Part shown: positions 1 through 64,000 of the stretch, one piece after another
How the letters are laid out: each line of letters opens with the position of its first letter
Numbering within the stretch: position 1 is the first letter of the stretch
Origin: an uncultured Ruminococcus sp.
GTDB taxonomy: Bacteria; Bacillota; Clostridia; Oscillospirales; Ruminococcaceae
Assembly (NCBI GenBank): GCA_900550695.1
Contig: URTF01000001.1
Location: 7,896 to 71,895 of the forward strand
Direction of reading: 5' to 3'
Length of the DNA stretch: 64,000 nt
Notes under the pieces: generated by a model
Told to the model about the DNA's origin: nothing
The model's database searches: none
The model's input: only the letters and a program-made list of their open reading frames with translations
Translations under genes and position numbers: made by a program

Positions 1-1
1 G

Positions 2-1204
2 GAAACTCTCAACAGCATGACACCTATCTGGCGCAAGAACAAGAACGAACTCACCGATGAGGACTACAACAAGTTCTACAAGGAAAAATACTACGATTAC
101 AGCGATCCGCTCTGCCATATCCACGTCAAGACAGAGGGTACTGCGACCTATGATGCGCTCCTTTACGTTCCTGCAAATACCCCTATGGATTTCTACACGA
201 AGAACTTCAAAAAGGGACTTCAGCTCTATTCGAGCGGTGTTCTCATCATGGACAAGTGCGAGGACCTTATCCCCGACCATTTCTGCTTCGTTAGAGGTCT
301 TGTCGATTCGCAGGATCTTTCGCTCAACATCTCCCGTGAAATGCTCCAGCACGACAGACAGCTCAAACTTATCGCAAAGTCGCTTGAAAAGACAATCAAG
401 AACGAATTGAAGAAGATGCTTACCAACGAGCGTGAGAAGTATGAACAGCTCTGGAAGAACTTCGGTATGCAGATAAAGTTCGGCGTTTACAACGGTTACG
501 GCGCAAACAAAGACCTGCTCAAAGACCTCCTTATGTTCTATTCTTCAAACGAGAAAAAGCTTGTAACGCTTGATGAATACACTCAGAGAATGAAGGAAGA
601 CCAGAAGTATATCTACTATGCCGCAGGCGAAACTGTAGACAAGGTAGATGCTCTCCCTCAGACCGAGGTTGTTAAGGACAAGGGTTACGAAATTCTTTAT
701 CTTACAGAAAGCGTTGACGAGTTCGCACTCAAGGTTCTTGAACAGTATAACGACAAGCCGTTCAAGTCTGTTTCGGACGCAGACCTCGACCTTGATACTC
801 CCGAGGAAAAGGAAGAATTCAAGAAGCTTTCCGAAGAGAGCAAGGATATGCTTGACGAGATAGCAAAGGCTCTCGACGGCAAGGTAAACTCCGCTAAGCT
901 TTCCGAAAGACTTAAATCCCACCCTGTCTGCATCACGAACGAGGGTGAAATTTCGCTCGAAATGGAAAAGACCTTTGCCGCAATGCCGACCGACCAGAAC
1001 GTAAAGGCTCAGAAGGTTCTCGAGATCAACCCTAACCACCCGATCTTCGGCGTTCTCAAAGACCTCTACTCAAACAACAAGGAAAAGCTTGCCGACTACA
1101 GCAAGATACTCTACACCGAAGCACTTCTTATCGAGGGTATGCCGATAGAAGACCCGCTCGCATTCTCGAACCTTGTTTGCTCGCTTATGGTGGAGAAAAA
1201 ATAA
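2..1204 (+). CDS. htpG: Molecular chaperone HtpG (Hsp90), C-terminal ~400 aa; 5' end lies outside the window
   Basis: The frame is open from the window edge. The translation (IWRKNKNELTDEDYNKFYKE, LLYVP, DLSLNISREMLQ) fits the middle and C-terminal domains of bacterial Hsp90. Confidence 0.9.
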   Translation, partial: ETLNSMTPIWRKNKNELTDEDYNKFYKEKYYDYSDPLCHIHVKTEGTATYDALLYVPANTPMDFYTKNFKKGLQLYSSGVLIMDKCEDLIPDHFCFVRGLVDSQDLSLNISREMLQHDRQLKLIAKSLEKTIKNELKKMLTNEREKYEQLWKNFGMQIKFGVYNGYGANKDLLKDLLMFYSSNEKKLVTLDEYTQRMKEDQKYIYYAAGETVDKVDALPQTEVVKDKGYEILYLTESVDEFALKVLEQYNDKPFKSVSDADLDLDTPEEKEEFKKLSEESKDMLDEIAKALDGKVNSAKLSERLKSHPVCITNEGEISLEMEKTFAAMPTDQNVKAQKVLEINPNHPIFGVLKDLYSNNKEKLADYSKILYTEALLIEGMPIEDPLAFSNLVCSLMVEKK

Positions 1205-1221
1205 ATGCGTAATGCGTAATT
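1202..1221 (+). repeat. TAATGCG-type heptamer array starting at the htpG stop codon (TAAATGCGTAATGCGTAATT)
   Basis: Read directly. Same motif and same sense orientation as at five other gene ends in this window. Confidence 0.7.
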
Positions 1222-1286
1222 ATTATACGATAAATATACAGCAATTGGGTGAGTTTTGTATTCACTCAATTGCTTGCAGAAAATGC

Positions 1287-1315
1287 TTGACATATCTGTC
1301 AAAAAGGTATATAAT
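1287..1315 (+). promoter_or_regulatory. Consensus sigma-A promoter (TTGACA-17 nt-TATAAT) for putative antitoxin sRNA, copy 1
   Basis: TTGACA at 1287-1292 and TATAAT at 1310-1315, with an exact 17-nt spacer. Confidence 0.6.
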
Positions 1316-1321
1316 ATAAAC

Positions 1322-1411
1322 ATAAAGAGGGCATACCGATAGACGGTCGCTCCCGTGATTAAGTTAAAGAATAACCGTCACATTTAGAGCGTGGGGCGGT
1401 TATTTCTTTTT
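1322..1411 (+). ncRNA. Candidate ~90-nt antisense (antitoxin-like) sRNA, copy 1
   Basis: Runs from the consensus promoter to an intrinsic terminator (stem about 1370-1405, then T-run to 1411). Its 3' end overlaps the stop codon and 3' end of the minus-strand peptide ORF. It has no credible ORF of its own. Confidence 0.45.
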
Positions 1412-1486
1412 GTTATTGCTGTTCTGCACTAATTGTATTACAGCGCAAATAAGTAGTCCCAAGGTAAGTACCTCCATGACACCCAT
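1400..1486 (-). CDS. 28-aa hydrophobic peptide with lysine tail (MGVMEVLTLGLLICAVIQLVQNSNNKKK); candidate type I toxin
   Basis: ATG at 1486 lies 7 nt downstream of SD AAAGGGGG, and the TAA stop is at 1400-1402. Predicted single TM helix plus a KKK tail. It has its own consensus promoter, and a diverged paralogue lies 340 bp downstream. The ORF is below the ORF-track size cutoff. Confidence 0.5.
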   Translation of the reverse strand: MGVMEVLTLGLLICAVIQLVQNSNNKKK

Positions 1487-1551
1487 AGCAACGCCCCCTT
1501 TCAGGGAGCTAAAGATTGACCGCCTACCGTTCTGGTATGCCCATAGGTGAT

Positions 1552-1580
1552 ATTATAGCATCTATGTTGGATTTTGTCAA
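1552..1580 (-). promoter_or_regulatory. Consensus sigma-A promoter (TTGACA-17-TATAAT on minus strand) for the peptide mRNA
   Basis: Minus-strand TTGACA at 1580-1575 and TATAAT at 1557-1552, with a 17-nt spacer. It converges on the plus-strand promoter at 1287. Confidence 0.6.
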
Positions 1581-1625
1581 TATTTGCTATTTAATACACC
1601 TGTTTAGCGTATCATTTGGAATTGC

Positions 1626-1654
1626 TTGACATATTATTAAAATAAGTATATAAT
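1626..1654 (+). promoter_or_regulatory. Consensus sigma-A promoter for putative antitoxin sRNA, copy 2
   Basis: TTGACA at 1626-1631 and TATAAT at 1649-1654, with a 17-nt spacer. The flanks are homologous to copy 1. Confidence 0.55.
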
Positions 1655-1660
1655 AAAAAT

Positions 1661-1750
1661 ATAGAGAGCATACCGATAGACAGGTGCTCCCTATTAATGT
1701 GTTTAAAGAATAATCGTTAAGTTGGTAGCTTGGGGCAGTTATTTCTTTTT
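1661..1750 (+). ncRNA. Candidate antisense sRNA, copy 2
   Basis: Homologous to 1322-1411 (gagcataccgatagacaggtgctccc core). Ends in a weaker hairpin plus T-run at 1741-1750. Confidence 0.35.
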
Positions 1751-1837
1751 ATTGTTGCAATCAAACATTATCTGAATCATTATCCGGATAATATTGCAGA
1801 TAAATAATCCCAAAGTTAAAACTTCTGTGATACTCAA
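1739..1837 (-). pseudogene. Diverged paralogue of the 28-aa peptide ORF (..SITEVLTLGLFICNIIRIMIQIMFDCNNKKK); no ATG, SD or promoter seen
   Basis: The frame was chosen by paralogy (EVLTLGL-x-IC and NNKKK-stop shared with copy 1). Only TTG codons are available as starts, and an intrinsic terminator sits immediately upstream. Confidence 0.3.
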
Positions 1838-1850
1838 TAAAAGAAAATGC

Positions 1851-1897
1851 AAAAACAACGGCGAGGTCGCAAAAACGTGACCTCGCCGTTGTTTTTT
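1851..1897. terminator. Bidirectional intrinsic terminator
   Basis: 13-bp perfect stem caacggcgaggtc/gacctcgccgttg, flanked by an A-run and a T-run. Confidence 0.7.
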
Positions 1898-1925
1898 GCA
1901 AAGCGGCAGAACTTACTGCATTTTC

Positions 1926-1954
1926 TTGACAAAATCCATCGTTCAGTGTATAAT
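1926..1954 (+). promoter_or_regulatory. Sigma-A promoter (TTGACA-17-TATAAT) upstream of the TSUP gene
   Basis: TTGACA at 1926-1931 and TATAAT at 1949-1954. The first 13 nt (TTGACAAAATCCA) are identical to the minus-strand toxin promoter of copy 1, but here in the opposite orientation. Confidence 0.6.
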
Positions 1955-1968
1955 AATGCTGAAAAAGT

Positions 1969-2781
1969 GTGCAAAGAGGTAAATATATAGAAAAGGAAGT
2001 TTTTGTCATTCTTTACAAATTCATCATCTGCTTTATCGCAGGCATCGGTGCAGGTCTCGGAACGGGATTCGCAGGAATGAGTGCTGCTGCCGTTATCACG
2101 CCTATGCTCGTTGCTTTTCTCGGAATGGATCCTTATATGGCGGTCGGCATCGCCCTTGCCTCGGACGTGCTTGCAAGTGCAGTTTCCGCTTACACCTACG
2201 GCAAAAACAAGAACCTCGACATTCGCAACGGTCTTATCATGATGGTCACGGTGCTTGTGTTCACTATGGTCGGCAGTTATGTTTCGAGCCTTGTACCGAG
2301 CGGCACTATGGGCAATTTCTCACTGATAATGACGACATTCCTCGGCGTAAAATTCCTTGTGAAGCCTGTCATGACGACAAAGGAAAAAATGGCGCAGACC
2401 GACCCGAAAAAGCGTGTTGTCCAGTCGATCGTATGCGGAATGCTCATCGGCTTTATCTGCGGATTTGTCGGCGCAGGCGGAGGAATGATGATGCTCCTGA
2501 TACTCACCTCCGTGCTTGGGTATGAGCTTAAAACTGCAGTCGGAACGAGCGTATTTATTATGGCCTTCACGGCTTTGACGGGTTCTTTGAGCCACTTTGC
2601 ACTCGGCGGCGCACCCGATATATGGGCGCTCGTATTCTGCATTTTAAGCACGCTTTTATGGGCAAGGATAGCCGCCGTTTTCGCAAACAAGGCAGAGCCT
2701 AAGACGCTCAACCGTGCGGTCGGCATTGTGCTTATCGTGCTTGGCATCGGCATTTTTGCTTTTAAATTGATAACAGGTTAA
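1969..2781 (+). CDS. TauE/SafE (TSUP, DUF81) family anion exporter-like membrane protein; start uncertain
   Basis: Polytopic hydrophobic protein with duplicated G-rich TM motifs (GIGAGLGTGFAG and GFVGAGGGMMM). The GTG at 1969 lies only about 8 nt from the predicted TSS, so the true start is probably a non-ATG codon about 30-40 nt downstream. Confidence 0.75.
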   Translation: MQRGKYIEKEVFVILYKFIICFIAGIGAGLGTGFAGMSAAAVITPMLVAFLGMDPYMAVGIALASDVLASAVSAYTYGKNKNLDIRNGLIMMVTVLVFTMVGSYVSSLVPSGTMGNFSLIMTTFLGVKFLVKPVMTTKEKMAQTDPKKRVVQSIVCGMLIGFICGFVGAGGGMMMLLILTSVLGYELKTAVGTSVFIMAFTALTGSLSHFALGGAPDIWALVFCILSTLLWARIAAVFANKAEPKTLNRAVGIVLIVLGIGIFAFKLITG

Positions 2782-2803
2782 ATCGAAAGAAGTAATTTTA
2801 ACT

Positions 2804-3277
2804 ATGAATAAAACAAACGCAATGCGGCAGCTTGAGACCGCAAAAATAAATTTCCGCACGGCTGAATATGAAGTTGACGAAAACGACCTCTCGGGCGTTC
2901 ACGTTGCAAAGGAACTCGGTCAGCCGCCCGAACAGGTATTTAAAACGCTCGTTTTAAAGGGCGAACGGACGGGATTTTTCGTCTGCTGCATACCCGTTGA
3001 CAAGGAGCTTGACCTCAAAAAAGCAGCGAAAGCCGCTCACGACAAGAAAGCCGAAATGCTTCCGCTGAAAGACCTTCTCCCGACGACGGGATATATCCGA
3101 GGCGGCTGTTCGCCTATCGGAATGAAGAAGAAATTCCCGACATTTATCGATGAAACGGCAATTCTTTTTGACGAAATAGCCGTCAGCGCAGGCATAAGGG
3201 GCGCACAGATAATCGTAAACGGCGAAACTCTTGCCGAATATCTCGGTGCAGAGCTTATCGATCTTGTTCAGGACTAA
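2804..3277 (+). CDS. ybaK: Cys-tRNA(Pro)/Cys-tRNA(Cys) deacylase YbaK
   Basis: 157 aa. N-terminal NAMRQLE, VFKTLV and GYIRGGCSPIG motifs are typical of YbaK/EbsC. Confidence 0.85.
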   Translation: MNKTNAMRQLETAKINFRTAEYEVDENDLSGVHVAKELGQPPEQVFKTLVLKGERTGFFVCCIPVDKELDLKKAAKAAHDKKAEMLPLKDLLPTTGYIRGGCSPIGMKKKFPTFIDETAILFDEIAVSAGIRGAQIIVNGETLAEYLGAELIDLVQD

Positions 3278-3305
3278 TACTGATTTTTAATCAAAGGGCA
3301 GAATT

Positions 3306-3752
3306 ATGACATCATTCGTTATCGCAGCCGCAGCTTTTGTATTATCTGCAGCTCTGCTTATACTCGGGGCGAAGCTTTCCGAACGCAGGAAAAAGTATCT
3401 TCGGGGACTGGAAGATTTTATGCAGAAATGCAGGCACTACAAGGCTTCGGTACTCGATGTAAAGGACGTTCCCGTTGACCGTGAGGGCAACACCGTAAGC
3501 GCAGTAATTCTCCAGTTCCGTGACGAGGAGCGCAGAAGCACCATAGTTCACCGCTACACCGAAAGCCGTGGAAAACACTATCTTCGGGGCGATGAGGTGG
3601 AGCTTTACTACTGCGATGAAACGGACACCGCCTGCATAAAGGGTGATAATCCTTTTGACCGAAAAGCACGTCAGCTCAGTGCGTTCACCGTTCTTTGCAG
3701 GACAGCGGCGGCACTTGGGATAGCCGCAGCGGTGCTCGTTCTGATTGTATAA
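3306..3752 (+). CDS. Small membrane protein with N- and C-terminal TM helices around a soluble beta-rich core (DUF3592-like topology)
   Basis: Topology read from the translation. No specific family is recognised with certainty. Confidence 0.5.
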   Translation: MTSFVIAAAAFVLSAALLILGAKLSERRKKYLRGLEDFMQKCRHYKASVLDVKDVPVDREGNTVSAVILQFRDEERRSTIVHRYTESRGKHYLRGDEVELYYCDETDTACIKGDNPFDRKARQLSAFTVLCRTAAALGIAAAVLVLIV

Positions 3753-3807
3753 TCCTATAAAAAACGGAAATAATACCGCCAAAGACTTGTAAGTCGGAGG
3801 CGAAAAA

Positions 3808-5721
3808 ATGAAAAAAGAAACTGACTTTCAGCCGTACATTCCATCTTCAAAAGCGACAGCGGAATTTACGGCTTCTTCCATTATTACGGGCATCATAACC
3901 GCCATTGTTTTCAGCGCATCGAACGCCTATCTCGGACTGCGTGTGGGAATGACGGTTTCCGCATCGATACCTGCGGCGGTCATTGCGATGAGCGTTATGA
4001 AAATGCTTTCGGGGAAAAATTCCGTACTCGAAAGCAACATCGTTCAGACTATAGGCTCGGCGGGCGAATCGATAGCTTCGGGTTCGATCTTCACGCTGCC
4101 TGCGCTTTTTTTATGGGCGGCGCAGGGGACGGGTGAACGTCCGTCAATACTTGAAATTACGATAATTGCTGTGATAGGCGGTCTGCTCGGCGTGTTTTTT
4201 ATGATACCTCTGCGAAATGCGCTCATCGTCCGTGAGCATGGGACGCTGCCTTATCCCGAGGGTACAGCCTGTGCGCAGGTTCTTCTTGCAGGAGAAAAAG
4301 GTGGAACGGGGGCTTCGGCAGTGTTCGGCGGAATGGGCGCAGGTGCGTTCTTCAAGCTGCTCATTGACGGACTGAAAGCCGTCCCCGAGGAGCTTTCGCT
4401 TCGTCTGAAAAGCTTCGGCGGAGAGATAGGAACGCAGCTTTATCCTGCTGTTATGAGCGTTGGGTATATATGCGGCTTTCGCATTTCTTCCTATATGCTC
4501 GCAGGAGGGATTTTCAGCTGGCTGGTGCTTATCCCCGTTATCGTGAATTTCGGGGGAGCAACGATAATGTACCCGTCCGAAACCGCATCGGTAGCGGAGC
4601 TTTATGCTGAGGGCGGTGCATCTGCGATATGGCAGAATTATATCCGCTACATCGGCGCAGGCGCACTTGCCGCAGGGGGACTTATCAGTCTTATACGCTC
4701 GCTGCCGCTTATTTTCGGGACGTTCCGTGCTGCGCTTTCGGGCGTTGGACGGAACGGAAAAAGCACAAAGCGAACCGAACGTGAACTGGATCTTCGCTTC
4801 GTTATTGCGGCGGTGGCAGTCCTTACGCTTGCGCTGTGGCTTATCCCCGTTATCCCCGTGACGTTTGTCGGTGCGCTGATAACGGTGGTGTTCGGCTTCT
4901 TTTTTGCGGCTGTTTCATCACGAATGGTCGGACTTGTCGGCAGTAGCAACAACCCAGTTTCGGGAATGACGATAGCAACGCTGCTTGCGGCTTCGATGCT
5001 GCTCAAAGCAATGGGAATGGGCGGCGCAGAGGGAATGACCGCCGCTATTGCGATAGGCTCGGTGATAAGCATTATAGCATCGGTCGCAGGTGACACCTCA
5101 CAGGACTTGAAAACGGGTTATATCCTCGGCGCAACTCCGAAAAAGCAGCAGATAGGCGAGATCATCGGCACAACTGCCGCTTCACTCGTCATAGGCGGAA
5201 CTCTCTATCTGCTCGATGCGGCGTGGGGATTCGGTTCTCCCGAGCTTGCCGCACCGCAGGCAACACTAATGAAGATGATAACCGAGGGCGTTATGAGCGC
5301 ACAGCTCCCGTGGAACTTGGTTTTCATCGGTGCATTTGCGGCTGTTTTCGCAGAGATAATAGGTATCCCCGTCCTGCCTTTTGCGATAGGCTCGTATCTG
5401 CCCGTTCAGCTTTCCGCCTGCATCTTCATCGGCGGAGTTATACGTTACTTTGCGGAGCGTGTCAGGGCTGATGATGAAACAAAGGAAAAAGCGATAAACA
5501 AGGGCGTTCTCTTCTCCTCGGGAATGATCGCAGGAGAGGGACTTGTCGGGATATTGCTCGCAGTTGCGGCTGTTTTCGGTGTGAACGGATATCTTGACAT
5601 CTCCGAATACACGGAAAAATATTCGTCCGTTCCGATAGTTCTCGGCTTGCTCGTGCTGGCTTCGATAATACTTCTGCTTGTGAAGTTTTCACGCCCGTCA
5701 AAGGAAGTGAGGTCGGAATGA
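3808..5721 (+). CDS. OPT-family oligopeptide transporter
   Basis: 637-aa polytopic protein. Length and sequence character match bacterial OPT transporters. SD GGAGG lies upstream of the ATG. Confidence 0.8.
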   Translation: MKKETDFQPYIPSSKATAEFTASSIITGIITAIVFSASNAYLGLRVGMTVSASIPAAVIAMSVMKMLSGKNSVLESNIVQTIGSAGESIASGSIFTLPALFLWAAQGTGERPSILEITIIAVIGGLLGVFFMIPLRNALIVREHGTLPYPEGTACAQVLLAGEKGGTGASAVFGGMGAGAFFKLLIDGLKAVPEELSLRLKSFGGEIGTQLYPAVMSVGYICGFRISSYMLAGGIFSWLVLIPVIVNFGGATIMYPSETASVAELYAEGGASAIWQNYIRYIGAGALAAGGLISLIRSLPLIFGTFRAALSGVGRNGKSTKRTERELDLRFVIAAVAVLTLALWLIPVIPVTFVGALITVVFGFFFAAVSSRMVGLVGSSNNPVSGMTIATLLAASMLLKAMGMGGAEGMTAAIAIGSVISIIASVAGDTSQDLKTGYILGATPKKQQIGEIIGTTAASLVIGGTLYLLDAAWGFGSPELAAPQATLMKMITEGVMSAQLPWNLVFIGAFAAVFAEIIGIPVLPFAIGSYLPVQLSACIFIGGVIRYFAERVRADDETKEKAINKGVLFSSGMIAGEGLVGILLAVAAVFGVNGYLDISEYTEKYSSVPIVLGLLVLASIILLLVKFSRPSKEVRSE

Positions 5722-6050
5722 AGCGGATAGACGAAAGCGTTGTTCCTCTTCGCTCGGAAAGCATAAACTGGTCGGCGGACGGGAACGGACTTGTGACCAT
5801 TACAATGGAGAACAGCGGCTTTTTCAACAAGGCTTTGCAGCTGCTTATGAAAAAACCGAAGCGTTCCTTTATCCGCCTTGACGAAAAGGGCAGCTTTTTC
5901 TGGCTCAAAGCAGACGGTTCTCACACCCTGGAAGAAATAGCGGTGGGTTCGGCTGAAAGATTCGGAGAAACGCCCGACATCAGCCTTACGGCAGCAGAAA
6001 AATTTCTTGAAATTCTCTGCGGCTGCGGATTTTATTCTTATAAAAAATAA
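5718..6050 (+). CDS. PqqD-family (RRE-like) small protein, translationally coupled to the OPT gene
   Basis: ATGA start/stop overlap with the OPT gene. The segment LDEKGSFFWLKADGSHTLEEIA....AEKFLEIL matches the PqqD-fold signature. Confidence 0.6.
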   Translation: MKRIDESVVPLRSESINWSADGNGLVTITMENSGFFNKALQLLMKKPKRSFIRLDEKGSFFWLKADGSHTLEEIAVGSAERFGETPDISLTAAEKFLEILCGCGFYSYKK

Positions 6051-6159
6051 AAATTTTTCCGAAAATGAAAAATTATAGGCTTTTAAATTGTATTATATAT
6101 AGAGGATATCCAGGGCTTTCCGAAAGGAGGTCTTGGACGTTCCTTTGCAGGAGAAAATT

Positions 6160-6675
6160 ATGACGACTGAAAACCACGGTGAAAAATTCGGCAGCAGTGC
6201 GCATATCGAGCGTGTACTTGCGGAATATTCCGACAGCATCATAAAGCTTTGCTATACATACACGAAAAATATCCACGATGCGGAGGATATTACGCAGGAA
6301 ACCTTTATCGCACTGATACAGCACGGCGAAGCCTTTGAAAGCGCCGAGCATGAAAAGGCGTGGCTGCTGAGGACGGCGGTAAACAAATGCAAAAACCACG
6401 TTAAGTCGGGCTGGGTGAAGAACACCGTTCCGATCGATGAAACAACGGAAGAACCCTCGCAGGATTTTGACCCCGATGAGGGCAGCGAAGTCCTCGAAGC
6501 GGTGCAAAAGCTCCCAGAAAAGTACCGACTGCCGATACATCTTTTTTATTACGAAGGCTATTCGATAAACGATATTGCAGGCATCATCGGCAAAAAGCCT
6601 GCAACGGTCGGGACGCTGCTCGCAAGGGCGAGAGAACGGCTCAAAGAAATTCTGAAAGGAGGAAATTCCAACTGA
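6160..6675 (+). CDS. ECF-type sigma-70 family RNA polymerase sigma factor
   Basis: Region 2 (DAEDITQETFIAL) and region 4 (YEGYSINDIAGIIGKKPATVGTLLARARERLK) are recognisable. ATG at 6160 has SD AGGAG 6 nt upstream. Confidence 0.85.
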   Translation: MTTENHGEKFGSSAHIERVLAEYSDSIIKLCYTYTKNIHDAEDITQETFIALIQHGEAFESAEHEKAWLLRTAVNKCKNHVKSGWVKNTVPIDETTEEPSQDFDPDEGSEVLEAVQKLPEKYRLPIHLFYYEGYSINDIAGIIGKKPATVGTLLARARERLKEILKGGNSN

Positions 6676-6681
6676 GTTGGA

Positions 6682-7797
6682 ATGATAATTATGGATATAA
6701 ACAGAGAAAATTATACAAGATCACTTAAAAATATCAGACCCTCCGAGAAATTTCTCGCCGAAACGAAGAAGCTTATGCTCGAAGAAGCGGCAAAGACCGA
6801 GAAAGTCGTAAAACCGAGCCGCAAGCCGTTCATAATGAAGCTTACGCCTTTTGCCGCTGCGGCTGCCTGCATCGCGCTTATTGCGGTTGTCGGCGTGAAC
6901 ACGCTCAAAGATAAGGGCGTTGAAACGGCTCAGGCGGACGACAGTATTTATACCGCTCTTGCGGAAAATAGCGAAGAAATCACCGAAATAACTTCTTCCG
7001 ATGAAGCAGATGAAAATAAAGCCCCTGCAAATGATGAAGACTTTGATGAGGCTTTGTCCGAAGAGAGCATTGCGGACGAAGCCGAGAAAGCCGTATCAAA
7101 TGAAGTTCCCGAAACCGAACCGAGTGCTGACGAGCCTGCAGCTTTTGCAGTGCAGGGGGTCTGGGACGAGGAAAACGCAGACGACAGTGCTTGTTGCGAT
7201 GAAGCCGAAATGCCTGCGAGCGATGAAGACGAGGACACGGCGCAAGGAACGAACAGCTATGTTGACGGCGGCTTTGAATATACCGAAAAACCGTCTGCCG
7301 ATGACGTCGACGCTGACGGCAACGCTGGTACAGACACCGATGATGACATTTGTGACGATACAGAAGATATAAATGGCGGCAATAAGCCCGTTTCGCCTGC
7401 ATTTACGAAGCTTTCGGGCGGAAATGCCTTGGCTTATCCCGATTTTTCGCCGACAGATACGGAAAAGCTTTGTGAATTCCTCGCTCTTGCTTCGCAGGAC
7501 GATATAAACGCCGAGGTCACGGCTTCGGACGGTGAAAGCACCGATATTTTCGGCGAAAAGGCGCATAAACTGAATGACGCTTTCGCAAATGCGGCTGAAA
7601 AGCTTACACAAAGCGGCGGAGAAAGCTTCGTACCGATACTTTCGTTCATCGTTTTTGACAATGTGAGCGGCGAAACGCTCTACACCGTCCAAACAGACGG
7701 AAACATTATCTCCGTGCAGATAAAAAATGGCGAAACGGTTTATTTTACCGCTGATAAAGCCGCTATCGAAAGCATTGTTTCGGCAGCGAAATGGTAA
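6682..7797 (+). CDS. Putative cognate anti-sigma factor: N-terminal cytoplasmic helix, one TM, long D/E-rich linker, C-terminal globular domain
   Basis: Lies immediately downstream of the ECF sigma gene. TM segment LTPFAAAAACIALIAVVGV. Highly acidic region at about aa 95-235. Confidence 0.6.
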   Translation: MIIMDINRENYTRSLKNIRPSEKFLAETKKLMLEEAAKTEKVVKPSRKPFIMKLTPFAAAAACIALIAVVGVNTLKDKGVETAQADDSIYTALAENSEEITEITSSDEADENKAPANDEDFDEALSEESIADEAEKAVSNEVPETEPSADEPAAFAVQGVWDEENADDSACCDEAEMPASDEDEDTAQGTNSYVDGGFEYTEKPSADDVDADGNAGTDTDDDICDDTEDINGGNKPVSPAFTKLSGGNALAYPDFSPTDTEKLCEFLALASQDDINAEVTASDGESTDIFGEKAHKLNDAFANAAEKLTQSGGESFVPILSFIVFDNVSGETLYTVQTDGNIISVQIKNGETVYFTADKAAIESIVSAAKW

Positions 7798-7813
7798 TAC
7801 ACTTATATTAAAC

Positions 7814-7855
7814 AAAAAGTTTACGTCCGCATTTCAAGCGAGCGTAAACTTTTTT
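7814..7855. terminator. Bidirectional intrinsic terminator between convergent genes
   Basis: Stem aaagtttacg/cgtaaacttt flanked by an A-run and a T-run. Confidence 0.7.
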
Positions 7856-7859
7856 ATAT

Positions 7860-8540
7860 TTATTTTTCCGCCGCAAAACCAAACTGCTCCGCAAGTTCTT
7901 CCGCAGTCATTTTCCGATCAAAGACAATGCTTTTTATATCGAGTGCGGAAAGGATATTTTTCTCCCTTTTCCGTCTTTCTTCAAGACATTTTATGTAGCC
8001 GTCATATCCCGTCAGTCCGTTCTGCTTTCCGTAGCCCTGTGAAACGTGGTAGTCGATAACTGCGTTGAGCCAGTCGTTTCCGCGCTCGTCAAGAACTGCA
8101 TCTATGGCGGCTCGGACATTTGGTTGGTCGATATATACGATGACAGGGGAGAGCGGTTTTATTATTTCCGCTATCTCGCCGATGTACCGCCCGGAAGCCT
8201 TTTCGTCCATTCCGAAGCGCATCATCGTTTCGCACATAGGATTTTGCAGGAAGATACAGTTGAAAACGTACACGGTTTCATTGTCAGCATTTTTTACAAA
8301 CGAACGCCATTTTTCAAGTATCTTTTCACGCTCGGTTTCAAAGTCGGGAAAATCATAGTCGGCATAATCGGCAGGGTGGTCGGTTACGCCCTCATCGATG
8401 CACACGACCTTTGCTCCCTTTTTCTCAAGCTCCTGCGCTATCATAGCTGCGGTGGTGCTTTTTCCGCTGCCGGGAAGTCCCTCTGTTATTATAATACTAA
8501 ACACCAATAAAATACAGGAAAAAATCTGCGCCGAAATCAC
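7860..8540 (-). CDS. P-loop NTPase/kinase-like protein whose 5' end is interrupted by a MITE (possibly pseudogenised or re-initiated inside the element)
   Basis: Walker A motif GLPGSGKST is close to the N-terminus. The first ~15 codons of the called ORF (QIFSCILLVFS) are MITE sequence. The ancestral SD and TTG start lie at 8610-8624 on the other side of the element. Possible restarts are GTG 8504, TTG 8507 and GTG 8540. Confidence 0.55.
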   Translation of the reverse strand: MISAQIFSCILLVFSIIITEGLPGSGKSTTAAMIAQELEKKGAKVVCIDEGVTDHPADYADYDFPDFETEREKILEKWRSFVKNADNETVYVFNCIFLQNPMCETMMRFGMDEKASGRYIGEIAEIIKPLSPVIVYIDQPNVRAAIDAVLDERGNDWLNAVIDYHVSQGYGKQNGLTGYDGYIKCLEERRKREKNILSALDIKSIVFDRKMTAEELAEQFGFAAEK

Positions 8541-8594
8541 ATATATCCAAGATTGTCGGCTTGATTTTTTCCAAATTTTAAATGGTGTTTAGTA
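8495..8594. mobile_element. MITE-like palindromic element, copy A (100 bp, short form lacking the central loop)
   Basis: Termini TACTAAACACCA...TGGTGTTTAGTA, flanked by direct TAA/TAA. Homologous to copies at 19.1, 24.9 and 33.3 kb. Confidence 0.75.
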
Positions 8595-8812
8595 TAAGAT
8601 TTGTTTTCAAACTAACTCCTCCCCTCGTTGCTATGTTTATTTTATATCGTGCAAAGCCGAATGTCAAGCACACTCTTTGCACGATACATTTTTTCCGTTG
8701 CGAAAAGCAGATGTTTGTCAAAGTTATTTTACAAAATGACAATTTTTACCACATAGTTATTCTATAATTATATTGATGATATCTGCAGCACTAACGGAAA
8801 GGACGTATAAAT

Positions 8813-11149
8813 ATGATCGTAAAAGAAAAAATAAGCAGCTTTTTTGATATCGCAAAATCAGATCTTTCCCGCAAAAAAGCCCGAAACAGCGACAGTGATG
8901 TTCGGCTCGGGGTCATAAAATGGACGTTCGCATTTTTATGCGGAATGATCTTCAGCACATCAAAGGGATTCATACCTATATCACCTGCGCTGACGGCGGC
9001 ACTGCCTGCGGCTTTTTCATCGGCGGTGTTTGCAGGCTCGGCGGCAGGCATTATCACGCTCGGACGGGCTGACAGCCTTGTAACGGAAACGCTTGCAATG
9101 GCTGTGATGCTTGCGCTGAAACTAATCGTGTGCAGGTTTACCGAAAGGCGGCTCGGCTCGGCAGGGACGGGTATCTATGCGGCGGCGGTCTACATACTCT
9201 CGGGAGCGGTCGCTTCGCTGTCGGCGAAAATAACGGCGGTACTTGCGGCGGCGGTGTTTTTCAGGGGAATTATCTGCGGCATAACGGCATATTTTATTTC
9301 GTGCGAAATGCGTTCGATAAAAGAAAGCGGACGGATAAGCGTCATCGGGGCGAACAGCCTTTGCACGGCTGTGCTGTATGTAACGGGGATATCTGTGCTG
9401 TTCGGAGTTTCGGCAGGGACTTTTTCACTCGGACGGGCTGTGGGGATATTCGTTATCCTTGCGGCAGGCGGACGATTCGGCGGCACAGGCGGTGCGATAA
9501 TGGGTGTTCTGACGTCGCTCGGCGCAATTCTCGGCTGTTCGGGCGGCGAAGAGATATCCGAGCTTTCACGGAGCATGGCTGTTGTCGGCTGTGCAGGACT
9601 CATCGGCGGGATCATCTCGAAACGTGGAAAAATATTTTCGGCGGTCGGTTTCACCGTTGTTTCGCTCTTCCTGACGCTTTTTATGGGAAAGCTTTCGTGG
9701 GCGGCGGCACTTATGACGGACACGCTCACTGCGGCTGCGCTTTACACTCTCATACCCGACAAAATTTATATGAAAGCTGTCAACACCGCCATTGAGAGCC
9801 GATCTGCTGTGACGGATCATCTTGCACGAAGGATCTCATTCGGGGCGGAGTGTTTTGCGAAGATAGGCGACTGCACCGACAGAGCCTCCGAGCTTCTTGC
9901 CGAAAAAAACAGCTCCCGAACAGACATAAGCGAAACCGTCTGCAGGAAGATATGCGGAGAATGCCGCAACCGTGATTTCTGCTGCAAAAGCGACGGGAAC
10001 CGTATCCGTGCGGCGTTCGTCCCGTGCGAAAAGCTTCTCCTCGCAAAAGGCTTTATCACCGTTCCCGAGCTGCCGAGATGCATCGAAAGCTGCACAAAAA
10101 AAGCCGAGATCGCCGAGCTTATGAACAGGCTTTTCTCGCAGAACGCTTCACTTATGCGCAAAAGCGAGAACCACAGCCGTGCGCACGAAATATTCAGCGA
10201 GCAGCTTTCCGCTTCGGTTAAATTTATGGACGAACTCGGGGATCTTTATTCGGGCGGCAGGATATATGACGGCAATCTTTCCGAACGTGCAGGCGAAATT
10301 ATACGAAGATACGGCGGAAAAGATCCGAAAGCGGCTGTATTCTTCGATAAGGGCGGCAACCTTTTTATCTCCTGCTTTTATGACGGAAAGCTTGAAGTTC
10401 CGCCCGAAGATGTGACGGAAAAGCTCTCCTCGCTGACCGACCGTGAGCTTGAACAGCCTGAATTTTTCAGCGAAGCCGACCATATCCACGCTTGCTGGCA
10501 CGAACCTGCGGCATTTGAGATAGAGGTCGGAAAGGCGGTCTTATGCGGCAGGGAAAGCGTGAGCGGCGACAGCTCGGTGCAGTTCACGGACGGTTTGGGC
10601 GGCGTTTACTTCCTCATTGCGGACGGAATGGGCAGCGGCAGCCGTGCCGCACTCGAAAGCAGTATGGCTTGCTCGCTCATATCGAAGCTTATCCATGCAG
10701 GCTCGGACGGTGTGACTGCGTTTCGGATAGTCAATTCGCTGCTCATCTCGAAGTCTGCGGACGAGGTTTTCACGACCGCCGATATGCTCCGCATCGATCT
10801 TTTCACGGGAAAAGCCGACTTTTTCAAGGCAGGCGCAGCGCAAAGCTTCGTCAGAACAGGAGGAACTGTCAGCACTGTTGAGAATTCCGCTTTTCCGCTC
10901 GGGATAATCCCCAAAACGGAATTGAAACCTTTTTCCGTGCGGCTTTCGGACGGCGACAGCGCTGCGTTATTCAGCGACGGCATACCCGAAACAAGTTTTC
11001 CGAAGCTCCGTGAGCTGCTCCTTTCGGACGGATATTCGCCATCACGCTGTGCCGATACGGTAATTGAGCTTGACAGACCCGAAAAGGGCGCTTTCAATGA
11101 TTTTTCCGATGACAGAACAATTATTGTATTAAAGCTGCATAAATTGTAA
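8813..11149 (+). CDS. spoIIE: Stage II sporulation protein E (membrane-anchored PP2C phosphatase)
   Basis: 778 aa. About 10 N-terminal TM segments, a central domain, and a C-terminal PP2C motif (FLIADGMGSGSRAALESS ... DDRTIIVLKL). Confidence 0.9.
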   Translation: MIVKEKISSFFDIAKSDLSRKKARNSDSDVRLGVIKWTFAFLCGMIFSTSKGFIPISPALTAALPAAFSSAVFAGSAAGIITLGRADSLVTETLAMAVMLALKLIVCRFTERRLGSAGTGIYAAAVYILSGAVASLSAKITAVLAAAVFFRGIICGITAYFISCEMRSIKESGRISVIGANSLCTAVLYVTGISVLFGVSAGTFSLGRAVGIFVILAAGGRFGGTGGAIMGVLTSLGAILGCSGGEEISELSRSMAVVGCAGLIGGIISKRGKIFSAVGFTVVSLFLTLFMGKLSWAAALMTDTLTAAALYTLIPDKIYMKAVNTAIESRSAVTDHLARRISFGAECFAKIGDCTDRASELLAEKNSSRTDISETVCRKICGECRNRDFCCKSDGNRIRAAFVPCEKLLLAKGFITVPELPRCIESCTKKAEIAELMNRLFSQNASLMRKSENHSRAHEIFSEQLSASVKFMDELGDLYSGGRIYDGNLSERAGEIIRRYGGKDPKAAVFFDKGGNLFISCFYDGKLEVPPEDVTEKLSSLTDRELEQPEFFSEADHIHACWHEPAAFEIEVGKAVLCGRESVSGDSSVQFTDGLGGVYFLIADGMGSGSRAALESSMACSLISKLIHAGSDGVTAFRIVNSLLISKSADEVFTTADMLRIDLFTGKADFFKAGAAQSFVRTGGTVSTVENSAFPLGIIPKTELKPFSVRLSDGDSAALFSDGIPETSFPKLRELLLSDGYSPSRCADTVIELDRPEKGAFNDFSDDRTIIVLKLHKL

Positions 11150-11326
11150 AAATGTAACTTTATTACATTGTTGAAAATACATAAAAATGTGGAAAATTAT
11201 GTACATTTTGATACAAATTTTTTCTTGGTTAGCTTTTATCGTTTTAGTAGGTGGAAAAAAATTGTACAATTTACACAACCTTTACCTGATTTTTACGTTT
11301 AACATATAAAAATATTACAAAAACAC

Positions 11327-11355
11327 TTGCAATGTGATACATAATCTGTTAAAAT
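11327..11355 (+). promoter_or_regulatory. Probable sigma-A promoter of the glg operon (TTGCAA-17-TAAAAT)
   Basis: Hexamers with 17-nt spacing, about 95 nt upstream of the glgB ATG. Confidence 0.45.
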
Positions 11356-11448
11356 ATATATAGAATTAATAGTGTGGCTATGAGCGTTCAAAGCATCGTG
11401 CAGATGCTTTGTTTCTCCCGAATGCCCGCTAAGAAGGAGTATGAAATT

Positions 11449-13596
11449 ATGCCGAACAGCAGAAAGAAAACTGCAGTATCCGAAGAGATCGACTGCCGCT
11501 TCCCTCTCCATATCTTCCATGAGGGAACTTCGGTCGAGGCTTACGATTTCTTCGGTGCCCATAAGGGTACAAAGGACGGCAAAAAAGGCGTTTATTTCCG
11601 AGTTTGGGCGCCTCATGCCGCATCTGTGTCCCTTGTTGGCGATTTCAACGATTGGGACAGGCGCAAAAACCCGATGACAAAGCTCGTCGATGACGAAACA
11701 TGGGTATGCTTTGTCGAAAACGTTGAACAGTATTTTACATATAAATACAGCATCGAAACCCGGCATCAGAGCATTCTGCTCAAATCCGATCCTTACGGAA
11801 CCCACATGGAAACACGTCCTGCAACGGCTACGAAATATTTCGATATCGACGGCTTCAAATGGACAGACAAGGCTTGGTACGATACAAAAGCCAAGACGAA
11901 CGTGTATAAAAGTCCGATGAACATTTACGAGGTCCATCTCGGCTCATGGAAAACCTACGAGGACGGCGAGCCTTTCAGCTATGTTAAATTCGCCGAGGAA
12001 ATGGTTCCCTACCTCAAGGATATGAGCTATACCCACATCGAGCTTATGCCGCTTGCGGAGTATCCTTATGACGGCTCATGGGGCTATCAGATAATCGGCT
12101 ACTATGCGCCGACTTCACGATACGGAACACCGTTCGATTTCATGAAGATGATCGACATTTTCCATAAAAACAACATCGGCGTTATCCTTGACTGGGTGCC
12201 TGCACACTTCCCGAAAGATGCGGCAGGACTTTTCGAGTTTGACGGTGACTGCTGTTACGAATATTCCGATCCGCTCAAAAAGGAGCATACATCATGGGGA
12301 ACAAGAGTTTTCGACTTCGGCAGGAACGAGGTGCGCTCTTTCCTCATTTCCAACGCTTTGTACTGGATAGAAAAATTCCACGTTGACGGTCTGCGTGTTG
12401 ATGCAGTCGCTTCAATGCTCTATCTCGATTACGACAGACGTGACGGCGAATGGCGACCCAACAAGGACGGCGGACGTGAGAATTACGAAGCCGTTGAATT
12501 CCTGCGCAGCCTTAATACGGCTGTATTCGGACGAAACCCGAACACACTTATGATCGCAGAGGAATCCACCGCCTGGCCGCTCGTTACAAAGCCTGCCGAT
12601 GTCGGCGGACTCGGATTCAACTTCAAGTGGAATATGGGCTGGATGAATGACAGCCTTGACTATATGAAGCTTGACCCTATCTACCGTGCAAACAATCACG
12701 GCAAGCTCACCTTCTCATTCTTCTACTGCTTCAGCGAAAACTACATTCTCCCGATCTCGCACGATGAGGTCGTTCACGGAAAATGTTCGCTCTGGCGCAA
12801 GATGAGCGGTGCTTACAATACAGATAAGTTCTCCACGCTGCGCACATTTATGACATATATGGCGATGCACCCCGGCAAGAAGCTCTCATTTATGGGCAAC
12901 GAGTTCGGTCAGGAGAACGAATGGAACTATGAAAAGGCTCTCGACTGGTATCTGCTCGACACTCCCGAACACGCACAGATCGAACAGTTCAGCAAAGACC
13001 TCAACAGGTTCTACCTCGAAAACCCTCCGCTCTGGCAGCATGACGATGACTGGAACGGCTTCGCCTGGATATGTCACGATGACTATCTCCAGAGCGTTAT
13101 CTCGTTCCGAAGAATAGATGATGAGGGCAATGAAGTCATCATCGTCTGCAACTTCGTGCCTGTCAAGCGTGAAAACTACCGCATAGGCGTTCCCCGTGAG
13201 GGCTGCTGGCAGCAGGTTCTTTCCACCGATGAAGCAAAATATGGCGGATCGGGAACTGTCAACAACAAAAAGAAGAAAACCGAGGATTATTCGATGCACG
13301 GCTGCGAGCAGTCGATAGTTATCGATATCGCTCCGCTTTCCGCAATGCTGTTCAAGTTCGTTCCTGCCAAAAAGCGCACACCGAAAGAGGAAAAAACGCC
13401 TGCAAAGACGGCCAAGACCGCAAAGGCTTCAAAAACCTTGAAAAAGGCAGAAACGCCTGCGGCAAAGACAGCTGTTTCGGAAAAGCCTGAACCGAAAACG
13501 GCAAAACCAAAGACGAGTGCAGCAGGGGCAAAAAGCAGCACAGCTAAGGCATCAGCAAAAACGGTCACAAAGTCCCCTGAAAAAATAAAAAAGTAA
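11449..13596 (+). CDS. glgB: 1,4-alpha-glucan branching enzyme GlgB with a ~75-aa K/A/T/P-rich C-terminal tail
   Basis: GH13 branching-enzyme motifs are present (DWVPAHF, GLRVDAVASMLY, EESTAW, SHDEVVHGK). ATG at 11449 follows SD AAGGAG. The longer ORF from 11374 lacks an RBS. Confidence 0.9.
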   Translation: MPNSRKKTAVSEEIDCRFPLHIFHEGTSVEAYDFFGAHKGTKDGKKGVYFRVWAPHAASVSLVGDFNDWDRRKNPMTKLVDDETWVCFVENVEQYFTYKYSIETRHQSILLKSDPYGTHMETRPATATKYFDIDGFKWTDKAWYDTKAKTNVYKSPMNIYEVHLGSWKTYEDGEPFSYVKFAEEMVPYLKDMSYTHIELMPLAEYPYDGSWGYQIIGYYAPTSRYGTPFDFMKMIDIFHKNNIGVILDWVPAHFPKDAAGLFEFDGDCCYEYSDPLKKEHTSWGTRVFDFGRNEVRSFLISNALYWIEKFHVDGLRVDAVASMLYLDYDRRDGEWRPNKDGGRENYEAVEFLRSLNTAVFGRNPNTLMIAEESTAWPLVTKPADVGGLGFNFKWNMGWMNDSLDYMKLDPIYRANNHGKLTFSFFYCFSENYILPISHDEVVHGKCSLWRKMSGAYNTDKFSTLRTFMTYMAMHPGKKLSFMGNEFGQENEWNYEKALDWYLLDTPEHAQIEQFSKDLNRFYLENPPLWQHDDDWNGFAWICHDDYLQSVISFRRIDDEGNEVIIVCNFVPVKRENYRIGVPREGCWQQVLSTDEAKYGGSGTVNNKKKKTEDYSMHGCEQSIVIDIAPLSAMLFKFVPAKKRTPKEEKTPAKTAKTAKASKTLKKAETPAAKTAVSEKPEPKTAKPKTSAAGAKSSTAKASAKTVTKSPEKIKK

Positions 13597-13616
13597 ATCC
13601 ATGGGAGGAATAACGA

Positions 13617-14819
13617 ATGTACACTAAAAAAGAATGCGTTGCAATGCTCCTTGCAGGAGGTCAGGGCAGCCGCTTATACGCTCTCACTCACGATATGGCA
13701 AAGCCTGCCGTTCCTTACGGCGGCAAATACAGGATCATCGATTTCCCGCTTTCCAACTGCGTAAACTCGGGTATCGACACGGTCGGCGTTCTTACACAGT
13801 ATCAGCCGCTCGTTCTTCATGATTACATCGGCAACGGTCAGCCTTGGGATCTTGACAAGCAGTACGGCGGCGCACACTGTCTGCCTCCTTACCAGACAGC
13901 TCTCGGCGCTGAATGGTATAAGGGCACAGCGAACGCTATTTACCAGAACATCTCTTTCGTTGACAGATATGACCCCGAATATGTTGTTATCCTTTCGGGC
14001 GACCATATCTACAAGATGGATTATAATGATATGCTCGAACACCATAAGAAAAAGAATGCCGATGCAACTATCGCTGTTCTTGATGTTCCTATGGAGGAAG
14101 CTTCACGTTTCGGCATTATGATAACAAACGATGAGGGCGATATCGTTGACTTTGAGGAAAAGCCGAAGCACCCACGCTCCACGCTTGCTTCAATGGGTAT
14201 CTACATATTCACATGGTCGAAGCTCAAGAAATACCTCATCGAAAATGAAAACAACGAGGCTGAGGACAAGGACTTCGGCAAGGCTATCATTCCTAATATG
14301 ATGAAAGCCGGCGAAAAGCTCGTTGCTTACGCATTCGACGGCTACTGGAAGGACGTTGGAACACTTGACTCCCTCTGGGAAGCAAATATGGATCTTCTCA
14401 ATCCGAACATTCCTATCGACCTTTACGATCCCGACTGGAAGATGTATTCCAGAAACCCCGTTCTTCCTCCTCAGTATATCGGCGAGAACGCAGTTGTTGA
14501 GAACTCCATGATAACCGACGGCTGCGACGTTGAGGGAACAGTTGATTTCTCCGTTATTTTTGAGGGCGTTAAGATCGAGCCGGGTGCAACGGTCACCGAT
14601 TCGATCATTATGCCCGGTTCGGTCATCAAATCGGGCGCAGTAGTTGAATACGCTATCGTCGGCGAGAACTGCGTTGTAGGCGAGGGCGCACAGATCGGTG
14701 CAAGACCCGAGACCTTCGACAACAGAGATGACTGGGGCATTGCAGTCGTAGGTCACAACATTACGATATCCGAAAATGCAAAGGTTCTTCCGAAGCAGAT
14801 CATTTCGGAAAATGTTTAA
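13617..14819 (+). CDS. glgC: Glucose-1-phosphate adenylyltransferase GlgC
   Basis: [23 protein letters not shown] and a left-handed beta-helix C-terminus. SD GGGAGG. Confidence 0.92.
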
Positions 14820-14839
14820 AATAAGGAGGAACTTTTACA

Positions 14840-15964
14840 ATGAGCAGAAATAAAAAGGTTTTGGGACTTATTTTCTCAAATATGCATGACAATTCGATCT
14901 CCGATCTTACAAAAGAAAGAACTATGGGCAGTGTTCTTTTCGGCGGACGCTACAGATTCATTGATTTTCCTCTTTCCAGCATGGTAAACAGCGGCATCGA
15001 TGAAGTCGGCGTTATCACAAAGTCAAATTATCAGTCACTTCTCGATCACCTCGGTTCGGGACGTGAATGGGATCTCGCAAGCAAGAACGGCGGACTTCAC
15101 CTCCTCCCTCCTTTCAGCCACGTTTCAAGCGGTATGTACAGAGGCAGACTTGAAGCTCTCTACGGCGTCTGGGATTTCATCAAGACCTCCGATGCCGATT
15201 ATGTGGTTCTTTCCGACTGCGACGTTGTTGCAAACGTTGATTTCAGTTCTATAGTTGATTCCCACATCTCTTCCGGCGCAGACATCACAGCAGTTTATGC
15301 GAACGATGTTGTTACCGTTGAGCAGGCTCAGAAGGCTACTGTTTTCGGTATCAATGACGAGGGCAGAGTTGTTGATGTTCTCACAAATCCATACATCAGT
15401 GGTGCCTGCAACGTTTCACTCAATATGTTCGTTCTCTCCAAGGAATTTTTGAAGAACCTCGTTCTTGAAGCAAATTCAAGAGGTCTTGTAAGCTTTGAAA
15501 AGGATATTCTCCAGGCAAGAACACATGACTACAAGATCATGGGCTATCGTTTTGACGGCTACTTCAGCAAGATCACCTCGATGGATACCTTCTACAAGGC
15601 AAATATGAACCTTCTCAACACAGAAAACAGAAACAAGCTCTTTATCGCAAACCGTCCTATCTATACAAAGGTCAGAGATAATCCTCCTGCAAAGTTCGGC
15701 ATCGGCGCAAAGGTAAAGAACTCCCTTATCGGTGACGGCTGTATCATTGAGGGTACAGTTGAAAACAGCGTTCTCTTCCGAGGCGTTAAGGTAGGCAAGG
15801 GCGCAGTTGTCAAGAATTGTATCCTTATGCAGGACACAAACGTTGGCGCAAAGTGCGAGGTTTCCTGCGTAATTTCCGACAAGAATGTAAAGATCGGCGA
15901 TATGCGTATGCTCACAGGTTCGGAGAACTATCCTCTTTACCTCGGCAAGGGCGCAGAAATTTAA
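14840..15964 (+). CDS. glgD: Glucose-1-phosphate adenylyltransferase regulatory subunit GlgD
   Basis: GlgC paralogue lacking the catalytic GGxGxRL loop. Sits in the usual Firmicute glgC-glgD position. Confidence 0.85.
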   Translation: MSRNKKVLGLIFSNMHDNSISDLTKERTMGSVLFGGRYRFIDFPLSSMVNSGIDEVGVITKSNYQSLLDHLGSGREWDLASKNGGLHLLPPFSHVSSGMYRGRLEALYGVWDFIKTSDADYVVLSDCDVVANVDFSSIVDSHISSGADITAVYANDVVTVEQAQKATVFGINDEGRVVDVLTNPYISGACNVSLNMFVLSKEFLKNLVLEANSRGLVSFEKDILQARTHDYKIMGYRFDGYFSKITSMDTFYKANMNLLNTENRNKLFIANRPIYTKVRDNPPAKFGIGAKVKNSLIGDGCIIEGTVENSVLFRGVKVGKGAVVKNCILMQDTNVGAKCEVSCVISDKNVKIGDMRMLTGSENYPLYLGKGAEI

Positions 15965-16102
15965 CTTCCAAATAAAGCAAGCCAATTTGTTTCAGCCGTG
16001 TGAAAGTTGATAAGCCTTTCACACGGCGAAACTGCGGTTTCAAGGAAACGCTGTACCAACTTGTTTCCTATGACAAAAAATTCAATCGAAAGGATTCTTT
16101 TT

Positions 16103-17521
16103 ATGAAGATTTTATATGCAGCTTCCGAAGCACTCCCTTATGCAGCCTCGGGCGGACTTGCAGATGTTGCAGGTTCACTTCCTGCCGCTTTCGTCAAGGC
16201 AGGTCACGATGCAAGAGTTGTTCTTCCCCTTTATAAAAACGTTAAGCCCGAGCTTCGCAGCCAGCTCGAATTCATCACGAACTTCACCGTTGATGTAGGC
16301 TGGAGAAAGCAGTACTGCGGCGTTTTCAAGGGCAATGTCAACGGCGTTACATACTATCTCCTCGACAACGAATACTACTTCGGCAGAGATGGACTTTACG
16401 GCTTCTATGATGACTGCGAGCGTTTCGTATTCCTCTCCAGAGCAATTATGGAAATGCTCAAATATATCGGCTGGAAGCCCGATGTTATCAACTGCAATGA
16501 CTGGCAGACAGCTCTCGTTCCCGTTTATTACAACATTTTCTATAAGTATCAGTACGGCTTTGACAATATCAAGACCGTGTTCACTATCCACAATATCCAG
16601 TATCAGGGCAAGTACGGCATGGAAGTTATCAACGAAGTGCTTGGTATCCCGATGTATCATACAAAGCTGCTCGAATATGACGGCTGCGTAAACCTTATGA
16701 AAGCCGCATTTGAAACAGCGGACAAGATCACTACCGTTTCACCGAGCTATGCTTGGGAAATTCTTGACCCGTGGTATTCTCATGGACTTGACAGAGCGCT
16801 CGCAGACAAGCAGTATAAGCTCTGCGGCTTCCTCAACGGCATCGATACAGCTCTCTACAACCCGGAGACCGATCCGCTTATCCCGAAGAATTTCAGCGTT
16901 AAAAACACCAAGGGCAAGGAAGAATGTAAGAAAGCGCTCCTTTCCGAGCTTAATCTTCAGGACGGCGACGAGCCTGTTATCGGTATCGTTACACGTTTCG
17001 TTTCCCATAAGGGCATCGACCTTATCAAGTATGTATTCGAGGATATGCTGAACCTCGGCTACAAGTTCGCTATCGTTGGTTCGGGCGAAAAGATCTATGA
17101 AGATTTCTTCAAGGAAATGGCTTGGAGACACCCCGATAAGGTAAGCGCAACTATCGGCTTTATCCCTGCACTCGCAAGAAGAGTTTATGCAGGCGTTGAT
17201 ATGTTCCTTATGCCATCACAGAGCGAACCCTGCGGACTTGCTCAGATGATCTCTCTCCGCTACGGTACTATCCCGATAGTCCGTGAAACTGGCGGTCTGC
17301 GTGACAGCATCAAGGACGCAGGCGATGAGGACGGCAACGGCTTTACATTCAAGACCTACAACGCACACGATATGCTCGATGCAACAAGACGTGCAAGAGA
17401 AGCATACAACGATAAGAAGCGTTGGAAGTACATTATGCACACTGCAATGACTACCGACTGCAGCTGGGATACCTCGGCTGAACTCTACCTCGGACTCTAC
17501 CGTGAGCTTGTCGGAGAGTAA
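16103..17521 (+). CDS. glgA: Glycogen synthase GlgA
   Basis: N-terminus MKILYAASEALPYAASGGLADV is the canonical GlgA start. The upstream extension in the ORF track has no RBS. Confidence 0.92.
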   Translation: MKILYAASEALPYAASGGLADVAGSLPAAFVKAGHDARVVLPLYKNVKPELRSQLEFITNFTVDVGWRKQYCGVFKGNVNGVTYYLLDNEYYFGRDGLYGFYDDCERFVFLSRAIMEMLKYIGWKPDVINCNDWQTALVPVYYNIFYKYQYGFDNIKTVFTIHNIQYQGKYGMEVINEVLGIPMYHTKLLEYDGCVNLMKAAFETADKITTVSPSYAWEILDPWYSHGLDRALADKQYKLCGFLNGIDTALYNPETDPLIPKNFSVKNTKGKEECKKALLSELNLQDGDEPVIGIVTRFVSHKGIDLIKYVFEDMLNLGYKFAIVGSGEKIYEDFFKEMAWRHPDKVSATIGFIPALARRVYAGVDMFLMPSQSEPCGLAQMISLRYGTIPIVRETGGLRDSIKDAGDEDGNGFTFKTYNAHDMLDATRRAREAYNDKKRWKYIMHTAMTTDCSWDTSAELYLGLYRELVGE

Positions 17522-17524
17522 TTT

Positions 17525-17543
17525 TAATGCATAATGCGTAATT
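17525..17543 (+). repeat. Heptamer motif TAATGCATAATGCGTAATT, 4 nt after the glgA stop
   Basis: Read directly. Sense orientation relative to glgA. Confidence 0.65.
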
Positions 17544-17553
17544 GAAATATTGA

Positions 17554-17600
17554 TAAAAAAACAGCGTATATCACGAGATTATGTGATATACGCTGTTTTA
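17554..17600. terminator. Bidirectional intrinsic terminator (glgA / convergent secreted-protein gene)
   Basis: 14-bp stem acagcgtatatcac/gtgatatacgctgt with an A-run before and a T-run after. Confidence 0.75.
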
Positions 17601-17611
17601 TTGTATTTTCT

Positions 17612-18958
17612 TTATTCAACTTCAATGCTGTAGATATGGAGATTGCCCTTGTTTTCTCCGCTTGACTTGTTTGCAGCCCAGTAAACCTTGCCGCTTACAT
17701 AAACAGGCATACGACATGGGTTGAGCTTTGCACTGTCGGAGAATTTTTTTGCTTCCGAAATGACCTCTCCCCTCTTATCAAGCACCATATAATAAACACC
17801 GCTGTTTTTTTCCTTGGCGTCCTTGAGTTCATAAAGAATAACGATGTTTCCGCTGTCCGTAGCAACAGCCTGCGGATCGCTTACAGTCTTGTCCTTATAG
17901 TCAGTGAGCCACTTTACACCGAGATCCTTAACATTTTCAGTACCGTTGTTGCCGCCAAGACCGCTGCGTTCGCCCTTTGTCACGAATGCGGAAGAACTGT
18001 CAAGAGCCGCTGTCGGGTCAAATATCTGTATGAAAAGCTGCTCTTTTTCTTTTTTGGCGGAAGAACTGAGCGATTTTACCGATGTTCCGACGAGTGCGGC
18101 ATACTTGTCATTGATATTGACAAGTCCGCCCATATGCGCAAAATTATTGTTCACGGTGAACATATCATATCGGTCAAATGCACCCTTTTCGACCCAGAAA
18201 TGGAAGATGTTGTAGGACTTTTTTCCGAGCATATTTACAGTAAAGGCACGATCGTAACAGTCGCCCTCGCTGGCAAGCACAAAAGAATCATTGAACGGAA
18301 CGACTCTCTGCGCAAAGGAATGAGAATTGTAGCTTTCGCCCGACGAGACCTTGCTCATTGTATTGATATTTATTGCAAAAACGGAGTTGCTCTGGTGTCC
18401 GCTGTACATTTCACGGGCATAGTTTACACAAAGGGTGTCACCGTTTATAGCCACATCGCAGTTGCCCGCATCAAACGGTATCTTTGTATAAAAATCCTTG
18501 CCGTAATAATATGCAAGGCTTGAACTGCCGTTGTCGCCGACAGTCTTTATATGCTTTCCGCTGCTGTCATATTTGGATATGAATACGGTGTTGACGGAAG
18601 TATCATTCGAGCTGTTCTCTTCACCCGTAATGAGATAGAAATTACCCTTTTTGTCACAAATAACATTGCCGAATACAGGGTGCTTTTTTTCAAGCTTTAT
18701 CTTTTTCTTCAAAGCAGCCGTGCCGTTTGTCTTTACAACGGTAACATACTTATCTCCGTCATAAGCAAAGCAGAATTTTCCGTTCGGACCTATAAACTGA
18801 GCCACATTGGAAGTGCCGTCCCAGTTTATGTACCGGTCACAATCAACTGCGACCTGCACCGAGGTCTTTTTTATGCTTTCGGTATAAGCGCAGACGTTAA
18901 TGACCGCAGCATTTGCAGCGAGCGCCGCACAAACAAGGATCGAAACTATTTTTTTCAT
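17612..18958 (-). CDS. Secreted protein of unknown function (signal peptide; repetitive beta-rich sequence)
   Basis: Start set at MKKIVSILVCAALAANAAV (ATG 18958). The 65 upstream codons in the ORF track run through MITE copy B and AT-rich spacer. No family is recognised. Confidence 0.65.
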   Translation of the reverse strand: MKKIVSILVCAALAANAAVINVCAYTESIKKTSVQVAVDCDRYINWDGTSNVAQFIGPNGKFCFAYDGDKYVTVVKTNGTAALKKKIKLEKKHPVFGNVICDKKGNFYLITGEENSSNDTSVNTVFISKYDSSGKHIKTVGDNGSSSLAYYYGKDFYTKIPFDAGNCDVAINGDTLCVNYAREMYSGHQSNSVFAININTMSKVSSGESYNSHSFAQRVVPFNDSFVLASEGDCYDRAFTVNMLGKKSYNIFHFWVEKGAFDRYDMFTVNNNFAHMGGLVNINDKYAALVGTSVKSLSSSAKKEKEQLFIQIFDPTAALDSSSAFVTKGERSGLGGNNGTENVKDLGVKWLTDYKDKTVSDPQAVATDSGNIVILYELKDAKEKNSGVYYMVLDKRGEVISEAKKFSDSAKLNPCRMPVYVSGKVYWAANKSSGENKGNLHIYSIEVE

Positions 18959-19116
18959 TGTTATCCCCCATTTAATAGTATTTATTAATATTATATTGCA
19001 TTTTTTAGAAAAAATCAAGAGGAAAAGGCAATAAATCTCAAAATAAAAATTGCAGTATGTTTTTTGACAGACTGCTGCGGATACAGAACCGTCGCTGCGT
19101 TTTATTAATACTAATA

Positions 19117-19233
19117 TACTAAACACCAATAAAATACAGGAAAAAATCTGCACCGAGATCCTATATAAACCTGTTAAAAACAGCTACAAGATTGTCGGCT
19201 TGATTTTTCCAAATTTTAAAATGGTGTTTAGTA
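19117..19233. mobile_element. MITE-like palindromic element, copy B (117 bp; 125 bp if an 8-bp terminal duplication from 19109 is included)
   Basis: Same termini and core as copies C and D. TAA/TAA flanks if the left end is taken at 19109. Confidence 0.75.
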
Positions 19234-19325
19234 TAATTTTTTGCGGATATAAATAATTACGTATTAATTCTTCACTTTCCGAATACAATTATAGAAAACG
19301 ATATTGTTTTGTATTGAAAGGAACG

Positions 19326-19607
19326 ATGAATATGAATGACGTAAACGAAAAAGCTCACAGTATAATCGCCGAGAACCGAGGAAAGCTCTCTGTTTCGGGT
19401 GTTACGGATATTGACAGTTTTGACGAAAATACTGTCCTGCTGTATACCACAATGGGTGAGCTGACGATAAAGGGCAGCGATCTTCACATCAACGATCTGT
19501 CCGTAACGAACGGCGAGATGAACATTGAAGGAAACATTGACGCTATCATTTACGGCGACAAGGATCTGCGCTCGCCTCTCTCCTTTCTCGGCAGGCTTTT
19601 CAGATAA
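19326..19607 (+). CDS. yabP: Sporulation protein YabP
   Basis: HSIIAENRGKLSVSGVTDIDSFDENTVLLYTTMGELTIKGSDLHI is the YabP signature. ATG at 19326 follows AAAGGAA. Confidence 0.8.
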   Translation: MNMNDVNEKAHSIIAENRGKLSVSGVTDIDSFDENTVLLYTTMGELTIKGSDLHINDLSVTNGEMNIEGNIDAIIYGDKDLRSPLSFLGRLFR

Positions 19608-19628
19608 TATTGGATCGAGGGTGTATTT

Positions 19629-20006
19629 TTGGATCTTGAAACTTTTTTTACCGTTTCCGAGCAGTGCTCTTTATTTCTGCTGTCGGTCGTCCTCGGACTT
19701 GGCATCGGTGTTTTTTATGATGTTTTCCGAACGCTTCGCATCGTCTTTCCTCCTGCCGCAAAGAAGAATGCCGTATTCGCCGAGGACATTGTTTTTATGG
19801 CAGTTTCGGGTGCGGCGATTTTTCTTTACTCTGCCGTTTTATGCAGAGGGCAGGTACGCTTTTTCTGTGTTATCGGGACATTCCTCGGCTTTTTGTTATA
19901 CATTGCAACGGTCGGAAGTCTTATTGTGGGCATACTGCGCCTGACAGCATCGTCAATTGCAAAATTCTTCCGCAGATTTAAGAAAAAAAGCGAAAATACC
20001 GTCTGA
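19629..20006 (+). CDS. yabQ: Spore cortex biosynthesis protein YabQ
   Basis: Small 3-4 TM protein immediately after yabP. TTG start with GAGGG upstream. Confidence 0.7.
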   Translation: MDLETFFTVSEQCSLFLLSVVLGLGIGVFYDVFRTLRIVFPPAAKKNAVFAEDIVFMAVSGAAIFLYSAVLCRGQVRFFCVIGTFLGFLLYIATVGSLIVGILRLTASSIAKFFRRFKKKSENTV

Positions 20007-20230
20007 TATCATAAATACAAAAAGTATATTCAAGACGGAATGAACTTGCTGTATTTTTTGATAATAGAATTTATCTAAAATACCTTAACAAATTTGTGCA
20101 TACCTATAAAAAATTTTTTAATGTGGGAAAAAAGCTTGAAAATCAATGCCCGTATGTAGTATAATGTTATCATCTGGAAGTGACGATAAATTTTTATTTC
20201 GGAATTGTAAAGGAACGGAGGTGCAGCAGA

Positions 20231-20581
20231 ATGGGAAAGACCTACAAGGCTTATGTCAAGGAAAAAGAAAAACAGCAGCGTTCGGAAAACCGAAAAAAAA
20301 ACGGCGGACCTTTTATGCGCAGTCTGGCTTCGCTCGCAGGAGCGGCGGTCATCGTTTATTCTGTATGCTCATTTGTTGCAACTCAGGCCGACATTGCCGA
20401 AAAGAAAAAAAAGCTTTCTCAGCTCGAGGAAAAGGCTGCACAGCTTGAAGCGGAAAATGATGAATACGCTTCTATCCTCGCCGAAGACGATGAGCGGGCT
20501 TATATGGAAAAGATCGCTATTGAAGTTCTCGGCTTTGCCTATCCGAACGAGCGCCGCTTCTATGATACAACAAGGAACTAA
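20231..20581 (+). CDS. divIC: Septum formation initiator DivIC/FtsB family
   Basis: Basic N-terminus, one TM, and a coiled coil (KLSQLEEKAAQLEAENDEY). ATG at 20231 has SD GGAGG. Confidence 0.75.
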   Translation: MGKTYKAYVKEKEKQQRSENRKKNGGPFMRSLASLAGAAVIVYSVCSFVATQADIAEKKKKLSQLEEKAAQLEAENDEYASILAEDDERAYMEKIAIEVLGFAYPNERRFYDTTRN

Positions 20582-20644
20582 AGCGGCATCGCTTGACGAA
20601 AACGCTTTTAGAATATAAAAATCAGAGAGGTTAAAATTCTTTTT

Positions 20645-21097
20645 ATGCAGCTTGAAGTTGGAAACATTTACGAAGGAAAAGTTACGGGCATCACAAAATT
20701 CGGCGCATTCGTCGAGCTTGAACCCGGAACGACAGGAATGGTACATATCAGCGAGGTCGCTAACAGTTTCGTAAACGAAATAAGAGATCATCTCACCGAG
20801 GGTCAGACCGTTAAGGTAAAGGTGCTTGCCATCGGCGATAACGGCAAGATCTCTCTTTCGATAAAAAAGGCTGTCGATAATCCCCCGCCGCAGCACCGTG
20901 ACAACGGCGGCAGAAAGCCCTACAACGGTGGGCGCAGCGGCGACCGCAGACCTGCGCAGCAGGATAAGACTCCAATGACCCCCGAGGCAGCGTTCGAGGA
21001 TATGATGAACCGCTTCAAGCAGAGCTCCGAAGAGCGTATGAGCGACATCAAAAAGAATGTTGACAACAAGCGCAGGAGCCAGTCACGCAGAAAGTGA
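20645..21097 (+). CDS. yabR: S1 RNA-binding domain protein (YabR-like) with R/G/K-rich tail
   Basis: S1 motif GNIYEGKVTGITKFGAFVEL....GMVHISE. Conserved position after divIC. Confidence 0.8.
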   Translation: MQLEVGNIYEGKVTGITKFGAFVELEPGTTGMVHISEVANSFVNEIRDHLTEGQTVKVKVLAIGDNGKISLSIKKAVDNPPPQHRDNGGRKPYNGGRSGDRRPAQQDKTPMTPEAAFEDMMNRFKQSSEERMSDIKKNVDNKRRSQSRRK

Positions 21098-21106
21098 ATA
21101 TGTATT

Positions 21107-21143
21107 TATGACCGCAGACTTTATGGGTTTGCGGTCATTTTTG
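21107..21143. terminator. Intrinsic terminator
   Basis: Stem tgaccgca/tgcggtca followed by TTTTT. Confidence 0.65.
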
Positions 21144-21148
21144 TCGGT

Positions 21149-21997
21149 TTACTGCCTGAGGGATCTCTGCCTTTGGAGGACACATTCCGCCGCGCGGTCG
21201 GATATTATCCCTCTGTCGCGCTCGGGATAGAATCCGAGCATCGGTGCAAGCAGGTCTTTTATCTGCGATTTTGTAAAGTGCGGAATATAAAGCTGCTGAC
21301 CGAACAAGGCTTCGGCACTTCGCATCTGACGTGTAAAGGTCGTGCCGAACGGTCGGGCAGTCACTGCGGAAATAAGCGCTTTCGGCTCGATATCCATTTG
21401 CGAAAGCTGCGTATTTGACAAAAGCGCAGCGCCGTTGTCAAATATCGGGCAGTAGGAATATTCCCCGTCCTCTTCAATGACCGCTATATTGTTAAGGTGG
21501 CGGTCGTCATTGAGGAAAAGCGCATCAACTTCAAAAATCAGCGTGAGGTATTCGGGAAAATGCACCAGTCCCGTGAACTCGGCTGTCTTTTCGGCAAGAA
21601 ATTGTATCCGCTTTTTGTCGCTGGAAAGGCGGCTCAGTTTTTCTTTTAGCGGTTCGTCAAGCACTCTGTTCAGCAGGTGGCTCAATGTTATTATCGACTG
21701 ATTTTTCGCAAGAAAATTCCTGCTTGAACAGCCTGTACGCCTGCGGTCATGGGCAAAAACGCTCTCCATTTCATAGCGCACAAAATCAAACGGCGTGTCG
21801 GCTTCGATATTGCTGAATTCAAGCATTGCGGAAACGGCGCACTCGCTCAATGCTTCATAGCCGAATTGGTCGAGCTTGAACCAGCGGTCGGAAGCTTCAT
21901 CATACCATTTTTCCTGATTGCCCTTTGATGAAGTTTCGGCGATTTTTTCATCGGTCGCAAAATATAGCTCCGTTACAGCTTTTCGATCTTTATCCAT
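21149..21997 (-). CDS. HipA-like Ser/Thr kinase core (short, HipT-like; lacks the HipA N-terminal subdomain)
   Basis: Gly-rich loop SSKGNQEKW near the N-terminus. Catalytic LNDDRHLNN and downstream PIFDNGAAL match HipA_C motifs. Only 282 aa. Confidence 0.7.
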   Translation of the reverse strand: MDKDRKAVTELYFATDEKIAETSSKGNQEKWYDEASDRWFKLDQFGYEALSECAVSAMLEFSNIEADTPFDFVRYEMESVFAHDRRRTGCSSRNFLAKNQSIITLSHLLNRVLDEPLKEKLSRLSSDKKRIQFLAEKTAEFTGLVHFPEYLTLIFEVDALFLNDDRHLNNIAVIEEDGEYSYCPIFDNGAALLSNTQLSQMDIEPKALISAVTARPFGTTFTRQMRSAEALFGQQLYIPHFTKSQIKDLLAPMLGFYPERDRGIISDRAAECVLQRQRSLRQ

Positions 21998-22560
21998 TGG
22001 TTATCCTCCGCCATTCTGCCGTTTGTTTTGGCGATGATCTCAAACGGCAGATATCCGTCAACACCGATAGCTTCAAGGTATTCACGAAGTCCGCTTCTTC
22101 CTCTCGGGACGCAGCGTTCCTCGATAAATTTGCAGAAATTCTCCCAAGTGGGAAATTTATTTTTACCGAAAGCAGTTTTTACGATATTTTCGGTAAAGTT
22201 TTCGGCAAAAATCGTTTTGTCAGTCATGTCGGCATAGATAACGGTGCACAGCTTTTCATTATCATAAAGAGAATATTTTTTCAAATCGTGACCGAGCTGC
22301 TTTTTTGAGTTCACAAAAGCAGCAGCGGTCTGTTTTTTTCTTATGCATATAGTCTGACCATCAAAGCAAAGCTCCGCATTGCGTTCGTTTTTGTCCAATC
22401 CAAGCTCTTTTATCCACGCTGTGGGGAGAGATATTTTGCAGGAAAGTGCGTTTTTTCCTGCCGTTCCGCCCGATGATGAATGGATTATCCGTACATTCCG
22501 TGTTTCCGTAATATCACTTCCTTTTTTAAATATTATAGCATATTCGTACCGAATAGTCAA
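21973..22560 (-). CDS. Fusion protein: AbrB/SpoVT-like swapped-hairpin DNA-binding segment plus HipA N-terminal-subdomain-like (HipS-like) segment; putative antitoxin/regulator of the downstream kinase
   Basis: KISLPTAWIKELGLDKNERNAELCFDGQTICIRK resembles AbrB/MazE. The C-terminal FIEERCVPRGRSGLREYLEAIGVDGYLPFEIIAKTNGRMAEDNQWI resembles the N-terminal subdomain of long HipA-like proteins. It overlaps the kinase gene by 25 nt. Confidence 0.5.
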   Translation of the reverse strand: MTIRYEYAIIFKKGSDITETRNVRIIHSSSGGTAGKNALSCKISLPTAWIKELGLDKNERNAELCFDGQTICIRKKQTAAAFVNSKKQLGHDLKKYSLYDNEKLCTVIYADMTDKTIFAENFTENIVKTAFGKNKFPTWENFCKFIEERCVPRGRSGLREYLEAIGVDGYLPFEIIAKTNGRMAEDNQWIKIEKL

Positions 22561-22589
22561 GGTTCTGCAATTAATGTTTCTGTTATATG

Positions 22590-22949
22590 AAACGAGTGGA
22601 TATGGAATACGTCACGACAGAAATTTTTGGGTTATATTCATATCCGGTTGCCGTTCATTTTACGTTGAAACGCAAATGCACTCACTTCGTTCGTGTATTT
22701 GTGCTTCAAGGATAGTTATTCTGTAGATAAAGAATAGGCGCAATTCACATTTTTTAGGTTTACGAAACGGATTTCTCACATTCCGTTTTACCTTTTTGTG
22801 TGAATTGCGCCTTTTTATTTGTTACTGATTACGTTATTGCAACAACGCCTTAGCTGTTAGTTTAGGGAATTTCGCTCTCTGCGGAGAGCGACAAGGGACG
22901 CTGTCCCCTTGACCCCTGCAAGCCTTTAAAAAGGCTTGACCTAAACTTT
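22590..22949 (+). repeat. ~360-nt multi-hairpin repeat R, copy 1 (candidate structured ncRNA or 3'-UTR element)
   Basis: Homologous over its whole length to the reverse complement of 32450-32814. Contains a 13-bp-stem hairpin plus T-run at 22737-22816. Confidence 0.6.
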
Positions 22950-22988
22950 AGTTGGCTTCGCTTTGCCGAACAAATGTCAGCTATGCAA

Positions 22989-23021
22989 AATTACGCATTA
23001 CGAATTACGAATTACGCATTA
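22989..23021 (-). repeat. Heptamer array TAATGCGTAATTCGTAATTCGTAATGCGTAATT beginning with the helicase TAA stop codon
   Basis: Read directly on the minus strand. The stop codon is the first TAA of the array. Confidence 0.75.
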
Positions 23022-24755
23022 ATTATATTGTTTTCTTTTCTTATTCTGCGAGCCGTCAAATTTTCTTGCTCTGCCTGTATTTTTTCTGCGGAGGCTGCGG
23101 TAGTCCTTTTCGCCGCCCGAACGTCTGCGGTCGGAGCTGCCGTTTTGTCTGCCCTCGCTCTGCTTGCCCTCATAGCGCTTGATCTTTATCTTCTGACCGT
23201 TTATCTTCGTTCCCGTCATGGAATCGATGATATGGTCGAGGTCGGCTTCGGGGACTTCCACTGTTGTATAGCGGTCGTAGATATCGATCTTGCCGAAGTT
23301 TTTGCCTGCCATTCCCGTTGCGTCAACGAGTGCGCCGAGGATAAAGTTCGGTGCGATGCGGTTCTGTCTGCCGAGTGAGATCTCGATCTTGCAGGAGCTG
23401 CCCTTTGATCTGCCCTTTTCGTCACGTGGACGGAACACAGGCTTGATGAACTCGGGGACAGTGCGTGTTTCCTTGGAAATTCTCATTCCGAGGAGAGTTG
23501 CGGCGATCTGCTCCGCCGTAAAGCCACGCTCTGTAAGGCGTTCGAGAAGCTCTGCGCCGTTCGGATATTTCTCCGTTGTGGTATAGTCGCAGACTTTATC
23601 GAGAACCCGCTGTGTTTTCTTTTCGATAACGTCATCTCTTGTTGGGAGTTCGCAGCGGATAATATCAGCCTTTGTGAATCGTGCGATATCCTTAAGCTCG
23701 TAGACCTGCTTTCTGCCGCTCACTATCGTATAAGCCGAACCCGAACGACCTGCTCTGCCTGTTCGGCCGATACGGTGGATATAGTATTCATTGTCCTGCG
23801 GAATATCATAGTTGAAAACTGCATCGACATCGTCAACGTCGATGCCTCTTGCGGCAACGTCGGTCGCAATGAGGATATTTATTCTGCCGCTCTTGAAAGC
23901 GTTAAGCACCTGAGTTCTGCTCTGCTGCTTCATATCGCCGTGAAGACCTGCCGCTTTGAAACCCTTTGCAACGAGGTTTTCGGTAAGCTCATCTACCATT
24001 GCTTTTGTGTTGCAGAAAATCATCGAAAGCTTAGGCTCAAATGCGATAAGGAGCATCTGGAGCGCATCTGTCTTTCTTCCCATAGGAACTTCGTAATAGA
24101 ACTGCGCAACGCTCTCAACTGTGCGGCTTTTCTGCTCAACGCCGACAACGATCGGGTCACGCTGATATTCGCCCGTGATAGCCATTATCTGCGGCGGCAT
24201 TGTTGCCGAGAAAAGCACGGTCTGACGTTCTTCGGGGATATACTGCAAAATTTCTTCGATATCCTCACGGAAACCCATATTGAGCATCTCGTCAGCCTCG
24301 TCAAGAATCACCGAGCGGAGTTCTTCAAGGTGAAGCGTATGACGGCGGATATGATCCATTACACGTCCGGGAGTTCCGACAACGATATTTGCGCCCTTTT
24401 TGAGCTGAACTATCTGGCGTTCGATGTCAGCACCGCCGTAGATAGCGCAGGACTTTACATACGGAAGATATTTAGAGAATTTTTCGATTTCCTGCGAAGC
24501 CTGCATCGCAAGCTCTCTTGTCGGACAGAGTATGAGCGTTTGCACACGGCGATAGCCCTCAGGGTCTATCATTGCAACTGCGGGAAGTCCGAAAGCGGCT
24601 GTCTTTCCCGTACCCGTCTGCGAACGTCCCACAACGTCCTTTCCTTCGAGAAGAAGCGGAATGGCCTTAGCCTGAATTTCCGTAGCCTCCTCATATCCCA
24701 TTTCTTCGACCGCACGGACGATCTCCTGCGGCAATCCGAGTTCACTAAAAAGCAT
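23019..24755 (-). CDS. DEAD-box ATP-dependent RNA helicase with DbpA-type C-terminal RNA-binding domain and R/G/K-rich tail
   Basis: Q motif, AQTGTGKT-like GRSQTGTGKT, DEADEM, SAT and HRIGRTGRAG are present. The C-terminal IEISLGRQNRIAPNFILGAL fits a DbpA RBD. Start at MLFSELGL (ATG 24755). Confidence 0.9.
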   Translation of the reverse strand: MLFSELGLPQEIVRAVEEMGYEEATEIQAKAIPLLLEGKDVVGRSQTGTGKTAAFGLPAVAMIDPEGYRRVQTLILCPTRELAMQASQEIEKFSKYLPYVKSCAIYGGADIERQIVQLKKGANIVVGTPGRVMDHIRRHTLHLEELRSVILDEADEMLNMGFREDIEEILQYIPEERQTVLFSATMPPQIMAITGEYQRDPIVVGVEQKSRTVESVAQFYYEVPMGRKTDALQMLLIAFEPKLSMIFCNTKAMVDELTENLVAKGFKAAGLHGDMKQQSRTQVLNAFKSGRINILIATDVAARGIDVDDVDAVFNYDIPQDNEYYIHRIGRTGRAGRSGSAYTIVSGRKQVYELKDIARFTKADIIRCELPTRDDVIEKKTQRVLDKVCDYTTTEKYPNGAELLERLTERGFTAEQIAATLLGMRISKETRTVPEFIKPVFRPRDEKGRSKGSSCKIEISLGRQNRIAPNFILGALVDATGMAGKNFGKIDIYDRYTTVEVPEADLDHIIDSMTGTKINGQKIKIKRYEGKQSEGRQNGSSDRRRSGGEKDYRSLRRKNTGRARKFDGSQNKKRKQYN

Positions 24756-24947
24756 AATTTTTCCTTTCCATAACATGGCATTGGACAAAACACGCTCTCT
24801 GACAAAACTCTCCTGCCCTACGCCGACACATAATTATAATTTTTACAAAACAGAAATTAATTATAACACATTGCATAGCAAATTGTCAACTGCTTTTTTC
24901 TGTTATTTTTTTAATAAAAAAGCTTGTTCACGTTTAATGTAAACAAT

Positions 24948-25063
24948 ACTAAACACCAATAAAATAAAGGAAAAAATCTGCGCCGAAATCCTATATAAAC
25001 CTGTTTTCAACAGCTACGAGATTGTCGGCTTGATTTTTTCCAAATTTTAAATGGTGTTTAGTA
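24948..25063. mobile_element. MITE-like palindromic element, copy C (116 bp)
   Basis: Termini TACTAAACACCA/TGGTGTTTAGTA flanked by perfect 3-bp direct repeat CAA/CAA. Confidence 0.8.
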
Positions 25064-25088
25064 CAAGCGGTATTTTTTATCTTAAATT

Positions 25089-26087
25089 TTACAGTAAGTT
25101 ATATGCTCTCTGCATATTTATCTCCGAATACTCAACGCCTTTGGAGAAAAGCTTTGCACCGTTTATCCTGTCACGGAGCGTCAGAGCGCTGCTCTCATAA
25201 AGATAAGCGCCCCAGAACATCTTCACAGCCGAAACCGCAAAGTATGCAAAGTAAGCCTTTGAAACGATATCTCCGTCCGAGAGCGACTCGGGAAAATGTC
25301 GGAAAATAAAGTATTCCGCAAGCCGCCGCATTTCGTTTTCTGATGAAAAGTCGGTTTTATACTCGCCGCTTTCAAGCTTTTTCAGCATTTCGTCCCATTC
25401 GGGCGAGATGCTTTCCATTGCTTTGAGCACGGTGATAACTTCTTTGTCGGAAATTTCCTCTATGGCGAATGAATATCCCGAAAAATGCTCATACAATTCG
25501 GAAATCCCCGAAAAATCACTCTCCGCAAGCATATCCTGAGCATCTATCGCAAGCGCACAGCATTTTCTCAGTGCAATAAAAGGCTCATCACGCTCACAAA
25601 GCTTAAAAAGCATTTCACGTATCTGCAAAACGGCTTTTTCAAGCGCATTATCGGGAAAATCTGCTTCGGGAACGATATGTACAGGCTTTTCCTCGGTCAG
25701 AATTATTTCGGCGGCGGCTTCACAGCAAAGTCCGATGCCGATCTCCGTCCTGTCCGAAAGAAAGCTTCGGAAGCGTGGGTGGTCGGTGCATATTCCGCAG
25801 AGCGATTCTTCGCCGAGGGCAATGTAAAGGTCGCAGAGGTTCGAGCTGTTCAGAAAGGGGCATCGGTCATCTTCCGCAAGGATAAAATGTGCGCCGTCAC
25901 CGTCGATCGTGATGTTTTCGGAAAGGCGCTGACCTATTGCACCGCCAACGGAGCGGTATCTTCCGAGCGAATCTTCGTCAATACATATCTCCCAGCCTTG
26001 ACAGCAGGTATCACTGCATTTATCGGCAATGCATTTGAAGCGAGGGTAATAATCGGGGTAAAAAAGTCCGTTTCCGCCGTTCTGCAT
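25089..26087 (-). CDS. Cys-rich FliB-like protein (flagellin lysine-N-methylase family)
   Basis: N-terminal YPRFKCIADKCSDTCCQGWEICIDEDSLGRY matches the FliB/YkgJ-type cysteine cluster. Confidence 0.6.
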   Translation of the reverse strand: MQNGGNGLFYPDYYPRFKCIADKCSDTCCQGWEICIDEDSLGRYRSVGGAIGQRLSENITIDGDGAHFILAEDDRCPFLNSSNLCDLYIALGEESLCGICTDHPRFRSFLSDRTEIGIGLCCEAAAEIILTEEKPVHIVPEADFPDNALEKAVLQIREMLFKLCERDEPFIALRKCCALAIDAQDMLAESDFSGISELYEHFSGYSFAIEEISDKEVITVLKAMESISPEWDEMLKKLESGEYKTDFSSENEMRRLAEYFIFRHFPESLSDGDIVSKAYFAYFAVSAVKMFWGAYLYESSALTLRDRINGAKLFSKGVEYSEINMQRAYNLL

Positions 26088-26090
26088 AGC

Positions 26091-26366
26091 TTAAAGTCCC
26101 TTGCAGGTCTTGCTGTAAAGCACGAACGAGAGGATAACGCAGATTATCTGCGCAGCGTTGACGGAAAGCGTAAATCCGAACGCAAGCTTGAAAACGATGA
26201 GGTCAAGCACCAACGGGCTGTTCGTGTCCAGTCCGACAGACAGCGTGTAGGAAAGCCACGAAAGGTAAGGGACACCCTCGCAGATATTTCCGAGTATCGT
26301 TCCGAGTAAAATTCCTGCAAGAAGAAAAAAGAGAAATGCGATAGTGCGTTTTAAACCGCTGCTCAT
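26091..26366 (-). CDS. Small membrane protein (DUF4321-like)
   Basis: 91 aa with two TM segments. The motif LVLDLIVFKLAFGFTL is typical of the family. Confidence 0.55.
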   Translation of the reverse strand: MSSGLKRTIAFLFFLLAGILLGTILGNICEGVPYLSWLSYTLSVGLDTNSPLVLDLIVFKLAFGFTLSVNAAQIICVILSFVLYSKTCKGL

Positions 26367-27805
26367 GAGTTTGCTCCTTTATCGGTAATTTTTCTGAATG
26401 CAAAGCCGCAGAGTATCCAGAATATCGGTGCGCAGAGGACAGAGCTGAAGCTGAAAAAGCTTTGGATAATGTAAGCCGCAATAGCGACAAACATCGCAGT
26501 ATCCTGCCATTCGGCGCCCTTTATCGAAGCCTTGAACTTGCCGAATGAGCTTTTGAGCGAAGCTGCGAGGAAAACGGCAAATGCGGCAGCGGCAGGAATT
26601 CCTCGTGTTGCGGCAACATAAACGATCTCGTTGTAGCTTCGGTCGATAGAGCAAAGCGAAAGCGTGTCGTTCGCCATCTGGTATTTTGCCATAAGGTCGG
26701 GGCCTATACCAAAGAGCGTATGTTCCTTTATAAAGTACAGGCTCTTTTCAAGTCCGATGCCGTAAAGCGACTGAGCGTTTGCAACGGAGTAGTTCGTAAC
26801 GATATAAAGGCGGAAGAATGCGTCATAGTAAGCAATTGCCTTGTCACGGATATAAATGCCCTGGAATATCCATATCAGCGCAAAGATAACAGCCATTCCG
26901 ACAGCGACTGCAGCGTATCTGTAAACGGAGCTTTTAAGTATTCCGTTTTCAAACGCAGTCGGCTTTGAAGCGAAAATCATTATCGATACGATGACAAACA
27001 CCGCCGACATTCCTATTATCGGAACTATGGACGAAGTGAAGAAACCGACGAGCCAGAAAAGCATTGAAGCTGCACCGTAAATCCTTGCACGGAGGATATT
27101 TTTTTCATAGACCGCACCCGTTAAAGCTGCGGCGAATACGATAGTGAGGAACGTTCCGAAAACGATAGGATTTTCCGAAAGTCCGTGCGAAAGCATTACA
27201 TCTTTGAGTGCGACCGTTGGAAGATCGGCGAAGTTCGGCATAAAACGAAGCTTCGGGATATGCTGAAAAACTGCGAAAAGCGACTGTACAACGCCGACTG
27301 CGACGATAGTATCCATGATGATGCGAACCGTCTTTGTGCGTGTTACGCAGGCTGCAAGGCAGAAGATACCGAAGTAGCCGAGCAGTGAGAGCAGACCCTC
27401 ATATCGTCCTATCTCGCCTGCGAGCGCAGTGTTAACGACCTCAGAGGCAACATTCGGGCGGAGGACAACGCAGTAATACGAAGCGAACGCCCAGACCGCC
27501 ATAAAAACGATGAGCCAGAGTATCTTGTCTTTTTTGAACGAAAGGCAGCCCTTTATCATTGCGATAAGGAAGAAAAGTATGCAGGAAAATCCCGTGAAGT
27601 ACAGTCCCGCACTCATAAATGCAGGCGAAGCATTCACGCCGTAAACGAGGAATCCCGTTATCTGCGGTACGATAACGCAGGCTGCGAGCAGAGCCGCTAT
27701 CCAGTTCTGGAGCGTTTCCTGCTTCATATTTAGGATAAAGTTCGATTTGCTGGTTGTACCGAATATGGTTTTCGGCTGTTTTTTCGTCTGATTTGGTGTG
27801 TCCAT
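26363..27805 (-). CDS. O-antigen ligase-like (Wzy_C) polytopic membrane protein
   Basis: About 480 aa with more than 10 TM segments. ATG at 27805 has SD GGAG. 4-nt overlap with the downstream gene. Confidence 0.55.
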   Translation of the reverse strand: MDTPNQTKKQPKTIFGTTSKSNFILNMKQETLQNWIAALLAACVIVPQITGFLVYGVNASPAFMSAGLYFTGFSCILFFLIAMIKGCLSFKKDKILWLIVFMAVWAFASYYCVVLRPNVASEVVNTALAGEIGRYEGLLSLLGYFGIFCLAACVTRTKTVRIIMDTIVAVGVVQSLFAVFQHIPKLRFMPNFADLPTVALKDVMLSHGLSENPIVFGTFLTIVFAAALTGAVYEKNILRARIYGAASMLFWLVGFFTSSIVPIIGMSAVFVIVSIMIFASKPTAFENGILKSSVYRYAAVAVGMAVIFALIWIFQGIYIRDKAIAYYDAFFRLYIVTNYSVANAQSLYGIGLEKSLYFIKEHTLFGIGPDLMAKYQMANDTLSLCSIDRSYNEIVYVAATRGIPAAAAFAVFLAASLKSSFGKFKASIKGAEWQDTAMFVAIAAYIIQSFFSFSSVLCAPIFWILCGFAFRKITDKGANS

Positions 27806-27900
27806 AAATAAAACTCCATTCAGAAAAATATCCCTGCGATTTGCGCCGCAGGGATAATTATTGCTTTCGTGTTTACAGGCTGTAATATACACAATGTATA

Positions 27901-29463
27901 TTACTTAGCGTATTCAACTACGCGGCTTTCACGAATGATATTAACTTTGATCTGTCCGGGGTAGTCCATTTCGTCCTCGATACGCTTGGCAATATCTCTT
28001 GCAACAATGACCATCTTTTCATCGTTGATCTTGTCGGGATAAACCATGATGCGGACTTCACGGCCTGCCTGGATAGCGAAGGATTTTTCAACACCCTCAT
28101 AGGAGCAGCAGATCTCTTCGAGCTTTTCAAGACGCTTGATGTAGTTCTCGTAGTTCTCGCTTCTTGCGCCCGGTCTTGCCGCTGAAATAGCATCGGCAGC
28201 CTGAACGAGAGCAGCGACAACGGAGTGTATCTCAACATCGCCGTGGTGAGCCTCGACTGCGTGAATGACCTCAGGGCTTTCCTTGTACTTGCGGCAGACA
28301 TCAACGCCGATCTGGACGTGTGAACCCTCGATCTCGTAGCTGAGAGCCTTACCGATATCGTGGAGAAGTCCTGCTCTTCGTGCGAGGTTTGCGTCAACGC
28401 CAAGCTCGGAAGCCATAATTCCTGCGAGATGTGCGACCTCGATAGAATGGTTGAGTACGTTCTGGCGGTAGGAGGTTCTGTAATGAAGTCGTCCGAGGAG
28501 GCGTACAAGCTCGTGATTAAGACCGTGTACGTTGGTTTCGAGAACGGCTCTGTCACCCTCCTGCTTCATGATATGCTCGACTTCACGGCGAGCCTTGTCG
28601 ACCATTTCTTCGATACGGGACGGGTGGATCCTACCGTCTGCGATAAGCTTTTCAAGTGCGATACGGGCAACCTCACGGCGAGCCTGATCGAAGCAGGAAA
28701 GCGTGATAGCTTCGGGTGTATCGTCGATGATAAGGTCAACGCCCGTGAGCGTTTCGAGTGCCTTTATGTTTCTGCCCTCACGTCCGATGATCCTGCCCTT
28801 CATTTCGTCATTCGGCAGAGGAACAACGGAAACTGCAGATTCGGATACCTGATCTGCGGAGCATTTTGAAATTGCAAGGGAAATAAGATTTCTTGCCTTT
28901 TCCTCACATTCGTCCCTGAGCTGCTGCTCATAAGACTGTATCTTGAGAGCCTTTTCATGTACAAGCTCATTTTCGAGCATTGAAAGCAGGTGTTCCTTAG
29001 CCTGATCCATAGTGAACTGTGAGATCTTTTCGAGGGTTTCCATCTGCTGCTTTTTGATATTGTCGGCTTCTTCAAGCTTTTCGTCAGCCTGCTTGATCTT
29101 TTTCTGGAGTATTTCGTCCTTTTTATCAAGGCTGTCGTTCTTTTTGTCGAGATTGTCTTCCTTCTGCTGGATCCTGCGCTCCTGACGGGAAATTTCTCCG
29201 CGGCGCTCTTTGAGTTCCTTATCAAGCTCGGAACGGCTCTTCTGGATCTCCTCCTTTGCATCGAGAAGTGCGATCTTTTTTTGATTTTCTGCTTCTGTCT
29301 TTGCTGCTTCGACAAGTCTTTCGGCTTCCTTTTCCGCCGAACCTATCGCTGCCTCGGCCTGCTTTTTGCGGTGGTTTATACCTGCGGCGAAGAATATCGC
29401 TCCACCGACAGCGAAGCCTGCAATAAGCGCAATGACAGCCGCAATGATAGCTGCTGTGTTCAA
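27901..29463 (-). CDS. rny: Ribonuclease Y
   Basis: N-terminal TM, long K/E coiled coil, KH domain ([11 protein letters not shown]) and HD domain (LLHDIGKA). TTG start with SD GGGGAGG. Confidence 0.92.
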
Positions 29464-29691
29464 GTCCTTGACCTCCCCAAAATTATATTATCGCTCGGAG
29501 GGCCTGAACGAGAGGATTTCACATTCCGCAGTAAGAATTTCTCTGCGAAAACGGTGAAAAACGAAAATATCCCTGCCTTTCTCAATACTTTAAACGTTTA
29601 AGCCGAACCGTTTGCAAAAAACGATATCAGCCGAGTAAAACGCCGAAGCGGCAGAGAGATATGTTATCGTTACCCCGAATATTATCCTCAA

Positions 29692-29720
29692 TTGACAATT
29701 TTCACTACATAACGTATAAT
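29692..29720 (+). promoter_or_regulatory. Orphan perfect sigma-A promoter (TTGACA-17-TATAAT) with no obvious downstream gene
   Basis: Hexamers at 29692-29697 and 29715-29720. The next 350 nt on the plus strand lack a credible RBS-preceded ORF. Confidence 0.5.
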
Positions 29721-30124
29721 TTTATCCGAAAAATACAATCTGTAAAGAATAACTGAACCCATAAAACGGGTTTGATAATGATAATGAATATATGAAACCT
29801 CTGTTCAAAGCGACAGAGCGAGTGAAAAATGAACTGCAATTTATCAAGCCGGCACCGTTCGCCGTCAAAAGACCATTCCGCATAAGCGAGCAGAACAGCG
29901 TATGAACCGCATACGGCAGCCGCCTTAGTGACAAACCTGCGAGCCTTTTTATCGGCAGGCAGAATTACCTCATATTGCATTTACTTTATTATTGTAATAT
30001 AAATCATTAATAATGTCAAGGTTATTTTAACATTTTCACACTTTTTAATAAGAAAAAAGCCTCTTAACTGTGAAAAAAGACGATTGACAAATTCCGAGAA
30101 GTGTGATAACATAAACACATAATA

Positions 30125-30375
30125 ACATAAAAACGTTGATAAAGGAAGGCAACCCTCCGTTGAGGACTTTCAGAGAGCGGCAGTCATCGGCTGAAAACTG
30201 CGGCAGGTTCGGGAGCTTTGCACACCGCCTTTTGAGTGCGCTCAATCTGCGCCGTCAGCCTGCGTTAAAGGCATTAATGAGGTGTGTTTTTCAGGGAAAA
30301 GCGCATAAATTAAGGTGGAAACACGGTTTTTATCGTCCTTAGTGCTTGTAAAAAAGCGTTAAGGACGTTTTTGTT
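30125..30375 (+). promoter_or_regulatory. T-box riboswitch leader of thrS (probable Thr ACC specifier about 30224-30226) with terminator at about 30335-30375
   Basis: AGAGA box, T-box sequence aaattaaGGTGGaaACacGG at about 30308-30326, and terminator stem cgtccttag/ttaaggacg plus TTTTT. Candidate promoter TTGACA at 30084. Confidence 0.75.
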
Positions 30376-30442
30376 TTCTTAAAAAGGATAAAAAACGAAT
30401 TTTATGTTAAAATTACTATAATATATGTGGAGGTAAACGAAA

Positions 30443-32389
30443 ATGGTAAAGCTCACACTTAAAGACGGAAGCGTTAAGGAATGTGAAAAGGGCACAGCCG
30501 CAGCAGATGTTATCAAGGGCATCGGAATGGGTCTTTATAAGGCTGCATGTGCTGTAAAGCTCGGCGGAAAGGTATGCGATATCCGCACACCTATTGAAGA
30601 GGACTGCGAATTTGAAGTTCTCACATTCGATTCCGAAGACGGCAAAAAGACTTTCAACCACACAGCATCGCATATCCTTGCTCAGGCTGTAAAGCGCCTT
30701 TACCCCGAGGTAAAGCTTGCTATCGACCCTGCAATTCAGGATGGATTCTACTACGATTTCGATGCGCCTAAAGCATTCACACCCGATGACCTCGCAAAGA
30801 TCGAAGCCGAGATGAAGAAGATCGCCAAGGAGGGCATCGAGCTTGAAAAGTTCGAGCTTTCCCCCGAGGAAGCTATCAAGAAGCTTGAAGAAATGGGCGA
30901 ACCTTATAAAGTCGAACTCTGTCGGGAACACGCAGGCAAGGGCGAACCTATCTCATTCTATAAGCAGGGTGACTTCATCGACCTCTGCGCAGGTCCTCAC
31001 CTCGCTTCGACTGCTCCTGTAAAGGCTGTAAAGCTTCTCTCCTGTACAGGTGCTTACTGGAGAGGCGACTCAAAGGGCAAGCAGCTCTGCCGTGTTTACG
31101 GTACAGCATTCCCCAAGGCAAGCGAACTCGAAGCATACCTCGCAGCAAGAGAAGAAGCTCAGAAGCGTGACCACAACAAGCTCGGCCGTGAGCTTGAATA
31201 TTTCACAACGGTTGACTGCATCGGTCAGGGACTTCCCGTTCTTCTTCCAAAGGGCGCAAAGGTTATCCAGATACTTCAGCGCTGGGTAGAAGATGTTGAA
31301 GCTTCAAAGGGCTGTATGCTCACAAAAACTCCGCTTATGGCAAAGCGTGACCTCTATAAAATTTCGGGACACTGGGATCACTACCTTGATGGTATGTTTA
31401 TCCTCGGCGACCCTTACGATGAGGAAAAGGAATGTTTCGCACTCCGTCCGATGACCTGCCCGTTCCAGTATCAGGTATACCTCAACCGTGCAAGATCGTA
31501 CCGTGATCTCCCAATGCGTCTTACCGAAACCTCCACACTTTTCAGAAATGAGGACAGCGGCGAAATGCACGGTCTTATCCGTGTCCGTCAGTTCACAATT
31601 TCCGAGGGTCACTATATCCTTCGCCCCGAACAGCTCGAAGATGAGTTCAGAGGCTGCCTTGAGCTTGCAAAGTATATGCTCGATACAGTAGGACTTCTCG
31701 AGGACTGCACATTCAGATTCTCCCAGTGGGACCCCGCAAACCCGAAGAATAAGTACGAGGGTACAGCGGAACAGTGGGAACACGCTCAGTCCGCAATGAA
31801 AACTATCCTCGACGACCTCGGCGTTGAATATTCTATCGGTATCGACGAAGCCGCATTCTATGGCCCTAAGCTCGATATCCAGTATAAGAACGTATTCGGC
31901 AAGGAAGATACACTCGTAACTATCCAGATCGATATGCTCCTCGCAGAAAAGTTCGGTATGGAATATACCGATGTTGACGGCAAGAAGCGCAGACCTTATA
32001 TCATCCACAGAACATCACTCGGCTGCTATGAGCGTACACTCGCATACCTCATCGAAAAGTATGCAGGCGTGTTCCCGCTCTGGCTCGCTCCCGAGCAGGT
32101 AAGAATTCTCCCTATCGGCGAAGCTCATCAGGCTTATGCTCAGGAGATCGCAGATAAGATCACAGCACACGGAATGAGAGTAACTGTCGATAAGCGTGAC
32201 GAAAATATCGGTACAAAGATCAAGGCATCACGTCTTGAAAGAATCCCATATACCTTTATCATCGGCGATAAGGAAACAGAAAACAAGTCCGTTACTATCC
32301 GCTCGAGAAAAGAGGGCGAGCTTCCCGACGTTAAAATTGACGAAGCACTCGCTAAGATCTTTGAGGAGAATGATACTAAGGCAAAATAA
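30443..32389 (+). CDS. thrS: Threonine--tRNA ligase
   Basis: 648 aa with TGS, editing (HTASHILA), class II core and anticodon-binding domains. Confidence 0.95.
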   Translation: MVKLTLKDGSVKECEKGTAAADVIKGIGMGLYKAACAVKLGGKVCDIRTPIEEDCEFEVLTFDSEDGKKTFNHTASHILAQAVKRLYPEVKLAIDPAIQDGFYYDFDAPKAFTPDDLAKIEAEMKKIAKEGIELEKFELSPEEAIKKLEEMGEPYKVELCREHAGKGEPISFYKQGDFIDLCAGPHLASTAPVKAVKLLSCTGAYWRGDSKGKQLCRVYGTAFPKASELEAYLAAREEAQKRDHNKLGRELEYFTTVDCIGQGLPVLLPKGAKVIQILQRWVEDVEASKGCMLTKTPLMAKRDLYKISGHWDHYLDGMFILGDPYDEEKECFALRPMTCPFQYQVYLNRARSYRDLPMRLTETSTLFRNEDSGEMHGLIRVRQFTISEGHYILRPEQLEDEFRGCLELAKYMLDTVGLLEDCTFRFSQWDPANPKNKYEGTAEQWEHAQSAMKTILDDLGVEYSIGIDEAAFYGPKLDIQYKNVFGKEDTLVTIQIDMLLAEKFGMEYTDVDGKKRRPYIIHRTSLGCYERTLAYLIEKYAGVFPLWLAPEQVRILPIGEAHQAYAQEIADKITAHGMRVTVDKRDENIGTKIKASRLERIPYTFIIGDKETENKSVTIRSRKEGELPDVKIDEALAKIFEENDTKAK

Positions 32390-32449
32390 ATTTGCCTCGC
32401 TAAGTAAATTATCCTCGGCTAAGCAAAAGGTTTAGCTATGCAAAAAAAT

Positions 32450-32814
32450 AAAGTTTACGTCCACGCTTTTCAAAGGGTGGCAGGGGTCAAGGGGACGGAG
32501 TCCCATTGTCGCTCTCCGCAGAGAGCGAAATTCCCCAAACTGACAGCATAACCGCCGGTTGCAATAGCGAAATCAGCAGCAAATAAAAAGGCGCAATTCA
32601 CACCAAAACGTAAAACAGAACGTGAGAAATCAGTTTTGTAAACATTAAAAATGTGAATTGCGCCCATTCTGTTTTCCTAAAACAAACTGTCCTCTGACAG
32701 CAAATATACGAACGAAGTGAGCATATTTGCTGTCAGACATAATATGAACAGCTATGGAAAATGACTGCGAACCATACAGTTTGCGCTATGATATGATTTC
32801 ATATCCGTCCGTTT
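32450..32814 (-). repeat. ~365-nt multi-hairpin repeat R, copy 2 (inverted relative to copy 1)
   Basis: Its reverse complement aligns with 22590-22949 (roughly 75-80 percent by eye). The shared 13-bp hairpin is at 32590-32664. Confidence 0.6.
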
Positions 32815-32865
32815 GAGCAATAATTATTCATTGAAACTATAACCTGTACAAAGTGAGGGATAACT

Positions 32866-33315
32866 ATGATCGAATACAAAAAGCTTACGGAAAAAGAGCT
32901 TGACCGCTTTATCGAAATGCGGATAGCGCAGCTCCGTGAGGAGGGCGCAAAGGAGGATATCGACCTGCGCCCTGCGCTGAGAGATTATTACGAACGCCAC
33001 ATAAAGGACGGGACCTTCGTTTCGTGGCTCGCTTTTGACGGGGACGAAATTATCGGCACAAGCGGAATGTCGTTCGTAGAAAAGCCGCCGTATTTCGGCT
33101 GTCCGAGCGGCAGGATCGGCTTGCTTTCGAGTATGTTCACCGACAGCCGCTACAGAAGAAAGGGCATTGCGACCGAGCTTTTAAACCGTGTTATCAGCGA
33201 GGCGCGAAGCTACGGCTGCGGAACGGTGCAGATAACCGCTTCCGATATGGGCGTGAAGCTTTATTCTTCGTATGGCTTTGTGCATAATGAGAATTTTATG
33301 CAGTTTAAAATTTAA
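32866..33315 (+). CDS. GNAT family N-acetyltransferase
   Basis: 149 aa. Acetyl-CoA motif RRKGIATELL and C-terminal YSSYGF. Confidence 0.8.
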   Translation: MIEYKKLTEKELDRFIEMRIAQLREEGAKEDIDLRPALRDYYERHIKDGTFVSWLAFDGDEIIGTSGMSFVEKPPYFGCPSGRIGLLSSMFTDSRYRRKGIATELLNRVISEARSYGCGTVQITASDMGVKLYSSYGFVHNENFMQFKI

Positions 33316-33328
33316 CACATAATACTAA

Positions 33329-33445
33329 TACTAAACACCAATAAAATACAGGAAAAAATCTGCGCCGAAATCGCATATAAACCTGTTAAAAACAGCTACA
33401 AGATTATCGGCTTGATTTTTTCCAAATTTTAAATGGTGTTTAGTA
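33329..33445. mobile_element. MITE-like palindromic element, copy D (117 bp)
   Basis: Same termini as the other copies. Flanked by TAA/TAA. Confidence 0.8.
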
Positions 33446-33455
33446 TAAAAAAGAT

Positions 33456-33499
33456 AAAAACGAGCAGATCGGTTCAACTGTGACTGATCTGCTCGTTTT
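33456..33499. terminator. Bidirectional intrinsic terminator
   Basis: Stem aaaacgagcagatc/gatctgctcgtttt. Confidence 0.7.
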
Positions 33500-33504
33500 A
33501 CTTT

Positions 33505-33581
33505 TGGTGCACCCGACGGGATTCGAACCCACGGCCTTCAGAGTCGGAGTCTGACGCTCTATCCAGCTGAGCTACAGGTGC
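33505..33581 (-). tRNA. tRNA-Arg (anticodon CCG), CCA encoded
   Basis: A 77-nt cloverleaf was folded by hand: acceptor GCACCTG/CGGGTGC, D-arm GCTC..GAGC, anticodon stem TCAGA/TCTGA with loop CTCCGAC, T-loop GGTTCGAATCC. The T-stem base has two G-U pairs. Confidence 0.9.
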
Positions 33582-33637
33582 GGAAGCATCACTCCAAAAA
33601 ACTTCGGGAGCAATGCTGTTGTTATATTTTATGATCT

Positions 33638-34111
33638 TTAATTGGAAATATTCAGCTTTCTTCCCTTGCTGACGTCTGCAGCATTTGACGATGAACAATA
33701 ATCTGCGACCTGCTTGCTTTTTGCCGCCTCGTCAAGCTTTGACTTGATCTCGTCACGCTGCTTTGCAAGACGGTCATACGCTTTTTTGTCGTTGCGATTT
33801 ATTTCCTCACGCAGCTCCTGAACACGCTTGATCTTGTCCTGCAGCTGCATAAGATCGCCGTTGAGATCGTCTATCTGTTCAAATCGGAGGAGGGCATTTA
33901 TCTTATCCATTCTCTCGATCGACTGCTCACTGACATACTGCTTGACTGCGACCGAAATGCCGTCCATATTGGTGAGTATCTGCTGACGCTCCGCAATAAG
34001 GTCACCGACTCCGTCGATGCTGTCCTCGGTGATTATACGGGAAGTTATTTCGTTGTAATGTTCAAGCTGGTGGATCTTATCGTCCATCAGATCGATAATG
34101 GTTCTGTTCAA
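33638..34111 (-). CDS. Coiled-coil protein of unknown function, last gene of the flagellar operon (FliT/FlgN-like position)
   Basis: TTG start with SD AAGGGGG 7 nt upstream. Helical heptad-rich sequence. Assignment is by position only. Confidence 0.45.
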   Translation of the reverse strand: MNRTIIDLMDDKIHQLEHYNEITSRIITEDSIDGVGDLIAERQQILTNMDGISVAVKQYVSEQSIERMDKINALLRFEQIDDLNGDLMQLQDKIKRVQELREEINRNDKKAYDRLAKQRDEIKSKLDEAAKSKQVADYCSSSNAADVSKGRKLNISN

Positions 34112-34219
34112 GTGAACACCCCCTTAATGCCGGAAAGCTGTGCGGCGAATCCACGCCGAGCATCACTTCGTTTGAGTAAAATGAGTTCAGAGGTGACCTT
34201 AAGATACTGCTTTCTTGGA

Positions 34220-34585
34220 TCAGATCTTTTTGCTCGCCTCAAAAAAGGCATCACGGAGTTCCTGAAAAAACGGGATAAGTCCTTCAAGTATCTCCTTGTC
34301 CTTTTTCATATTTGCCTGAATGATCTGTTCACGGAAATACTGATAGAGTGATGCAAGGTTATCTGTGATCTCATAGTTTTCCTTTAAGCTTGCGTCGAGC
34401 GCATCAATGATATCTCCTACTCTTGTTATTGAATTATGAGCCTTGGGGATATCCTTGTCCTCGATATAGATTATTGCTTTTTTCAGTTCGGTTATAGCCT
34501 TGTCATAAAGCGCAATAAGCAGCTGCGCAGGGGTCATTGTCGTAACGACATTGTTCATGTATTTCTGATATGGATTTGGTACCAT
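34220..34585 (-). CDS. fliS: Flagellar export chaperone FliS
   Basis: NPYQKYMNNVVTTMTPAQLLIALYDKAI is the FliS N-terminal signature. Confidence 0.85.
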   Translation of the reverse strand: MVPNPYQKYMNNVVTTMTPAQLLIALYDKAITELKKAIIYIEDKDIPKAHNSITRVGDIIDALDASLKENYEITDNLASLYQYFREQIIQANMKKDKEILEGLIPFFQELRDAFFEASKKI

Positions 34586-34648
34586 GAAAACACCGCCCAT
34601 TAGTTATTTGAGGGTGAGCTTCGTGTATTCAAAGCTCACCGTTCGTTA

Positions 34649-36526
34649 TTATGAATCCGAGCCGAAGATGGAAGACTGGCTCTGCATATTGCTCATATAA
34701 GTTTCAAGAGTTGTGAACTGCTTCCAGTAACGCTCCATTTCGTTCTCATATCTTGTCTGGAGGTTATTGATAAGGGTCTGCATATTGTTGATCTGCGAAT
34801 AGAGAGCGTTGTCTTTTTCGGTCGTTGTGTTCTCGATGCCTGCAATGCCCGAAAGATAGCCGACCTTTTTATCTCTTGTGGAGATAGCTCTGTCGATCTC
34901 ATTGTTGAGCGTTGCCGCAAGTCCCTTGTCGGAATCAACAAAGAAGCTTGTTACCTTGTCGCCATAGGTGTTGATAGCGTTTTCAAGCTTATCCTCGTCA
35001 ACAACGAGCTTGCCGTTGCTCTTCCAGTCGGTAGCAAGGCTTATGCCGAGGTCATAAAGCGTGAATCCGTCCACCTTTGCGGAGGACATTGCTCCTCTGA
35101 TGCTCGAAACGAAAGTGGTAAGATAGTTATCCTGATAGAGGAGTCCCTTTTTAGCCTCGTTGTTCCACTTTTCGATCTCGTCCGACTTCATTTCTTCTTC
35201 CTGCTCATCGGTAAGAGGATCGTAGTAAGAGCCGTTCTTCTTCGGACGTGAGGTCTGGATCTCGCCGTAAACATCATCGAGGAGCTGATTGTAAGCGTCG
35301 ATGAACTTTATAACGGTATCTTTTATAGAAGAAGTGTCTTTTTCTGTAGTTACGGTTATCTCGTCAACGCCATCAACGGAGGAATCGAAGTTGCCGAGCT
35401 TGGCAATGTTGAAGGTCGTGCCGTCAAAGCTGTACTCGTTGCTTGCACTTGTGTAGGTGGTATAGTTTTCACCGTCTGTGCTGATAGTAATAGTACCGTT
35501 CTTGCCGTAAGCGTCCTTTTTGGTGAAATCATCACTGCTGTTGAACAGTGAGTTGAGAAGATTTCCGTTTGTCTGTTCAATGTTCAGCTTTCCTGCAGTA
35601 CCCGTTTCGGTCGATTCGAGCTTAAAGCTCTGCGTCATTGTGCTGAACGAAGCTTTTACACCGATATCAGCCTTGTTTATGGCATTTATGACATCACCGA
35701 TAGTATTGCTCTTTTCAAAGGTGAATTTTTCGCCGTTTATGGAGAACTCAAACTTATCACCGTTGAGTGCGGTATTGAAAGCCGCATCACTGAGCTTTGT
35801 CGTTGTACCCATCGTGCTGCCGACAGTGTTTGAAAGACCTACAGCTTCGCTGTTGTACTTGATGCTGAATGTATGTCTTATGCCATCATTTGCATTGTTG
35901 AAAACGAGGGTCGACGTTCCGTCCTTGAATTCAAAGCCCTGAGCGTCAGTCTTGATATCCTTGAAGGTATTGTTTGCGGCTTCAAGGAAGTTTGCCTTTG
36001 CTGTGTCTGCATCGGTGCTTCCCTTAAATGTCACATCTCTCGTTGTGCCGTTGTAGGTCATCTGTACGGTGTATTCCTTGCCGTCAACGTTCTTGCTGAA
36101 ATCAAGATTGATACGGTCGGTCGATATCGAACCTGCAGACTTTACCTGAGCAGCCGAAGCCGCTGTTGATGCGCTGATGTAATAAGTAGCAGGCGTAGCC
36201 GATGAGTTTGCGGAAACTGCAAGCTTGTCATTCGTGGATTCAGCCTTGTACTTGTTCATAACGGAGTTTGCCTTTATCGAGGTATCGCTGCCCCAGTCAA
36301 GGAACTTCTTCTGAAAATCGGAAATTTTGGAAATGCTTGAACGATAAGCCTCCTGCTTCCACTGTAAGGTCTGAAGCTTCTGCTTTTTCGTGTTAAGTCT
36401 GTTCTTTGTGTTTGCAGCCATTGATTTAACAAGGCTTTCGGTGTCAAGTCCCGACATAAGACCCGACATTCTGTTATTGCTCCATAAGCTGGAGGTCGAT
36501 GATGTTGAAGATGTGCTGCTTGCCAT
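34649..36526 (-). CDS. fliD: Flagellar filament capping protein FliD (start ambiguous: GTG 36544, ATG 36532 or ATG 36526)
   Basis: N-terminal SGLMSGLDTESLVKSM and C-terminal FliD_C-like region (RYWKQFTTLETYMSNMQSQSS). Confidence 0.85.
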   Translation of the reverse strand: MASSTSSTSSTSSLWSNNRMSGLMSGLDTESLVKSMAANTKNRLNTKKQKLQTLQWKQEAYRSSISKISDFQKKFLDWGSDTSIKANSVMNKYKAESTNDKLAVSANSSATPATYYISASTAASAAQVKSAGSISTDRINLDFSKNVDGKEYTVQMTYNGTTRDVTFKGSTDADTAKANFLEAANNTFKDIKTDAQGFEFKDGTSTLVFNNANDGIRHTFSIKYNSEAVGLSNTVGSTMGTTTKLSDAAFNTALNGDKFEFSINGEKFTFEKSNTIGDVINAINKADIGVKASFSTMTQSFKLESTETGTAGKLNIEQTNGNLLNSLFNSSDDFTKKDAYGKNGTITISTDGENYTTYTSASNEYSFDGTTFNIAKLGNFDSSVDGVDEITVTTEKDTSSIKDTVIKFIDAYNQLLDDVYGEIQTSRPKKNGSYYDPLTDEQEEEMKSDEIEKWNNEAKKGLLYQDNYLTTFVSSIRGAMSSAKVDGFTLYDLGISLATDWKSNGKLVVDEDKLENAINTYGDKVTSFFVDSDKGLAATLNNEIDRAISTRDKKVGYLSGIAGIENTTTEKDNALYSQINNMQTLINNLQTRYENEMERYWKQFTTLETYMSNMQSQSSIFGSDS

Positions 36527-36540
36527 ATCCATTCGTCCTT

Positions 36541-36771
36541 TCACTTAGTGTTTTTGTCAAGCAAAGCTGCGAGAATGTCGATGGAAGGCTTATTTATCGC
36601 AGCCTGCATATTGAATTTTTCCGTATCGTAAAGCTCGCTTCGCGCGATCTTGACATTTTCGGGAGCGTCAACGCCTATCCTTATGCGGTCTTTCGATATT
36701 TCAACGACCGTGACCTTGATATTGTCGCCGATGATGATGCTCTCGTCTTTTTTTCTCGAAACGACCAGCAT
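36541..36771 (-). CDS. csrA: Carbon storage regulator CsrA
   Basis: MLVVSRKKDESIIIGDNIKVTVVEI...IRIGVDAP. Confidence 0.92.
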   Translation of the reverse strand: MLVVSRKKDESIIIGDNIKVTVVEISKDRIRIGVDAPENVKIARSELYDTEKFNMQAAINKPSIDILAALLDKNTK

Positions 36772-37203
36772 TTAAGCGCCCTCCTTTTTAAAAGCAGGGA
36801 ACTTCAGCGGATAATTCTCCGCTGCGATGACCTGAACGCCCTTTTTTTCAGCGGAATTTATCACGATCGGGCTTTTGAGATTGAGCGTTGTGTTGATATA
36901 TTCATTCGGAACGACCGCCATGCAGAGAAAATCAAGCTCTGTGCTGTTTCCGCCGAGGAGCTTTTTTGTTTCTGCGTCAAGCTCGACCGAATAATCGGGA
37001 ACGAACTCTCTCGGGTCGAAAACGATGAAGCAAAGGTTCGGATTATCAACGCTTTGCAGCCACATCGGATATTTATCCTCTCCGCATGGCGAAAGCAGCA
37101 CGAACCGCTTGTTTTCTTCAAATGCGTAAACTCCGTTCGGGAAATCTATGATAACTTCCTCGGAAATTTCCTCTTCGCCGAAATCTCTTGTTTTAATAAT
37201 CAT
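36772..37203 (-). CDS. fliW: Flagellar assembly factor FliW
   Basis: 143 aa with the FliW fold signature (IDFPNGVYAFE, FVLL). Directly abuts csrA. Confidence 0.9.
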   Translation of the reverse strand: MIIKTRDFGEEEISEEVIIDFPNGVYAFEENKRFVLLSPCGEDKYPMWLQSVDNPNLCFIVFDPREFVPDYSVELDAETKKLLGGNSTELDFLCMAVVPNEYINTTLNLKSPIVINSAEKKGVQVIAAENYPLKFPAFKKEGA

Positions 37204-37218
37204 ATAAAGATCCTCATT

Positions 37219-37815
37219 TTAGGCTATAACGTCAACTTCACCCTTATAATTCGGGTCTGCGCTTCTCGGGAAATAGAGCGGATCGCCGAGATATTCTATT
37301 TCAAGGTCAGGCATCTGGCTGACTATGAACTCGATATCGCCCGGAATAAACTCAAAGCCGTTTTTAAGATCGGATATCGAGCCGATATCGGAGCTGCTGT
37401 CGCTGCCGATCATACTGTAATTGATGCTGAGTGTTCCGTCATTGTAGCTGATGCTGCTCTCCTTTGATTTCGGGAGCTTGCTGAGAATGGCTTCGATGCT
37501 CTGCGAAGAACTGCGTGAAACGGCTGTTGTGTTCGCAGCCGAAGCTGCTGTGCCGTCCGTGCCGCTCATTTTCGCAACCGCATCATAAGTGAGCGTAAGC
37601 TTGCTCGGCTGAACGTTCGTCGGAACATAGCTGTCGAGCCTCGGAGACGAGATATCGACCTTGTAAGGCTGCGCCGCAACCTTTACTCCGTCCGAACCCC
37701 TTGAGATCTTTACAGACGGCTCGAGCGGATCTGCCTCTCTCGGCTTGAGCTGTGCATTGGTCACATTGACTTCAATTTTAATAGGAATATGCTTGATACT
37801 TAGAAGCTGATCCAT
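37219..37815 (-). CDS. YviE-like protein (DUF6470-type) between flgL and fliW
   Basis: Same position as B. subtilis yviE. No enzymatic motif. Confidence 0.5.
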   Translation of the reverse strand: MDQLLSIKHIPIKIEVNVTNAQLKPREADPLEPSVKISRGSDGVKVAAQPYKVDISSPRLDSYVPTNVQPSKLTLTYDAVAKMSGTDGTAASAANTTAVSRSSSQSIEAILSKLPKSKESSISYNDGTLSINYSMIGSDSSSDIGSISDLKNGFEFIPGDIEFIVSQMPDLEIEYLGDPLYFPRSADPNYKGEVDVIA

Positions 37816-37841
37816 AATTTATCCCCTGCCTTTTGTCTTAA

Positions 37842-39347
37842 TCAACTGATGAAATCAAATATGCTCCTTGGAAGTACATTTGCGCTCAGCTGGAGCATAG
37901 CATTGTATGCAGCCTGCATCGCATTCATGTTGGTTATTTCTTCATTCATATCGCAGCCCTCAACGTCGTTCTGACGCTCGAGGAGGCTTGATTTGTATTC
38001 TTCGTCCTTGTCGAGATAGAATTCTGTGCTCTTATACTTTGAGCCGAGCGTTGTGATCTCGGTAAGAACTCCCGTATTGGCACGGTCGAGAAGATCTATC
38101 GTCGCATTCGCACGGGAAACATCGCCCGAACGGAGTGCGTCAGCCGCATCATATATAAGCTGAACAAAGTTGTTGCTGAACTGCATATCATAAGTAGCCT
38201 TGGAGAACGGATCATCCTTGTTATAGCTTGAATTTACGGCAGAATCAACGGTCGTTGAGCCCGTGCCTGTGATCTTCGCACCGTTCATGCTCACATCAAT
38301 GGCTGTTCCTTCCTGAACCTCGCCCTTGTCATTATACTTAATGCCAAGACCGATATCAACATATATCGGTTTGCAGCCGCCTACCTCGCCCGTGTAGATC
38401 TTAAAGTAGTTATTTCCGTCCTTTATAACAGTTCCGTCGCCCTTGGAAGCGTTGTAGTCGTCCTCGGTAGCGGCTTCCTTTGTATAATAGCGGAAGCCCT
38501 TTTCGTAATATTTTGTGACCGTTTCGGTCTTGTAAAACTTTCCGTCCTTTGTGCTGTAAGCAGGATCGTTGGGGTTGTATTCATCGGCGGAAACTTCCTT
38601 TGTGATATCGTGTGATTCTTTTCTTACGGCGTCGGGGTCAGCGGCATTTGCACCCTTTCCGTTGACGATATCGTTATACTCCGCTTCGGTGATCTCCTTG
38701 TCATAGCCCTGATCGCAGGCTATTCTCATAACGGTATCATTATCGCCCGCTTTTACGGCAGCGTAATAATCGTCCTTGGAGATACGGTTCATATAATGAG
38801 TGCCGTCTGCGCTGATATCATCAACAGGGATACCGTTGTATGTAACGATCTTGTGTCCCGTTACGGGGTCAAGAACGTCTGTGATGCCGTCAGCTTCCTT
38901 CAGAGTTCCGAATGCAGGTGAGGAGTTGTTCGTACCGCCAAAAAGTCTGCGCTCGGCATAATCGGAGTTGAGAGTTTTTATAGCACTGTCAGCATACTGG
39001 TCAAGCTCATGTGCGATGATGTCAAGCTGTGTCTGATCGTAAGTGCCGTTGCACGCCTGATCGAGCTTTGTGGAAACATCGATATAGACCTTGTTTGCGA
39101 CTGTGTAAAGATTCTGCTCGGCAGCCTCGTAAAGACCCTTTGTGAGCTTGAGGTTGGAGTCATACATTGAAAGATCCTGAAGATTCTTGCGGACGGTCAT
39201 AGCCTTGCTCGCATTTATCGCATTGTCGGAGGCTCTGAAATAGTCCATCTGCGATTCGATCTTGAGCATACTTTTGGTGTAGCCCGATAAAAGTCTGCTG
39301 CTGTTTTTAAGGTATTTTCTGTCTGCAAAATTCTGCGTTATTCTCAT
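37842..39347 (-). CDS. flgL: Flagellar hook-associated protein 3 FlgL (long form, 501 aa)
   Basis: Flagellin-like N-terminus (MRITQNF) and C-terminus (LQLSANVLPRSIFDFI). Confidence 0.85.
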   Translation of the reverse strand: MRITQNFADRKYLKNSSRLLSGYTKSMLKIESQMDYFRASDNAINASKAMTVRKNLQDLSMYDSNLKLTKGLYEAAEQNLYTVANKVYIDVSTKLDQACNGTYDQTQLDIIAHELDQYADSAIKTLNSDYAERRLFGGTNNSSPAFGTLKEADGITDVLDPVTGHKIVTYNGIPVDDISADGTHYMNRISKDDYYAAVKAGDNDTVMRIACDQGYDKEITEAEYNDIVNGKGANAADPDAVRKESHDITKEVSADEYNPNDPAYSTKDGKFYKTETVTKYYEKGFRYYTKEAATEDDYNASKGDGTVIKDGNNYFKIYTGEVGGCKPIYVDIGLGIKYNDKGEVQEGTAIDVSMNGAKITGTGSTTVDSAVNSSYNKDDPFSKATYDMQFSNNFVQLIYDAADALRSGDVSRANATIDLLDRANTGVLTEITTLGSKYKSTEFYLDKDEEYKSSLLERQNDVEGCDMNEEITNMNAMQAAYNAMLQLSANVLPRSIFDFIS

Positions 39348-39364
39348 TTTCTATCGTCCTTCCG

Positions 39365-41536
39365 TTACCTGCCGACAACGCCCATGTCGTTGATTATCTT
39401 ATCAAGTGCCTCGTCAAGGGTTGTTACCATTCTTGCGATAGCGTTGTACCATTTCTGATAGTTGAGCATATTGATGCCCTCTTCGTTGACGGAAACGCCC
39501 ATTATCTCATCTCTGGCATCCGAAACGGATTCGAGCATGATGTCGGTCGTTTTGAGTATCTTCGCATTGCCCTCGATCTGTGTGCCGAGGTTGTCGGAGA
39601 TGTGTGAAACGAACTTTTCAAGCGTCATTTTGAGCGGATCTTTCTTGCCTGTTTCATCGTTGCCATATTCGAGTGAAACATTTTCAAATATTGCAAGACA
39701 CTTGTGGATAAAATCGTTGTTGAGTTCATCCATATCGTCTTCCGAGCCATCGTCCTTTGTGAACTGTTCCGGCTGTGCAAGAAGACTCGGGAGCTTTCTC
39801 CAGGTTTCTGTGACCTTTATATCTGCGGCAGCTGTGCGGAAGTTCTTGCTGCCGTTGTCCTTTTCGTATGTGAAAAGTTCAAGCGGATTTCCGTCAGCGT
39901 CCTTGAAATCCTTGTAGATATCGTTGAACGATTTTGTGAGCGTTGCCGTGAACGCATTGAGCATATCACGGTAGTATTCAATGCCCTGAAAATCGTTTGC
40001 ATATTCGGATTGGAGTTTCAAACCTACATTTATATGAGTGAGCGCATTGCCAAGCTTGCTGCCGCTCGGATATTCGTGTGAGTCGGTGGGGAGGTCGACA
40101 CTGTCGTTCCTTACCGTATTTTCGATAGCTTCCTCATCTCCGACAGCGTCCCAGGCAGCCTCGTTTCTCGTTCCGTCCGAGATCACGAAGGCGAGGTTTG
40201 ACGGATCGTCCGGGTCTTTTATGGCTATCTGTGCATAACCGTTTCCGTCAACGGCTGTCTTTCCGCAGAATTTAACGGTAAAATCATCTTCATTGAATTC
40301 AGCGCTGCCGTAATTTTCAAGCTTTCTCAAAGCTGAATTGAGATCTGCTCTGCTGGCAGCATTTCCGTTTTTGACTTCGTTAACGTATTTGCTGACTTCC
40401 TTGATGATCTCATTTACTTCACTCGGATAGAACTTGATCTCCGAGTCGAACTTCGTAGTATCGGGGGCATTGAAAACGCCTTCGCCGTTGTATACGTCAA
40501 GATAGCCTCGGAGCGCACCGCCCTTGAGCTTGTCTGTACCGGTTATATTTATGGCGCTTGCGGTCTTATTGGCATATTCTCTGTTGGTCATGCCCTTATC
40601 AGCGGCAAGCTTTTTCCAGAGGTCGGCATTCATAAGTCCGTCATAGCGGTCTTCTTTTTTGATATAAGTGCCTGCGTCCGTGATCTTGAAGCCCATATAA
40701 AGCGGATCGGGATCTTCAACGATCATTGCCATCTGTGCATATTCATCATTATGTACAGCGACCTGACCTGCAAAGGTAACAGTGAACGAACCGTTGCTCT
40801 CTTCATTGAATGTAACGTCACCGAACGAAGCAAGCTCATCTATAAGGAGGTTCATCTGGTCTTTGAGTTCAAGAGGGCCATAGTCGTTATCGACCTGATA
40901 GCTGTTTGCGGTCATCTCCATATAGTTCATCTGAACATAGCTGTTTGTGATCTGCTTGTTGAGGTTAGCCATGCTCTCAAAGATCCTGTTCACACGGTCA
41001 ACGGAGATATTCGCATCGCTTTTCGTCTGTTCTGATATATCGTCAAGACGGGAATTCATATAGCGGATCTGCTGTGTAACGGATTCAGCCGCACGGAATG
41101 TAACGTTCGCAAGCTCTTTTCTGTTTGCCTCGTCTGTAGCAAAGCTCTGAAGAGCTGACTTGAAGTTAGCAAGGTTAGCGGCGAAACCGTATACTTTGGA
41201 TTCAATGTTGTCGAGAGCGGTCTCGACATCTTTCATAACAACGTCTTTGATATTGTAGTTGTTGTCAAGGGTTGTATAGCTTCTTACCTTTTCATCGATA
41301 AGAGCATCTCTGTACTGACCTACACCTACATTGTCAACGCCCTGTCCGGCGAGGCTCACGCCCGTATTGTACAGAAGATTGTAGCCCGTGTTAGCTATGG
41401 AGCAAACGTCAAGTCTCTGACGGGAATAACCTGCCGTTTTAACGTTGCTGATGTTGTTGCCTGTTATATCAAGAGCCTTCTGCGCAGAATTGAGTGCTTC
41501 TCTCTGCACATACAGTCCCATAAAGCTCGAAGCCAT
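39365..41536 (-). CDS. flgK: Flagellar hook-associated protein 1 FlgK
   Basis: N-terminal SFMGLYVQREALNSAQKALDITGNNISNVKTAGYSRQ and the conserved C-terminal helix. Confidence 0.88.
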   Translation of the reverse strand: MASSFMGLYVQREALNSAQKALDITGNNISNVKTAGYSRQRLDVCSIANTGYNLLYNTGVSLAGQGVDNVGVGQYRDALIDEKVRSYTTLDNNYNIKDVVMKDVETALDNIESKVYGFAANLANFKSALQSFATDEANRKELANVTFRAAESVTQQIRYMNSRLDDISEQTKSDANISVDRVNRIFESMANLNKQITNSYVQMNYMEMTANSYQVDNDYGPLELKDQMNLLIDELASFGDVTFNEESNGSFTVTFAGQVAVHNDEYAQMAMIVEDPDPLYMGFKITDAGTYIKKEDRYDGLMNADLWKKLAADKGMTNREYANKTASAINITGTDKLKGGALRGYLDVYNGEGVFNAPDTTKFDSEIKFYPSEVNEIIKEVSKYVNEVKNGNAASRADLNSALRKLENYGSAEFNEDDFTVKFCGKTAVDGNGYAQIAIKDPDDPSNLAFVISDGTRNEAAWDAVGDEEAIENTVRNDSVDLPTDSHEYPSGSKLGNALTHINVGLKLQSEYANDFQGIEYYRDMLNAFTATLTKSFNDIYKDFKDADGNPLELFTYEKDNGSKNFRTAAADIKVTETWRKLPSLLAQPEQFTKDDGSEDDMDELNNDFIHKCLAIFENVSLEYGNDETGKKDPLKMTLEKFVSHISDNLGTQIEGNAKILKTTDIMLESVSDARDEIMGVSVNEEGINMLNYQKWYNAIARMVTTLDEALDKIINDMGVVGR

Positions 41537-41548
41537 TGTTTTTCCTCC

Positions 41549-42004
41549 TCAGACTTTATTCATTATCGCCGAATGTGTGGCGTGTTCGGTCTTAACTCCG
41601 CCCTTGCCGTCATAGGTGTCCAGCTCGGCGGTCTTTCGTTCAACTCTTTTGAGCCTGCCCGTGATGATGACATTTGCAAGATCGTTGAGTTCCTTTATCT
41701 TCATAACGCAGGCGGAAAGCTCCTCGTACTGTCCCTCCAGCCTTTTCCTGCAGGAGATCGGAGCTTTTTCGATTATTTCCTTAAAAGTGAGATCCTTATC
41801 CTCTCCGAGGATCTCGATGCGCTTTTTCTCCATTGAATTGGACTTCATTATAAGCGCCTGCTCCTTGGAAAGGCTTCGGCTCAGTTCTTCAATTTTATCA
41901 TTGTTGATCATATCGAGCTTGCTGTATTCAAAATCGAGCAGTTCCTTGTAATGAACGATATATTCATTAAAGAACCGAACAAGCTTAAAGTAATCCGCAG
42001 CCAA
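41549..42004 (-). CDS. flgN: FlgN-family flagellar chaperone
   Basis: 151-aa helical protein between flgM and flgK. Confidence 0.65.
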   Translation of the reverse strand: MAADYFKLVRFFNEYIVHYKELLDFEYSKLDMINNDKIEELSRSLSKEQALIMKSNSMEKKRIEILGEDKDLTFKEIIEKAPISCRKRLEGQYEELSACVMKIKELNDLANVIITGRLKRVERKTAELDTYDGKGGVKTEHATHSAIMNKV

Positions 42005-42038
42005 ATCAATTCACCCTTTCCAAAGTATTCGGGAAAAA

Positions 42039-42335
42039 TTATCCCTCAAATATCGATGCCGCAACGCTTTCGGGGGAAACGCTGTAGCTTCCGTCAGCTA
42101 TCCTGCTCCTGAGCGAAGCGATCCTGTCTGCCGAAGCCTCGCTGTCGGCGAACTTCTTTGCGGAAGCCTTTGCAGCTCCCACGCCTGCCGCTCTTGCGCC
42201 TGCGGACATTTCAAACGTATCGACTCTCTTTGCGGAGGAAACGGATACCTTTTTGCCGTCCTTGACACCCGACTTGTAGCTGTTTTCCATCTTTCTGTAT
42301 ATGCCCATTGCATTACCGAGTTTACCAACTTCCAT
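42039..42335 (-). CDS. flgM: Anti-sigma-28 factor FlgM
   Basis: C-terminal IASLRSRIADGSYSVSPESVAASIF. ATG at 42335 lies 7 nt after SD GGGAGG. Confidence 0.8.
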   Translation of the reverse strand: MEVGKLGNAMGIYRKMENSYKSGVKDGKKVSVSSAKRVDTFEMSAGARAAGVGAAKASAKKFADSEASADRIASLRSRIADGSYSVSPESVAASIFEG

Positions 42336-42406
42336 AAAACAGCCTCCCATCATAATTTACTCGATCATCTGCACCTTATCAAAGGCGCTTTTTATCTCTA
42401 TTATTT

Positions 42407-42433
42407 TTATCGGCAGCAACTTTAAAAACTTTA
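42407..42433 (-). promoter_or_regulatory. Sigma-28 (SigD/FliA)-type promoter TAAA-N15-GCCGATAA upstream of flgM
   Basis: Minus-strand cTAAAgtttttaaagttgctGCCGATAA, about 70 nt upstream of flgM. Confidence 0.55.
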
Positions 42434-42571
42434 GCGTCTTTTCTCTCATTTAAAATAAATTTAACATTTTACCGCCTGCAAAAAGCCTATACTGCCCCTT
42501 ACGGAGATATTTTGAAGCAAAATTTGTTCAAACAGCACAAAACATCAGCTGTGCAGCTGCGATTTTTTGTA

Positions 42572-43378
42572 TCAAAGCAAACGCATTTCGGGCTTTCTCT
42601 TCTTGTAGACGGCGTAATATTTAAAGCCGCAGCTTTTTAGCAGTTCACCGCAGTGATCGAATCTGTCGCCGAGCGTTTCGGGAGTGTGAGCGTCCGAGCC
42701 GAGCGTTATAAGCTCGCCGCCAAGCTCCTTAAATCGCCTTAAAACGTCCGTGTTCGGGTTAGGCTCGTCCATTCCCCGTGAAAAAGCACCGCTGTTGCAT
42801 TCAAGAGCCTTTCCGTCCGACACAAGCACACGGAGTATCTCATCGATATAGTCCGAATATTTGCGGTAAGAGTAGCTAAGGCCGTGCTTCTGACCGTAGC
42901 GGACGATATAATCGAGGTGTCCGAGGCTGTCATAGCATTTTATCCGTTTTATGCGTTCGAGCGTGACCTTGAAATAGCGTTCGTAGGAATCAGTGCCGTG
43001 CTTTTCAAAAAACTCGGGAAAATAAGGGTCAATGCCGTCGATAACGTGGTGTGAACCGATGATAAAATCGAGCCAATCATATTTTTTCACAAGTTCATCA
43101 AGATATTCGGCAATGTGAAGCTGCAGACCAAGCTCAACGCCTATCGAAATATCGATAATGCCGCTGTATTTCTCTTTCAATTCGCTCATCTTCGCATAAT
43201 AAGCGTCAAAATCAAGGTTGAAATCAACGTCCGAGACCATATCGTAATCGTGGTGGTCGGTAACGCATATCTCCGTCATTCCGAGCGAGAGCGCACGCTT
43301 GATTTGCTCCTCGGGCGGAGTGTCGCTGTCGCCCGAAAAGCTTGTATGAAAATGCTGGTCGGCATAGTATCTATCCAT
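42572..43378 (-). CDS. PHP-family histidinol-phosphatase (HisJ/HisK type)
   Basis: N-terminal DQHFHTSFSGDS and TDHHD, and C-terminal GSDAH metal motifs. Confidence 0.8.
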   Translation of the reverse strand: MDRYYADQHFHTSFSGDSDTPPEEQIKRALSLGMTEICVTDHHDYDMVSDVDFNLDFDAYYAKMSELKEKYSGIIDISIGVELGLQLHIAEYLDELVKKYDWLDFIIGSHHVIDGIDPYFPEFFEKHGTDSYERYFKVTLERIKRIKCYDSLGHLDYIVRYGQKHGLSYSYRKYSDYIDEILRVLVSDGKALECNSGAFSRGMDEPNPNTDVLRRFKELGGELITLGSDAHTPETLGDRFDHCGELLKSCGFKYYAVYKKRKPEMRLL

Positions 43379-43512
43379 TGAAAAGACCCTTTCGCAGTGA
43401 AATTTTCTTTATTATACCATATTTATGTTGGTTTGGCAAATAAAAACTTGCATTTGCTCCAAAAATATGATATACTTATTAATAAATTCAATCAAAAAGG
43501 AGCTGCTGTATT

Positions 43513-44391
43513 ATGAGCAAAGTGAAAATTATGACCGACTCCGCAAGCGACATTTCGCTTGAGCAGGCAGAAAAATATGATATTGCCCTCGTTAATTTCT
43601 GGATAATCGTAGGTGAACGCAGCCTTCGTGAACACGTTGAATATTCGACCAAGGAATTCTATAAGCTTATGGACGAAGTGGACGAAATGCCCCACACCTC
43701 GCAGATACGCGTTGAAGACTATATCGGCGAGTATGAGAAGCAGTATAACGACGGCGTTACCGACCTCATCAATGTCGTTATCGCTTCTATCGGCTCGAAT
43801 TCGTTCAACAATGCCAATGCCGCAAAGGAAAAGTTCTACGAGCTTCACCCCGAAGCAAAGGATAAAATGAACATCACCGTTATGGACAGCAAGGGTTACA
43901 CGGGCGTTTACGGACTTCCCGTTATGCAGGCGGCAAAGAAGATACAGAAGGGTGCGTCCGCCGATGAGATCATCGCATACCTCACCGACTGGTTCGACAG
44001 CGGCATAATCATCTGCACGGCATATACCCTTAAATATGCGAAGAAATCGGGACGTGTTGGCTGTGCGACCGCATTCGTAGGCGAAATGCTCGGACTGAAG
44101 CCTATCATCACATTCACGGACGCAGTTTCTGAGACCGTTGCAAAGATAAGAGGAGAAAAAGCCGTTCTCCCGAAAATGGTAGAGTATGCGACCGAGCATA
44201 TGATCCCGGGAACAGCTTATGCTATCCTCGACGGCAGCCGCCCCGAGCTTACGGAAGAATTAACAAAGCTTATGAAAAAAGCTGTCGGCTATGACCCCGA
44301 GGAGATATGCGAAGTCGGAGCGACTATCTCCTGCCATCTCGGACACGAAGTATCGGGAATCATTGTTAAATGCCCGAACAGAAAGACGTAA
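43513..44391 (+). CDS. DegV family fatty-acid-binding protein
   Basis: KIMTDSASDIS start and typical DegV length and sequence. Confidence 0.88.
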   Translation: MSKVKIMTDSASDISLEQAEKYDIALVNFWIIVGERSLREHVEYSTKEFYKLMDEVDEMPHTSQIRVEDYIGEYEKQYNDGVTDLINVVIASIGSNSFNNANAAKEKFYELHPEAKDKMNITVMDSKGYTGVYGLPVMQAAKKIQKGASADEIIAYLTDWFDSGIIICTAYTLKYAKKSGRVGCATAFVGEMLGLKPIITFTDAVSETVAKIRGEKAVLPKMVEYATEHMIPGTAYAILDGSRPELTEELTKLMKKAVGYDPEEICEVGATISCHLGHEVSGIIVKCPNRKT

Positions 44392-44396
44392 GAAAA

Positions 44397-44427
44397 ATTC
44401 GGAATTCGGAATGAGGAATTCGGAATT
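44397..44427 (+). repeat. AATTCGG-type short tandem repeat just after the degV stop
   Basis: aattcggaattcggaatgaggaattcggaatt. Related in form to the TAAT(G/T)CG arrays. Confidence 0.6.
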
Positions 44428-44585
44428 ATTTATATTCTGCATATTTGTCACGAAAACCTTAATTCCGTAGGGGCGGATTCCATATCCGCCAGTTGCAAGC
44501 CCTTTATTTTAGGCAAAGTTTCTGTATGGGACGTGTTTCCCGTCCCAATTTGCGAAACGATTTTCGGCAGCAATTATTCACAAAG

Positions 44586-44640
44586 AAAACACCCCTGTTT
44601 TCATCGGATAAAACCGTTGAAAACAGGGGTGTTCGTTTAT
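44586..44640. terminator. Strong intrinsic terminator hairpin in convergent intergenic region
   Basis: 15-bp stem aacacccctgttttc/gaaaacaggggtgtt. Confidence 0.65.
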
Positions 44641-44707
44641 TGTGAAACACATTGCGGCGTGGTACGGGAAATCTGTCCCTACGATCTGCGGCAATTTACG
44701 GAGCAAA

Positions 44708-44724
44708 CTAATTACGAATTATCA
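44708..44724 (-). repeat. TGATAATTCGTAATTAG motif at the stop codon of the FapA-like gene
   Basis: Read directly on the minus strand. Confidence 0.55.
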
Positions 44725-46113
44725 ATACGGTGTAGCTGCGATCTCACCGTCAGCACCGACAGAAACCATGCTGTGCGCATATTCCGTATCGGCTTTGAAA
44801 ATATTGTCGTTGATAGTTATCCTTGTTCCGGGGTAGATATAACCCTTGCAGCGGACCCAGAGCTGCTGTTTTGTACCCAGATATATATTGATCTCATCGA
44901 TGCGCTTCTGACTGGTCTTGATCTCAACATTGAGAAGAACACGCTGTCTTACTGCCGTTGCAAGCATCTCTTCCTTGTCATCGGGCAGTTTGCGCAGCTC
45001 CTTTTTCTTCTCGTTGAGGAAGTTTACGATCATTGTGAGGTCTTCTATCTTCTTCTGTGCGGCGGCTATCTTCATTTCAAGCTGCGTTTTTTCAGCGGCA
45101 AGGATAGCGTTGTCACCGATAGTGATATCGGTCGGGGTGTAGTTTTTTGAGCCGATATTTGACGCCTCGAGCGAATTGAGAATGGTGTATTTTCCTCCGA
45201 TGATACTTCCGTTGCTGGCTTTCGTGGTGAGCTCGCCCGCACAGTAAACGTCGCAGATAACAAAGTTCTGTGCAGAGATGTTTCCGTCGCAGTTTATGGT
45301 GCTTCGCTCGCAGAAAAGTGCGCTCACGTTCCCGTGGCAGGTTATCTTTGCGAAAACGCAGCCCTGCTTTATCGTGATATCTCCGCCTGCCTCAAGAGTT
45401 GCGCCGTTGACCTGACCCGAAACAGTGATATTCGTTGCGGACGATACCTTGAAGCCTTCGCAGACATTGCCCTTGACGATAACATCGCCGATAAAGCTTA
45501 TATTTCCGACTGATGCGTCAACATCACCTTTTATAACGACCGTCGTATCGACTGAGAATGTATTGTTCCTGTAAACAAGCTGACCGTCAACAGCCGCAAC
45601 GATATGCTGTTCGTCCTCGGTTATTTTTGTATTCATACCGAGAGTAAACTGCGCCTTTTTGCCGGGGTACTGTGCGATCCTTCCTCCCCTGACGTCAATG
45701 CCGGGTTCGCCCTCGGTCGGTAGGGTGATATCGGCAATAACATCGCCCGTCCGAATGACCCTGATAAGCCCGAGATCCTTATAGTCAACGAAGCCCTTTT
45801 CGTTTTCGGTCGGGGCAGCAGCGACTTTTTTATCAAATTTATATGTTATTGAACCGCTCACACCGTCTATCGGCAGCTGTGCAACGGCGACGCAGAGCCT
45901 TTGAGAATATTTCTTTTCGTCTGCGATCATTTTTATAACGTCCTCACGAAGACCGAAAACAACATTGCCCGCCTTCAATGCGGCTTTGATGCCGTCAACG
46001 GTCACGCCCTTTCCCGTTCCCGACGGAGGAGTAATGAAAATGAACGCCTCCTTGTTTCCGGTCGAAACCGAAACGTCGTATGTACAATCAACGTTTGCGA
46101 TGATATCTGCCAT
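44722..46113 (-). CDS. FapA (DUF342) family protein
   Basis: Beta-helix repeats (GNISFIGDVIVKGNV, ITVSGQVNGATLEAGGDITI) and a C-terminal coiled coil, typical of DUF342/FapA. Confidence 0.75.
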   Translation of the reverse strand: MADIIANVDCTYDVSVSTGNKEAFIFITPPSGTGKGVTVDGIKAALKAGNVVFGLREDVIKMIADEKKYSQRLCVAVAQLPIDGVSGSITYKFDKKVAAAPTENEKGFVDYKDLGLIRVIRTGDVIADITLPTEGEPGIDVRGGRIAQYPGKKAQFTLGMNTKITEDEQHIVAAVDGQLVYRNNTFSVDTTVVIKGDVDASVGNISFIGDVIVKGNVCEGFKVSSATNITVSGQVNGATLEAGGDITIKQGCVFAKITCHGNVSALFCERSTINCDGNISAQNFVICDVYCAGELTTKASNGSIIGGKYTILNSLEASNIGSKNYTPTDITIGDNAILAAEKTQLEMKIAAAQKKIEDLTMIVNFLNEKKKELRKLPDDKEEMLATAVRQRVLLNVEIKTSQKRIDEINIYLGTKQQLWVRCKGYIYPGTRITINDNIFKADTEYAHSMVSVGADGEIAATPY

Positions 46114-46133
46114 GTCTTAACTCCTTTCGTCAT

Positions 46134-46997
46134 TTATCCGATCCGGACTGTGAATGTGAACGCATATTTTTCGTTCGGCATAAGCTTCTTAGCATCAGGC
46201 ATTTCGGTAAGCTCGGTCACACCGCTCTCATAAACGGGTACGCTCGACCACGGTTCAAGGCAGACGAACTCTGCCGCATTTGTCTTTTCCCCGTCCTCGA
46301 ACCAGGACGACCAGACTGCGATGCAACCGTTTTTATCATAAGAAAGCGTTACCTTGTGATCGTGAGTCTTGCTTGCAAGAGCCACCCAGGAGGAATTCGG
46401 CTTGTTCTTCATGAAAACATCGTTTTTGAAGAGGTCGTGTCTGAGCGGGACCTTGTTTGCGTTGTCAAGAACTACATCATTTTCATTGCGTGCGATGCTT
46501 TCATTCTTCTCGAATTCAACATAGTAATCGGTGAAGCTTTCATCATCACCGACAGGGCAGCGGAATGCAGGGTGTCCGCCGAGGAAGAAATACATCGGCT
46601 TGTCGTCCTTGTTTTCGGCGGTGTATGTCACTTTGAGAGCATTGCCTTCAAGGGTGTAATTTGCGTAAAGTCCGAATTTGTAGGGGTAAATTCCGAGCGT
46701 TTCATCGCTGTAGCCAAGGTAGAATTCAGCGGAGCTTTCCTTTGCATAAAGAAGCTCGAACTCGCTGTCACGGGCGAAGCCGTGGTTGGAAAGAGCATAT
46801 TCCTTTCCGTCAACGGTGTATTTTTTTGAAGCTGTATTGCAGATAAACGGGAAAAGCACGGGCGCATGACGCTTCCAGACCTTTTCGTCAGCCTGCCAGA
46901 GGTACTCCGTATCGTTGCAGTCCTTTACGGAATGAAGCTCTGCGCCGAATGTGTCTATCGTTACCTTTAATATATCGGAAGAAATAGTTGTAAGCAT
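46134..46997 (-). CDS. Aldose 1-epimerase family protein
   Basis: LSNHGFARDSEFEL and LEPW motifs of mutarotase-like proteins. Confidence 0.8.
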   Translation of the reverse strand: MLTTISSDILKVTIDTFGAELHSVKDCNDTEYLWQADEKVWKRHAPVLFPFICNTASKKYTVDGKEYALSNHGFARDSEFELLYAKESSAEFYLGYSDETLGIYPYKFGLYANYTLEGNALKVTYTAENKDDKPMYFFLGGHPAFRCPVGDDESFTDYYVEFEKNESIARNENDVVLDNANKVPLRHDLFKNDVFMKNKPNSSWVALASKTHDHKVTLSYDKNGCIAVWSSWFEDGEKTNAAEFVCLEPWSSVPVYESGVTELTEMPDAKKLMPNEKYAFTFTVRIG

Positions 46998-47012
46998 AAA
47001 AATTACTCCTTT

Positions 47013-48062
47013 TTATTCAAAATCTGCGTTCTGATGCTTGCCGTATTCGGCGGCATAATCAACGAAGCTTATGTTCATATCGACATAACCGTCAATGCCG
47101 TCCACACTGCCGTCGCTTGCATACTGCCACATCTGAAGCTCGTACGGATAGCTCGGCGGATTATGACCGTCCTTGTATTCAACGTACCAGAAATCATAAG
47201 CACTCAGGGTCTGCATATCGTATTTGGTCAGTGCCATTTTCAGATTGCTGTAAAGCATCGCCGTATAACCTCGGTCGGTTATCTCTTGGCAGAAAGCCGC
47301 CGCACATTTGTTGAGCGTTTCTGTAGTCGTTCCGAGTGTTCTCGCCTCACTGTCATCGGGCAGCTCCCAATCGAAAACAACGGGATATTTTATCTCGCTG
47401 TCCTTTATGAGCTCACAGACATAGACCGCCTCTTCACGGGCCTCGGCTTCGCTTACCGCCTGCGAATAGAAGTACACGCCGACATCAATGCCTGCCGCCT
47501 GCGCACCGCTGATATAGCTTTCGGAAAGCTCATCACGATGCATAATGCCCTTTTCATAGCCTCGGTAGCCAATGCGTATCATCGCAAAATCGATACCGTC
47601 AGCTGCGACCCTTTCCCAGTCGATGTCGCCCTGATGATAGGAAACGTCAATTCCCGTCTTTGAAACAGCCTCGCCGTTTTCATAATATGTATAGCGGTTG
47701 TCCTCGCCGAGTTCAAGGTTTTCCCAGTCAAGAGTATTGAGCGGGACACCATCAAGCGGCTCTGCGGAAAAATCGCCGTAAATATCATCGTGATAAAGCA
47801 TACTGCCATCGGGATCGGGATATTCGTCAACATTCGTATTCATTGCCGCTATGTAGCTTTCGCTGTCTGCAAGCCGCTGCTCAAGCTCATTGATGTTCTT
47901 CCGGAGCTTTGCGACCTTCATGAAAAGCACAGCAATAAGAACAGCAAAGGCGGCAAACAACACAGCAGCAATAAGCCGGACGTTCAGAGGTCTGTTCTTT
48001 CTGACGGCCGTTTCCGCCGGGTTTTCAGGCGGTCGGCTGTCTTGGATATTGCTGTCTATCAT
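47013..48062 (-). CDS. Membrane-anchored GH25 muramidase (lysozyme)
   Basis: N-terminal TM. The GH25 core GIDVSYHQGDIDWERVAADGIDFAMIRIGYRG is present. Confidence 0.8.
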   Translation of the reverse strand: MIDSNIQDSRPPENPAETAVRKNRPLNVRLIAAVLFAAFAVLIAVLFMKVAKLRKNINELEQRLADSESYIAAMNTNVDEYPDPDGSMLYHDDIYGDFSAEPLDGVPLNTLDWENLELGEDNRYTYYENGEAVSKTGIDVSYHQGDIDWERVAADGIDFAMIRIGYRGYEKGIMHRDELSESYISGAQAAGIDVGVYFYSQAVSEAEAREEAVYVCELIKDSEIKYPVVFDWELPDDSEARTLGTTTETLNKCAAAFCQEITDRGYTAMLYSNLKMALTKYDMQTLSAYDFWYVEYKDGHNPPSYPYELQMWQYASDGSVDGIDGYVDMNISFVDYAAEYGKHQNADFE

Positions 48063-48199
48063 TTTTTACTTCCTTTTATAAAAAATCATAATTATCTAAT
48101 ATATAAGTATAACACTTTTTATGCTATGTTGCAACAACTAATAACAAATTTTATATAAAATTGACTAATTTTCGCCTTTTTTGATGTTATAATGACAAT

Positions 48200-48316
48200 T
48201 TTTTAATGCGTAATGCGTAATGCGTAATGCGTAATTAATGCAATGCAGAGCATTGCATACAAATTAAGAATTGTAAAAAAATGCGTTCACAATTTTTTTC
48301 GTGAACGCATTTTTTA
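48200..48316 (+). ncRNA. Candidate ~115-nt sRNA made of four TAATGCG units, a 9-bp hairpin and an intrinsic terminator
   Basis: Extended -10 promoter TGtTATAAT at 48185-48193. Array at 48204-48235, hairpin at 48238-48258, and terminator stem atgcgttcac/gtgaacgcat (48281-48310) plus T-run. No ORF. Confidence 0.35.
48204..48235 (+). repeat. (TAATGCG)x4 + TAAT heptamer array
   Basis: Perfect 4-unit tandem repeat. It is the only array in the window not preceded by a same-strand gene. Confidence 0.8.
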
Positions 48317-48338
48317 ATATTCTAACGAAACAGCGAAG

Positions 48339-48376
48339 CTAATTACGCATTACGCATTACGAATTACGCATTATCA
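48339..48376 (-). repeat. Heptamer array TGATAATGCGTAATTCGTAATGCGTAATGCGTAATTAG starting at the pncB stop
   Basis: Read directly on the minus strand. It forms an inverted repeat with 48204-48235. Confidence 0.75.
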
Positions 48377-49825
48377 AAGCGCCATCGCCTTTTCAAGCAG
48401 TTCATTCTTCTTTTTCCAAAGCTTCGGAGAAAGGTCAACGTAGTATTTGTGCGGATATTCAAAACGCTTAAGCTCGTCCCAGAGCATATCGATCTGTTCT
48501 GCGCAGAACTGCTTTATCTGCTCGGCTGACGGTGAAGTATATACGCACTTTCCGTTGTCGAATATGCGCTTCATAAGCTTTTCCGCACGGAAATTCGTCA
48601 CCATTTTGCGCTTGTAGGTGTGTTCGGGGTCGAAAATTTCGTATGGTCTGCTCTCGTCTATGGTTTCATCTGCGCAGGTGAGAACGTCTGCGATAGCTTT
48701 TCCGCTTGAACAGTCATACAAACGCCATACCGTCTTGAAGTCGGGGTTCGTTATCTTTGCAACGTTCTCCGAAACCTTTATCTTCGGGATTATCTCGCCG
48801 TCTTTCTCCACTGCGGCAAGCTTGTAAACGCCGCCGAAAACAGGCTCGGAACGCGATGTGATAAGTCTTTCGCCCACGCCGAAGCTGTCGAGCTTTGCAC
48901 CTTGCAGCAGGAGGTCACGGATAATATATTCATCGAGCGAATTTGAAGCAACTATCTTAACATTCGGGAAGCCCTCATCATCGAGCATCTGACGTGCGCG
49001 CTTTGAAAGGTATGTTATGTCGCCGCTGTCGATACGGATTCCCGCAGGCTCTTCACCCCTTGCGCGCATCTCCTTGAACACGGTTATAGCGTTCGGAACG
49101 CCCGATTTGAGGACGTTATAGGTGTCAACGAGCAGAGTTGTTCCCTTTGGATAGCACTTCGCATAAGCACGGAAAGCTTCAAGCTCGCTGTCAAACATCT
49201 GTATCCACGAGTGAGCCATTGTGCCGAGAGCAGGCGTTCCCATAAGCTTGTCGGAGATCGTGCAGGCTGTTCCGCAGCAGCCGCCTATGTAAGCGGCTCT
49301 TGCACCATAAACAGCGCCGTCAAAACCCTGCGCTCTTCGTGAGCCGAACTCCATAACGGGTCTGCCGTCTGCGGCACGGACGATACGGTTCGCCTTTGTT
49401 GCGATTAGGCTCTGGTGGTTGATGCAGATAAGGAGCATCGTTTCAACGAACTGCGCCTGAATTGCAGGGCCTCTCACCGTTACAACGGGCTCATACGGGA
49501 AGATTGGCGTTCCCTCGGGAATTGCCCAGACGTCGCAGCTGAATCTGAAATGGCGGAGATATTCAAGGAAATCCTCGGAGAAGATACCCTTTCCCCGAAG
49601 ATAATCGATATCGCTCTCGGAAAAGCTCAGATCGCTCAGGTAGTCGATAGCCTGCTCAAGACCTGCCATTATCGCAAAGCCGCCGTTATCGGGGATATTG
49701 CGGAAGAAAAGGTCAAAGTAAGATATAGTTTCGCCCATACCGTTTTCAAAGTAGCCGTTAGCCATTGTAAGCTCATAAAAATCGGTGAGCATTGTTAAAT
49801 TTCTGTCGTAATTTTCCATATCCAT
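48374..49825 (-). CDS. pncB: Nicotinate phosphoribosyltransferase
   Basis: 483 aa. LTDFYELTMANGYF start and the conserved GTMAHSWIQ motif. Confidence 0.92.
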   Translation of the reverse strand: MDMENYDRNLTMLTDFYELTMANGYFENGMGETISYFDLFFRNIPDNGGFAIMAGLEQAIDYLSDLSFSESDIDYLRGKGIFSEDFLEYLRHFRFSCDVWAIPEGTPIFPYEPVVTVRGPAIQAQFVETMLLICINHQSLIATKANRIVRAADGRPVMEFGSRRAQGFDGAVYGARAAYIGGCCGTACTISDKLMGTPALGTMAHSWIQMFDSELEAFRAYAKCYPKGTTLLVDTYNVLKSGVPNAITVFKEMRARGEEPAGIRIDSGDITYLSKRARQMLDDEGFPNVKIVASNSLDEYIIRDLLLQGAKLDSFGVGERLITSRSEPVFGGVYKLAAVEKDGEIIPKIKVSENVAKITNPDFKTVWRLYDCSSGKAIADVLTCADETIDESRPYEIFDPEHTYKRKMVTNFRAEKLMKRIFDNGKCVYTSPSAEQIKQFCAEQIDMLWDELKRFEYPHKYYVDLSPKLWKKKNELLEKAMAL

Positions 49826-49832
49826 ACTTCCT

Positions 49833-50501
49833 TTATTCTATTGCCGAAACGAAGCGAACGCCGCAGTCCATCATCAGCTTATAAGCCGCAAGATCGGCAA
49901 ATGCCGCATTATGATAAGGCGCATCGTAGGTTTCGACCGCATTTATCGGAACAATGATGTTCAGCGGCTTGTTTTCCTTGTTGAAAAGCGTTTTTAGCGA
50001 AAGGCAGAACTGGAGAACGCATATATCCGTGCAGTCGCCGCAGACGATGAATGTGTCAGCCTGCCTGTGTTCGTCAAGGAAAGCCCTGAAAGCTTCTTCG
50101 TGACAGCCGTTGGTCGAATTCTTTTCGATGAGTGTGTAGCCGCCGATGCTTTTCAACTCGTCCACTATCTCGGATTCGCTCGTGCCTTTTACGCAGTGTT
50201 CGGGGAAAGAAGTGAACTCCGCACAGCCTTTTTCATGGCAGTCGGCAAAAGCAAAAGCGGCAATGCCTGCGTTTTTACATTCGGAAAGAAGCTTTGCCGA
50301 CGGTCCGATGATACTTTCAACGCTGTCGGAATGCATTGCGCCCTCACGGATAAAGCCGTTGATAATGTCAACAAGTGCAAGAACGGTCTTGTCCTTATCG
50401 AAATCGGAAAGCTTTGCGGCAGTGAGCGAATTTATCCCGTCCGCAAGCTCATTCACATAAGCAGCGGCGGAAGAAACTGCGTTTTTATCAAATTTTTTCA
50501 T
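49833..50501 (-). CDS. Isochorismatase-family cysteine hydrolase (nicotinamidase-like)
   Basis: LALVDIINGF and CGDCTDICV catalytic-Cys region. ATG at 50501 has SD GGAG. Adjacent to pncB. Confidence 0.75.
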   Translation of the reverse strand: MKKFDKNAVSSAAAYVNELADGINSLTAAKLSDFDKDKTVLALVDIINGFIREGAMHSDSVESIIGPSAKLLSECKNAGIAAFAFADCHEKGCAEFTSFPEHCVKGTSESEIVDELKSIGGYTLIEKNSTNGCHEEAFRAFLDEHRQADTFIVCGDCTDICVLQFCLSLKTLFNKENKPLNIIVPINAVETYDAPYHNAAFADLAAYKLMMDCGVRFVSAIE

Positions 50502-50559
50502 AAAAACAACTCCTATAACGAAGCCGCACAGCTTTAAAATTGTGCGGCAAAAGATCCAC

Positions 50560-51030
50560 TTACTTCTTGATAGTTCCGTTGGAGGGAACGTTTCGTACAG
50601 CCTGCTTGGTCTTGCGGACATCGGTGAGAGCCGCCTGAAGTGCGCTCTCCGACTGGGTAAGGATATCATCGATATACTTGTTTGCGGCGTTCTTTACGTC
50701 CTTTGCACGAGCCTGAGCCTGATTGAGTATCTCGACCGCCTGTGCCTTTGCAGCCTTGGTTATCTCATCGTTGGAAACGATGATCTTTGCCCGCTCCTCT
50801 GCCTTGCGGATTATCTGTTCAGCCTCTTTGTTCGCAGTGTTCACTATGTCTTTTCGGTCACTGACAATGTTCCTTGCATCGTGCAGCTCATTTGGGAGGT
50901 TAAGACGAAGATCGTTTATGCAGCCTCTCATTTTTTCAACGTCGATAGTGCCTTTTTTGCTGTTGAACGGGATAGTTCCCGCATCGTCGAGCATATCGTC
51001 CATCATATCAAGAATTTCGTCAATAATCAT
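50560..51030 (-). CDS. Coiled-coil protein of unknown function (ATP synthase b/H-like helical repeat)
   Basis: The A/K/E-rich helix AEQIIRKAEERAKIIV...AQARAKDV. No catalytic motif. Confidence 0.55.
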   Translation of the reverse strand: MIIDEILDMMDDMLDDAGTIPFNSKKGTIDVEKMRGCINDLRLNLPNELHDARNIVSDRKDIVNTANKEAEQIIRKAEERAKIIVSNDEITKAAKAQAVEILNQAQARAKDVKNAANKYIDDILTQSESALQAALTDVRKTKQAVRNVPSNGTIKK

Positions 51031-51081
51031 TTTCTTTTTCCTTTCCGAATGATCTCAAATGTGGTCTGACCGCAGATGATA

Positions 51082-51594
51082 TCACTCATGCTGTAATTTT
51101 TTCGGAACGAGCCTTTCGGTTATGTCTTTTAAGATACATTCGGGGACGAAGTGGCTTATATCACCGCCGAATGATGCTATCTGCTTTACAACGCTTGAAG
51201 AAAGATACATATTCTCCGAGCTTGTTGTGAGAAAGACGGTTTCCGCCTCATCGTAAAGCATCTTGTTTGCAAGCGCCATCTGAAATTCATATTCAAAGTC
51301 GGAAACGGCACGCAGACCCTTTATAATTGCTATCGCACCGACCTGCTTTATGTAATCCACAAGCAGTCCGTCCCAGATATCGATAACGACATTTTCAAGG
51401 TCAAGTCCGTCAACGACCTTTGTTATAAGCTTTACTCGCTCAACGGAAGAGAACGAGGGACTTTTTACGGCATTGACCGAAACGAGAACTATCACCTTGT
51501 CGAAAAGGCGTGACGCTCTGCGGATAATATCTGTATGACCGTTCGTTACGGGGTCAAAGCTTCCCGGATAAACGGCAATTCTTGGTTTACTCAT
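51082..51594 (-). CDS. coaD: Phosphopantetheine adenylyltransferase
   Basis: AVYPGSFDPVTNGHTDII, with the typical length. Confidence 0.92.
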   Translation of the reverse strand: MSKPRIAVYPGSFDPVTNGHTDIIRRASRLFDKVIVLVSVNAVKSPSFSSVERVKLITKVVDGLDLENVVIDIWDGLLVDYIKQVGAIAIIKGLRAVSDFEYEFQMALANKMLYDEAETVFLTTSSENMYLSSSVVKQIASFGGDISHFVPECILKDITERLVPKKLQHE

Positions 51595-51618
51595 AAATTT
51601 TCATCTCCATAGAGATAA

Positions 51619-51752
51619 TACTAATTTTTAATCAAAGTGTAGACAAAAAATCGGCGCAAAATCCATTTAAACCTGTTTTCAACATCAAGCTGTTTTCAAC
51701 AGCTACGAGATTTTGCTTGATTTTTTGTACACTTTCAGTTTATAAATTAGTA
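51619..51752. mobile_element. MITE-like element, divergent subfamily copy E (134 bp), inserted between rsmD and coaD
   Basis: Shares the termini TACTAA/TTAGTA and the core aaacctgttttcaacagctacgagatt with copies B-D. The arm sequences differ but remain self-complementary. Confidence 0.65.
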
Positions 51753-51757
51753 TAGGA

Positions 51758-52312
51758 TTATTCGGCATCATCGCCGAAAGGCGTTACAAAAACCGTTACT
51801 TCGATCTTTCCGTATTTGTAGGTGCGCTTTTTGATAAGTGCGCCGTAGCTTTCGGGAAGAACAAGACCCGTTTCGTGTTCGCAGACGATTATGCCCCTGT
51901 CGGACATCTTCTCCGCAAGCAGAGGAAGTACCTTTTCAAGTATGCCCTTATTATACGGCGGATCGAGGAACGCAAGGTCAAATTTCCTGCGGCAGGTGCG
52001 AAGATAACCTATGCTCTCCGTGTTGAGGATATCGGCGGAGTCTGCAAATCCGCAGTTCCTGACGTTCTCGGTCGTGACTTTTATCGAATTGCGGGATTCG
52101 TCAACGAATGTACAGCGCTTTGCACCTCTTGAAAGCGCCTCAATGCCGAGCTGACCCGAGCCTGCAAAGAGGTCAAGTATCTCCGAGCCGTTTATATCAA
52201 ACTGAACGATAGAAAAAATAGCTTCTTTGACCTTATCGGTGGTCGGGCGGACATCGCTGCCATCAAGGGTCATGAGCTTTCTTCCACGTGCTGAACCTGT
52301 AATTACTCTCAT
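51758..52312 (-). CDS. rsmD: 16S rRNA (guanine966-N2)-methyltransferase RsmD
   Basis: MRVITGSARGRKL, DLFAGSGQLGIEALSRGA and DPPY motifs. Confidence 0.9.
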   Translation of the reverse strand: MRVITGSARGRKLMTLDGSDVRPTTDKVKEAIFSIVQFDINGSEILDLFAGSGQLGIEALSRGAKRCTFVDESRNSIKVTTENVRNCGFADSADILNTESIGYLRTCRRKFDLAFLDPPYNKGILEKVLPLLAEKMSDRGIIVCEHETGLVLPESYGALIKKRTYKYGKIEVTVFVTPFGDDAE

Positions 52313-52443
52313 AAAACTTTCCTTTTCGATGTTTGTTTATGTTTATTCTTTTATATTATAACTCAAAACGCTCCGAATGTCTATACAAAATTTCATTTTT
52401 TTGCCGAGAAAACACCGCTTGCCAAAAAAATTTACAAAACCTC

Positions 52444-52503
52444 TTGACAAAGCATATAAACAGTGCTATAGTGTGTATATAGTGATATATACAGTATATA
52501 CAC
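52444..52503 (+). promoter_or_regulatory. Sigma-A promoter (TTGACA-17-TATAGT) overlapped by inverted repeat GTGTATATA-N13-TATATACAC (likely GntR/YtrA operator)
   Basis: Hexamers at 52444-52449 and 52467-52472. Inverted-repeat arms at 52473-52481 and 52495-52503. Confidence 0.55.
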
Positions 52504-52517
52504 ATCCTGGAGGTGAT

Positions 52518-52895
52518 ATTATCAAAATAACGCTGAACAACACGAGCGACAAACCGATGTATGAGCAGATAAAAGAAGCCGTGCGCAGTGCCATTCTGAG
52601 CGGAGAGCTTTCGGAAAACACACTTCTCCCGAGCGTCCGTCAGCTTGCGGCTGACCTTAATGTGAGCGCAATAACGACAAAGCGAGCCTACTCCGACCTC
52701 GAACACGAGGGGCTTATCTACACCTCATCGGGAAAGGGTACATTTGTAAAGTCGCCCGACAAAAATATGATAATGGAGCAGTACCGTCAGCGGCGGCTTG
52801 CGGAATTCTCACGGAACGCCGAAGCACTTCTCAGCGAGGGCTTCACCGAGGAAGAACTTATTAATGCTATAAAAACGATCAGTGAAAGGAAATGA
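52518..52895 (+). CDS. GntR-family (YtrA subfamily) transcriptional regulator; probable non-ATG (ATT/ATC) start after GGAGG
   Basis: PMYEQIKEAVRSAILSGEL....LPSVRQLAADLNVSAITTKRAYSDLEHEGLI is the wHTH of GntR/YtrA. The short C-terminus is typical of YtrA. Confidence 0.8.
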   Translation: MIKITLNNTSDKPMYEQIKEAVRSAILSGELSENTLLPSVRQLAADLNVSAITTKRAYSDLEHEGLIYTSSGKGTFVKSPDKNMIMEQYRQRRLAEFSRNAEALLSEGFTEEELINAIKTISERK

Positions 52896-53764
52896 CTTCT
52901 ATGGACAGCTTAAACATACTCGAAATACGCGATCTGAAGAAAAGCTTTGCGGACGATTTTGTTATCGATATCCCCGAGCTTGATATCCCGTCGGGCGCAA
53001 TAGTCGGAATGATCGGCGAAAACGGCGCAGGCAAGACCTCCGTTCTCCGCATTATAATGAATATCTACGGCAGAGAAAGCGGAAGCATAAAAGGCTTCGG
53101 CGGCATTGACAATGTTTCGGACGAGGCAAAATTCAAGAACCTTGTCGGCTTCGTCCCCGATGAGGACTATCTGAACATCGCCTTAACTCCCGAAAAAACG
53201 GCAAAGGCATTTGCGGCAGTGTTCGGCAAATGGGACAGCGGCGTTTTCTCAAAGTATGTGAAAATGTGGCAGATCGACACGAAAAAGAAATGCGGCACAC
53301 TTTCCAAAGGCACGAAAACAAAGGTGATGCTTGCCCTCGCACTTGCGCACGACCCGAAGCTTCTTATCCTTGACGAACCGACGGCAGGACTTGACCCTGC
53401 GGCAAGGCTGGAGATACTCGATATCCTCCGTGAATTCGTTTCGGACGGCGAGCGCTCGGTCATATTCTCGACGCACATCACGGGCGACCTTGACAAGACT
53501 GCTGACTACATCGCAATGATGATAGACGGAAAGCTGAACGAGATGCTCTCCGCTGATGAAGCGCAGGAAAAATACGCCGTAGTTTCGGGCGAAAGACCTG
53601 CTCCGACGAGATATCTTATCGGGGAAAAGGAAACCTCACTCGGCTATGAAGCACTCGTCCTCCGAAAGGATATCCCCTCGCTCGGCAATGTCAGCGTCCG
53701 CACACCGAATTATGAGGATATTCTCGTGCATACGATACTCCAAAACCGTGAGAACCGAAAGTAA
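52892..53764 (+). CDS. ABC transporter ATP-binding protein
   Basis: Walker A GENGAGKTS, signature LSKGTKTK and Walker B LLILDEP. 4-nt overlap with the regulator gene. Confidence 0.9.
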   Translation: MTSMDSLNILEIRDLKKSFADDFVIDIPELDIPSGAIVGMIGENGAGKTSVLRIIMNIYGRESGSIKGFGGIDNVSDEAKFKNLVGFVPDEDYLNIALTPEKTAKAFAAVFGKWDSGVFSKYVKMWQIDTKKKCGTLSKGTKTKVMLALALAHDPKLLILDEPTAGLDPAARLEILDILREFVSDGERSVIFSTHITGDLDKTADYIAMMIDGKLNEMLSADEAQEKYAVVSGERPAPTRYLIGEKETSLGYEALVLRKDIPSLGNVSVRTPNYEDILVHTILQNRENRK

Positions 53765-53774
53765 GGTGACATTT

Positions 53775-54524
53775 ATGAAATACTTAAAAGCTACAATAGC
53801 CGCTTATCGAAGAACGGGTATGAACACCATTCATTATATGATGAATGTGTTTTCGGTCATCGGTCTGATACTGATTATATTCTGCGCTTTCAGCCGTTCC
53901 GATAATGCCGCTCATACAATGATGATCTCTATCGGACTTATCGGAATGACCGCTTTCTACTCACGCACGGAAGCGGTAAACAGATACGGAATTTTTTTCG
54001 GCGGCAAAAAGTTTGAGTCAAGGGGTCTTATTGTTTTTGACGAACGCCCGCAGAGAACACTTCAGCTTATGCCCTTTTCCCGTGAGGACGCAGTGCGCTC
54101 GTTCATAAATTTCGAGCGTTTTACGAACGCGCTCATCATCATTGCGGCAATTGTTTTTGCAGTAAAAGCATTTACGCTTACCCTGTATACATCCGGTGTG
54201 ATCGTTGGAAGTATATTATTTATAGTTTTAACGGCAGGATTTTATGTGTATGAAAAGGCTTTGCTTACATACGATATGAATATTTTAACGAACAGGCACA
54301 GCCTCAATACAGCATTTTATACATTGTTCTTTATAAATGTACTGTGGGTCGAAAAGCTCACCAAAATTGAGTTTGGTATGCCCGTTCTTTCCGTAATATT
54401 TGCGGTATTGACATTGGTTTCGTGCATTATATTCATCATCGGCTCGGAAAAGGTACACAAACAGCTCATAGCCGACTGCGGCAGCCGTTCATTCACGGGC
54501 GAACCTATCGGAGGTGCGGAATGA
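53775..54524 (+). CDS. Polytopic membrane protein (putative ABC permease-like partner)
   Basis: ATG at 53775. Multiple TM segments. Sits in the operon. Confidence 0.55.
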   Translation: MKYLKATIAAYRRTGMNTIHYMMNVFSVIGLILIIFCAFSRSDNAAHTMMISIGLIGMTAFYSRTEAVNRYGIFFGGKKFESRGLIVFDERPQRTLQLMPFSREDAVRSFINFERFTNALIIIAAIVFAVKAFTLTLYTSGVIVGSILFIVLTAGFYVYEKALLTYDMNILTNRHSLNTAFYTLFFINVLWVEKLTKIEFGMPVLSVIFAVLTLVSCIIFIIGSEKVHKQLIADCGSRSFTGEPIGGAE

Positions 54525-55231
54525 TGAAAAAATACTATTCCGAGGTTTTTAACGGCTTTTTAAAATTCGTTTTCTGTTTTCTTTTTATAATGGATATCCT
54601 TGCACCGATAGCAATGGTTCTTCCGATATACTTCGATGACACGGGAAGAATTATCAATTTATGGGCATCTATCTTTTGCCACGCATCACTTTACACGGCA
54701 TTTGCGCTGAATTTCGGCTTTAAAGGTCCTTTGCCGTCCGACAAAAAGAGTATGAGCTATTTTACGGAAATGTATAACTCTGTAAACGGCAATCCGACCG
54801 ATTATTTTATGAGCTGTGTGATACCTGCGAAAAGAAAGGAACTGATCGATCTCCCTGTAAAGCTTATCCTTTCGGCAACAGCCGTGCATTGCCTTTCCCT
54901 GCTTGCGATACCGCTTTTTGGCGGAGCGGAAACAGCCAAAGCACACACTATTACAGTTATTTTTGAAACGCTTTTTATAATAATGCTGCCTTTTTGCCTT
55001 ATGTCGGTCAAAAGGAACTATATCGCCGTAAAGGTAATAATGTCTGTTCTTTCCGCCGCATTGGCAGGTATTCTTTTTGTATCAATGTTCGACGGACTTC
55101 CTGCATTCCCGATACTTCCCCTGCCAATAAGAATTGCGATCTCTATAACAGCATTTTTGAGCAATATCCTCTTTTTCCGCTCGACCGTTTACAAGGGCGA
55201 GTTTGCGAGAAACGGGGAGAAGATAAGATAA
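54521..55231 (+). CDS. Polytopic membrane protein (second partner)
   Basis: ATGA overlap with the previous gene. SD GGAGG. Multiple TM segments. Confidence 0.55.
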   Translation: MMKKYYSEVFNGFLKFVFCFLFIMDILAPIAMVLPIYFDDTGRIINLWASIFCHASLYTAFALNFGFKGPLPSDKKSMSYFTEMYNSVNGNPTDYFMSCVIPAKRKELIDLPVKLILSATAVHCLSLLAIPLFGGAETAKAHTITVIFETLFIIMLPFCLMSVKRNYIAVKVIMSVLSAALAGILFVSMFDGLPAFPILPLPIRIAISITAFLSNILFFRSTVYKGEFARNGEKIR

Positions 55232-55233
55232 AT

Positions 55234-56043
55234 CTACGACCTGCCGAAGCTTTGAACGGTTTCGAGCAGGTCGCTTTCGGATATGTCCCTCGGCGTTACG
55301 ATAAGTCCCCTGTCTGCATCAATATCATATCCGTAATATGCGAAAGCAAGCCAAACAAGGTGGGCGCACTGCGTTCCTGCGATGTTCTCACGGTCGGAAT
55401 ATTTCGGAGAAAAAACACCCGTCAGCAGGCGGTACGGCTTTTCGCAGAGAAGCTCTTTCGCCGTGTCTGCGATATCGGAGCGGAGCTGTGCGTCTGCGCC
55501 CTTTAACCGCAGGACAAGGAAGTTCGGATAGTGCCGCCACTTTTCGATGTTCTGCAGGCAGGTGTCCTGCCCGATAACGACAGCTTCGAGCGTTTCGCCA
55601 TTCTCCGCATCGGTGACAATGGCGGCGTGACCGTTTCTCCACGAGAACACGCTTGACGAATGTGTGATAAGAATATCCCCTTTTTCGATGAAATCGAGCG
55701 AAAGATTCGGGTACTCAACATATTCCTCGCGCGAAATGACAGAATTGGTGAATTCGATATAGTCCACCTCGGCAAAATACTGCTCCTGATAGGTTTCAAG
55801 CGCTTTAAGGGCGGGCATTTTCATTACAGCAGCTTTTCCGAGACCCGTCTGCGCAAAAATAAGCTCGAATTCGCTCCCGGTGAGCGTTTCGGGCGTTTTT
55901 CGTTCGATATTTTCAAGGCTTATCCGCTCGGCTTTGGGGTAAATGTGTGCCATAGGCTCGATATAGAGCAGTGATGAGGAATACATTGCCAGCACAAGGC
56001 ATATCCAGAGCAGCCAGAGCGTTATTTTTCTTCCGTTTTTCAT
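55234..56043 (-). CDS. Membrane-anchored permuted papain-like (YiiX/C92, NlpC/P60-related) hydrolase
   Basis: N-terminal TM. KGDILITHSSSVFSWRNGHAAIV (His) precedes AGTQCAHLVWLAFAYYGYDI (Cys), which is the permuted order. Confidence 0.55.
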   Translation of the reverse strand: MKNGRKITLWLLWICLVLAMYSSSLLYIEPMAHIYPKAERISLENIERKTPETLTGSEFELIFAQTGLGKAAVMKMPALKALETYQEQYFAEVDYIEFTNSVISREEYVEYPNLSLDFIEKGDILITHSSSVFSWRNGHAAIVTDAENGETLEAVVIGQDTCLQNIEKWRHYPNFLVLRLKGADAQLRSDIADTAKELLCEKPYRLLTGVFSPKYSDRENIAGTQCAHLVWLAFAYYGYDIDADRGLIVTPRDISESDLLETVQSFGRS

Positions 56044-56107
56044 TGTGATTATCTCATTTGCGGTTTATTTGTGATTATTATATCCGTGCTGAGATTTTTT
56101 ATAAATG

Positions 56108-56183
56108 AAAAAGGCGCAATTCACATAATAGATTGAACGAATCAGGTTTCGTAAACCTTAAAATGTGAATTGCGCCTTTTTTT
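56108..56183. terminator. Bidirectional terminator that is a third copy of the repeat-R hairpin (stem GGCGCAATTCACA/TGTGAATTGCGCC)
   Basis: 13-bp stem identical to those at 22737-22811 and 32590-32664. About 38-nt loop containing aggtttacgaaac. Flanked by an A-run and a T-run. Confidence 0.7.
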
Positions 56184-56189
56184 GCTAAT

Positions 56190-56201
56190 AATTACGCATT
56201 A
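56190..56201 (-). repeat. TAATGCGTAATT motif whose first TAA is the pyk stop codon
   Basis: Minus strand reads ...ACA ATA AAA TAA TGCGTAATT. Confidence 0.6.
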
Positions 56202-57620
56202 TTTTATTGTGTCTACCTTGAGCATATTGGTTTTGCCCGCAACGCCGAGGGGGATACCTGCGGTGATAACAACAATGTCGTCCTTTTCAACAAGTCCGTG
56301 GCTTTTTGCGGCGTCGATAGCGGCGCTGAAAAGTTCATCGGTGCTGCTCTTTTCGTCCATTTTTACGGGAACTACGCCCCAGCTGAGACTCATCTGACGG
56401 TGAACGGTATCATCGGGCGTACAGCCGATTATCATACAGGTCGGGCGGTACTTTGAAATGTTCTTTGCGGTCGAACCCGACTTTGTTACAGTGATAACAG
56501 CTTTTGCGCCGAGGTCGTGAGCTGTTGTAACTGCGGCGTGGGCAATAGCATTCGTGCTGTCGATACCTTTCTGCATCGGACGCTTGGAAAGACGTGCGAT
56601 GTAGTTGATATCCTTTTCCGTTGTTTCGGCGATGAGAGCCATTGTCTTTACGGCTTCAACAGGGTGCTTGCCTGCGGCAGTTTCGCCCGAGAGCATAATT
56701 GCGGAAGTGCCGTCATAGATAGCGTTAGCAACGTCGGTTATCTCGGCTCTTGTCGGACGGAGGTTGGTTATCATCGATTCGAGCATCTGAGTTGCGGTGA
56801 TGACCTGCTTTCCGCTCATATAGCCCTTTTCGATGATCTCTTTCTGGATAGCAGGTATCTGCTCGAAAGGTATCTCAACGCCCATATCTCCTCTTGCGAC
56901 CATGATTCCGTCGGAAACATCGATGATCTCGTCGATGTTGTTCACACCGTCCATATTTTCGATCTTGGAGATTATTCTCGGAGTTGTCCAACCGAGGCTC
57001 TTTGTGAACTTTTTAAGGTAATTTATATCTGCGGAAGAGCGGACGAACGAAGCCGCAATGAAGTCGAAGCCCATTTTTGCGCCGAATTCAAGGTCGTTCA
57101 TATCACGCTCGGAAAGATACGGCATGGAAAGCTCAACGCCGGGAACGTTGATGCCCTTGTTGTTGGAAAGAGTACCGCCGTGAACTACCGTGCAGACGAT
57201 ATCCGTGTCGGTTATCTTTTCTGCTCTGAGTTCAACTGCGCCGTCATTTATAAGGATAGTTGTGCCGACGCTTACGTCCTTCGGCAGGTTTTTGAAGTTG
57301 ATGTAAGCCTTTTTTGCGGTACATTCGCACTCGATAGTTGTGAGTGTGATAGTATCGCCGTCGTCAACATCGACAGGCTTGTTGTCAACAAACTGTCCGA
57401 GTCTTATTTCAGGGCCTTTTGTATCGAGCATTGTGGCAATGGGCAGACCGAGTTCGTTTCTCAAACGTGTTACCTGCTCAAAGCGGCGCTTGTGTATCTC
57501 ATAATCGCCGTGTGAAAAGTTGAAACGAGCAACATCCATGCCCGAGAGCATCATTTCACGCAAAATGTTGTCGTCGTCCGTAGCAGGACCTACTGTGCAG
57601 ACTATCTTTGTTTTTCTCAT
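56199..57620 (-). CDS. pyk: Pyruvate kinase
   Basis: MRKTKIVCTVGPA start. The MVARGDMGVEIP motif is present. 473 aa. Confidence 0.95.
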   Translation of the reverse strand: MRKTKIVCTVGPATDDDNILREMMLSGMDVARFNFSHGDYEIHKRRFEQVTRLRNELGLPIATMLDTKGPEIRLGQFVDNKPVDVDDGDTITLTTIECECTAKKAYINFKNLPKDVSVGTTILINDGAVELRAEKITDTDIVCTVVHGGTLSNNKGINVPGVELSMPYLSERDMNDLEFGAKMGFDFIAASFVRSSADINYLKKFTKSLGWTTPRIISKIENMDGVNNIDEIIDVSDGIMVARGDMGVEIPFEQIPAIQKEIIEKGYMSGKQVITATQMLESMITNLRPTRAEITDVANAIYDGTSAIMLSGETAAGKHPVEAVKTMALIAETTEKDINYIARLSKRPMQKGIDSTNAIAHAAVTTAHDLGAKAVITVTKSGSTAKNISKYRPTCMIIGCTPDDTVHRQMSLSWGVVPVKMDEKSSTDELFSAAIDAAKSHGLVEKDDIVVITAGIPLGVAGKTNMLKVDTIK

Positions 57621-57953
57621 AAACTGACCATACTTGGATTAAGTATGTGTCCTCCTCTCATAACAGCAAAAAGCCTTTGAAAATTCTTTTAAGGAAAATT
57701 TAAAACTTTTCCCATTATATATATTAACATATTAATTTATAAAAATCAATACAAAAATTACACATTTTTGAAAAAGTGCAAAATTTCTTAAGAATACGTT
57801 TTCTGTAAACCATTACTGTACGAAAGCGGAAAAAACGTCCCGAAAAACCTCGAAAATACTGTCGTTTTGGATATGGAAACAAAAAATAAGGTATGATATA
57901 ATTAAATTATAGTGCAAAACCGTATTTTTTCAAATGTATCGGAGGTTAATTTT

Positions 57954-59168
57954 ATGTTTAATATAGCTGTCGCACAGTCGGGCGGTCCAACAGCCGCTAT
58001 AAACTCCTCGCTTTCGGGCGTTTTCTCGGGCGCATCGTCCTGCCGTGATATTGACGGCATCTACGGCTCGATAAACGGCATTGAGGGTGCGATAAACGGA
58101 AACTTTATCGACCTGACAAAAATTCTCACCTCGGAATATGACATTGACCTTCTCAAAAAAACGCCGTCAACTATCCTCGGCTCATGCCGCTACAAGCTTA
58201 AGGACTACAACGAGGACAGCTCCGATTACGAAAAGATAGCCGAAAACTTCCGCAGCCACGATATAAAAGCGTTCTTCTACATCGGCGGCAACGATTCAAT
58301 GGACACCGTTATGAAGCTTGACGCTTATTTCAGGGAAACGGGCATCGACATAAAGGTCATCGGCGTTCCCAAAACTATCGACAACGATGTAATGAACACC
58401 GACCACACTCCGGGCTTCGGTTCTGCCGCAAAGTATGTCGCTGCGACCTTGCAGGAGATAATCCGTGACAGCCGTGTTTATTCTATCCCGTCCGTGACAA
58501 TAGTTGAAATTATGGGCAGAGATGCAGGCTGGCTCACGGCTTCGTCCTGCGTACTCCGTGCGAACGGCGAACCTGCTCCGCACCTCATATATCTTCCCGA
58601 AGCGCCGTTTTCGACCGATAAATTTCTCGCCGATGTAAAGGAAGCGCAGACACGTTATAAAGCCGTTATCGTAGCTGTTTCCGAGGGTATACGCTGCGAA
58701 AACCGTCAGACGGGATTCTCCTCCGAGCTTACGGACGCATTCGGTCACAAATTTCTTTCGGGCGTGGGAAAATATCTCGAAAACATCACCGCTGCAAATG
58801 TCGGCTGCAAAGTCCGTTCTATCGAGCTTAACGTTATGCAGAGATGCTCCTCGCACATCGCTTCGCTCACCGATATAAACGAGGCCGCACAGATAGGCAG
58901 CGCCGCAGTTGAAGCCGCAATGAACGGCGAGAGCGGCAAGATGATGGTCTTCCACAGAATAAGCAACAATCCGTACCGTGTTGAGATACTTTCCTCCGAT
59001 ATAAAGGGCATCGCAAACAAGGAGAAGAAGTTCCCGACCGAATGGATCTCAAAGGACGGAAACAACGTCACGACAGATGCACTCAACTACTTCCTGCCTC
59101 TCATTCAGGGCGAAGTCCACCCCGAGTACAGAAACGGGATCCCCGTACACTTCCGACTTGACCAGTGA
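57954..59168 (+). CDS. pfp: Phosphofructokinase, probably pyrophosphate-dependent (PFP-type residues)
   Basis: The protein has GGNDS in place of GGDGS, and PKTIDND with Lys in place of PGTIDND. These are the residues known to distinguish PPi- from ATP-dependent enzymes. ATG at 57954 follows GGAGG. Confidence 0.85.
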   Translation: MFNIAVAQSGGPTAAINSSLSGVFSGASSCRDIDGIYGSINGIEGAINGNFIDLTKILTSEYDIDLLKKTPSTILGSCRYKLKDYNEDSSDYEKIAENFRSHDIKAFFYIGGNDSMDTVMKLDAYFRETGIDIKVIGVPKTIDNDVMNTDHTPGFGSAAKYVAATLQEIIRDSRVYSIPSVTIVEIMGRDAGWLTASSCVLRANGEPAPHLIYLPEAPFSTDKFLADVKEAQTRYKAVIVAVSEGIRCENRQTGFSSELTDAFGHKFLSGVGKYLENITAANVGCKVRSIELNVMQRCSSHIASLTDINEAAQIGSAAVEAAMNGESGKMMVFHRISNNPYRVEILSSDIKGIANKEKKFPTEWISKDGNNVTTDALNYFLPLIQGEVHPEYRNGIPVHFRLDQ

Positions 59169-59184
59169 TAATGAAAATCTGATA

Positions 59185-59228
59185 AAAAAGACCTGTTTTT
59201 CAATATTTCAATGAAAAACAGGTCTTTT
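59185..59228. terminator. Intrinsic terminator after pfp
   Basis: Stem aagacctgttttt/aaaaacaggtctt followed by a T-run. Confidence 0.7.
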
Positions 59229-59351
59229 GCTTTTTTTGATGCGATTTGAGCTAAAAAATTTCTGTAACCCCTTGAAAAAATCGAATAAATGTGCTATAAT
59301 TTTAAAAAGAACATTTGTTGCTTTGAAAATCCGATAAAGGAGCGTTTTGCT

Positions 59352-59888
59352 ATGCATCTTCAGGAAAAAACAGTTGAAACAGAGCCGATCTTTGACGGCA
59401 GGATCATAAAAGTACGCAAGGATAAGGCAGAGCTTGAAAACGGTGCAATAGTTACCCGTGAGCTTGTTATCCACCCCGGCGGTGTCTGCGTTGTTCCCGT
59501 GAACGAAAAGGGTGAGGTCTACCTCGTAAAGCAGTTCCGCTATCCTTTTCAGGAGGTGCTGACGGAGATACCCGCAGGAAAGCTTGAAGTCGGCGAGGAT
59601 CACCGCAGTGCGGGTCTGCGCGAGCTTAAAGAGGAAGTCGGTGCGGAGTGTGAAAGCTTTGAGTATCTCGGCGTGATGTACCCCTCGGTCGCTTATCTTA
59701 CCGAAAAGATACATATGTATCTTGCGACCGGACTTTCCTTCGGCGAACAGCATCTTGACGAGGACGAATTCCTTGACGTTGAGAAAATGCCGCTTTCGCA
59801 GGCTGTTGAAATGGTCTTGGACGGCAGGATAAAGGACGGAAAGACCCAGAGCGCACTTCTCCTTGCCGCAAGAAAGCTTGGAATATAA
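59352..59888 (+). CDS. NUDIX hydrolase (ADP-ribose pyrophosphatase-like)
   Basis: Nudix box GKLEVGEDHRSAGLRELKEEVG. ATG at 59352 follows AAAGGAG. Confidence 0.85.
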   Translation: MHLQEKTVETEPIFDGRIIKVRKDKAELENGAIVTRELVIHPGGVCVVPVNEKGEVYLVKQFRYPFQEVLTEIPAGKLEVGEDHRSAGLRELKEEVGAECESFEYLGVMYPSVAYLTEKIHMYLATGLSFGEQHLDEDEFLDVEKMPLSQAVEMVLDGRIKDGKTQSALLLAARKLGI

Positions 59889-59896
59889 GGATCAAA

Positions 59897-59926
59897 TAAA
59901 AAAGCCGTCCCCAAGAAAGGGACGGC
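59897..59926 (-). terminator. Intrinsic terminator of spoVG
   Basis: Stem gccgtccc/gggacggc with a T-run on the minus strand. Confidence 0.6.
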
Positions 59927-59942
59927 GGAGGTTACGGTTTTA

Positions 59943-60245
59943 TCAGAGGATAGTGCCTGACTGTTCTGCTTCGAGTTCAGCCTGCATAAGCTCGATATGA
60001 CGGGTGTAAGCGTCAAGGATCTGACCTTCGATGCTTCCTCTTGCTTCGGGGGAGATGGGGTGAACGATATCACGGAACATTCCGTTTTCGTCACGTCTGC
60101 TCGGCATTGCAACGAAAAGACGCTCATCACCCTGAACTACCTTGATGTCGTGGATAGCGAGCATATCATCGATAGTGATGGAGATGATGGCACGGAGTCT
60201 GCCCTCGGGAATTATTTTTCTGATTTTGATGTCTGTAATGTTCAT
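59943..60245 (-). CDS. spoVG: Septation/sporulation regulator SpoVG
   Basis: MNITDIKIRKI...AIISITIDDMLAIHDIKVVQG..LFVAMPSRR. Confidence 0.92.
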   Translation of the reverse strand: MNITDIKIRKIIPEGRLRAIISITIDDMLAIHDIKVVQGDERLFVAMPSRRDENGMFRDIVHPISPEARGSIEGQILDAYTRHIELMQAELEAEQSGTIL

Positions 60246-60630
60246 AATAGGTTTCTCCTTTTGTGATGATCAAAAGCCTGTGCCGTTTTCCGTCGGCAAG
60301 GTCATTGACAAAAATTATGACAGGCAGCCGCTCCGAGATAACGGAGTTGAGCAGGAAGATTATGTATCTATTTTGCTCTATTCATGATGATTTTATACTG
60401 CGAATGAAGCCAGAAGCGGACATTCCGGTAAAAAATGATCTGTTTATTGCATATCACAGCTTATAATATAACATATTATAGTTAAGTATTTCTGAATGTT
60501 AAATGATTTAGTTGTGAATTTGGATTGATTTTTTGTAAATATTTTTTCTGCGGAAATTTTACTGAAAATGAAACAAAAGCAACATTTAGGCGAAGTATGG
60601 AAAAAACGGCTTTTTTTGGAGGGGATAAGA

Positions 60631-61110
60631 ATGAAGCTTTATATAAAACAGCGTTTGTTCAGCTGGACGGACAGCTTTGATATTTACGATGAAAATATGG
60701 ACAAAAAATATACAGCAAAGGCTGATTTTCTCAGCATTGGACACAGGATACGGGTCTTTGACCGTTTCGGCGGTGAGATCGGCTATATACAGGAAAAGCT
60801 TCTTCGTATATTTGCCGAATTTGATGTTCATATCGGCGGAAGATACCTCGGCAGGATAAAGAGAAAGATCACCTTTTTTATTCCTAAGTATGACATTGAC
60901 TACAACGGCTGGAGCATAGAGGGCGATTTTTTCGGCTGGAATTATAGTGTAAGACAGCCGAACGGTCTTGTTGCCGCCAATATCACAAGGGAGCTTTTTC
61001 ACCTTACCGATACATACGCTATTGAAATTTTTGACGATTCCGATGAGATAAACGTTCTTATGCTCGTGCTGGCCATCGATGCGGCGAACTGCAGCAAAAA
61101 TAATTCGTAA
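60631..61110 (+). CDS. LURP-one-related / YxjI (tubby-like fold, DUF567) family protein
   Basis: MKLYIKQRLFSWTDSFDIYDENMDKKY and the later repeat of the same pattern. ATG at 60631 follows GGAGGGG. Confidence 0.65.
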   Translation: MKLYIKQRLFSWTDSFDIYDENMDKKYTAKADFLSIGHRIRVFDRFGGEIGYIQEKLLRIFAEFDVHIGGRYLGRIKRKITFFIPKYDIDYNGWSIEGDFFGWNYSVRQPNGLVAANITRELFHLTDTYAIEIFDDSDEINVLMLVLAIDAANCSKNNS

Positions 61111-61207
61111 TTCTGCAGATCGCAATATCCGGCGAGTGCACAATGAAAAACAATGACAAGTAGTTATTGTTTTATGCGATAAAGAGGAATTTAATGGTGA
61201 GAAATAT

Positions 61208-61720
61208 ATGAAAAAAATTCTTGGTTCATGGAGCGGTATGAGAAAATATCTTGAACATGAAATGCTCGCCGAATCATTGCGTGGCAGGATCAGGTATGGA
61301 TGCACTGCTTATGTCGGTATGGACGGATGCCATATTTTTGAAGTGTGTATAGATAATATACAAGTGAAGCGATTCTCTTTGGAAACGGTAAATACTTATT
61401 TTATTGACAGCGGCTATACAACAAACCCTGTTCCGAGCGGCATCAGTGAGTATTGGGCAGAATTTTGGACATTATTGGATAAATATTCTATTGATAGGCG
61501 CACGGAATATACCGATGAAGAATTTTGCGAGGCTTTAAAGATGTACCGCAATCAAAATATACAAAAGAGTGTATTTTCAGAAAATCCCATTGTCAGAATG
61601 TTTGCAGTATTTGATAGGAGAATCGGAAAAGCAACACTCAGGAAAATACAAGACACAATTGAAGATCAGCCTGAGTGGCTGCGTCAATTATACTTGTTGA
61701 GAATAATGGCAGAAAATTGA
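61208..61720 (+). CDS. Conserved hypothetical protein
   Basis: 170-aa ORF with good coding character. No motif recognised with confidence. Confidence 0.5.
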   Translation: MKKILGSWSGMRKYLEHEMLAESLRGRIRYGCTAYVGMDGCHIFEVCIDNIQVKRFSLETVNTYFIDSGYTTNPVPSGISEYWAEFWTLLDKYSIDRRTEYTDEEFCEALKMYRNQNIQKSVFSENPIVRMFAVFDRRIGKATLRKIQDTIEDQPEWLRQLYLLRIMAEN

Positions 61721-61785
61721 ATCAATAAACTCCGACGAATTTGACTGCCCAGTATAATTTCACATCAGACAAAAGGAGAAAAGCT

Positions 61786-63195
61786 TTGGAAAAATACGAT
61801 AAGTCCGTCCTTGACGGAAAGAAGCATATACATTTTATCGGTATCGGCGGCTCGGGAATGTACCCGTTGGCGCAGATACTTCATTCAAAGGGTTATTATC
61901 TTAGCGGCTCGGATAACAACGAAACAGATACGCTTGCGGCGGTAAGAGCAATGGGTATCCCCGTTTTTCTCGGTCAGAGGGCTGAGAATATTGAGGGCGC
62001 TGATCTTATCGTCCACACGGCGGCGATAATGGCTGATAATCCCGAGCTTATTGCGGCAAAGGCGAGCGGTGTTCCCGTACTTGAACGAAGCGACCTGCTC
62101 GCTATCATCACTGCGCAGTTCGGGAACACGGTCTGCGTGAGCGGTACGCACGGCAAGACGACCACAAGCTCGATGATAACGCAGATTTTGAAGAAAAAGG
62201 GCATCGACATCACCGCTGTTATCGGCGGAAAGCTGCCTTTGATACACGGAAGCGGCATTGCAGGAAAGTCCGATATTATGGTCTGCGAAGCCTGCGAGTT
62301 TATGGATCATTTTCTGAAGCTTTCGTCCGATGTGAGCGTTATCCTCAACGTTGACGCTGATCATCTTGACTATTTCGGCAGTCTTGAAAACGTGATAAAG
62401 TCGTTTCATACATTTGCGGAGCAGACCTCCCGTGCTGTTATCGTCAACGGCAGTGATGAAAATTCGATGAAAGCCGTCAGCGGTCTTGAAAACAAGTGCG
62501 AGATAATTACTTTCGGCAAGGACAAAAGCTGCGATTACTACCCCGAAAATATCCGTCACATAAGCGGACTGGAAACGGCTTTCGACCTTATGCACAAGGG
62601 CGAAAAGCTTGGTGAGATAATCATTCACGTTCCGGGTGAACACAATGTTCTCAACGCAGTTGCGGCTGCTGCGGCTTCGATATACGAGGGCGCAACGGCG
62701 GAGGACGTTCGCATCGGACTTTCCGATTTTCACGGCTCGCAGAGACGTTTTGAGAAGTACGGCGAGGTCGGCGGAGTTACTGTTGTCGATGATTACGGTC
62801 ATCACCCTGCTGAAATCGCTGTCACACTCAAAGCCGCAAAGGGACTTGGCTACAAGCGGGTATGGGCGGTTCACCAGCCGTTCACATTCTCACGCACGGC
62901 AATGCTCACGGACGATTTTGCAAAGGCGCTTTCCATTGCTGACAAGGTAGTGCTTACTTCGATAATGGGTTCAAGGGAAAAGAACACCTATGGCATACAC
63001 ACGAGTGCGCTCGGCGAAAAGATAGACGGCGCAAAGTGGTTCGATGAAGAAGAACACGACAGGAATTTCGAGCTTTGCGCCGAATACGTTGCGGAAAATG
63101 CGCAGGTGGGTGACCTTGTTGTAACGCTCGGCTGCGGCGACGTAAACAAACTTGCACGTCTGATACTGAAAAAGTTGGAAGAAAAGGAGCAGTAA
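61786..63195 (+). CDS. murC: UDP-N-acetylmuramate--L-alanine ligase
   Basis: HFIGIGGSGMYPLAQIL and GTHGKTTTSSM motifs are present. Probable TTG start at 61786, 7 nt after AAGGAG. The ORF stays open back to 61741. Confidence 0.9.
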   Translation: MEKYDKSVLDGKKHIHFIGIGGSGMYPLAQILHSKGYYLSGSDNNETDTLAAVRAMGIPVFLGQRAENIEGADLIVHTAAIMADNPELIAAKASGVPVLERSDLLAIITAQFGNTVCVSGTHGKTTTSSMITQILKKKGIDITAVIGGKLPLIHGSGIAGKSDIMVCEACEFMDHFLKLSSDVSVILNVDADHLDYFGSLENVIKSFHTFAEQTSRAVIVNGSDENSMKAVSGLENKCEIITFGKDKSCDYYPENIRHISGLETAFDLMHKGEKLGEIIIHVPGEHNVLNAVAAAAASIYEGATAEDVRIGLSDFHGSQRRFEKYGEVGGVTVVDDYGHHPAEIAVTLKAAKGLGYKRVWAVHQPFTFSRTAMLTDDFAKALSIADKVVLTSIMGSREKNTYGIHTSALGEKIDGAKWFDEEEHDRNFELCAEYVAENAQVGDLVVTLGCGDVNKLARLILKKLEEKEQ

Positions 63196-63196
63196 A

Positions 63197-63775
63197 ATGA
63201 ACGATAAGGAAAAAAGAGTTTTTGATTTTGTCAAGGAGAGGGTCGAAAACGGCATCGCTCCGTCAATAAGGGAAATCTGCGCTGCTCTTGATATCCGCTC
63301 GACCTCAACGGCGGCGAGATATGTGAACACGCTCGTTGCGGAGGGTTATCTTGAAAAGGTGGACGGCTGCAACAGAGCGATAAAGCTTGCAGGCAGAGGC
63401 GCTTCAAAGATACCTCTTGTCGGAACTATAACGGCAGGTCAGCCTATCACGGCGGTTCAGGATATCACCGAATATATCAACTTCCATGAGGAAAAAAGCT
63501 ACAGCGGTGAGCTTTTCGCACTCAAAGTAAGGGGCGAAAGCATGATAAACGCCGCAATTCTCAACGGTGATATCGTTGTAGTTGAGAAATGCTCGTCCGC
63601 ACACAACGGCGAGATAGTTGCAGCTCTCGTAAACGGCGAAGAAGCGACCGTAAAGACTTTCTACAAGGAAAACGGACACTATCGTTTACAGCCCGAGAAC
63701 GACACAATGGATCCTATCATCGTTGATAACTGCGAGATCATCGGCAGAGTTGTTGCCGTAATGAGGTACTTATAA
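63197..63775 (+). CDS. lexA: LexA repressor
   Basis: N-terminal wHTH (IAPSIREICAALDIRSTSTAARYV). S24 peptidase Ser in VRGESM and Lys in ATVKTFY. Confidence 0.9.
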   Translation: MNDKEKRVFDFVKERVENGIAPSIREICAALDIRSTSTAARYVNTLVAEGYLEKVDGCNRAIKLAGRGASKIPLVGTITAGQPITAVQDITEYINFHEEKSYSGELFALKVRGESMINAAILNGDIVVVEKCSSAHNGEIVAALVNGEEATVKTFYKENGHYRLQPENDTMDPIIVDNCEIIGRVVAVMRYL

Positions 63776-63777
63776 TA

Positions 63778-64000
63778 ATGACGGAAAATGACGTGATCTT
63801 TGACAGAGATATCGCCCCCGACCGTGCGGAGCGAAAAAAGCTCCGCAGGCTTTACAACAAAGTCGGCGGTGCGATGGTTTTGCAGTATGTTCTGCTGTAT
63901 GTGATTTATTTTCTGCTCACGGTTCTGCTCACGCCGTTCATCACCGAGGAAACAAACCCCGAAACGGGACTGGAGATAGTCGGCTGGGCGGAAGAGCTTG
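63778..64000 (+). CDS. Hypothetical membrane protein, 5' part only (continues past window end)
   Basis: ATG at 63778 with an open frame to the window edge. A hydrophobic segment (MVLQYVLLYVIYFLLTVLL) is present. The ORF is not in the ORF track because it has no stop. Confidence 0.35.
   Translation, partial: MTENDVIFDRDIAPDRAERKKLRRLYNKVGGAMVLQYVLLYVIYFLLTVLLTPFITEETNPETGLEIVGWAEEL

Follow-up and report, generated by a model that had tools for sequence, protein, structure and literature searches.

A probable type I toxin–antitoxin-like module of an apparently undescribed family in gut relatives of Ruminococcus

What is encoded in the 764-bp gap behind htpG in the genome of an uncultured Ruminococcus sp.? 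The window, the whole stretch of 64,000 nucleotides of contig URTF01000001.1 that was analysed, contains in this gap one intact and one decayed peptide gene, each with a convergent antisense RNA gene. Judged from the DNA sequence, the gap probably holds a type I toxin–antitoxin (TA)-like module of a previously undescribed family, with a complete unit at 1287–1580 and a truncated unit at 1626–1837. Such a TA-like character was suggested in the initial annotation and gained support from a family of related RNA genes, coding selection on the peptide, sequestration of the SD and additional loci located via the toxin leader.

The whole 64 kb contain six perfect TTGACA-17-TATAAT sites, and four of them lie within one 670-bp stretch: 1287–1315 (+), 1580–1552 (−), 1626–1654 (+) and 1926–1954 (+). 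Perfect promoters at 29692 and 24889 were considered as family members and rejected as unrelated. The sites at 1287–1315 (+) and 1580–1552 (−) face each other, as described in the initial annotation. The plus-strand promoter (1287–1315, 12/12) belongs to a candidate antitoxin RNA of ~90 nt at 1322–1411 (+), sRNA 1, which was defined by its fold, by alignment A1 and by a score of 90.3 bits with the family RNA model R1. The transcription start and the 3′ end were deduced solely from promoter and terminator. The layout of sRNA 1 comprises a 5′ stem-loop (1327–1354) with CGCUCCC (1348–1354) as its 3′ arm, an A/U-rich linker, a terminator hairpin (1370–1404) and a U-tract (1403–1411).

The opposing promoter (1552–1580, minus strand, 12/12 with a TG extension) precedes a toxin mRNA leader at 1487–1545 (−), delimited by the MFE fold and a leader alignment by eye, and a candidate toxin ORF of 28 aa at 1400–1486 (−). 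This ORF had been overlooked by the ORF track; it reads MGVMEVLTLGLLICAVIQLVQNSNNKKK. The hydrophobic single-helix character and the KKK tail ascribed to the peptide agree with a maximum 15-aa Kyte-Doolittle hydropathy of 2.69 and a C-terminal KKK. The leader has a 5′ block, GGGCAUACC...GGUAGGCGGUCAAU, an anti-SD GCUCCCU (1509–1503), a GAA loop and the SD AGGGGGC (1499–1493). The GGGGG core of the SD is located 7 nt from the ATG. The MFE fold contains the 7-bp hairpin, GCUCCCU-GAA-AGGGGGC (1509–1493, minus strand), that was proposed to lock the SD. Across the family, sequestration of the SD by an upstream CUCCC-type partner was predicted in 93 of 96 leaders, compared with 46% after shuffling.

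The convergent transcripts meet in a bidirectional terminator. The hairpin that both promoters were thought to share has arms at 1370–1382 and 1392–1404 and forms the terminator in the folded plus-strand RNA; a simple terminator scan, limited to loops of 8 nt, had passed over this hairpin with its 9-nt loop. Cofolding defined an overlap zone of ~47 nt on both strands (1365–1411), which takes in the toxin stop codon and the last four sense codons (N-K-K-K). The U-tract of the sRNA, read on the other strand, is AAAAAGAAATAA, which codes for KKK-stop. The plus-strand RNA had been described as free of ORFs and overlapping the stop codon and 3′ end of the toxin gene, and indeed no ORF of at least 20 aa was found in sRNA 1. 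Because the palindromic terminator is common to both genes, there is a stretch of ~47 nt in which each RNA is perfectly complementary to the other. Cofolding of both RNAs, suggested along with the initial annotation, predicted a 47-bp intermolecular duplex that is more stable than the separate monomers by a ddG of about −53 kcal/mol.

The peptide frame is a coding frame under purifying selection, as judged by its substitution pattern. Synonymous-biased substitution in homologous loci had been named as a test of the ORF: 18 distinct ORFs of subfamily A have a pN/pS of 0.27, and their variable sites are distributed over codon positions 1, 2 and 3 as 15, 4 and 19, with position 2 variable at 4 of 21 sites. 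Two alleles of the window locus retained EVLTLG with changes at third positions. For the sRNA, 90% of cells contain the proposed pairs, compared with 28–50% in slid controls. On the sRNA alignment, the manual structure is pairing-compatible and showed no compensatory covariation in the helices, and RNAalifold recovered the terminator base only. The sequences vary too little for covariation to show, and the search pattern had itself fixed the terminator's 3′ arm.

Unit 2 (1626–1837) repeats unit 1 in direct orientation, with ~80% identity and an offset of 337–339 bp. The family RNA model detected no third copy of the module in the 64-kb window; its weak match at 48226–48320 (20.4 bits) was rejected as an unrelated terminator. 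The promoter scan placed the sRNA 2 promoter at 1626–1654 (+, 12/12). It is followed by sRNA 2 at 1661–1750 (+; 75.9 bits with model R1, fold z-score only −0.64), an antitoxin-type RNA that is either orphaned or partly decayed. The remnant toxin frame on the minus strand (1739–1837), (TTG)SITEVLTLGLFICNIIRIMIQIMFDCNNKKK, has no SD, leader or promoter. The initial annotation had recognised the retained sRNA promoter and the diverged frame lacking ATG, SD and promoter; this holds, with the qualification that a TTG (1837–1835) at the position of the relatives' ATG is a possible weak start. An intact relative in L139 has ATG, SD and leader: MSIIEVLTLGLLICNIIQIMIQIMFDCNNKKK. Allele B of the window locus kept the ATG; SD and leader are likewise missing. 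The place of the unit 2 toxin leader and promoter is taken by a perfect 18-bp bidirectional terminator hairpin (1851–1896, both strands, 100% complementary, followed by T-runs on both strands), which shields the module from the TauE promoter (1926–1954). That promoter had been noted for sharing its first 13 nt with the toxin promoter, in opposite orientation and at the place where the unit 2 toxin promoter should be, and for driving the TSUP (TauE) gene. It is probably no flipped toxin promoter, and this reading was rejected, because species without the module have an orthologous TauE promoter, which reads TTGACAAAAAAC... there and TTGACAAAATCC... here. Its likeness to the toxin promoter is, by sequence comparison, probably coincidental.

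Homologous loci were sought in related genomes. Pattern scans listed at least about 119 related RNA genes, nearly all in Ruminococcaceae and Oscillospiraceae gut genomes and on predicted viral contigs; the genome scan contributed at least 117 stretches, almost all from Ruminococcaceae and Oscillospiraceae, and viral-contig scans added more. The family is abundant in Ruminococcus callidus, for instance in a cluster at 552–576 kb of NZ_CP186925.1 (ATCC 27760), in R. bromii and in numerous uncultured Oscillospirales from the guts of humans and ruminants. Among the 119 sRNA genes listed, the promoter matches 12/12 in 99 and 11/12 in 16, at a fixed distance to the RNA, and 90 face an SD-preceded ORF of 20–50 aa (76 with ATG, 14 with GTG). 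Of 86 toxin promoters listed, 26 match 12/12 and 30 match 11/12. The partners are asymmetric: 29 of the 119 listed sRNA genes have no toxin, and 2 of 64 toxin units have no sRNA. Tandem arrays with a spacing of 322–514 bp occur in 16 of 97 listed loci. Up to seven units are located in one 8-kb block, and four such blocks of R. callidus together contain at least 19 copies of the sRNA. The peptides have 21–45 aa and fall into at least six divergent types with the common pattern (Y)-x-T-x-x-[DE]-L...TM...KKK. The terminator-based scan imposed the KKK tail; the leader-based scan relaxed it in viral contigs only. Loci located via the toxin leader alone have the same arrangement of ORF, terminator and sRNA, with KRK, KKR or KKK as tail. 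There is apparently a large, undescribed family of TA-like modules with many copies in gut Ruminococcus relatives. Multicopy or tandem arrays, an occluded SD, perfect antitoxin promoters and orphan antitoxins are hallmarks of type I TA systems (Ibs/Sib, Ldr/Rdl, AapA/IsoA, TxpA/BsrG; also T1TAdb paper).

Ten contigs of related species with an identical YbaK protein have no module upstream of TauE; the site is therefore not conserved across species. Blastn of the 764-bp gap had no match among plasmids and one among phages, an unverified 'Bacteriophage sp.' contig that carries a genuine family member within bacterial-looking flanks. This contig was the only match among isolated phage or plasmid records. 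In tblastn, two family peptides matched no phage or plasmid, possibly due to low-complexity masking.

Databases provided little guidance. Rfam 15 at gathering thresholds recognised just a tRNA in the whole window. At E ≤ 10, the best match within 1100–2100 was STnc240 with 30.6 bits against a threshold of 55 bits, which is terminator-like; the remaining matches are chance or terminator-like. None of the known antitoxin and toxin-locus Rfam families (RatA, SR4/BsrG, Sib, Sok, RNAII and others) reached its gathering threshold, with BsrG (RF01412) scoring 13 bits on the sRNA against a gathering score of 55. The family peptides had no match above threshold in Pfam, NCBIfam and PHROGs, and Fst_toxin (PF13955) matched none of them. 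A profile search with family peptides retrieved only unannotated D-type peptides, in agreement with the initial view of a peptide outside any named family. A description of the family was found neither in Rfam, Pfam and NCBIfam nor in the literature searched, and the T1TAdb text searched does not mention Clostridia or Ruminococcus. The sole lead is a borderline sequence resemblance to Hol_Tox (PF16935), the domain of TxpA, BsrG and BsrE. The window peptide obtained 13.4 bits (E 0.072), below the cut-off of 23.3 bits; 12 of 52 family members matched weakly at E ≤ 1, the best with E 2.8e-4. The controls BsrG, TxpA and BsrE scored 34.5, 31.3 and 47.9 bits. With hhalign, A3 aligned to BsrG/TxpA/BsrE over 29 columns from the N-terminus (probability 55.8%, E 1.1e-4), with a template of only three sequences, which were validated against Pfam.

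The architecture has parallels in known systems. TxpA/RatA, BsrG/SR4 and BsrE/SR5 of B. subtilis are convergent with 3′ ends that overlap into the end of the ORF (T1TAdb paper), as in the family here. The B. subtilis Hol_Tox toxins and the family peptides are small single-TM peptides; BsrG also ends in KKK. In the hhalign alignment (probability 56%), their N-terminal Y-x9-G registers coincide. Prophage association is frequent in the B. subtilis systems, and some family copies are located on predicted viral contigs. In contrast to these systems, the family sRNA carries a leader-like copy in the same sense, the overlap of ~47 nt is shorter than the 75–120 nt of RatA/SR4, and the hosts are Oscillospirales instead of Bacilli. 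Fst/RNA II (par, pAD1) resembles the family in convergent transcription to a shared bidirectional terminator, in a 5′ structure that hides the RBS and in a hydrophobic peptide of ~30 aa. The par locus has direct repeats, DRa/DRb, and complementary 5′ ends, whereas the family has an inverted repeat and same-sense 5′ ends; neither the Fst_toxin domain nor complementary 5′ ends via direct repeats were found. The par overlap excludes the ORF (T1TAdb paper), whereas the family overlap includes the ORF end. According to the account of Sayed et al. (2012) given in the T1TAdb paper and in PMC6563280, the 3′ ends of SprA1 and SprA1AS of S. aureus overlap, yet the non-overlapping 5′ domain of the antitoxin blocks the toxin RBS in trans. 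Like SprA1AS, the family sRNA bears an anti-SD (CGCUCCC) in its 5′ domain, with a predicted SD pairing of −15 kcal/mol. Unlike there, this anti-SD is a paralogue of the cis anti-SD of the mRNA, and the predicted trans pairing is not cognate-specific; a sequence relationship between the systems is lacking. Type I TA systems of Clostridia are essentially known from C. difficile only (review PMC6563280). Its modules (CD2517.1-RCd8 and others) have convergent overlapping RNAs, multiple copies per genome and prophage association, and toxins of 30–56 aa whose N-terminus is hydrophobic and whose C-terminus is rich in lysine (PMC6563280). Clostridial hosts, convergence, multiple copies, prophage association and the general toxin layout are shared with the family, a likeness drawn from descriptions; the C-terminal tails of the family (3–4 K/R) are much shorter. 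For comparison with C. difficile phages, tblastn of family peptides was run against the phage collection, which presumably includes them, and gave no match. More generally, a small hydrophobic ORF with translation signals and conserved coding, as in type I systems, is present (28 aa, pN/pS 0.27, 90 listed SD-preceded ORFs that are homologous or analogous), and so is, at the sequence level, a separate complementary RNA (12/12 promoter, terminator, 47-nt perfect overlap).

The inverted repeat noted between 1329–1354 and 1504–1542 was recovered: 25 of 26 positions of the former match the reverse complement of the latter, with three gaps. Since the repeat is inverted, the 5′ domain of the sRNA runs in the same sense as the toxin leader, and the two are unable to pair. 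The 5′ domain is a shortened same-sense copy of the leader with the same anti-SD motif, not its complement. Family-wide, the same-sense similarity is 10.7 compared with 5.7 in shuffles; the reverse-complement score of the two 5′ ends is 5.8 against a shuffled background of 5.7. The anticipated pairing of the sRNA CGCUCCC with the toxin SD is predicted with −15.0 kcal/mol for the window pair. Cognate pairs of the family have −16.1 kcal/mol compared with −11.2 for shuffled sRNA segments. The pairing is not specific for the cognate, as non-cognate pairs reach −15.4 kcal/mol, and it comprises just ~4 bp by hand in the MYITLSDL subtype. The anti-SD of the sRNA is itself predicted to be sequestered in the sRNA's own stem-loop.

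For the probable TA-like module, the following mechanism may apply. The strong promoter would yield a minus-strand mRNA of ~180 nt, with the SD of the leader hidden by the upstream CUCCC anti-SD. Translation would produce the KKK-tailed hydrophobic peptide of 28 aa and one helix, which may damage the membrane once made. From the perfect convergent promoter, a non-coding RNA of ~90 nt would accumulate and silence the peptide. The 3′ duplex may serve as a substrate of RNase III, as for RatA/txpA and SR4/bsrG, and the sRNA CGCUCCC may base-pair with the SD in trans, in the manner of the SprA1AS 5′ domain. Cognate specificity would then reside in the variable terminator loop and inner stem (1378–1396) and generic repression in the conserved anti-SD domain. 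Stabilisation of an island or prophage, or phage defence, are candidate roles. More tentatively, the antitoxin RNA may have been born by inverted duplication of the transcribed toxin leader and may act as a 'leader mimic': it would deliver the cis anti-SD in trans, use the shared palindromic terminator as a cognate docking site via kissing of loop and inner stem, and, with conserved inverted flanks (GCUCCC ... GGGAGC), allow paralogues to swap the linker–terminator–ORF cassette by recombination. A swap of this central cassette (linker, terminator, ORF) is seen between two alleles of the window locus.

A regulated gene for a small membrane protein, without addiction or defence, is an unlikely alternative reading of the same arrangement. 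The peptide would then be regulatory or accessory, holin/antiholin-like, or a phage peptide for superinfection exclusion, kept under antisense control. YhzE-2, a predicted type I toxin of B. subtilis, was non-toxic on overexpression (Fozo 2010, PMC2887945), and toxicity of the present peptide is a prediction only. Three family members weakly match the PHROGs holin family phrog_3488 (E 0.027), and some copies are located on predicted viral contigs. High copy numbers and tandem arrays, as in the four 8-kb R. callidus blocks with at least 19 sRNA copies, argue against a non-toxic peptide, as do the perfect antitoxin promoters, the nearly universal SD occlusion, and orphan sRNAs that are common while orphan toxins are rare. 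Less probable still, the unit would be intergenic repeat DNA, such as a MITE-like repeat or a cassette of promoter and terminator, with an ORF that is incidental to hairpin and U-tract; we give this reading hardly any weight. The family is multi-copy and tandem, varies in presence and absence (species with identical YbaK lack the module upstream of TauE), and its terminator U-tract forces KKK-stop. A mere repeat is opposed by the pN/pS of 0.27 with a second-position conservation typical of hydrophobic coding, by SD and start codon retained in 90 of 119 listed units, and by a frame that persists across peptide types almost without nucleotide identity; terminal repeats or target-site duplications were not seen.

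A fold-back as in hok was also envisaged, in which the leader pairs with the mRNA's own 3′ region, either a read-through extension, as proposed in the initial annotation, or the AAUAACCGCC terminator arm, and the plus-strand RNA is secondary. Its structural premise stands: the inverted repeat is real and family-wide (10.7 compared with 5.7 shuffled), so a read-through 3′ end would be complementary to the leader. The leader block GGUAGGCGGUCAAU is strongly conserved, and the MFE fold of the full mRNA pairs leader GGCGGU with 3′ ACCGCC in place of the terminator hairpin. The required read-through of a terminator with a conserved stem and UUAUUUCUUU tract keeps the fold-back speculative. It leaves unexplained the better-conserved and almost invariably perfect promoter of the sRNA gene and the persistence of orphan sRNAs, and C-type leaders (GGACGGUUU) have no perfect match to the terminator arm when compared by hand. 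As the main mode of control, it is improbable, between the two preceding alternatives in likelihood. Fold-back control is compatible with type I TA and does not exclude it.

The family has been invisible to annotation because its peptides have 21–45 aa and no Pfam or NCBIfam model. A covariance model and a peptide profile are now ready for annotating gut Oscillospirales genomes, and the modules are a source of compact strong promoters, leaders and terminators for gut anaerobes that are hard to manipulate. They are a natural system for the question of how one small antisense RNA splits cognate specificity and generic repression. If the antitoxin is indeed a leader mimic, type I antitoxins could originate in a novel way and act through two sites, and would do so in dominant commensals of the human gut. 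Provided that the peptides are toxic, the modules may influence how stably keystone gut species keep prophages or islands, or how they defend themselves against phages.

Between the htpG stop codon (1204) and TauE/TSUP lies an organised gap of 764 bp, and the module in it is a real feature. The initial annotation was correct in essentials; its promoters, ORF, hairpins and repeat were all recovered. A motif scan located six perfect TTGACA-17-TATAAT promoters in the entire 64-kb window, four of them in the gap (1287-1315(+), 1580-1552(-), 1626-1654(+) and 1926-1954(+)). The remaining two perfect sigma-70 consensus promoters, 29692-29720(+) and 24889-24860(-), are unrelated to the module. The former is ~230 bp past the start of a 520-aa ORF (27901..29463(-)), which we take from its sequence to be RNase Y-like, and is followed by a short AT-rich stretch without family features. 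In unit 1 (1287-1580), an antisense sRNA gene faces the hydrophobic-peptide ORF described before, the candidate toxin MGVMEVLTLGLLICAVIQLVQNSNNKKK (1486..1400(-)). The plus-strand RNA is predicted to start at 1322; its fold has a stem-loop at the 5' end, then a linker and a terminator hairpin, after which comes UUUCUUUUU. The fold of the minus-strand mRNA contains the proposed locking hairpin, GCUCCCU-GAA-AGGGGGC, with the Shine-Dalgarno sequence (SD) inside. The suspected imperfect inverted repeat, 1329-1354 with 1504-1542, matches at 25/26 positions with three gaps. Unit 2 (1626-1837), the second unit of the initial annotation, repeats unit 1 in direct orientation with ~80% identity at an offset of 337-339 bp. 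Rfam has no family for either strand of the gap.

Tandem heptamer repeats (AATGCGT)n occupy five intergenic sites of the window (1204-1220, 17526-17542, 22990-23020, 48205-48235 and 48342-48372; 0.02 expected by chance). One site is directly 3' of the htpG stop, and one pair in inverted orientation flanks a terminator at ~48270-48310. The repeats may be a species-specific REP-like element.

Synonymous-biased substitution in homologous ORFs, named beforehand as a test of the peptide, was found: the 18 distinct subfamily-A ORFs have variable first, second and third codon positions in 15/4/19 of 21 cases and a pooled pN/pS of 0.27. By its substitution pattern, the toxin-frame peptide is coding sequence. 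At least six peptide types (MGVLEVLTLG..., MYITLSDL..., MEHYVTWSEL..., MMDQYITFGDLL..., MMMDVVSF... and MTFTYEAF...) have in common the N-terminal pattern (Y)-[IV]-T-x-x-[DE]-L-x-Q-x-G, a single hydrophobic helix and a basic tail. The sRNA terminator U-tract, in reverse complement, reads as the KKK-stop codons AAAAAGAAATAA, so that tail and terminator constrain each other.

The proposed search for relatives yielded many convergent ORF/sRNA loci by pattern, leader-motif and covariance-model scans. The pattern scan found at least 117 stretches in genomes and ~10 true members among 19 loci in viral contigs. A leader-motif scan of viral contigs, independent of terminator and KKK tail, recovered the arrangement of ORF, terminator and sRNA again, with KRK, KKR or KKK tails. 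The matches listed include 119 family-like sRNA genes. Their promoter is perfect (12/12) in 99 and 11/12 in 16; 90 lie opposite an SD-preceded ORF of 20-50 aa (76 ATG, 14 GTG), and 29 are orphan or degenerate like unit 2. Among the matches listed, the toxin promoter reaches 12/12 or 11/12 in 56/86 cases, and 16/97 loci contain tandem arrays with a spacing of 322-514 bp. A covariance model built from 46 members found exactly two copies in the window (90.3 and 75.9 bits); in R. callidus ATCC 27760, it detected 4, 5, 7 and 3, respectively, in four blocks of 8 kb. Three adjacent blocks (NZ_CP186925.1 552,001-576,000; L040, L107 and L098) form a hot-spot with 4, 3 and 7 sRNA copies and a mixture of several peptide types; another block (L075, 32,001-40,000) has 5.

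Hosts of the matches listed are almost all Ruminococcus, Ruminiclostridium, Oscillospiraceae, Acutalibacteraceae and unclassified Clostridia from human and ruminant guts. Intact family peptides in MAGs or bins labelled Akkermansia (L106) and Sodaliphilus (L109) look like bin contamination. Matches in records with the labels Methylobacter (L058), Deltaproteobacteria (L118) and Parabacteroides (L138, an isolate strain) have no family ORF and look like chance. The sRNA region also matched an unverified 'Bacteriophage sp.' record (L017, MT835489.1 15951-22058), with the layout of the window around a different peptide, MYITLSDLTQIGIFLTAFTVMIFTIISFNKKK. This unannotated contig is the sole matching 'phage' record; judged by eye, the ORFs beside its module look bacterial, one like an AraC/GyrI regulator and the other like a MiaB radical-SAM enzyme.

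Within the species, contigs of strains encoding an identical TauE protein carry two alleles of the intergenic region. L012 and L015 share the allele of the window. In allele B (L011, L013, L014 and L016), flanks, both promoters, sRNA 5' stem-loop and toxin leader are near-identical to the window, and heavy divergence extends from just past GCUCCC up to the ATG, covering linker, terminator and ORF (window 1355-1486 versus L011:3445-3545). This cassette replacement within near-identical flanks suggests that paralogous modules exchange cassettes, or undergo gene conversion, via the conserved inverted flanks. The unit 1 ORF of allele B reads MSIIEVLTLGILICDIIQIALNSKKK, with EVLTLG kept via third-position changes; in its unit 2 frame, the start codon is ATG (MSIMEVLTLGLLICDIIQIMQNSNNKKK) versus TTG in the window. 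Unit 2 has no SD, leader or promoter in either allele; a perfect bidirectional terminator (1851-1896) stands there instead. Because related species with an identical YbaK protein have no module upstream of TauE, the module is, by synteny, an accessory insertion. Synteny with window 1-2000 breaks upstream of TauE in ten loci with identical 157-aa YbaK (L001-L010), where htpG (as in the window), a PUA/SAM-methyltransferase gene or an Rce1-like protease gene precedes a spacer of 600-870 bp.

The initial annotation linked the TSUP promoter to the toxin promoter by a 13-nt identity. This relationship was rejected: module-free species have an orthologous promoter, TTGACAAAAAAC..., and chance is the best explanation of the identity. 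Where TauE/TSUP starts is ambiguous. The GTG at 1969 chosen by gene callers has no SD and is only ~8 nt away from the predicted TSS; a good SD, AAGGAAG (1993-1999), precedes an in-frame ATT at 2008 by 8 nt, and near this ATT there is no in-frame ATG, GTG or TTG.

MFE folds pair the SD core with a CUCCC-type partner upstream of it in 93/96 distinct leaders versus 46% after shuffling of the upstream part; the hairpin loop ranges between a tetraloop and an inserted hairpin. In the sRNA helices, 90% of cells are pairing-compatible versus 28-50% in slid controls. Since these helices have no compensatory covariation and one terminator arm was fixed by the search pattern, they are treated as conserved sequence with plausible structure. 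Local alignment of the sRNA 5' domain with the toxin leader, both read in one sense, gave scores of 10.7 (cognate), 8.4 (non-cognate) and 5.7 (shuffled); the reverse complement was at background (5.8). Hence, the two cannot pair together; in the folding models, pairing with the SD region is open to each. For duplexes between the sRNA anti-SD segment and the translation-initiation region, energies were -16.1 kcal/mol (cognate), -15.4 (non-cognate) and -11.2 (shuffled sRNA segments), and -15.0 kcal/mol for the window pair. Cofolding of both RNAs, likewise proposed beforehand, predicted a 47-bp 3' duplex. For the suggested hok-like fold-back, the inverted repeat stands, but the fold-back requires transcription past the terminator. 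The window MFE offers another 5'-3' contact, between leader GGCGGU and terminator arm ACCGCC, which lacks support in some subtypes.

Every match of a profile search in 5.8 billion proteins was an unnamed or 'hypothetical' peptide with no Pfam domain, in line with the earlier statement that the peptide belongs to no named family. The only recurrent weak match was Hol_Tox (PF16935), which contains BsrG, TxpA and BsrE (12/52 members, best E 2.8e-4). The window peptide scored below the Pfam cut-off, and hhalign against BsrG/TxpA/BsrE gave 56% probability in the N-terminal register; it was therefore not filed in Hol_Tox. No description of the family turned up in literature searches covering type I TA in Ruminococcus, T1TAdb, Hol-Tox, the Clostridia review and Fozo 2010.

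As read from the DNA, the predicted genes converge on a shared palindromic terminator and overlap at their 3' ends, including the stop codon; the peptide is coding and the antitoxin promoters are strong. The modelled folds occlude the SD in cis and give the sRNA a trans-capable anti-SD. Orphan antitoxins are many and orphan toxins few among the matches listed. The peptide would be membrane-toxic. The sRNA would repress it through the 3' duplex and RNase III-type decay, as in RatA/txpA and SR4/bsrG, and may additionally block the SD in trans, as SprA1AS does. Specificity would come from the variable terminator loop. The family would belong to a known kind, type I TA with 3'-overlapping antisense RNA; its putative antitoxin is unusual in architecture, being a same-sense copy of the leader. 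The module represents a putative new, widespread family of such type I TA-like systems.

Follow-up and report, generated by a model that had tools for sequence, protein, structure and literature searches.

The hairpin-rich sequence of about 360 nt that occurs twice, in inverted orientation, in the window (i.e., the whole stretch of 64,000 nucleotides analyzed here) belongs to a high-copy, modular, non-coding, extragenic repeat family, hereafter R, of a clade of gut Oscillospiraceae. Judging from its anatomy and from its position with respect to genes, R is on balance best regarded as a gene-3'-end cassette of the REP/BIME/SPRITE kind, which would supply its genes with a structured 3' UTR and a terminator. 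Among its modules, a conserved three-way-junction motif occurs widely in gut bacteria and has no counterpart in Rfam.

A dispersed and modular repeat family

The two copies had been put forward in the initial annotation as a candidate large structured RNA and described as old; the idea of a two-copy RNA gene gave way when homologues were collected by blastn and with an nhmmer profile: some 190 copies of R, about 60 of them full length, were found in 0.84 Mb sampled from six related assemblies, the window matching a seventh, related one, GCA_900772515.1. When one genome per species was scanned for the pattern of the third hairpin, GGCGCAATTCACA-N30-60-TGTGAATTGCGCC, at least 112 loci were likewise obtained in six Oscillospiraceae/"Ruminococcus sp." assemblies among the matches listed. 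The mean pairwise identity of the copies is approximately 77–78%, within and between five "type A" genomes alike, and some paralogues of the same genome are 92–95% identical. No description of this family was found in literature searches.

The family alignment yields a consensus order consisting of the left end, H2, H3, a spacer, the junction domain with H6, H7, GCTATGCAATAATT and the heptamers. The left end comprises between one and three copies of a unit of about 25 nt, CATATCCCATAGCTGTTCATACTG, H2 is doubled in some R copies, and the junction part has an outer stem around a three-way junction (P1, H4, H5), after which comes H6. The array that closes the right end contains three to five units of ATT(A/C)CG(A/C). 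H3 interiors are of two types, 49–51 nt and 55–58 nt, which track lineage. These modules also occur independently of each other: H3 is found alone (e.g., after pyk, 56107-56183), the junction domain is found alone in metagenome and phage-like loci, and 29 matches correspond to the right end only, most of them being heptamer arrays alone, of which six are in the window. At many loci two copies lie head to head with their heptamer ends outward, and this was the arrangement of all the pairs inspected. These dimers, whose inverted arms measure about 400 nt, align colinearly with one another at 83–90% identity and have been duplicated as whole dimers. The inverted match near the termini of R is subterminal and 8–12 nt long (CATAGCTG...CAGCTATG).

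R codes for no protein that could be recognized by conservation, as had been claimed: the longest ORFs of 67 full copies are inconsistent in both frame and position, and a 65-aa ORF of copy 2 meets an early stop in copy 1.

The copies in the window

Copy 1 is full length and comprises the left end, H2, H3, the three-way-junction domain, H6, H7 and the heptamer array; it extends on the + strand over 22633-23023, as defined by the family HMM (nhmmer, model positions 15–408, E = 4e-113), and family members span 22637-23000 of it in blastn. Copy 2, at 32446-32766 on the − strand (model positions 18–335, E = 1e-78), has no heptamer array. The alignment of the two had been given as covering all of 22590-22949; it holds for 22650-22953 (+) against 32752-32446 (−), with 82.4% identity over 312 nt (blastn, E = 3e-77), a similarity on which direct reading, MAFFT and blastn concur, whereas the left ~45 nt (22590-22636) are only weakly similar. 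The right limit also had to be moved, the real end of copy 1 being ~75 nt beyond 22949, at 23023; the added part contains H7, the GCTATGCAA motif and four tandem heptamers overlapping the stop codon of the helicase gene. H1 is the left-end motif CATATCC pairing with GGATATG, the latter a vestige of the left end of an inverted partner, complete head-to-head partners having been observed in other genomes.

Of the remaining hairpins, H2 (22664-22710, +) has a stem of about 17 bp, seen by direct reading and in the family pair counts, surrounding a 13-nt loop, CTCACTTCGTTCG, that is the same in both copies (22681-22693 and 32709-32721), the stems being divergent as originally described. In 58 distinct family instances its seven loop-proximal pairs are 67–93% Watson-Crick, with two to three pair types at several positions. 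H4, at 22871-22891 and 32509-32529, is a palindrome for which no occurrence is expected by chance and which in the window is confined to these two copies; H5 (22892-22911) and H6 (22919-22938) are present in both copies as reported. H4 and H5 form with P1 the three-way-junction domain that, together with H6, occupies 22861-22964 (+) in copy 1 (covariance model R1, 92.4 bits, E = 5e-26; also supported by the predicted fold and by covariation) and 32435-32539 in copy 2 (86.4 bits). An outer stem between AGTTTAGG (22859-22866) and CCTAAACT (22940-22947), on the + strand, encloses the domain. Farther to the right, family alignment and consensus place H7 (GTTGGC...GCCGAAC) and the subterminal motif CAGCTATGCAA at 22951-22990 (+), the latter matching the left-end motif CATAGCTG in inverted orientation. 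The heptamer array, four units of ATT(A/C)CG(A/C), lies at 22989-23022 (+) and reads (UAAUKCG)n in the sense of the helicase gene, starting from its stop codon at 23019-23021. Copy 1 as a whole folds far more stably than shuffled sequence on both strands (z = −7.5 and −7.6).

The palindrome H3 occupies 22737-22811 in copy 1 and 32590-32664 in copy 2. Its 13-bp base is formed by the arms GGCGCAATTCACA and TGTGAATTGCGCC, found, in agreement with the initial annotation, at 22737-22749/22799-22811 and at 32590-32602/32652-32664, and it is preceded by an A-run and followed by a T-run, an arrangement that is terminator-like in both directions. In the window the arms have 9 matches, as opposed to 2.3 expected by chance, and constitute three inverted pairs. 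The third pair, at pyk, had been considered another copy of the same hairpin; its arms are indeed there (56113-56125/56164-56176), but the interior of 56107-56183 is inverted relative to its flanks. This hairpin belongs to a short variant of R (56107-56200, −, family HMM) that begins immediately after the pyk stop (56199; gene identified by Pfam) and contains approximately 1.5 heptamer units, ATTATTAGC and H3 alone, with T-runs on both sides.

H3 resembles a bidirectional intrinsic terminator in its anatomy. In both window copies the perfect 13-bp base is followed by TTTTTATTTG, and of 152 copies more than 90% have five or more T among the 8 nucleotides on each of the two sides. The claim that H3 is a terminator thus agrees with its hairpin and T-run, and its activity, like termination of transcription by H3 in the family at large, is a prediction from these features. 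An ungapped pair count at the apex of H3 was out of register and uninformative. H3 is far longer than typical terminator hairpins, a property that counts against the cassette reading.

The conserved junction domain

The stems had been described as partly compensatory, and this holds not only between the window copies but also across the ~190 family members and at least 120 distant relatives of H4-H6. When 37 diverse copies of the clade were aligned with MAFFT over the distal domain, 81.6% of the cells were paired, as compared to 77.3% after shuffling, and covariation was 0.154 against 0.098, a value attained by none of 500 shuffles. A metagenome search with H4 variants other than those of the R clade then placed the domain on at least 120 gut-metagenome contigs having 29–60% GC and diverse flanking genes. 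Covariation exceeded that of the controls with both alignments of this wider family, the observed score being reached by none of 500 shuffles: the mixed alignment of 76 sequences (A6) has a covariation of 0.286 against 0.124 when shuffled, slid controls not exceeding 0.097, and A7, an alignment fitted to the covariance model R1 built from these 76 sequences, has a covariation of 0.366 against 0.134, with 88% of the cells paired (72.5% when shuffled) and 25 of 28 pairs varying on both sides. R1 has exactly two strong matches in the window (92 and 86 bits) and 134 matches in 100 metagenome loci, several contigs carrying two to four copies.

H4 is nearly invariant (UUUCGCU-N-UC[UGCG]GA-N-AGCGA), its loop being TGCG in 113 of 120 distinct sequences and its variable pair being U-A, G-C or C-G. 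Upstream of the junction domain the distant relatives have in common a hairpin with AATTCACCCT after it, a sequence that resembles the H3 arm GCAATTCACA. In several metagenome contigs the exact H4 hairpin precedes MobA-type relaxase genes by about 200 nt and adjoins an oriT-like inverted repeat.

The initial annotation could match R to no RNA family, and the Rfam covariance-model searches concur: at the gathering threshold of Rfam 15 a tRNA alone passes in the window, and in E-value mode (up to 10) both copies, the phage-like loci and nine metagenome loci gave chance-level matches only. A phage or plasmid origin of R was considered and rejected, since three unannotated faecal "phage" scaffolds and one IMG/VR contig have the H4-H6 domain only; the matches on plasmids are cyanobacterial heptamer arrays, the unit AATTACG being arrayed on Nostocales plasmids.

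Position relative to genes and stop codons

The genes surrounding the two copies were identified through Pfam as those for a DEAD-box helicase (23019-24788, −), RNase Y, thrS (30443-32389, +) and a GNAT protein (32866-33315, +), with pyk farther away (56199-57620, −). Followed in the direction of the gene reading into the repeat, the order is helicase, R, ORF 21973-22560 at one site and thrS, R, GNAT gene at the other. Both the helicase gene and thrS therefore read into R, as had been noted, but because of this order their transcripts would have the hairpins, as first written, in reverse complement. The gene beyond R, which had been regarded as a divergent start, is at both sites co-directional with the gene reading in; a near-consensus promoter for ORF 21973-22560 is present at 22560-22532 (−), just outside R. 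The idea that a gene was duplicated together with its upstream region was dropped, the ORF beside copy 1 having no Pfam family and that beside copy 2 being a GNAT acetyltransferase.

R has an evident preference for the 3' ends of genes. With flanking genes defined by simple ORF calls of at least 110 aa, 73 occurrences of R in the clade are flanked by convergent genes, 52 by co-directional and 8 by divergent ones, the corresponding numbers for the junction domain in metagenomes being 23, 23 and 5 (among the matches listed). R accordingly has many copies, which, in the manner of REP/BIME elements, are extragenic, favor 3' ends and convergent pairs and are depleted between divergent genes. Where a gene lies within 400 nt of the right (heptamer) end, the nearest one is convergent at 125 sites and co-directional at 33; for the right-hand neighbor of the metagenome domains the count is 64 to 25 (among the matches listed). 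Co-directional intergenic regions exhibit only a moderate orientation preference, with 32 versus 20 in the R clade and 14 versus 9 in the metagenomes. All inspected pairs being head to head, each right end faces its own gene. A replication-linked orientation was discarded on the same ground, namely that the dimers hold monomers in opposite orientations, and the rule therefore follows the adjacent gene rather than the direction of replication.

The array itself keeps a register with the stop codon. In the R copies having an array, the median distance from its end to the stop codon is 0 (interquartile range −4 to +6), the commonest register being that in which TAA is inside the last unit, and of the arrays that abut a stop codon 47 have the sense of the gene and one has the opposite sense. 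Five of the six arrays in the window follow a stop codon. In addition to the helicase array, these are the array running on from the HtpG stop codon (1204-1220, +), the stand-alone array (17526-17542, +) that comes after the glgA-like stop (17521) and before an ordinary terminator, the array of the AATTCGG type that separates the stop of the DegV gene from a degenerate R right end (44396-44450, +) and the array after the stop (48374) of the NAPRTase gene (48342-48372, −). A candidate TTGACT-TATAAT promoter at 48162-48192 was abandoned, its spacer being 21 nt and the promoter scan being silent at this site, where only an extended −10 motif, TGTTATAAT, is left.

Strand and nature of the molecule

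Raw counts of G-U pairs looked asymmetric and hinted at different strands for the two halves of R. This asymmetry is gone when only internal G-U pairs, flanked by Watson-Crick pairs, are counted (104 forward and 145 reverse), and for H4-H6 in the wider family there are 44 G-U and 42 A-C. The assignment of a strand by wobble pairs was consequently given up, the internal counts being symmetric between strands. Equal numbers of G-U and A-C are unexpected for an RNA under strand-specific selection. The symmetry of the wobble mismatches gives therefore no sign of selection having acted on an RNA, be it that of the + strand or another, so that RNA and single-stranded DNA roles are inseparable on these data. 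As to the loops, the + strand has the UNCG-type (UGCG) and the UGAA/GAAA-type, and on the gene-sense strand the H4 loop is CGCA.

Turnover and mobility

Orthologous gene ends differ between species in their content of R: out of 127 that were compared, 34 have R in both species, 75 in neither and 18 are discordant. The thrS end is filled in the window and in two other species (ThrS 87% identical), the type of H3 interior and H5-H6 being different. At the glgA-like site the stop codon is followed in the window by a short (TAATGCR)n array and an ordinary terminator and, in another species, by an (AATTCGG)4 array and a full R; thus, the position of the array is constant and the body of R is exchangeable. 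The pattern of filled and empty sites, together with the near-identical paralogues, indicates an ongoing process of replacement, conversion or re-insertion, and spread or homogenization would presumably occur by recombination or gene conversion between copies, or through an enzyme acting in trans. A clean comparison with empty sites that would fix the ends of R had to be set aside, the "empty" orthologous sites differing over the entire 3' region.

No multicopy protein family was found in the 8-kb loci around ~190 copies, and an all-against-all blastp of the ORFs of 113 loci, made in search of an associated transposase, returned only groups of cross-species orthologues. Neither a target-site duplication nor a shared flank motif was found at the boundaries of the family copies, and no autonomous IS with R ends, as expected for a MITE, was present in the loci around the ~190 copies. 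With respect to REP/REPIN sequences, i.e., palindromes of 20–40 nt bearing a GTAG/CTAC tag, the modules of R are untagged and far longer. A separate family of GTAG-tagged, REP-like palindromes adjoins some R copies in the same intergenic regions. As regards IS200/IS605 elements and omega RNAs, R has no left-boundary motif, no tnpA or tnpB nearby and no match to the IS605-orfB or HEARO models of Rfam, and as regards integron attC sites, the H3 arms GGCGCAATTCACA and TGTGAATTGCGCC do not contain, by eye, the RYYYAAC/GTTRRRY cores and the neighbors are core housekeeping genes. Neither the left end of R nor the interval from H3 to H4 revealed a conserved promoter.

Proposed function and alternative explanations

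If R is a gene-3'-end cassette, the transcript of a gene reading into it would be organized as follows. The stop codon lies in or beside the short, unstructured heptamer array, a module that is missing from copy 2, after which H7 and then the compact three-way junction with H6 would form in the transcript; beyond a spacer the H3 palindrome would end transcription arriving from either direction. H2 and the left end are situated beyond H3 and face, at many loci, the inverted R of a convergent gene. The hairpins may stabilize or mark the 3' end of the mRNA. Against the cassette speak, besides the length of H3, the modest orientation preference in co-directional regions, the equal numbers of G-U and A-C in the stems, the canonical UGCG form of the H4 loop being on the strand opposite to the gene sense, a conservation of the junction domain beyond the needs of such a cassette, and the failure to find, at the loci searched, a target-site duplication, an associated protein or a clear terminal inverted repeat other than the subterminal match. 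Among the possibilities originally contemplated, namely one RNA, two back-to-back RNAs sharing a terminator and a 3'-UTR module, the last fits best, the heptamer end abutting the stop codon, and a two-copy RNA gene is not supported.

The alternative that comes closest is that R is a mobile single-stranded-DNA element whose hairpins, H4 above all, are recognized or cleaved by a tyrosine/HUH-type enzyme provided in trans, as in palindrome-associated elements derived from IS200/IS605, REPINs or single-strand initiation signals, its site at gene ends being a by-product of tolerated insertion. In keeping with such an element are the high copy number, the variable occupancy of orthologous sites, the near-identity of some paralogues, the duplication of entire dimers, the compensatory stems with strand-symmetric wobble mismatches, the GTAG-tagged REP-like family sharing the same intergenic regions and the exact H4 hairpin near MobA-type relaxase genes and an oriT-like repeat. 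It nevertheless appears unlikely: no Y1/HUH transposase, TnpB or multicopy gene lies beside ~190 copies, the boundaries have neither target tetranucleotide nor duplication, the left one being ragged and modular, identical sites such as thrS are occupied across species, and a stop-codon tie in one orientation (47 to 1) is hard to obtain from a DNA-level insertion rule. Considerably less probable is that R or its parts are stand-alone genes for trans-acting RNAs, either a + strand RNA from the left end to H3 or two back-to-back RNAs sharing H3. Roughly 100 copies per genome, diverged by 20–30%, are unlike a trans-acting RNA gene, no conserved promoter was seen in the left end or in the H3-H4 interval, the + strand terminator would come before H4-H6, the modules are also found apart from one another, the fold of the reverse strand is equally good and Rfam offers no match; these considerations outweigh the conserved loops, the covarying stems, the strong T-run after H3 in the + orientation, the UNCG-type (UGCG) and UGAA/GAAA-type loops of the + strand and a fold much more stable than that of shuffled sequence. 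Finally, the two window copies, being inverted and flanking the block 22950-32450, might be thought to bound a composite transposon or invertible segment of 9.5 kb. This is hardly credible and was rejected, being contradicted by the core genes in the block (DEAD-box helicase, RNase Y, thrS) and by the independent occupancy of the two sites, the thrS-side copy being in place in other species and the end of the helicase ortholog of another species having no R match; moreover, each copy is accounted for by its own gene end and hundreds of unpaired copies exist elsewhere.

The cassette, which remains our preferred reading, may be part of a broader picture, advanced here tentatively and as something that we would rather doubt than expect. 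The junction domain, and perhaps the heptamer arrays at stop codons, may constitute a conserved, uncatalogued signal of gut Clostridia that is read by a specific partner at gene 3' ends, a role for which an RNA-binding protein, a nuclease of mRNA 3' ends or a single-strand DNA enzyme could be candidates. R might then, with the same reservation, be a lineage-specific amplification of this signal fused to a terminator, which would place it beyond tolerated junk, and a small putative transcript that starts with four heptamers (~48195-48312) could be a decoy for the same partner. The domain is kept across contigs of 29–60% GC, which exceeds what a terminator cassette that is simply tolerated would require and suggests a specific partner.

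Were R indeed a gene-3'-end cassette, about 1–2% of these gut genomes, as extrapolated from the two to three copies in the 64 kb of the window, would consist of a reusable gene-end module, and dozens of core genes, including thrS, pyk and that of the DEAD-box helicase, would possess a common structured 3' UTR and terminator. The shared gene ends would then offer a handle for co-regulation and for recombination from one gene end to another, and would invite assembly errors in metagenome bins. The junction domain itself is a concrete candidate for catalogues of RNA motifs and for a search for binding partners.

Comparison with known systems

REP, BIME and REPIN sequences are extragenic, palindromic, high-copy elements with a bias for 3' ends and convergent genes, which form mosaic inverted doublets and compensatory hairpins and for which roles in termination and 3'-end protection have been proposed. 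R is similar in being made of extragenic, palindromic, high-copy modules located at gene 3' ends, often as inverted doublets. It differs in size (~360 nt with at least seven hairpins as opposed to units of 20–40 nt) and in having neither a GTAG tag nor, in the window or at the repeat loci, a RAYT gene; furthermore, one of its modules is kept across contigs of 29–60% GC and it possesses a heptamer array anchored to the stop codon.

With the elements derived from IS200/IS605 and the omega RNAs R shares a non-coding, hairpin-rich and multicopy nature, the hairpins mattering as single strands, but it has no tnpA, tnpB or iscB nearby, no HEARO or IS605-orfB match in Rfam and no target motif, and its gene-end register is not known from that family. 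The large structured RNAs OLE, ROOL, GOLLD, raiA and HEARO are, like R, several hundred nt long, with many covarying stems and conserved loops; unlike R, they are present in one or few copies per genome and have defined promoters and terminators, and their Rfam models do not match R (E to 10). H3 taken by itself is comparable to bidirectional intrinsic terminators in the G+C-containing base of its stem, its flanking A- and T-runs and its site after stop codons, and departs from ordinary terminators in its length of 75–85 nt, its conserved interior and apical loop and its recurrence in more than 150 repeats with identical 13-bp arms.

Several other repeats are located in 3' UTRs or are terminator-like, namely the pneumococcal SPRITE, BOX and RUP and QMITE2 of Coxiella, which are clustered between genes: SPRITE is dispersed and resembles a Rho-independent terminator, BOX is built of modules, its tandem sub-units varying in number and its RNA being predicted to fold stably, and QMITE2 is found mainly in 3' UTRs (PMC10969869). 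R has no sequence similarity to any of these four, combines in one unit a terminator-like palindrome, a three-way junction and heptamers, and keeps a strict register with the stop codon; beyond its subterminal match of 8–12 nt, neither terminal inverted repeats nor target duplications were found.

Heptamer repeats adjoining stop codons have been described in Xanthomonas (GGGAATC) and in Nostoc (GGGGAYT and STRR) (PMC4692102). The arrays of R resemble them in consisting of about four 7-nt units placed beside stop codons and differ in being A+T-rich and not G-quadruplex-forming; about half of them are, moreover, attached to a larger structured repeat. The link between array and stop codon in a single orientation adds to the Xanthomonas/Nostoc pattern a Firmicute case in which the array is joined to a larger element, and this should make the pattern easier to study.

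Repeat families accompanying R

Beside R, the high-copy modular non-coding repeat found at gene 3′ ends, comparison of repeats within the window yields a second family, represented at 8492-8607, 19114-19246, 24944-25076 and 33326-33458; its unit of ~130 nt, bounded by terminal inverted repeats of ~20 nt (ATACTAAACACCAATAAAAT ... ATTTTAAATGGTGTTTAGTAT), looks by its sequence like a classical MITE. In two other genomes (L054 and L107) an element of this family directly adjoins the left end of R and, downstream of ORF 25089-26087, the window carries the MITE-like element at the site corresponding to that at which a Hadza genome carries R.

A third family consists of a REP-like palindrome, GTAGGG(T/G)CGGATTCCATATCCG(A/C)CC, which bears a GTAG tag and is found in the window at 44469-44494. 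This palindrome often shares an intergenic region with R, and occurs in the left flanks of the latter at L002, L004, L017, L041 and L049; its presence suggests the existence of a RAYT-type system in the clade.

Candidate small transcripts and RNA genes

Near the start of the window two paralogous mini-units are arranged in tandem (1281-1419 and 1620-1758, +), with 80% identity and a spacing of 339 nt. Each comprises a consensus-like promoter (TTGACA, 17 nt, TATAAT), a conserved stretch of ~60 nt (GAGGGCATACCGATAGAC.G..GCTCCC) and a hairpin that, with its T-run, resembles a terminator; both are candidate small RNAs or leaders. The Rfam search of the window returned no match for either mini-unit, the sole match at gathering score being the tRNA gene at 33508-33581 (-).

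Another possible transcript involves a heptamer array, i.e., tandem 7-nt units of the type usually located directly after stop codons. Reading of the sequence places (TAATGCG)4 at 48205-48235 (+), where no gene precedes it and an extended -10-like motif, TGTTATAAT, lies just upstream. On its 3′ side the array is followed by the hairpin ATGCAATGC/GCATTGCAT and then by the stem ATGCGTTCAC/GTGAACGCAT, flanked on both sides by T-runs. The segment 48183-48312 (+) may correspond to a small transcript of ~110 nt beginning with the heptamers; the promoter and terminator scan called neither its promoter-like nor its terminator-like site.

The genome to which the window belongs also encodes CsrA and FliW (L114, 7676-8338, downstream of fliD), and these genes are a few kb from the second copy of R. 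Arrays of the AATTCGG type, read in the gene sense, display a GGA motif at 7-nt intervals.

Sequences shared with R on plasmids and near relaxase genes

On Nostocales plasmids AATTACG forms tandem arrays in up to 20 places per record (e.g., 30394-30429 of Dolichospermum pAfl69, L116); this 7-nt unit is identical to the heptamer of the R clade and thus recurs across phyla.

The nearly invariant H4 hairpin of R, with its TGCG loop, is likewise found elsewhere: metagenome loci L119, L133, L165 and L188 (and L120, L171 and L180) carry an exact copy ~200 nt upstream of genes for relaxases of the MobA/MobL type. At these loci the remaining junction domain is absent and the hairpin is preceded by GGGGGA. 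Just upstream are an inverted repeat, ATGCC...GGCAT, and, after it, GTGCGCTCT, an arrangement which we take to resemble an oriT of the MOBQ type.

What the first reader, a model, noticed from the sequence alone, without database searches (positions are those of the whole stretch)
22989..23021. Strand-specific TAAT(G/T)CG heptamer arrays fused to stop codons: an all-three-frame stop cassette or 3'-UTR protein-binding motif?
The same motif sits at or within 4 nt of the stop codon, always in the sense orientation of the gene. It occurs at:

- htpG (1202-1221, +)
- glgA (17525-17543, +)
- the DEAD-box helicase (23021-22989, -)
- the FapA-like gene (44724-44708, -)
- pncB (48376-48339, -)
- pyk (56201-56190, -)

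For the helicase and pyk, the gene's own TAA is the first triplet of TAATGCGTAATT. A related AATTCGG repeat follows degV (44397-44427).

Because the period is 7, successive TAA triplets fall in all three reading frames. The reverse complement (CGCATTA)n contains no stop in any frame. That asymmetry fits the strict orientation bias.

The affected genes are mostly highly expressed housekeeping genes. Possible roles are a translational backstop against readthrough or frameshifting, a binding platform for an RNA-binding protein, or a replication-slippage hotspot. I do not know of a described equivalent.
Basis: seen in the sequence. Interest (0 to 1): 0.6.

Follow-up and report, generated by a model that had tools for sequence, protein, structure and literature searches.

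The report
Heptamer-array ends of gene-end repeat elements
The TAAT(G/T)CG runs are real, but they are the outward-facing ends of a high-copy family of mosaic repeat elements that sit straight after stop codons in one group of gut Ruminococcus-like bacteria. They often supply the stop codon itself, and they belong to a little-understood class of four-unit 7-base repeats previously described in Xanthomonas.

Summary
The arrays exist at all six stated sites and are far beyond chance. The genome holds 199 arrays against about 10 in shuffles, and 113 of them have exactly four units followed by AATT.

They are not free-standing.
- Each array marks the border between unique gene DNA and repeated DNA. 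The repeated interior holds REP-like GTAG hairpins, a multi-hairpin module and bidirectional terminators.
- Arrays usually come as inward-facing inverted pairs: 46 pairs against 6 in the opposite arrangement.

Position relative to genes:
- 62% abut a same-strand stop codon, against a 2.3% null.
- 58 of 94 such genes use a TAA supplied by the array.
- Sister species show the last 1-5 codons being remodelled.

"Always sense" is false. A sister subfamily, AATTCGG, has no stop codon in any frame yet also sits at gene ends.

Arrays occur in 13 of 19 genomes of the genus, in none of 22 outside it, and in some phage contigs. Every 23S-rRNA-IVS-protein gene in the genus is bracketed by inverted heptamer arrays.

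The closest published analogue is the four-unit GGGAATC repeats of Xanthomonas. How the elements spread is unknown. This is a new variant of a known but unexplained kind.

The parts
22989..23021 (-). T-type end module (TAATGCG TAATTCG TAATTCG TAATGCG TAATT). Its first TAA (23021-23019) is the stop codon of the DEAD-box helicase gene (23019-24788).
22590..22988 (-). Repeated interior behind the helicase array. It holds the multi-hairpin 'M2' module (gcatagct..gcgaagccaa..ggggtcaagggg..) and a terminator-like hairpin at about 22735-22816 (ggcgcaattcaca...tgtgaattgcgcc). The same stem recurs after pyk.
48342..48373 (-). T-type four-unit arm, 1 nt after the pncB stop (TGA 48376-48374).
48204..48235 (+). 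Perfect (TAATGCG)x4.6 arm, the inverted partner of 48342-48373. It faces the promoter side of the next gene (47013-48062, minus strand) and is not sense to any gene end.
48236..48341 (.). Interior of the 170-bp element. It holds a 9-bp hairpin (aatgcaatgcagagcattgcat) and a bidirectional intrinsic terminator (aaaaaaatgcgttcac..gtgaacgcatttttt). The same interior occurs at C40:11793.
44396..44427 (+). G-type four-unit arm (AATTCGG AATTCGG AATGAGG AATTCGG AATT), 4 nt after the degV stop (44389-44391). It has no stop codon in any frame.
44428..44707 (.). Interior between convergent degV and the FapA-like gene. It holds REP-like GTAG hairpins (44467-44490; 44527-44545; 44661-44682 on the minus strand) around a bidirectional terminator (about 44586-44633).
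44708..44724 (-). Short T-type arm (TAATTCG TAATTAG) directly after the TGA stop (44724-44722) of the FapA-like gene. It is the inverted partner of 44396-44427.
1204..1221 (+). Two-unit T-type array plus AATT, overlapping the last base of the htpG stop (1202-1204).
17526..17543 (+). Two-unit array (AATGCAT AATGCGT AATT), 4 nt after the glgA stop. It lies between the stop codon and the intrinsic terminator at 17558-17599, so it is inside the 3' UTR.
56190..56201 (-). Single unit plus AATT (TAATGCGTAATT). Its TAA is the pyk stop. It is a remnant or minimal form, followed by the ggcgcaattcaca terminator family.

Best explanation
The heptamer arrays are the outward-facing 32-nt end modules of a high-copy, genus-restricted family of mosaic non-coding elements. 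Each end module reads (T/A)AAT-K-CG-K x4 + AATT, which gives five AAT cores.

A typical element reads, in order:
1. array;
2. a conserved spacer of about 25 nt (AATTATTTTTGCTCCGCAAATTT);
3. REP-like GTAG hairpins or a multi-hairpin module;
4. a bidirectional intrinsic terminator;
5. the mirrored modules;
6. the inverted array.

The elements occupy the DNA from a stop codon to the next gene. There are two array subfamilies, T-type (AATKCGT) and G-type (AATKCGG). Each has its own distribution among species, and the two arms of an element are nearly always the same type.

Shown:
- The array is the border between unique and repeated DNA.
- Arms are paired and co-typed.
- Elements turn over at the same gene ends among sister species. 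Unit number ranges from 1 to 5, and type and interior are swapped.
- The last few codons of genes are remodelled.
- T-type arrays supply the working stop codon for about 60% of the abutting genes.
- Gene-bearing relatives exist. Every PF05635 '23S rRNA IVS protein' gene in the genus is bracketed by inverted heptamer arrays, including T- and G-type ones.

Inferred:
- They are hairpin-bounded, MITE/REPIN-like selfish cassettes, spread and homogenised by an unidentified trans-acting activity plus recombination.
- 7-nt slippage changes the unit number.
- They persist at gene 3' ends because they are self-insulating. They bring a stop codon in every frame (T-type) and their own terminator, so landing on or just after a stop codon costs the host almost nothing.
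- The stop-cassette property is therefore a tolerated or selected by-product, not the reason the arrays exist.
For: - Excess and length: 199 arrays against about 10 in shuffles, with a modal length of exactly 4 units (113 of 199) and a position-specific unit order.
- Border: inside sequence is repeated and outside sequence is unique.
- Pairing: 46 +/- pairs against 6 -/+ pairs, 163-815 bp long. Arms are the same type in 38 pairs and mixed in 6, Fisher p 6e-6.
- Position: 61.5% abut a same-strand stop against a 2.3% null.
- Intergenic context: 15 of 32 pairs lie between convergent genes and only 1 of 32 between divergent genes.
- Terminal TAA is independent of gene context.
- Turnover at one site, the pncB 3' end: G000 and G007 carry a T-type element. 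G013 and G008 carry a paired G-type element at the same spot, and G014 has a G-type array there. G010 has a G-type array plus M2. G011 and G002 are empty, with an ordinary terminator. G016 and G018 have M2 without an array.
- Orthologous sites differ in unit number, type and C-terminal codons.
- Distribution: T-type in 11 and G-type in 11 of 19 genus genomes (13 with either), with different patterns for the two types. None in 22 genomes of other genera.
- Copies occur in phage contigs, again at ORF ends.
- All 11 PF05635 genes in 9 genomes are bracketed by inverted heptamer arrays. They are G-type in G014, G013 and G017 and T-type in G011. G017 has only G-type arrays and G011 almost only T-type.
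- The published Xanthomonas GGGAATC arrays show the same anatomy: modal four units, 70-75 convergent pairs, proximity to stops (PMC4692102).
Against: - No target-site duplication is visible at 46 pairs.
- No autonomous element with these ends was found in this genome.
- The PF05635 gene is absent from G000 and from complete, array-rich genomes such as G018 and G002.
- A RAYT-like Y1 transposase does not track the arrays.
- In 11 pairs both arms abut the stops of convergent genes, which a single simple insertion does not explain.
- Stops coincide with the first TAA far more often than random frames allow: 41:10:7, p 1e-8. This points to targeting or microhomology that I cannot explain.
- 79 of 143 arrays are solo.
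- There is no RNA or protein evidence.
Confidence: 0.6

Rival explanations
1. Host-used 3'-UTR RNA element. The array, transcribed after the stop codon and before the terminator, is a platform for an oligomeric RNA-binding protein. Alternatively, in read-through transcripts it pairs with the inverted arm to form a 28-32-bp stem that RNase III cuts or that blocks exonucleases, as REP stems do.
For: - Arrays lie between the stop and the terminator (glgA; several solo arrays are followed directly by terminators).
- The two arms fold into long perfect stems enclosing the terminator.
- Arm types are coupled.
- At one orthologous operon site the two arms changed heptamer together between species: G-type, T-type and AATTAAG. 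This fits selection for complementarity.
- IVS elements carrying PF05635 genes are known to be excised from rRNA at such stems (established knowledge).
- Precedents for 7-nt-spaced RNA sites exist, for example HutP binding UAG-N4 repeats (my own knowledge).
Against: - About 21% of arrays face promoters.
- Half of the arrays are solo, so no stem can form.
- Efficient termination at the central terminator would leave the far arm untranscribed.
- T-type arrays have no structure of their own (z -0.5).
- Array sequence and length drift quickly between sister species.
- No RNA data could be obtained.
Confidence: 0.15
2. Dedicated translational backstop. The arrays are selected mainly to terminate ribosomes in any frame after read-through or frameshifting at the ends of important genes.
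For: - T-type arrays carry TAA in all three frames within 17 nt.
- 58 of 94 abutting genes actually stop on an array TAA.
- TAA usage is 79% in array genes against 62% elsewhere.
- TAAT is the invariant core of the unit.
Against: - G-type arrays have no stop codon, yet they occupy the same positions. Some are translated as tails such as ..IRNSECGIRN*.
- The far arms face promoters.
- The terminal TAA is present whether or not a gene abuts.
- Three units would suffice, but the length is fixed at four plus AATT.
- Only about 7% of genes have an array.
- The arrays always come with repeated interiors.
Confidence: 0.08
3. Non-B DNA or G-quadruplex-forming simple-sequence repeats, as proposed for Xanthomonas GGGAATC and Nostoc GGGGAYT. 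The four units would reflect the four G-tracts a quadruplex needs.
For: The anatomy matches the published class: modal four units, convergent pairs, proximity to stops. G-type arrays carry four GG doublets and can fold back on themselves (z -3.2).
Against: T-type arrays, the majority here, have no G-tract at all and yet show the same four-unit preference and placement. Other heptamers bracketing IVP genes (AATAGTT, AATTAAG, AATGAAT) are also G-poor.
Confidence: 0.03
4. Plain replication-slippage microsatellites that arise independently next to TAA(T) stop contexts.
For: Heptanucleotide repeats are the commonest long SSR class in prokaryotes (Mrazek 2007, as cited in PMC4679880). Unit number varies from 1 to 5 at orthologous sites.
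Against: - The same position-specific 32-nt sequence recurs more than 100 times, followed by the same spacer of about 25 nt.
- Arms are paired and co-typed.
- The arrays are restricted to one genus.
- The length mode is sharp at four units rather than a decaying distribution.
Confidence: 0.04

Closest known systems
G-rich heptameric repeats of Xanthomonas (GGGAATC) and Nostoc (GGGGA(C/T)T), Rehm et al. 2015, PLoS One (PMC4692102)
   Same: - 7-nt tandem unit, with most arrays of four units.
- About 185 copies per genome.
- 70-75 convergent inverted pairs.
- 89-93% intergenic and closest to the upstream ORF (about 28 nt).
[quoted passage not shown]
- Rare between divergent ORFs.
- Genus-restricted.
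- Mostly the same gene contexts in sister species, with length and sequence variation.
- No linked IS.
- The unit even shares a GGAAT core with the G-type unit here (CGGAATT against GGGAATC).
   Different: - The T-type arrays here have no G-tracts, so the G-quadruplex rationale for four units cannot apply.
- Here the arrays are shown to border repeated interior modules and terminators and to supply in-use stop codons. The paper did not examine this.
- The phylum differs (Bacillota).
REP / BIME mosaic elements and REPIN-RAYT systems of proteobacteria
   Same: - High-copy, modular, extragenic elements at gene 3' ends and between convergent genes.
- Interior hairpins here start with GTAG followed by a GC-rich palindrome and occur as inverted doublets 47-48 nt apart in relatives.
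- A RAYT-like Y1 gene exists in the clade.
   Different: - The heptamer arrays themselves are not palindromes and have no counterpart in BIMEs.
- The RAYT-like gene is absent from this genome and does not track the arrays.
- G001 has arrays but no REP-like hairpins, and G015 has hairpins but no arrays.
- The elements abut the stop codon itself.
Bacterial MITEs (Correia/CREE, RUP, ERIC, IS630-derived MITEs)
   Same: - Terminal inverted repeats and a size of 160-800 bp.
- Presence/absence differences between relatives.
- They can carry terminators and alter gene ends.
   Different: - No target-site duplication and no cognate transposase were found.
- The ends are tandem heptads of variable number.
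- Solo ends are common.
- Placement against stop codons is extreme.
ORF-bearing intervening sequences and cassettes carrying the 23S rRNA IVS protein (Pfam PF05635; PDB 2rld)
   Same: All 11 PF05635 genes in this genus are enclosed by inverted heptamer arrays, some of exactly the T- and G-types studied here. Earlier scan notes report the same packaging in other phyla.
   Different: The elements in the window carry no gene. This genome has no PF05635 gene. No function of the protein toward the arrays has been shown.
TAACTGA heptamer direct repeats of Beggiatoaceae, cyanobacteria and Bacteroidetes (MacGregor 2015, PMC4679880), and cyanobacterial STRR heptamers
   Same: Strand-specific intergenic tandem heptamers of 2-6 copies, with stop codons in the unit, a patchy phylogenetic distribution and unknown function.
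   Different: Those lie mostly just upstream of start codons, are direct rather than inverted pairs, and are not reported as ends of larger repeats.

Membership tests
Four-unit heptameric repeat arrays (Xanthomonas/Nostoc type, Rehm 2015) | Tandem 7-nt unit with a modal length of four units | tested here: met
   113 of 199 arrays have exactly 4 units. TRF gives period 7 and about 4.6 copies.
Four-unit heptameric repeat arrays (Xanthomonas/Nostoc type, Rehm 2015) | Frequent convergent (inverted) pairs close together | tested here: met
   46 +/- pairs against 6 -/+ within 1.5 kb.
Four-unit heptameric repeat arrays (Xanthomonas/Nostoc type, Rehm 2015) | [quoted passage not shown] | tested here: met
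   61.5% lie within 12 nt of a same-strand stop against a 2.3% null. 1 of 32 pairs lies between divergent genes.
Four-unit heptameric repeat arrays (Xanthomonas/Nostoc type, Rehm 2015) | G-rich unit able to form a G-quadruplex | tested here: not met
   T-type units (AATGCGT/AATTCGT) have no G-tract and G-type units have only GG. Judged from sequence only.
REP/BIME-RAYT | GTAG followed by a GC-rich imperfect palindrome, often in inverted doublets | tested here: met
   This holds for the interior hairpin GTAGGGGCGGATTCNATATCCGCCC: 57 copies here, with doublets in relatives. It does not hold for the heptamer arrays themselves.
REP/BIME-RAYT | Cognate RAYT (Y1 transposase) gene in the same genome, co-distributed with the repeats | tested here: not met
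   This genome has no Y1_Tnp hit and no homologue of the RAYT-like gene of relatives. The gene is present in 7 of 13 array-positive and 2 of 6 array-negative genomes. The assembly is only 89.6% complete.
MITE | Terminal inverted repeats | tested here: met
   Inverted 28-35-nt arms of matching type.
MITE | Target-site duplication flanking the element | tested here: not met
   No direct repeat at 46 pairs. There is only a T/C preference at position -1.
MITE | Autonomous partner with the same ends encoding a transposase | tested here: not met
   Array pairs 0.9-6 kb apart enclose ordinary genes, such as an AAA ATPase and PnuC. Only PF05635 cassettes share the ends, and PF05635 is not a known transposase.
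PF05635 (23S rRNA IVS protein) hairpin-bounded cassettes | PF05635 gene enclosed by inverted repeat arms | tested here: met
   True for the 11 genes in 9 relatives, with T-type arms in G011 and G-type arms in G014, G013 and G017. The elements in the window and the whole of G000 lack the gene, so they would be gene-less derivatives.
TAACTGA-type heptamer repeats (MacGregor 2015) | Direct repeats placed within a few nt upstream of start codons | tested here: not met
   Here the arrays abut stop codons. Only 9 of 143 lie within 60 nt of a gene start, and those are antisense to it.

The most novel reading that the evidence does not exclude
Inverted four-and-a-half-unit heptad arrays may be the ends of one cross-phylum class of hairpin-bounded cassettes. 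Members would include Xanthomonas GGGAATC, the T/G arrays here and the many heptamers around PF05635 genes.

These cassettes would home to the nucleotides at or just after stop codons and replace one another there. The five evenly spaced cores (AAT x5) would be the docking site for a small oligomeric protein. The recurrent cargo, the four-helix-bundle 23S-rRNA-IVS/Avd-like protein, is a candidate. Its crystal entry 2rld holds five chains.

If so, the four-unit rule has nothing to do with G-quadruplexes, and a new mobility or processing mechanism awaits discovery.
Probability: 0.15. Interest if true: 0.85.

Novelty: new variant of a known kind. Interest (0 to 1): 0.55.

Why it matters
- It shows that a described but unexplained repeat class, four-unit heptamer arrays in inverted pairs at gene ends, exists in gut Bacillota with a sequence that cannot form G-quadruplexes. 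That removes the only published rationale for the four-unit preference.
- It shows what the arrays are attached to: mosaic, terminator-carrying elements.
- It shows that the arrays rewrite the last codons and stop codons of about 5% of genes, including core housekeeping genes, differently in sister species. Genome annotators should expect array-coded C-terminal tails such as -NA, -MRNS and -QCVIRNA.
- The link to PF05635 cassettes gives a concrete protein to test.

Tried and rejected
- Rfam, at gathering and permissive thresholds, found nothing for the elements.
- I looked for an autonomous element between array pairs 0.9-6 kb apart and found only ordinary genes.
- RAYT/IS200 (PF01797) does not track the arrays. 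A RAYT-like gene of relatives is absent from this genome.
- Target-site duplication: none is visible. A TA-duplication model fits only about 70% of T-type ends and fails for G-type ends.
- Co-variation between PF05635 protein sequence and the flanking heptamer was too weak to call: 82% identity for the same heptamer against 78% for a different one.
- Self-structure of T-type arrays: none.
- The built-in control of the first pattern search is invalid. TAATGCG read backwards is a rotation of itself. The G-type and hairpin searches had clean controls.
- My gene calls come from a home-made codon-score ORF picker that covers 83% of the genome. Distances to stops were cross-checked by direct open-frame tracing.

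Full report
**Observation**

- The helicase stop TAA (23021-23019) is the first triplet of TAATGCG TAATTCG TAATTCG TAATGCG TAATT.
- The pncB TGA is followed, after one T, by four units.
- htpG and glgA carry two units plus AATT.
- The FapA-like gene carries about two units.
- pyk carries a single unit plus AATT.
- degV is followed by four AATTCGG-type units.

Single heptamers are not enriched in the window: 22 found against 27.6 +/- 5 expected. The signal lies in tandem arrays.

**Genome-wide excess**

The window is C1:7896-71895 of a 2.18-Mb, 127-contig assembly with 45.7% GC.
- Period-7 repeats there are dominated by three related units: AATGCGT, AATTCGT and AATTCGG.
- I find 199 arrays of 2 or more units, against 8-14 in shuffled genomes.
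- 113 of them have exactly four units followed by AATT.
- The unit order is position-specific. The T-type reads AATGCGT AATTCGT AATGCGT AATGCGT AATT. The G-type reads AATTCGG AATT(C/A)GG AATGCGG AATTCGG AATT.

So this is a defined sequence of about 32 nt with heptad periodicity, in two subfamilies. It is not a free microsatellite.

**What the arrays are attached to**

- Oriented so that they read AATKCGK, the arrays are followed by conserved sequence. First comes AATTATTTTTGCTCCGCAAATTT. Then comes either a hairpin, GTAGGGGCGGATTCNATATCCGCCC or GTAGGGGACGGG...CCCGTCCC, or a multi-hairpin module (gcatagct..gcgaagccaa...). The multi-hairpin module is the one behind the helicase array.
- The 90 nt inside an array has 5 or more other genomic copies for 88 of 139 arrays. 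The 90 nt outside is unique for 126 of 142.
- Arrays pair as + then - within 1.5 kb 46 times, against 6 times for - then +. Element lengths are 163-815 bp.
- The two arms are the same type in 38 pairs and mixed in 6 (p 6e-6).
- Folding shows the arms closing a long stem around interior hairpins and a strong bidirectional terminator.
- The terminator stems themselves fall into families. The same stem follows the helicase gene and pyk. Another follows pncB and C40:11793.
- The window holds two complete elements: 44396-44724, between convergent degV and the FapA-like gene, and 48204-48373, after pncB.
- The arm at 48204-48235 is on the plus strand and faces the next gene's start.

**Relation to genes**

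- Using a rough home-made gene caller and direct open-frame tracing, 88 of 143 arrays of 3 or more units lie within 12 nt of a same-strand gene end.
- Random intergenic positions and orientations give 2.3% (p about 3e-105).
- 30 arrays instead face a gene start, mostly as the far arm of a pair. 'Always sense' is therefore a consequence of outward-facing ends, and it is not universal.
- Pairs sit between convergent genes in 15 of 32 cases and between divergent genes in 1 of 32.

**Stop codons**

- Of 94 long ORFs that run up to an array, the stop in use lies at array offset -1 in 41 cases, +6 in 10, +13 in 5 and +20 in 2. That makes 58 genes stopping on an array TAA.
- The coded tails are -NA/-NS, -MRNS/-MRNA and -QCVIRNA.
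- The terminal T that completes the first TAA is as common on arms that touch no gene (66%) as on arms that do (71%). The TAA therefore belongs to the element.
- The 41:10:7 frame bias (p 1e-8) is unexplained. It suggests alignment of the element's TAA with the native stop.
- G-type arrays contain no stop codon in any frame, yet 25 of 50 abut gene ends.
- Two G-type arrays are read through as ..IRNSECGIRN*.
- In G017, a genome with only G-type arrays, 9 of 23 sampled arrays (about 40%) abut ORF ends.
- The all-frame stop is therefore real and in use, but it cannot be why the arrays sit where they do.

**Comparative evidence**

The best named relative of the helicase gene is an uncultured Oscillospiraceae MAG at 69% identity, followed by Ruminococcus MAGs.

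Distribution within the genus:
- 19 genomes of the genus are held. Four-unit T-type arrays occur in 11 and G-type in 11, giving 13 with either.
- The two types have different patterns. G016 and G018 have only T-type, G011 almost only T-type (48 against 3), and G003 and G017 only G-type.
- None occur in 22 genomes of other genera.

The interior GTAG hairpin has an overlapping but distinct distribution. G015 has 32 hairpins and no arrays. G001 has arrays and no hairpins.

The pncB 3' end varies as follows:

| Genomes | State of the site |
|---|---|
| G000, G007 | T-type element |
| G013, G008 | paired G-type element at the same place |
| G014 | G-type array at the same place |
| G010 | G-type array plus the multi-hairpin module |
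| G016, G018 | that module without an array |
| G011, G002 | ordinary terminator and no element |

A synthetic empty-site query and a gene-end query against sister species show three things.
- Arrays persist at the same gene ends, but with 1 to 5 units.
- They switch type and interior.
- The junction with the coding sequence shifts.

Examples:

| Site | G000 | Sister species |
|---|---|---|
| C40:11793 | ..KSK-NA* | G014: ..KAKN*, followed by an array |
| C2:43342 | ..ALES-MRNS* (also G002) | G014: ..ALEILK* |
| C49:7947 | ..LII-NA* | G014: ..LINNSQQ* |
| Helicase | ends differently | G002 and G014 each end differently again |

Interiors diverge much faster than flanks, which suggests exchange among copies.

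**Search for a mobilising gene**

- Array pairs 0.9-6 kb apart enclose ordinary genes.
- No Y1 transposase is present here. A RAYT-like gene of relatives carries two GTAG hairpins inside its own ORF and does not track the arrays.
- I followed a lead from earlier notes of this scan and searched for PF05635 (23S rRNA IVS protein). 11 genes turned up in 9 of the 19 genomes.
- Each is bracketed by inverted heptamer arrays, of seven different heptamers.
- G014, G013 and G017 have exact G-type arms. G011 has exact T-type arms. These match the dominant array type of the G-only genome G017 and the almost T-only genome G011.
- Five of the 11 genes lie at one orthologous operon site. At that site G000 carries a hicAB-like pair with a one-unit G-type remnant.
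- The proteins are 78-82% identical whatever the heptamer. They match Pfam at 100 bits and match PDB 2rld, an entry with five chains.
- This ties the arrays to a gene-bearing, hairpin-bounded cassette type. It does not show that the protein acts on them, and complete array-rich genomes lack the gene.

**Phages**

Exact T-type arrays occur in 3 IMG/VR contigs and G-type arrays in 22. In one phage family a G-type array lies in frame inside a 348-aa ORF. A second ends a 546-aa ORF, with the stop inside a degenerate first unit.

**Literature**

- Rehm et al. 2015 (PMC4692102) describe Xanthomonas GGGAATC and Nostoc GGGGAYT repeats with the same anatomy. They report about 185 copies per genome, a majority of four units, and 70-75 convergent pairs. 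The repeats lie close to or overlapping stop codons on the sense strand, are rare between divergent ORFs and are restricted to the genus. Gene contexts are mostly shared between sister species, with length variation.
- They attribute the four-unit preference to G-quadruplex formation. The T-type arrays here have no G-tracts and no self-structure, so that rationale cannot be general.
- MacGregor 2015 (PMC4679880) describes TAACTGA heptamer repeats, but those lie upstream of start codons.
- I found no description of the arrays in Ruminococcus-like bacteria.
- Earlier notes of this scan report similar stop-abutting inverted heptamer arrays in several other phyla. They also report the multi-hairpin repeat and IS630 MITEs in this same genome.

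**Verdict**

It is incomplete on orientation and on what the arrays belong to.
- The arrays are the ends of mosaic, terminator-carrying, hairpin-bounded repeat elements that occupy gene 3' ends.
- T-type arrays supply stop codons as a working side-property.
- How the elements spread, and why they sit exactly on stop codons, remains unknown.

Noticed in passing
L171:1201-1713 (G007:C95); also G018:C1:26466-26975 and G015:C100:1178-1666: A 171-aa RAYT-like Y1 transposase gene carries two copies of the GTAGGGGCGGATTCNATATCCGCCC hairpin, in inverted orientation, inside its own reading frame. The positions are the same in three species.
   Followed up: partly
G000 C5:43806-44331 (outside the window): Five relatives carry a PF05635 cassette with heptamer arms at this operon site. 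This genome instead has a hicA/hicB-like toxin-antitoxin pair, with a one-unit G-type array remnant at the left junction. The site looks like a cassette hot spot.
   Followed up: partly
G000 C18:14662-16747 (outside the window): A 452-aa AAA ATPase (DUF4143-like) gene is flanked by two near-identical copies of a T-type element plus the rplQ terminator. In G014 and G008 the outer flanks are only 145-350 nt apart, so the gene was gained or lost between repeat copies.
   Followed up: partly
L192:2669-3715 and 4405-6045 (IMG/VR contig 3300045988_110642), with about 15 related phage contigs: A G-type four-unit array lies in frame inside a 348-aa phage ORF (..SNSEFGMRNSEL..). A second array ends the 546-aa ORF 2.6 kb downstream.
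   Followed up: partly
L151 (G002:C5:97196-97555, the site orthologous to G000 C13:6268); L198-L212 (G017); Other heptamer families occupy the same kind of position. Examples are AATTGAT/AATTGAG/AATTGAC in G002, GGAATGT/GGAAAGT and AATGAAT/AGTGAAT in G017, and AACTATT (5 arrays) in this genome.
   Followed up: no
window 48185-48193: An extended -10 box (TGTTATAAT) lies just upstream of the plus-strand array at 48204 and is kept in G013, where the array is G-type. It could drive a short transcript that begins with the array and ends at the central terminator. Another first-reader note makes the same suggestion.
   Followed up: no
window about 22735-22816 and about 56090-56180; 48276-48316 and G000 C40:11860-11900: Intrinsic-terminator stems are themselves repeated families. 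One is ggcgcaattcaca...tgtgaattgcgcc after the helicase gene and pyk. Another is atgcgttcacg...cgtgaacgcat after pncB and a gene on C40.
   Followed up: no
G000 C49:7642-7974 interior; G014 at the site orthologous to C14:17986 (L156, G014:C13:42230-42589): IS630-type MITEs (TACTAA...TTAGTA) have landed inside or in place of heptamer-array elements, apparently using the TAA/TTA-rich arrays or the stop codon as target.
   Followed up: no
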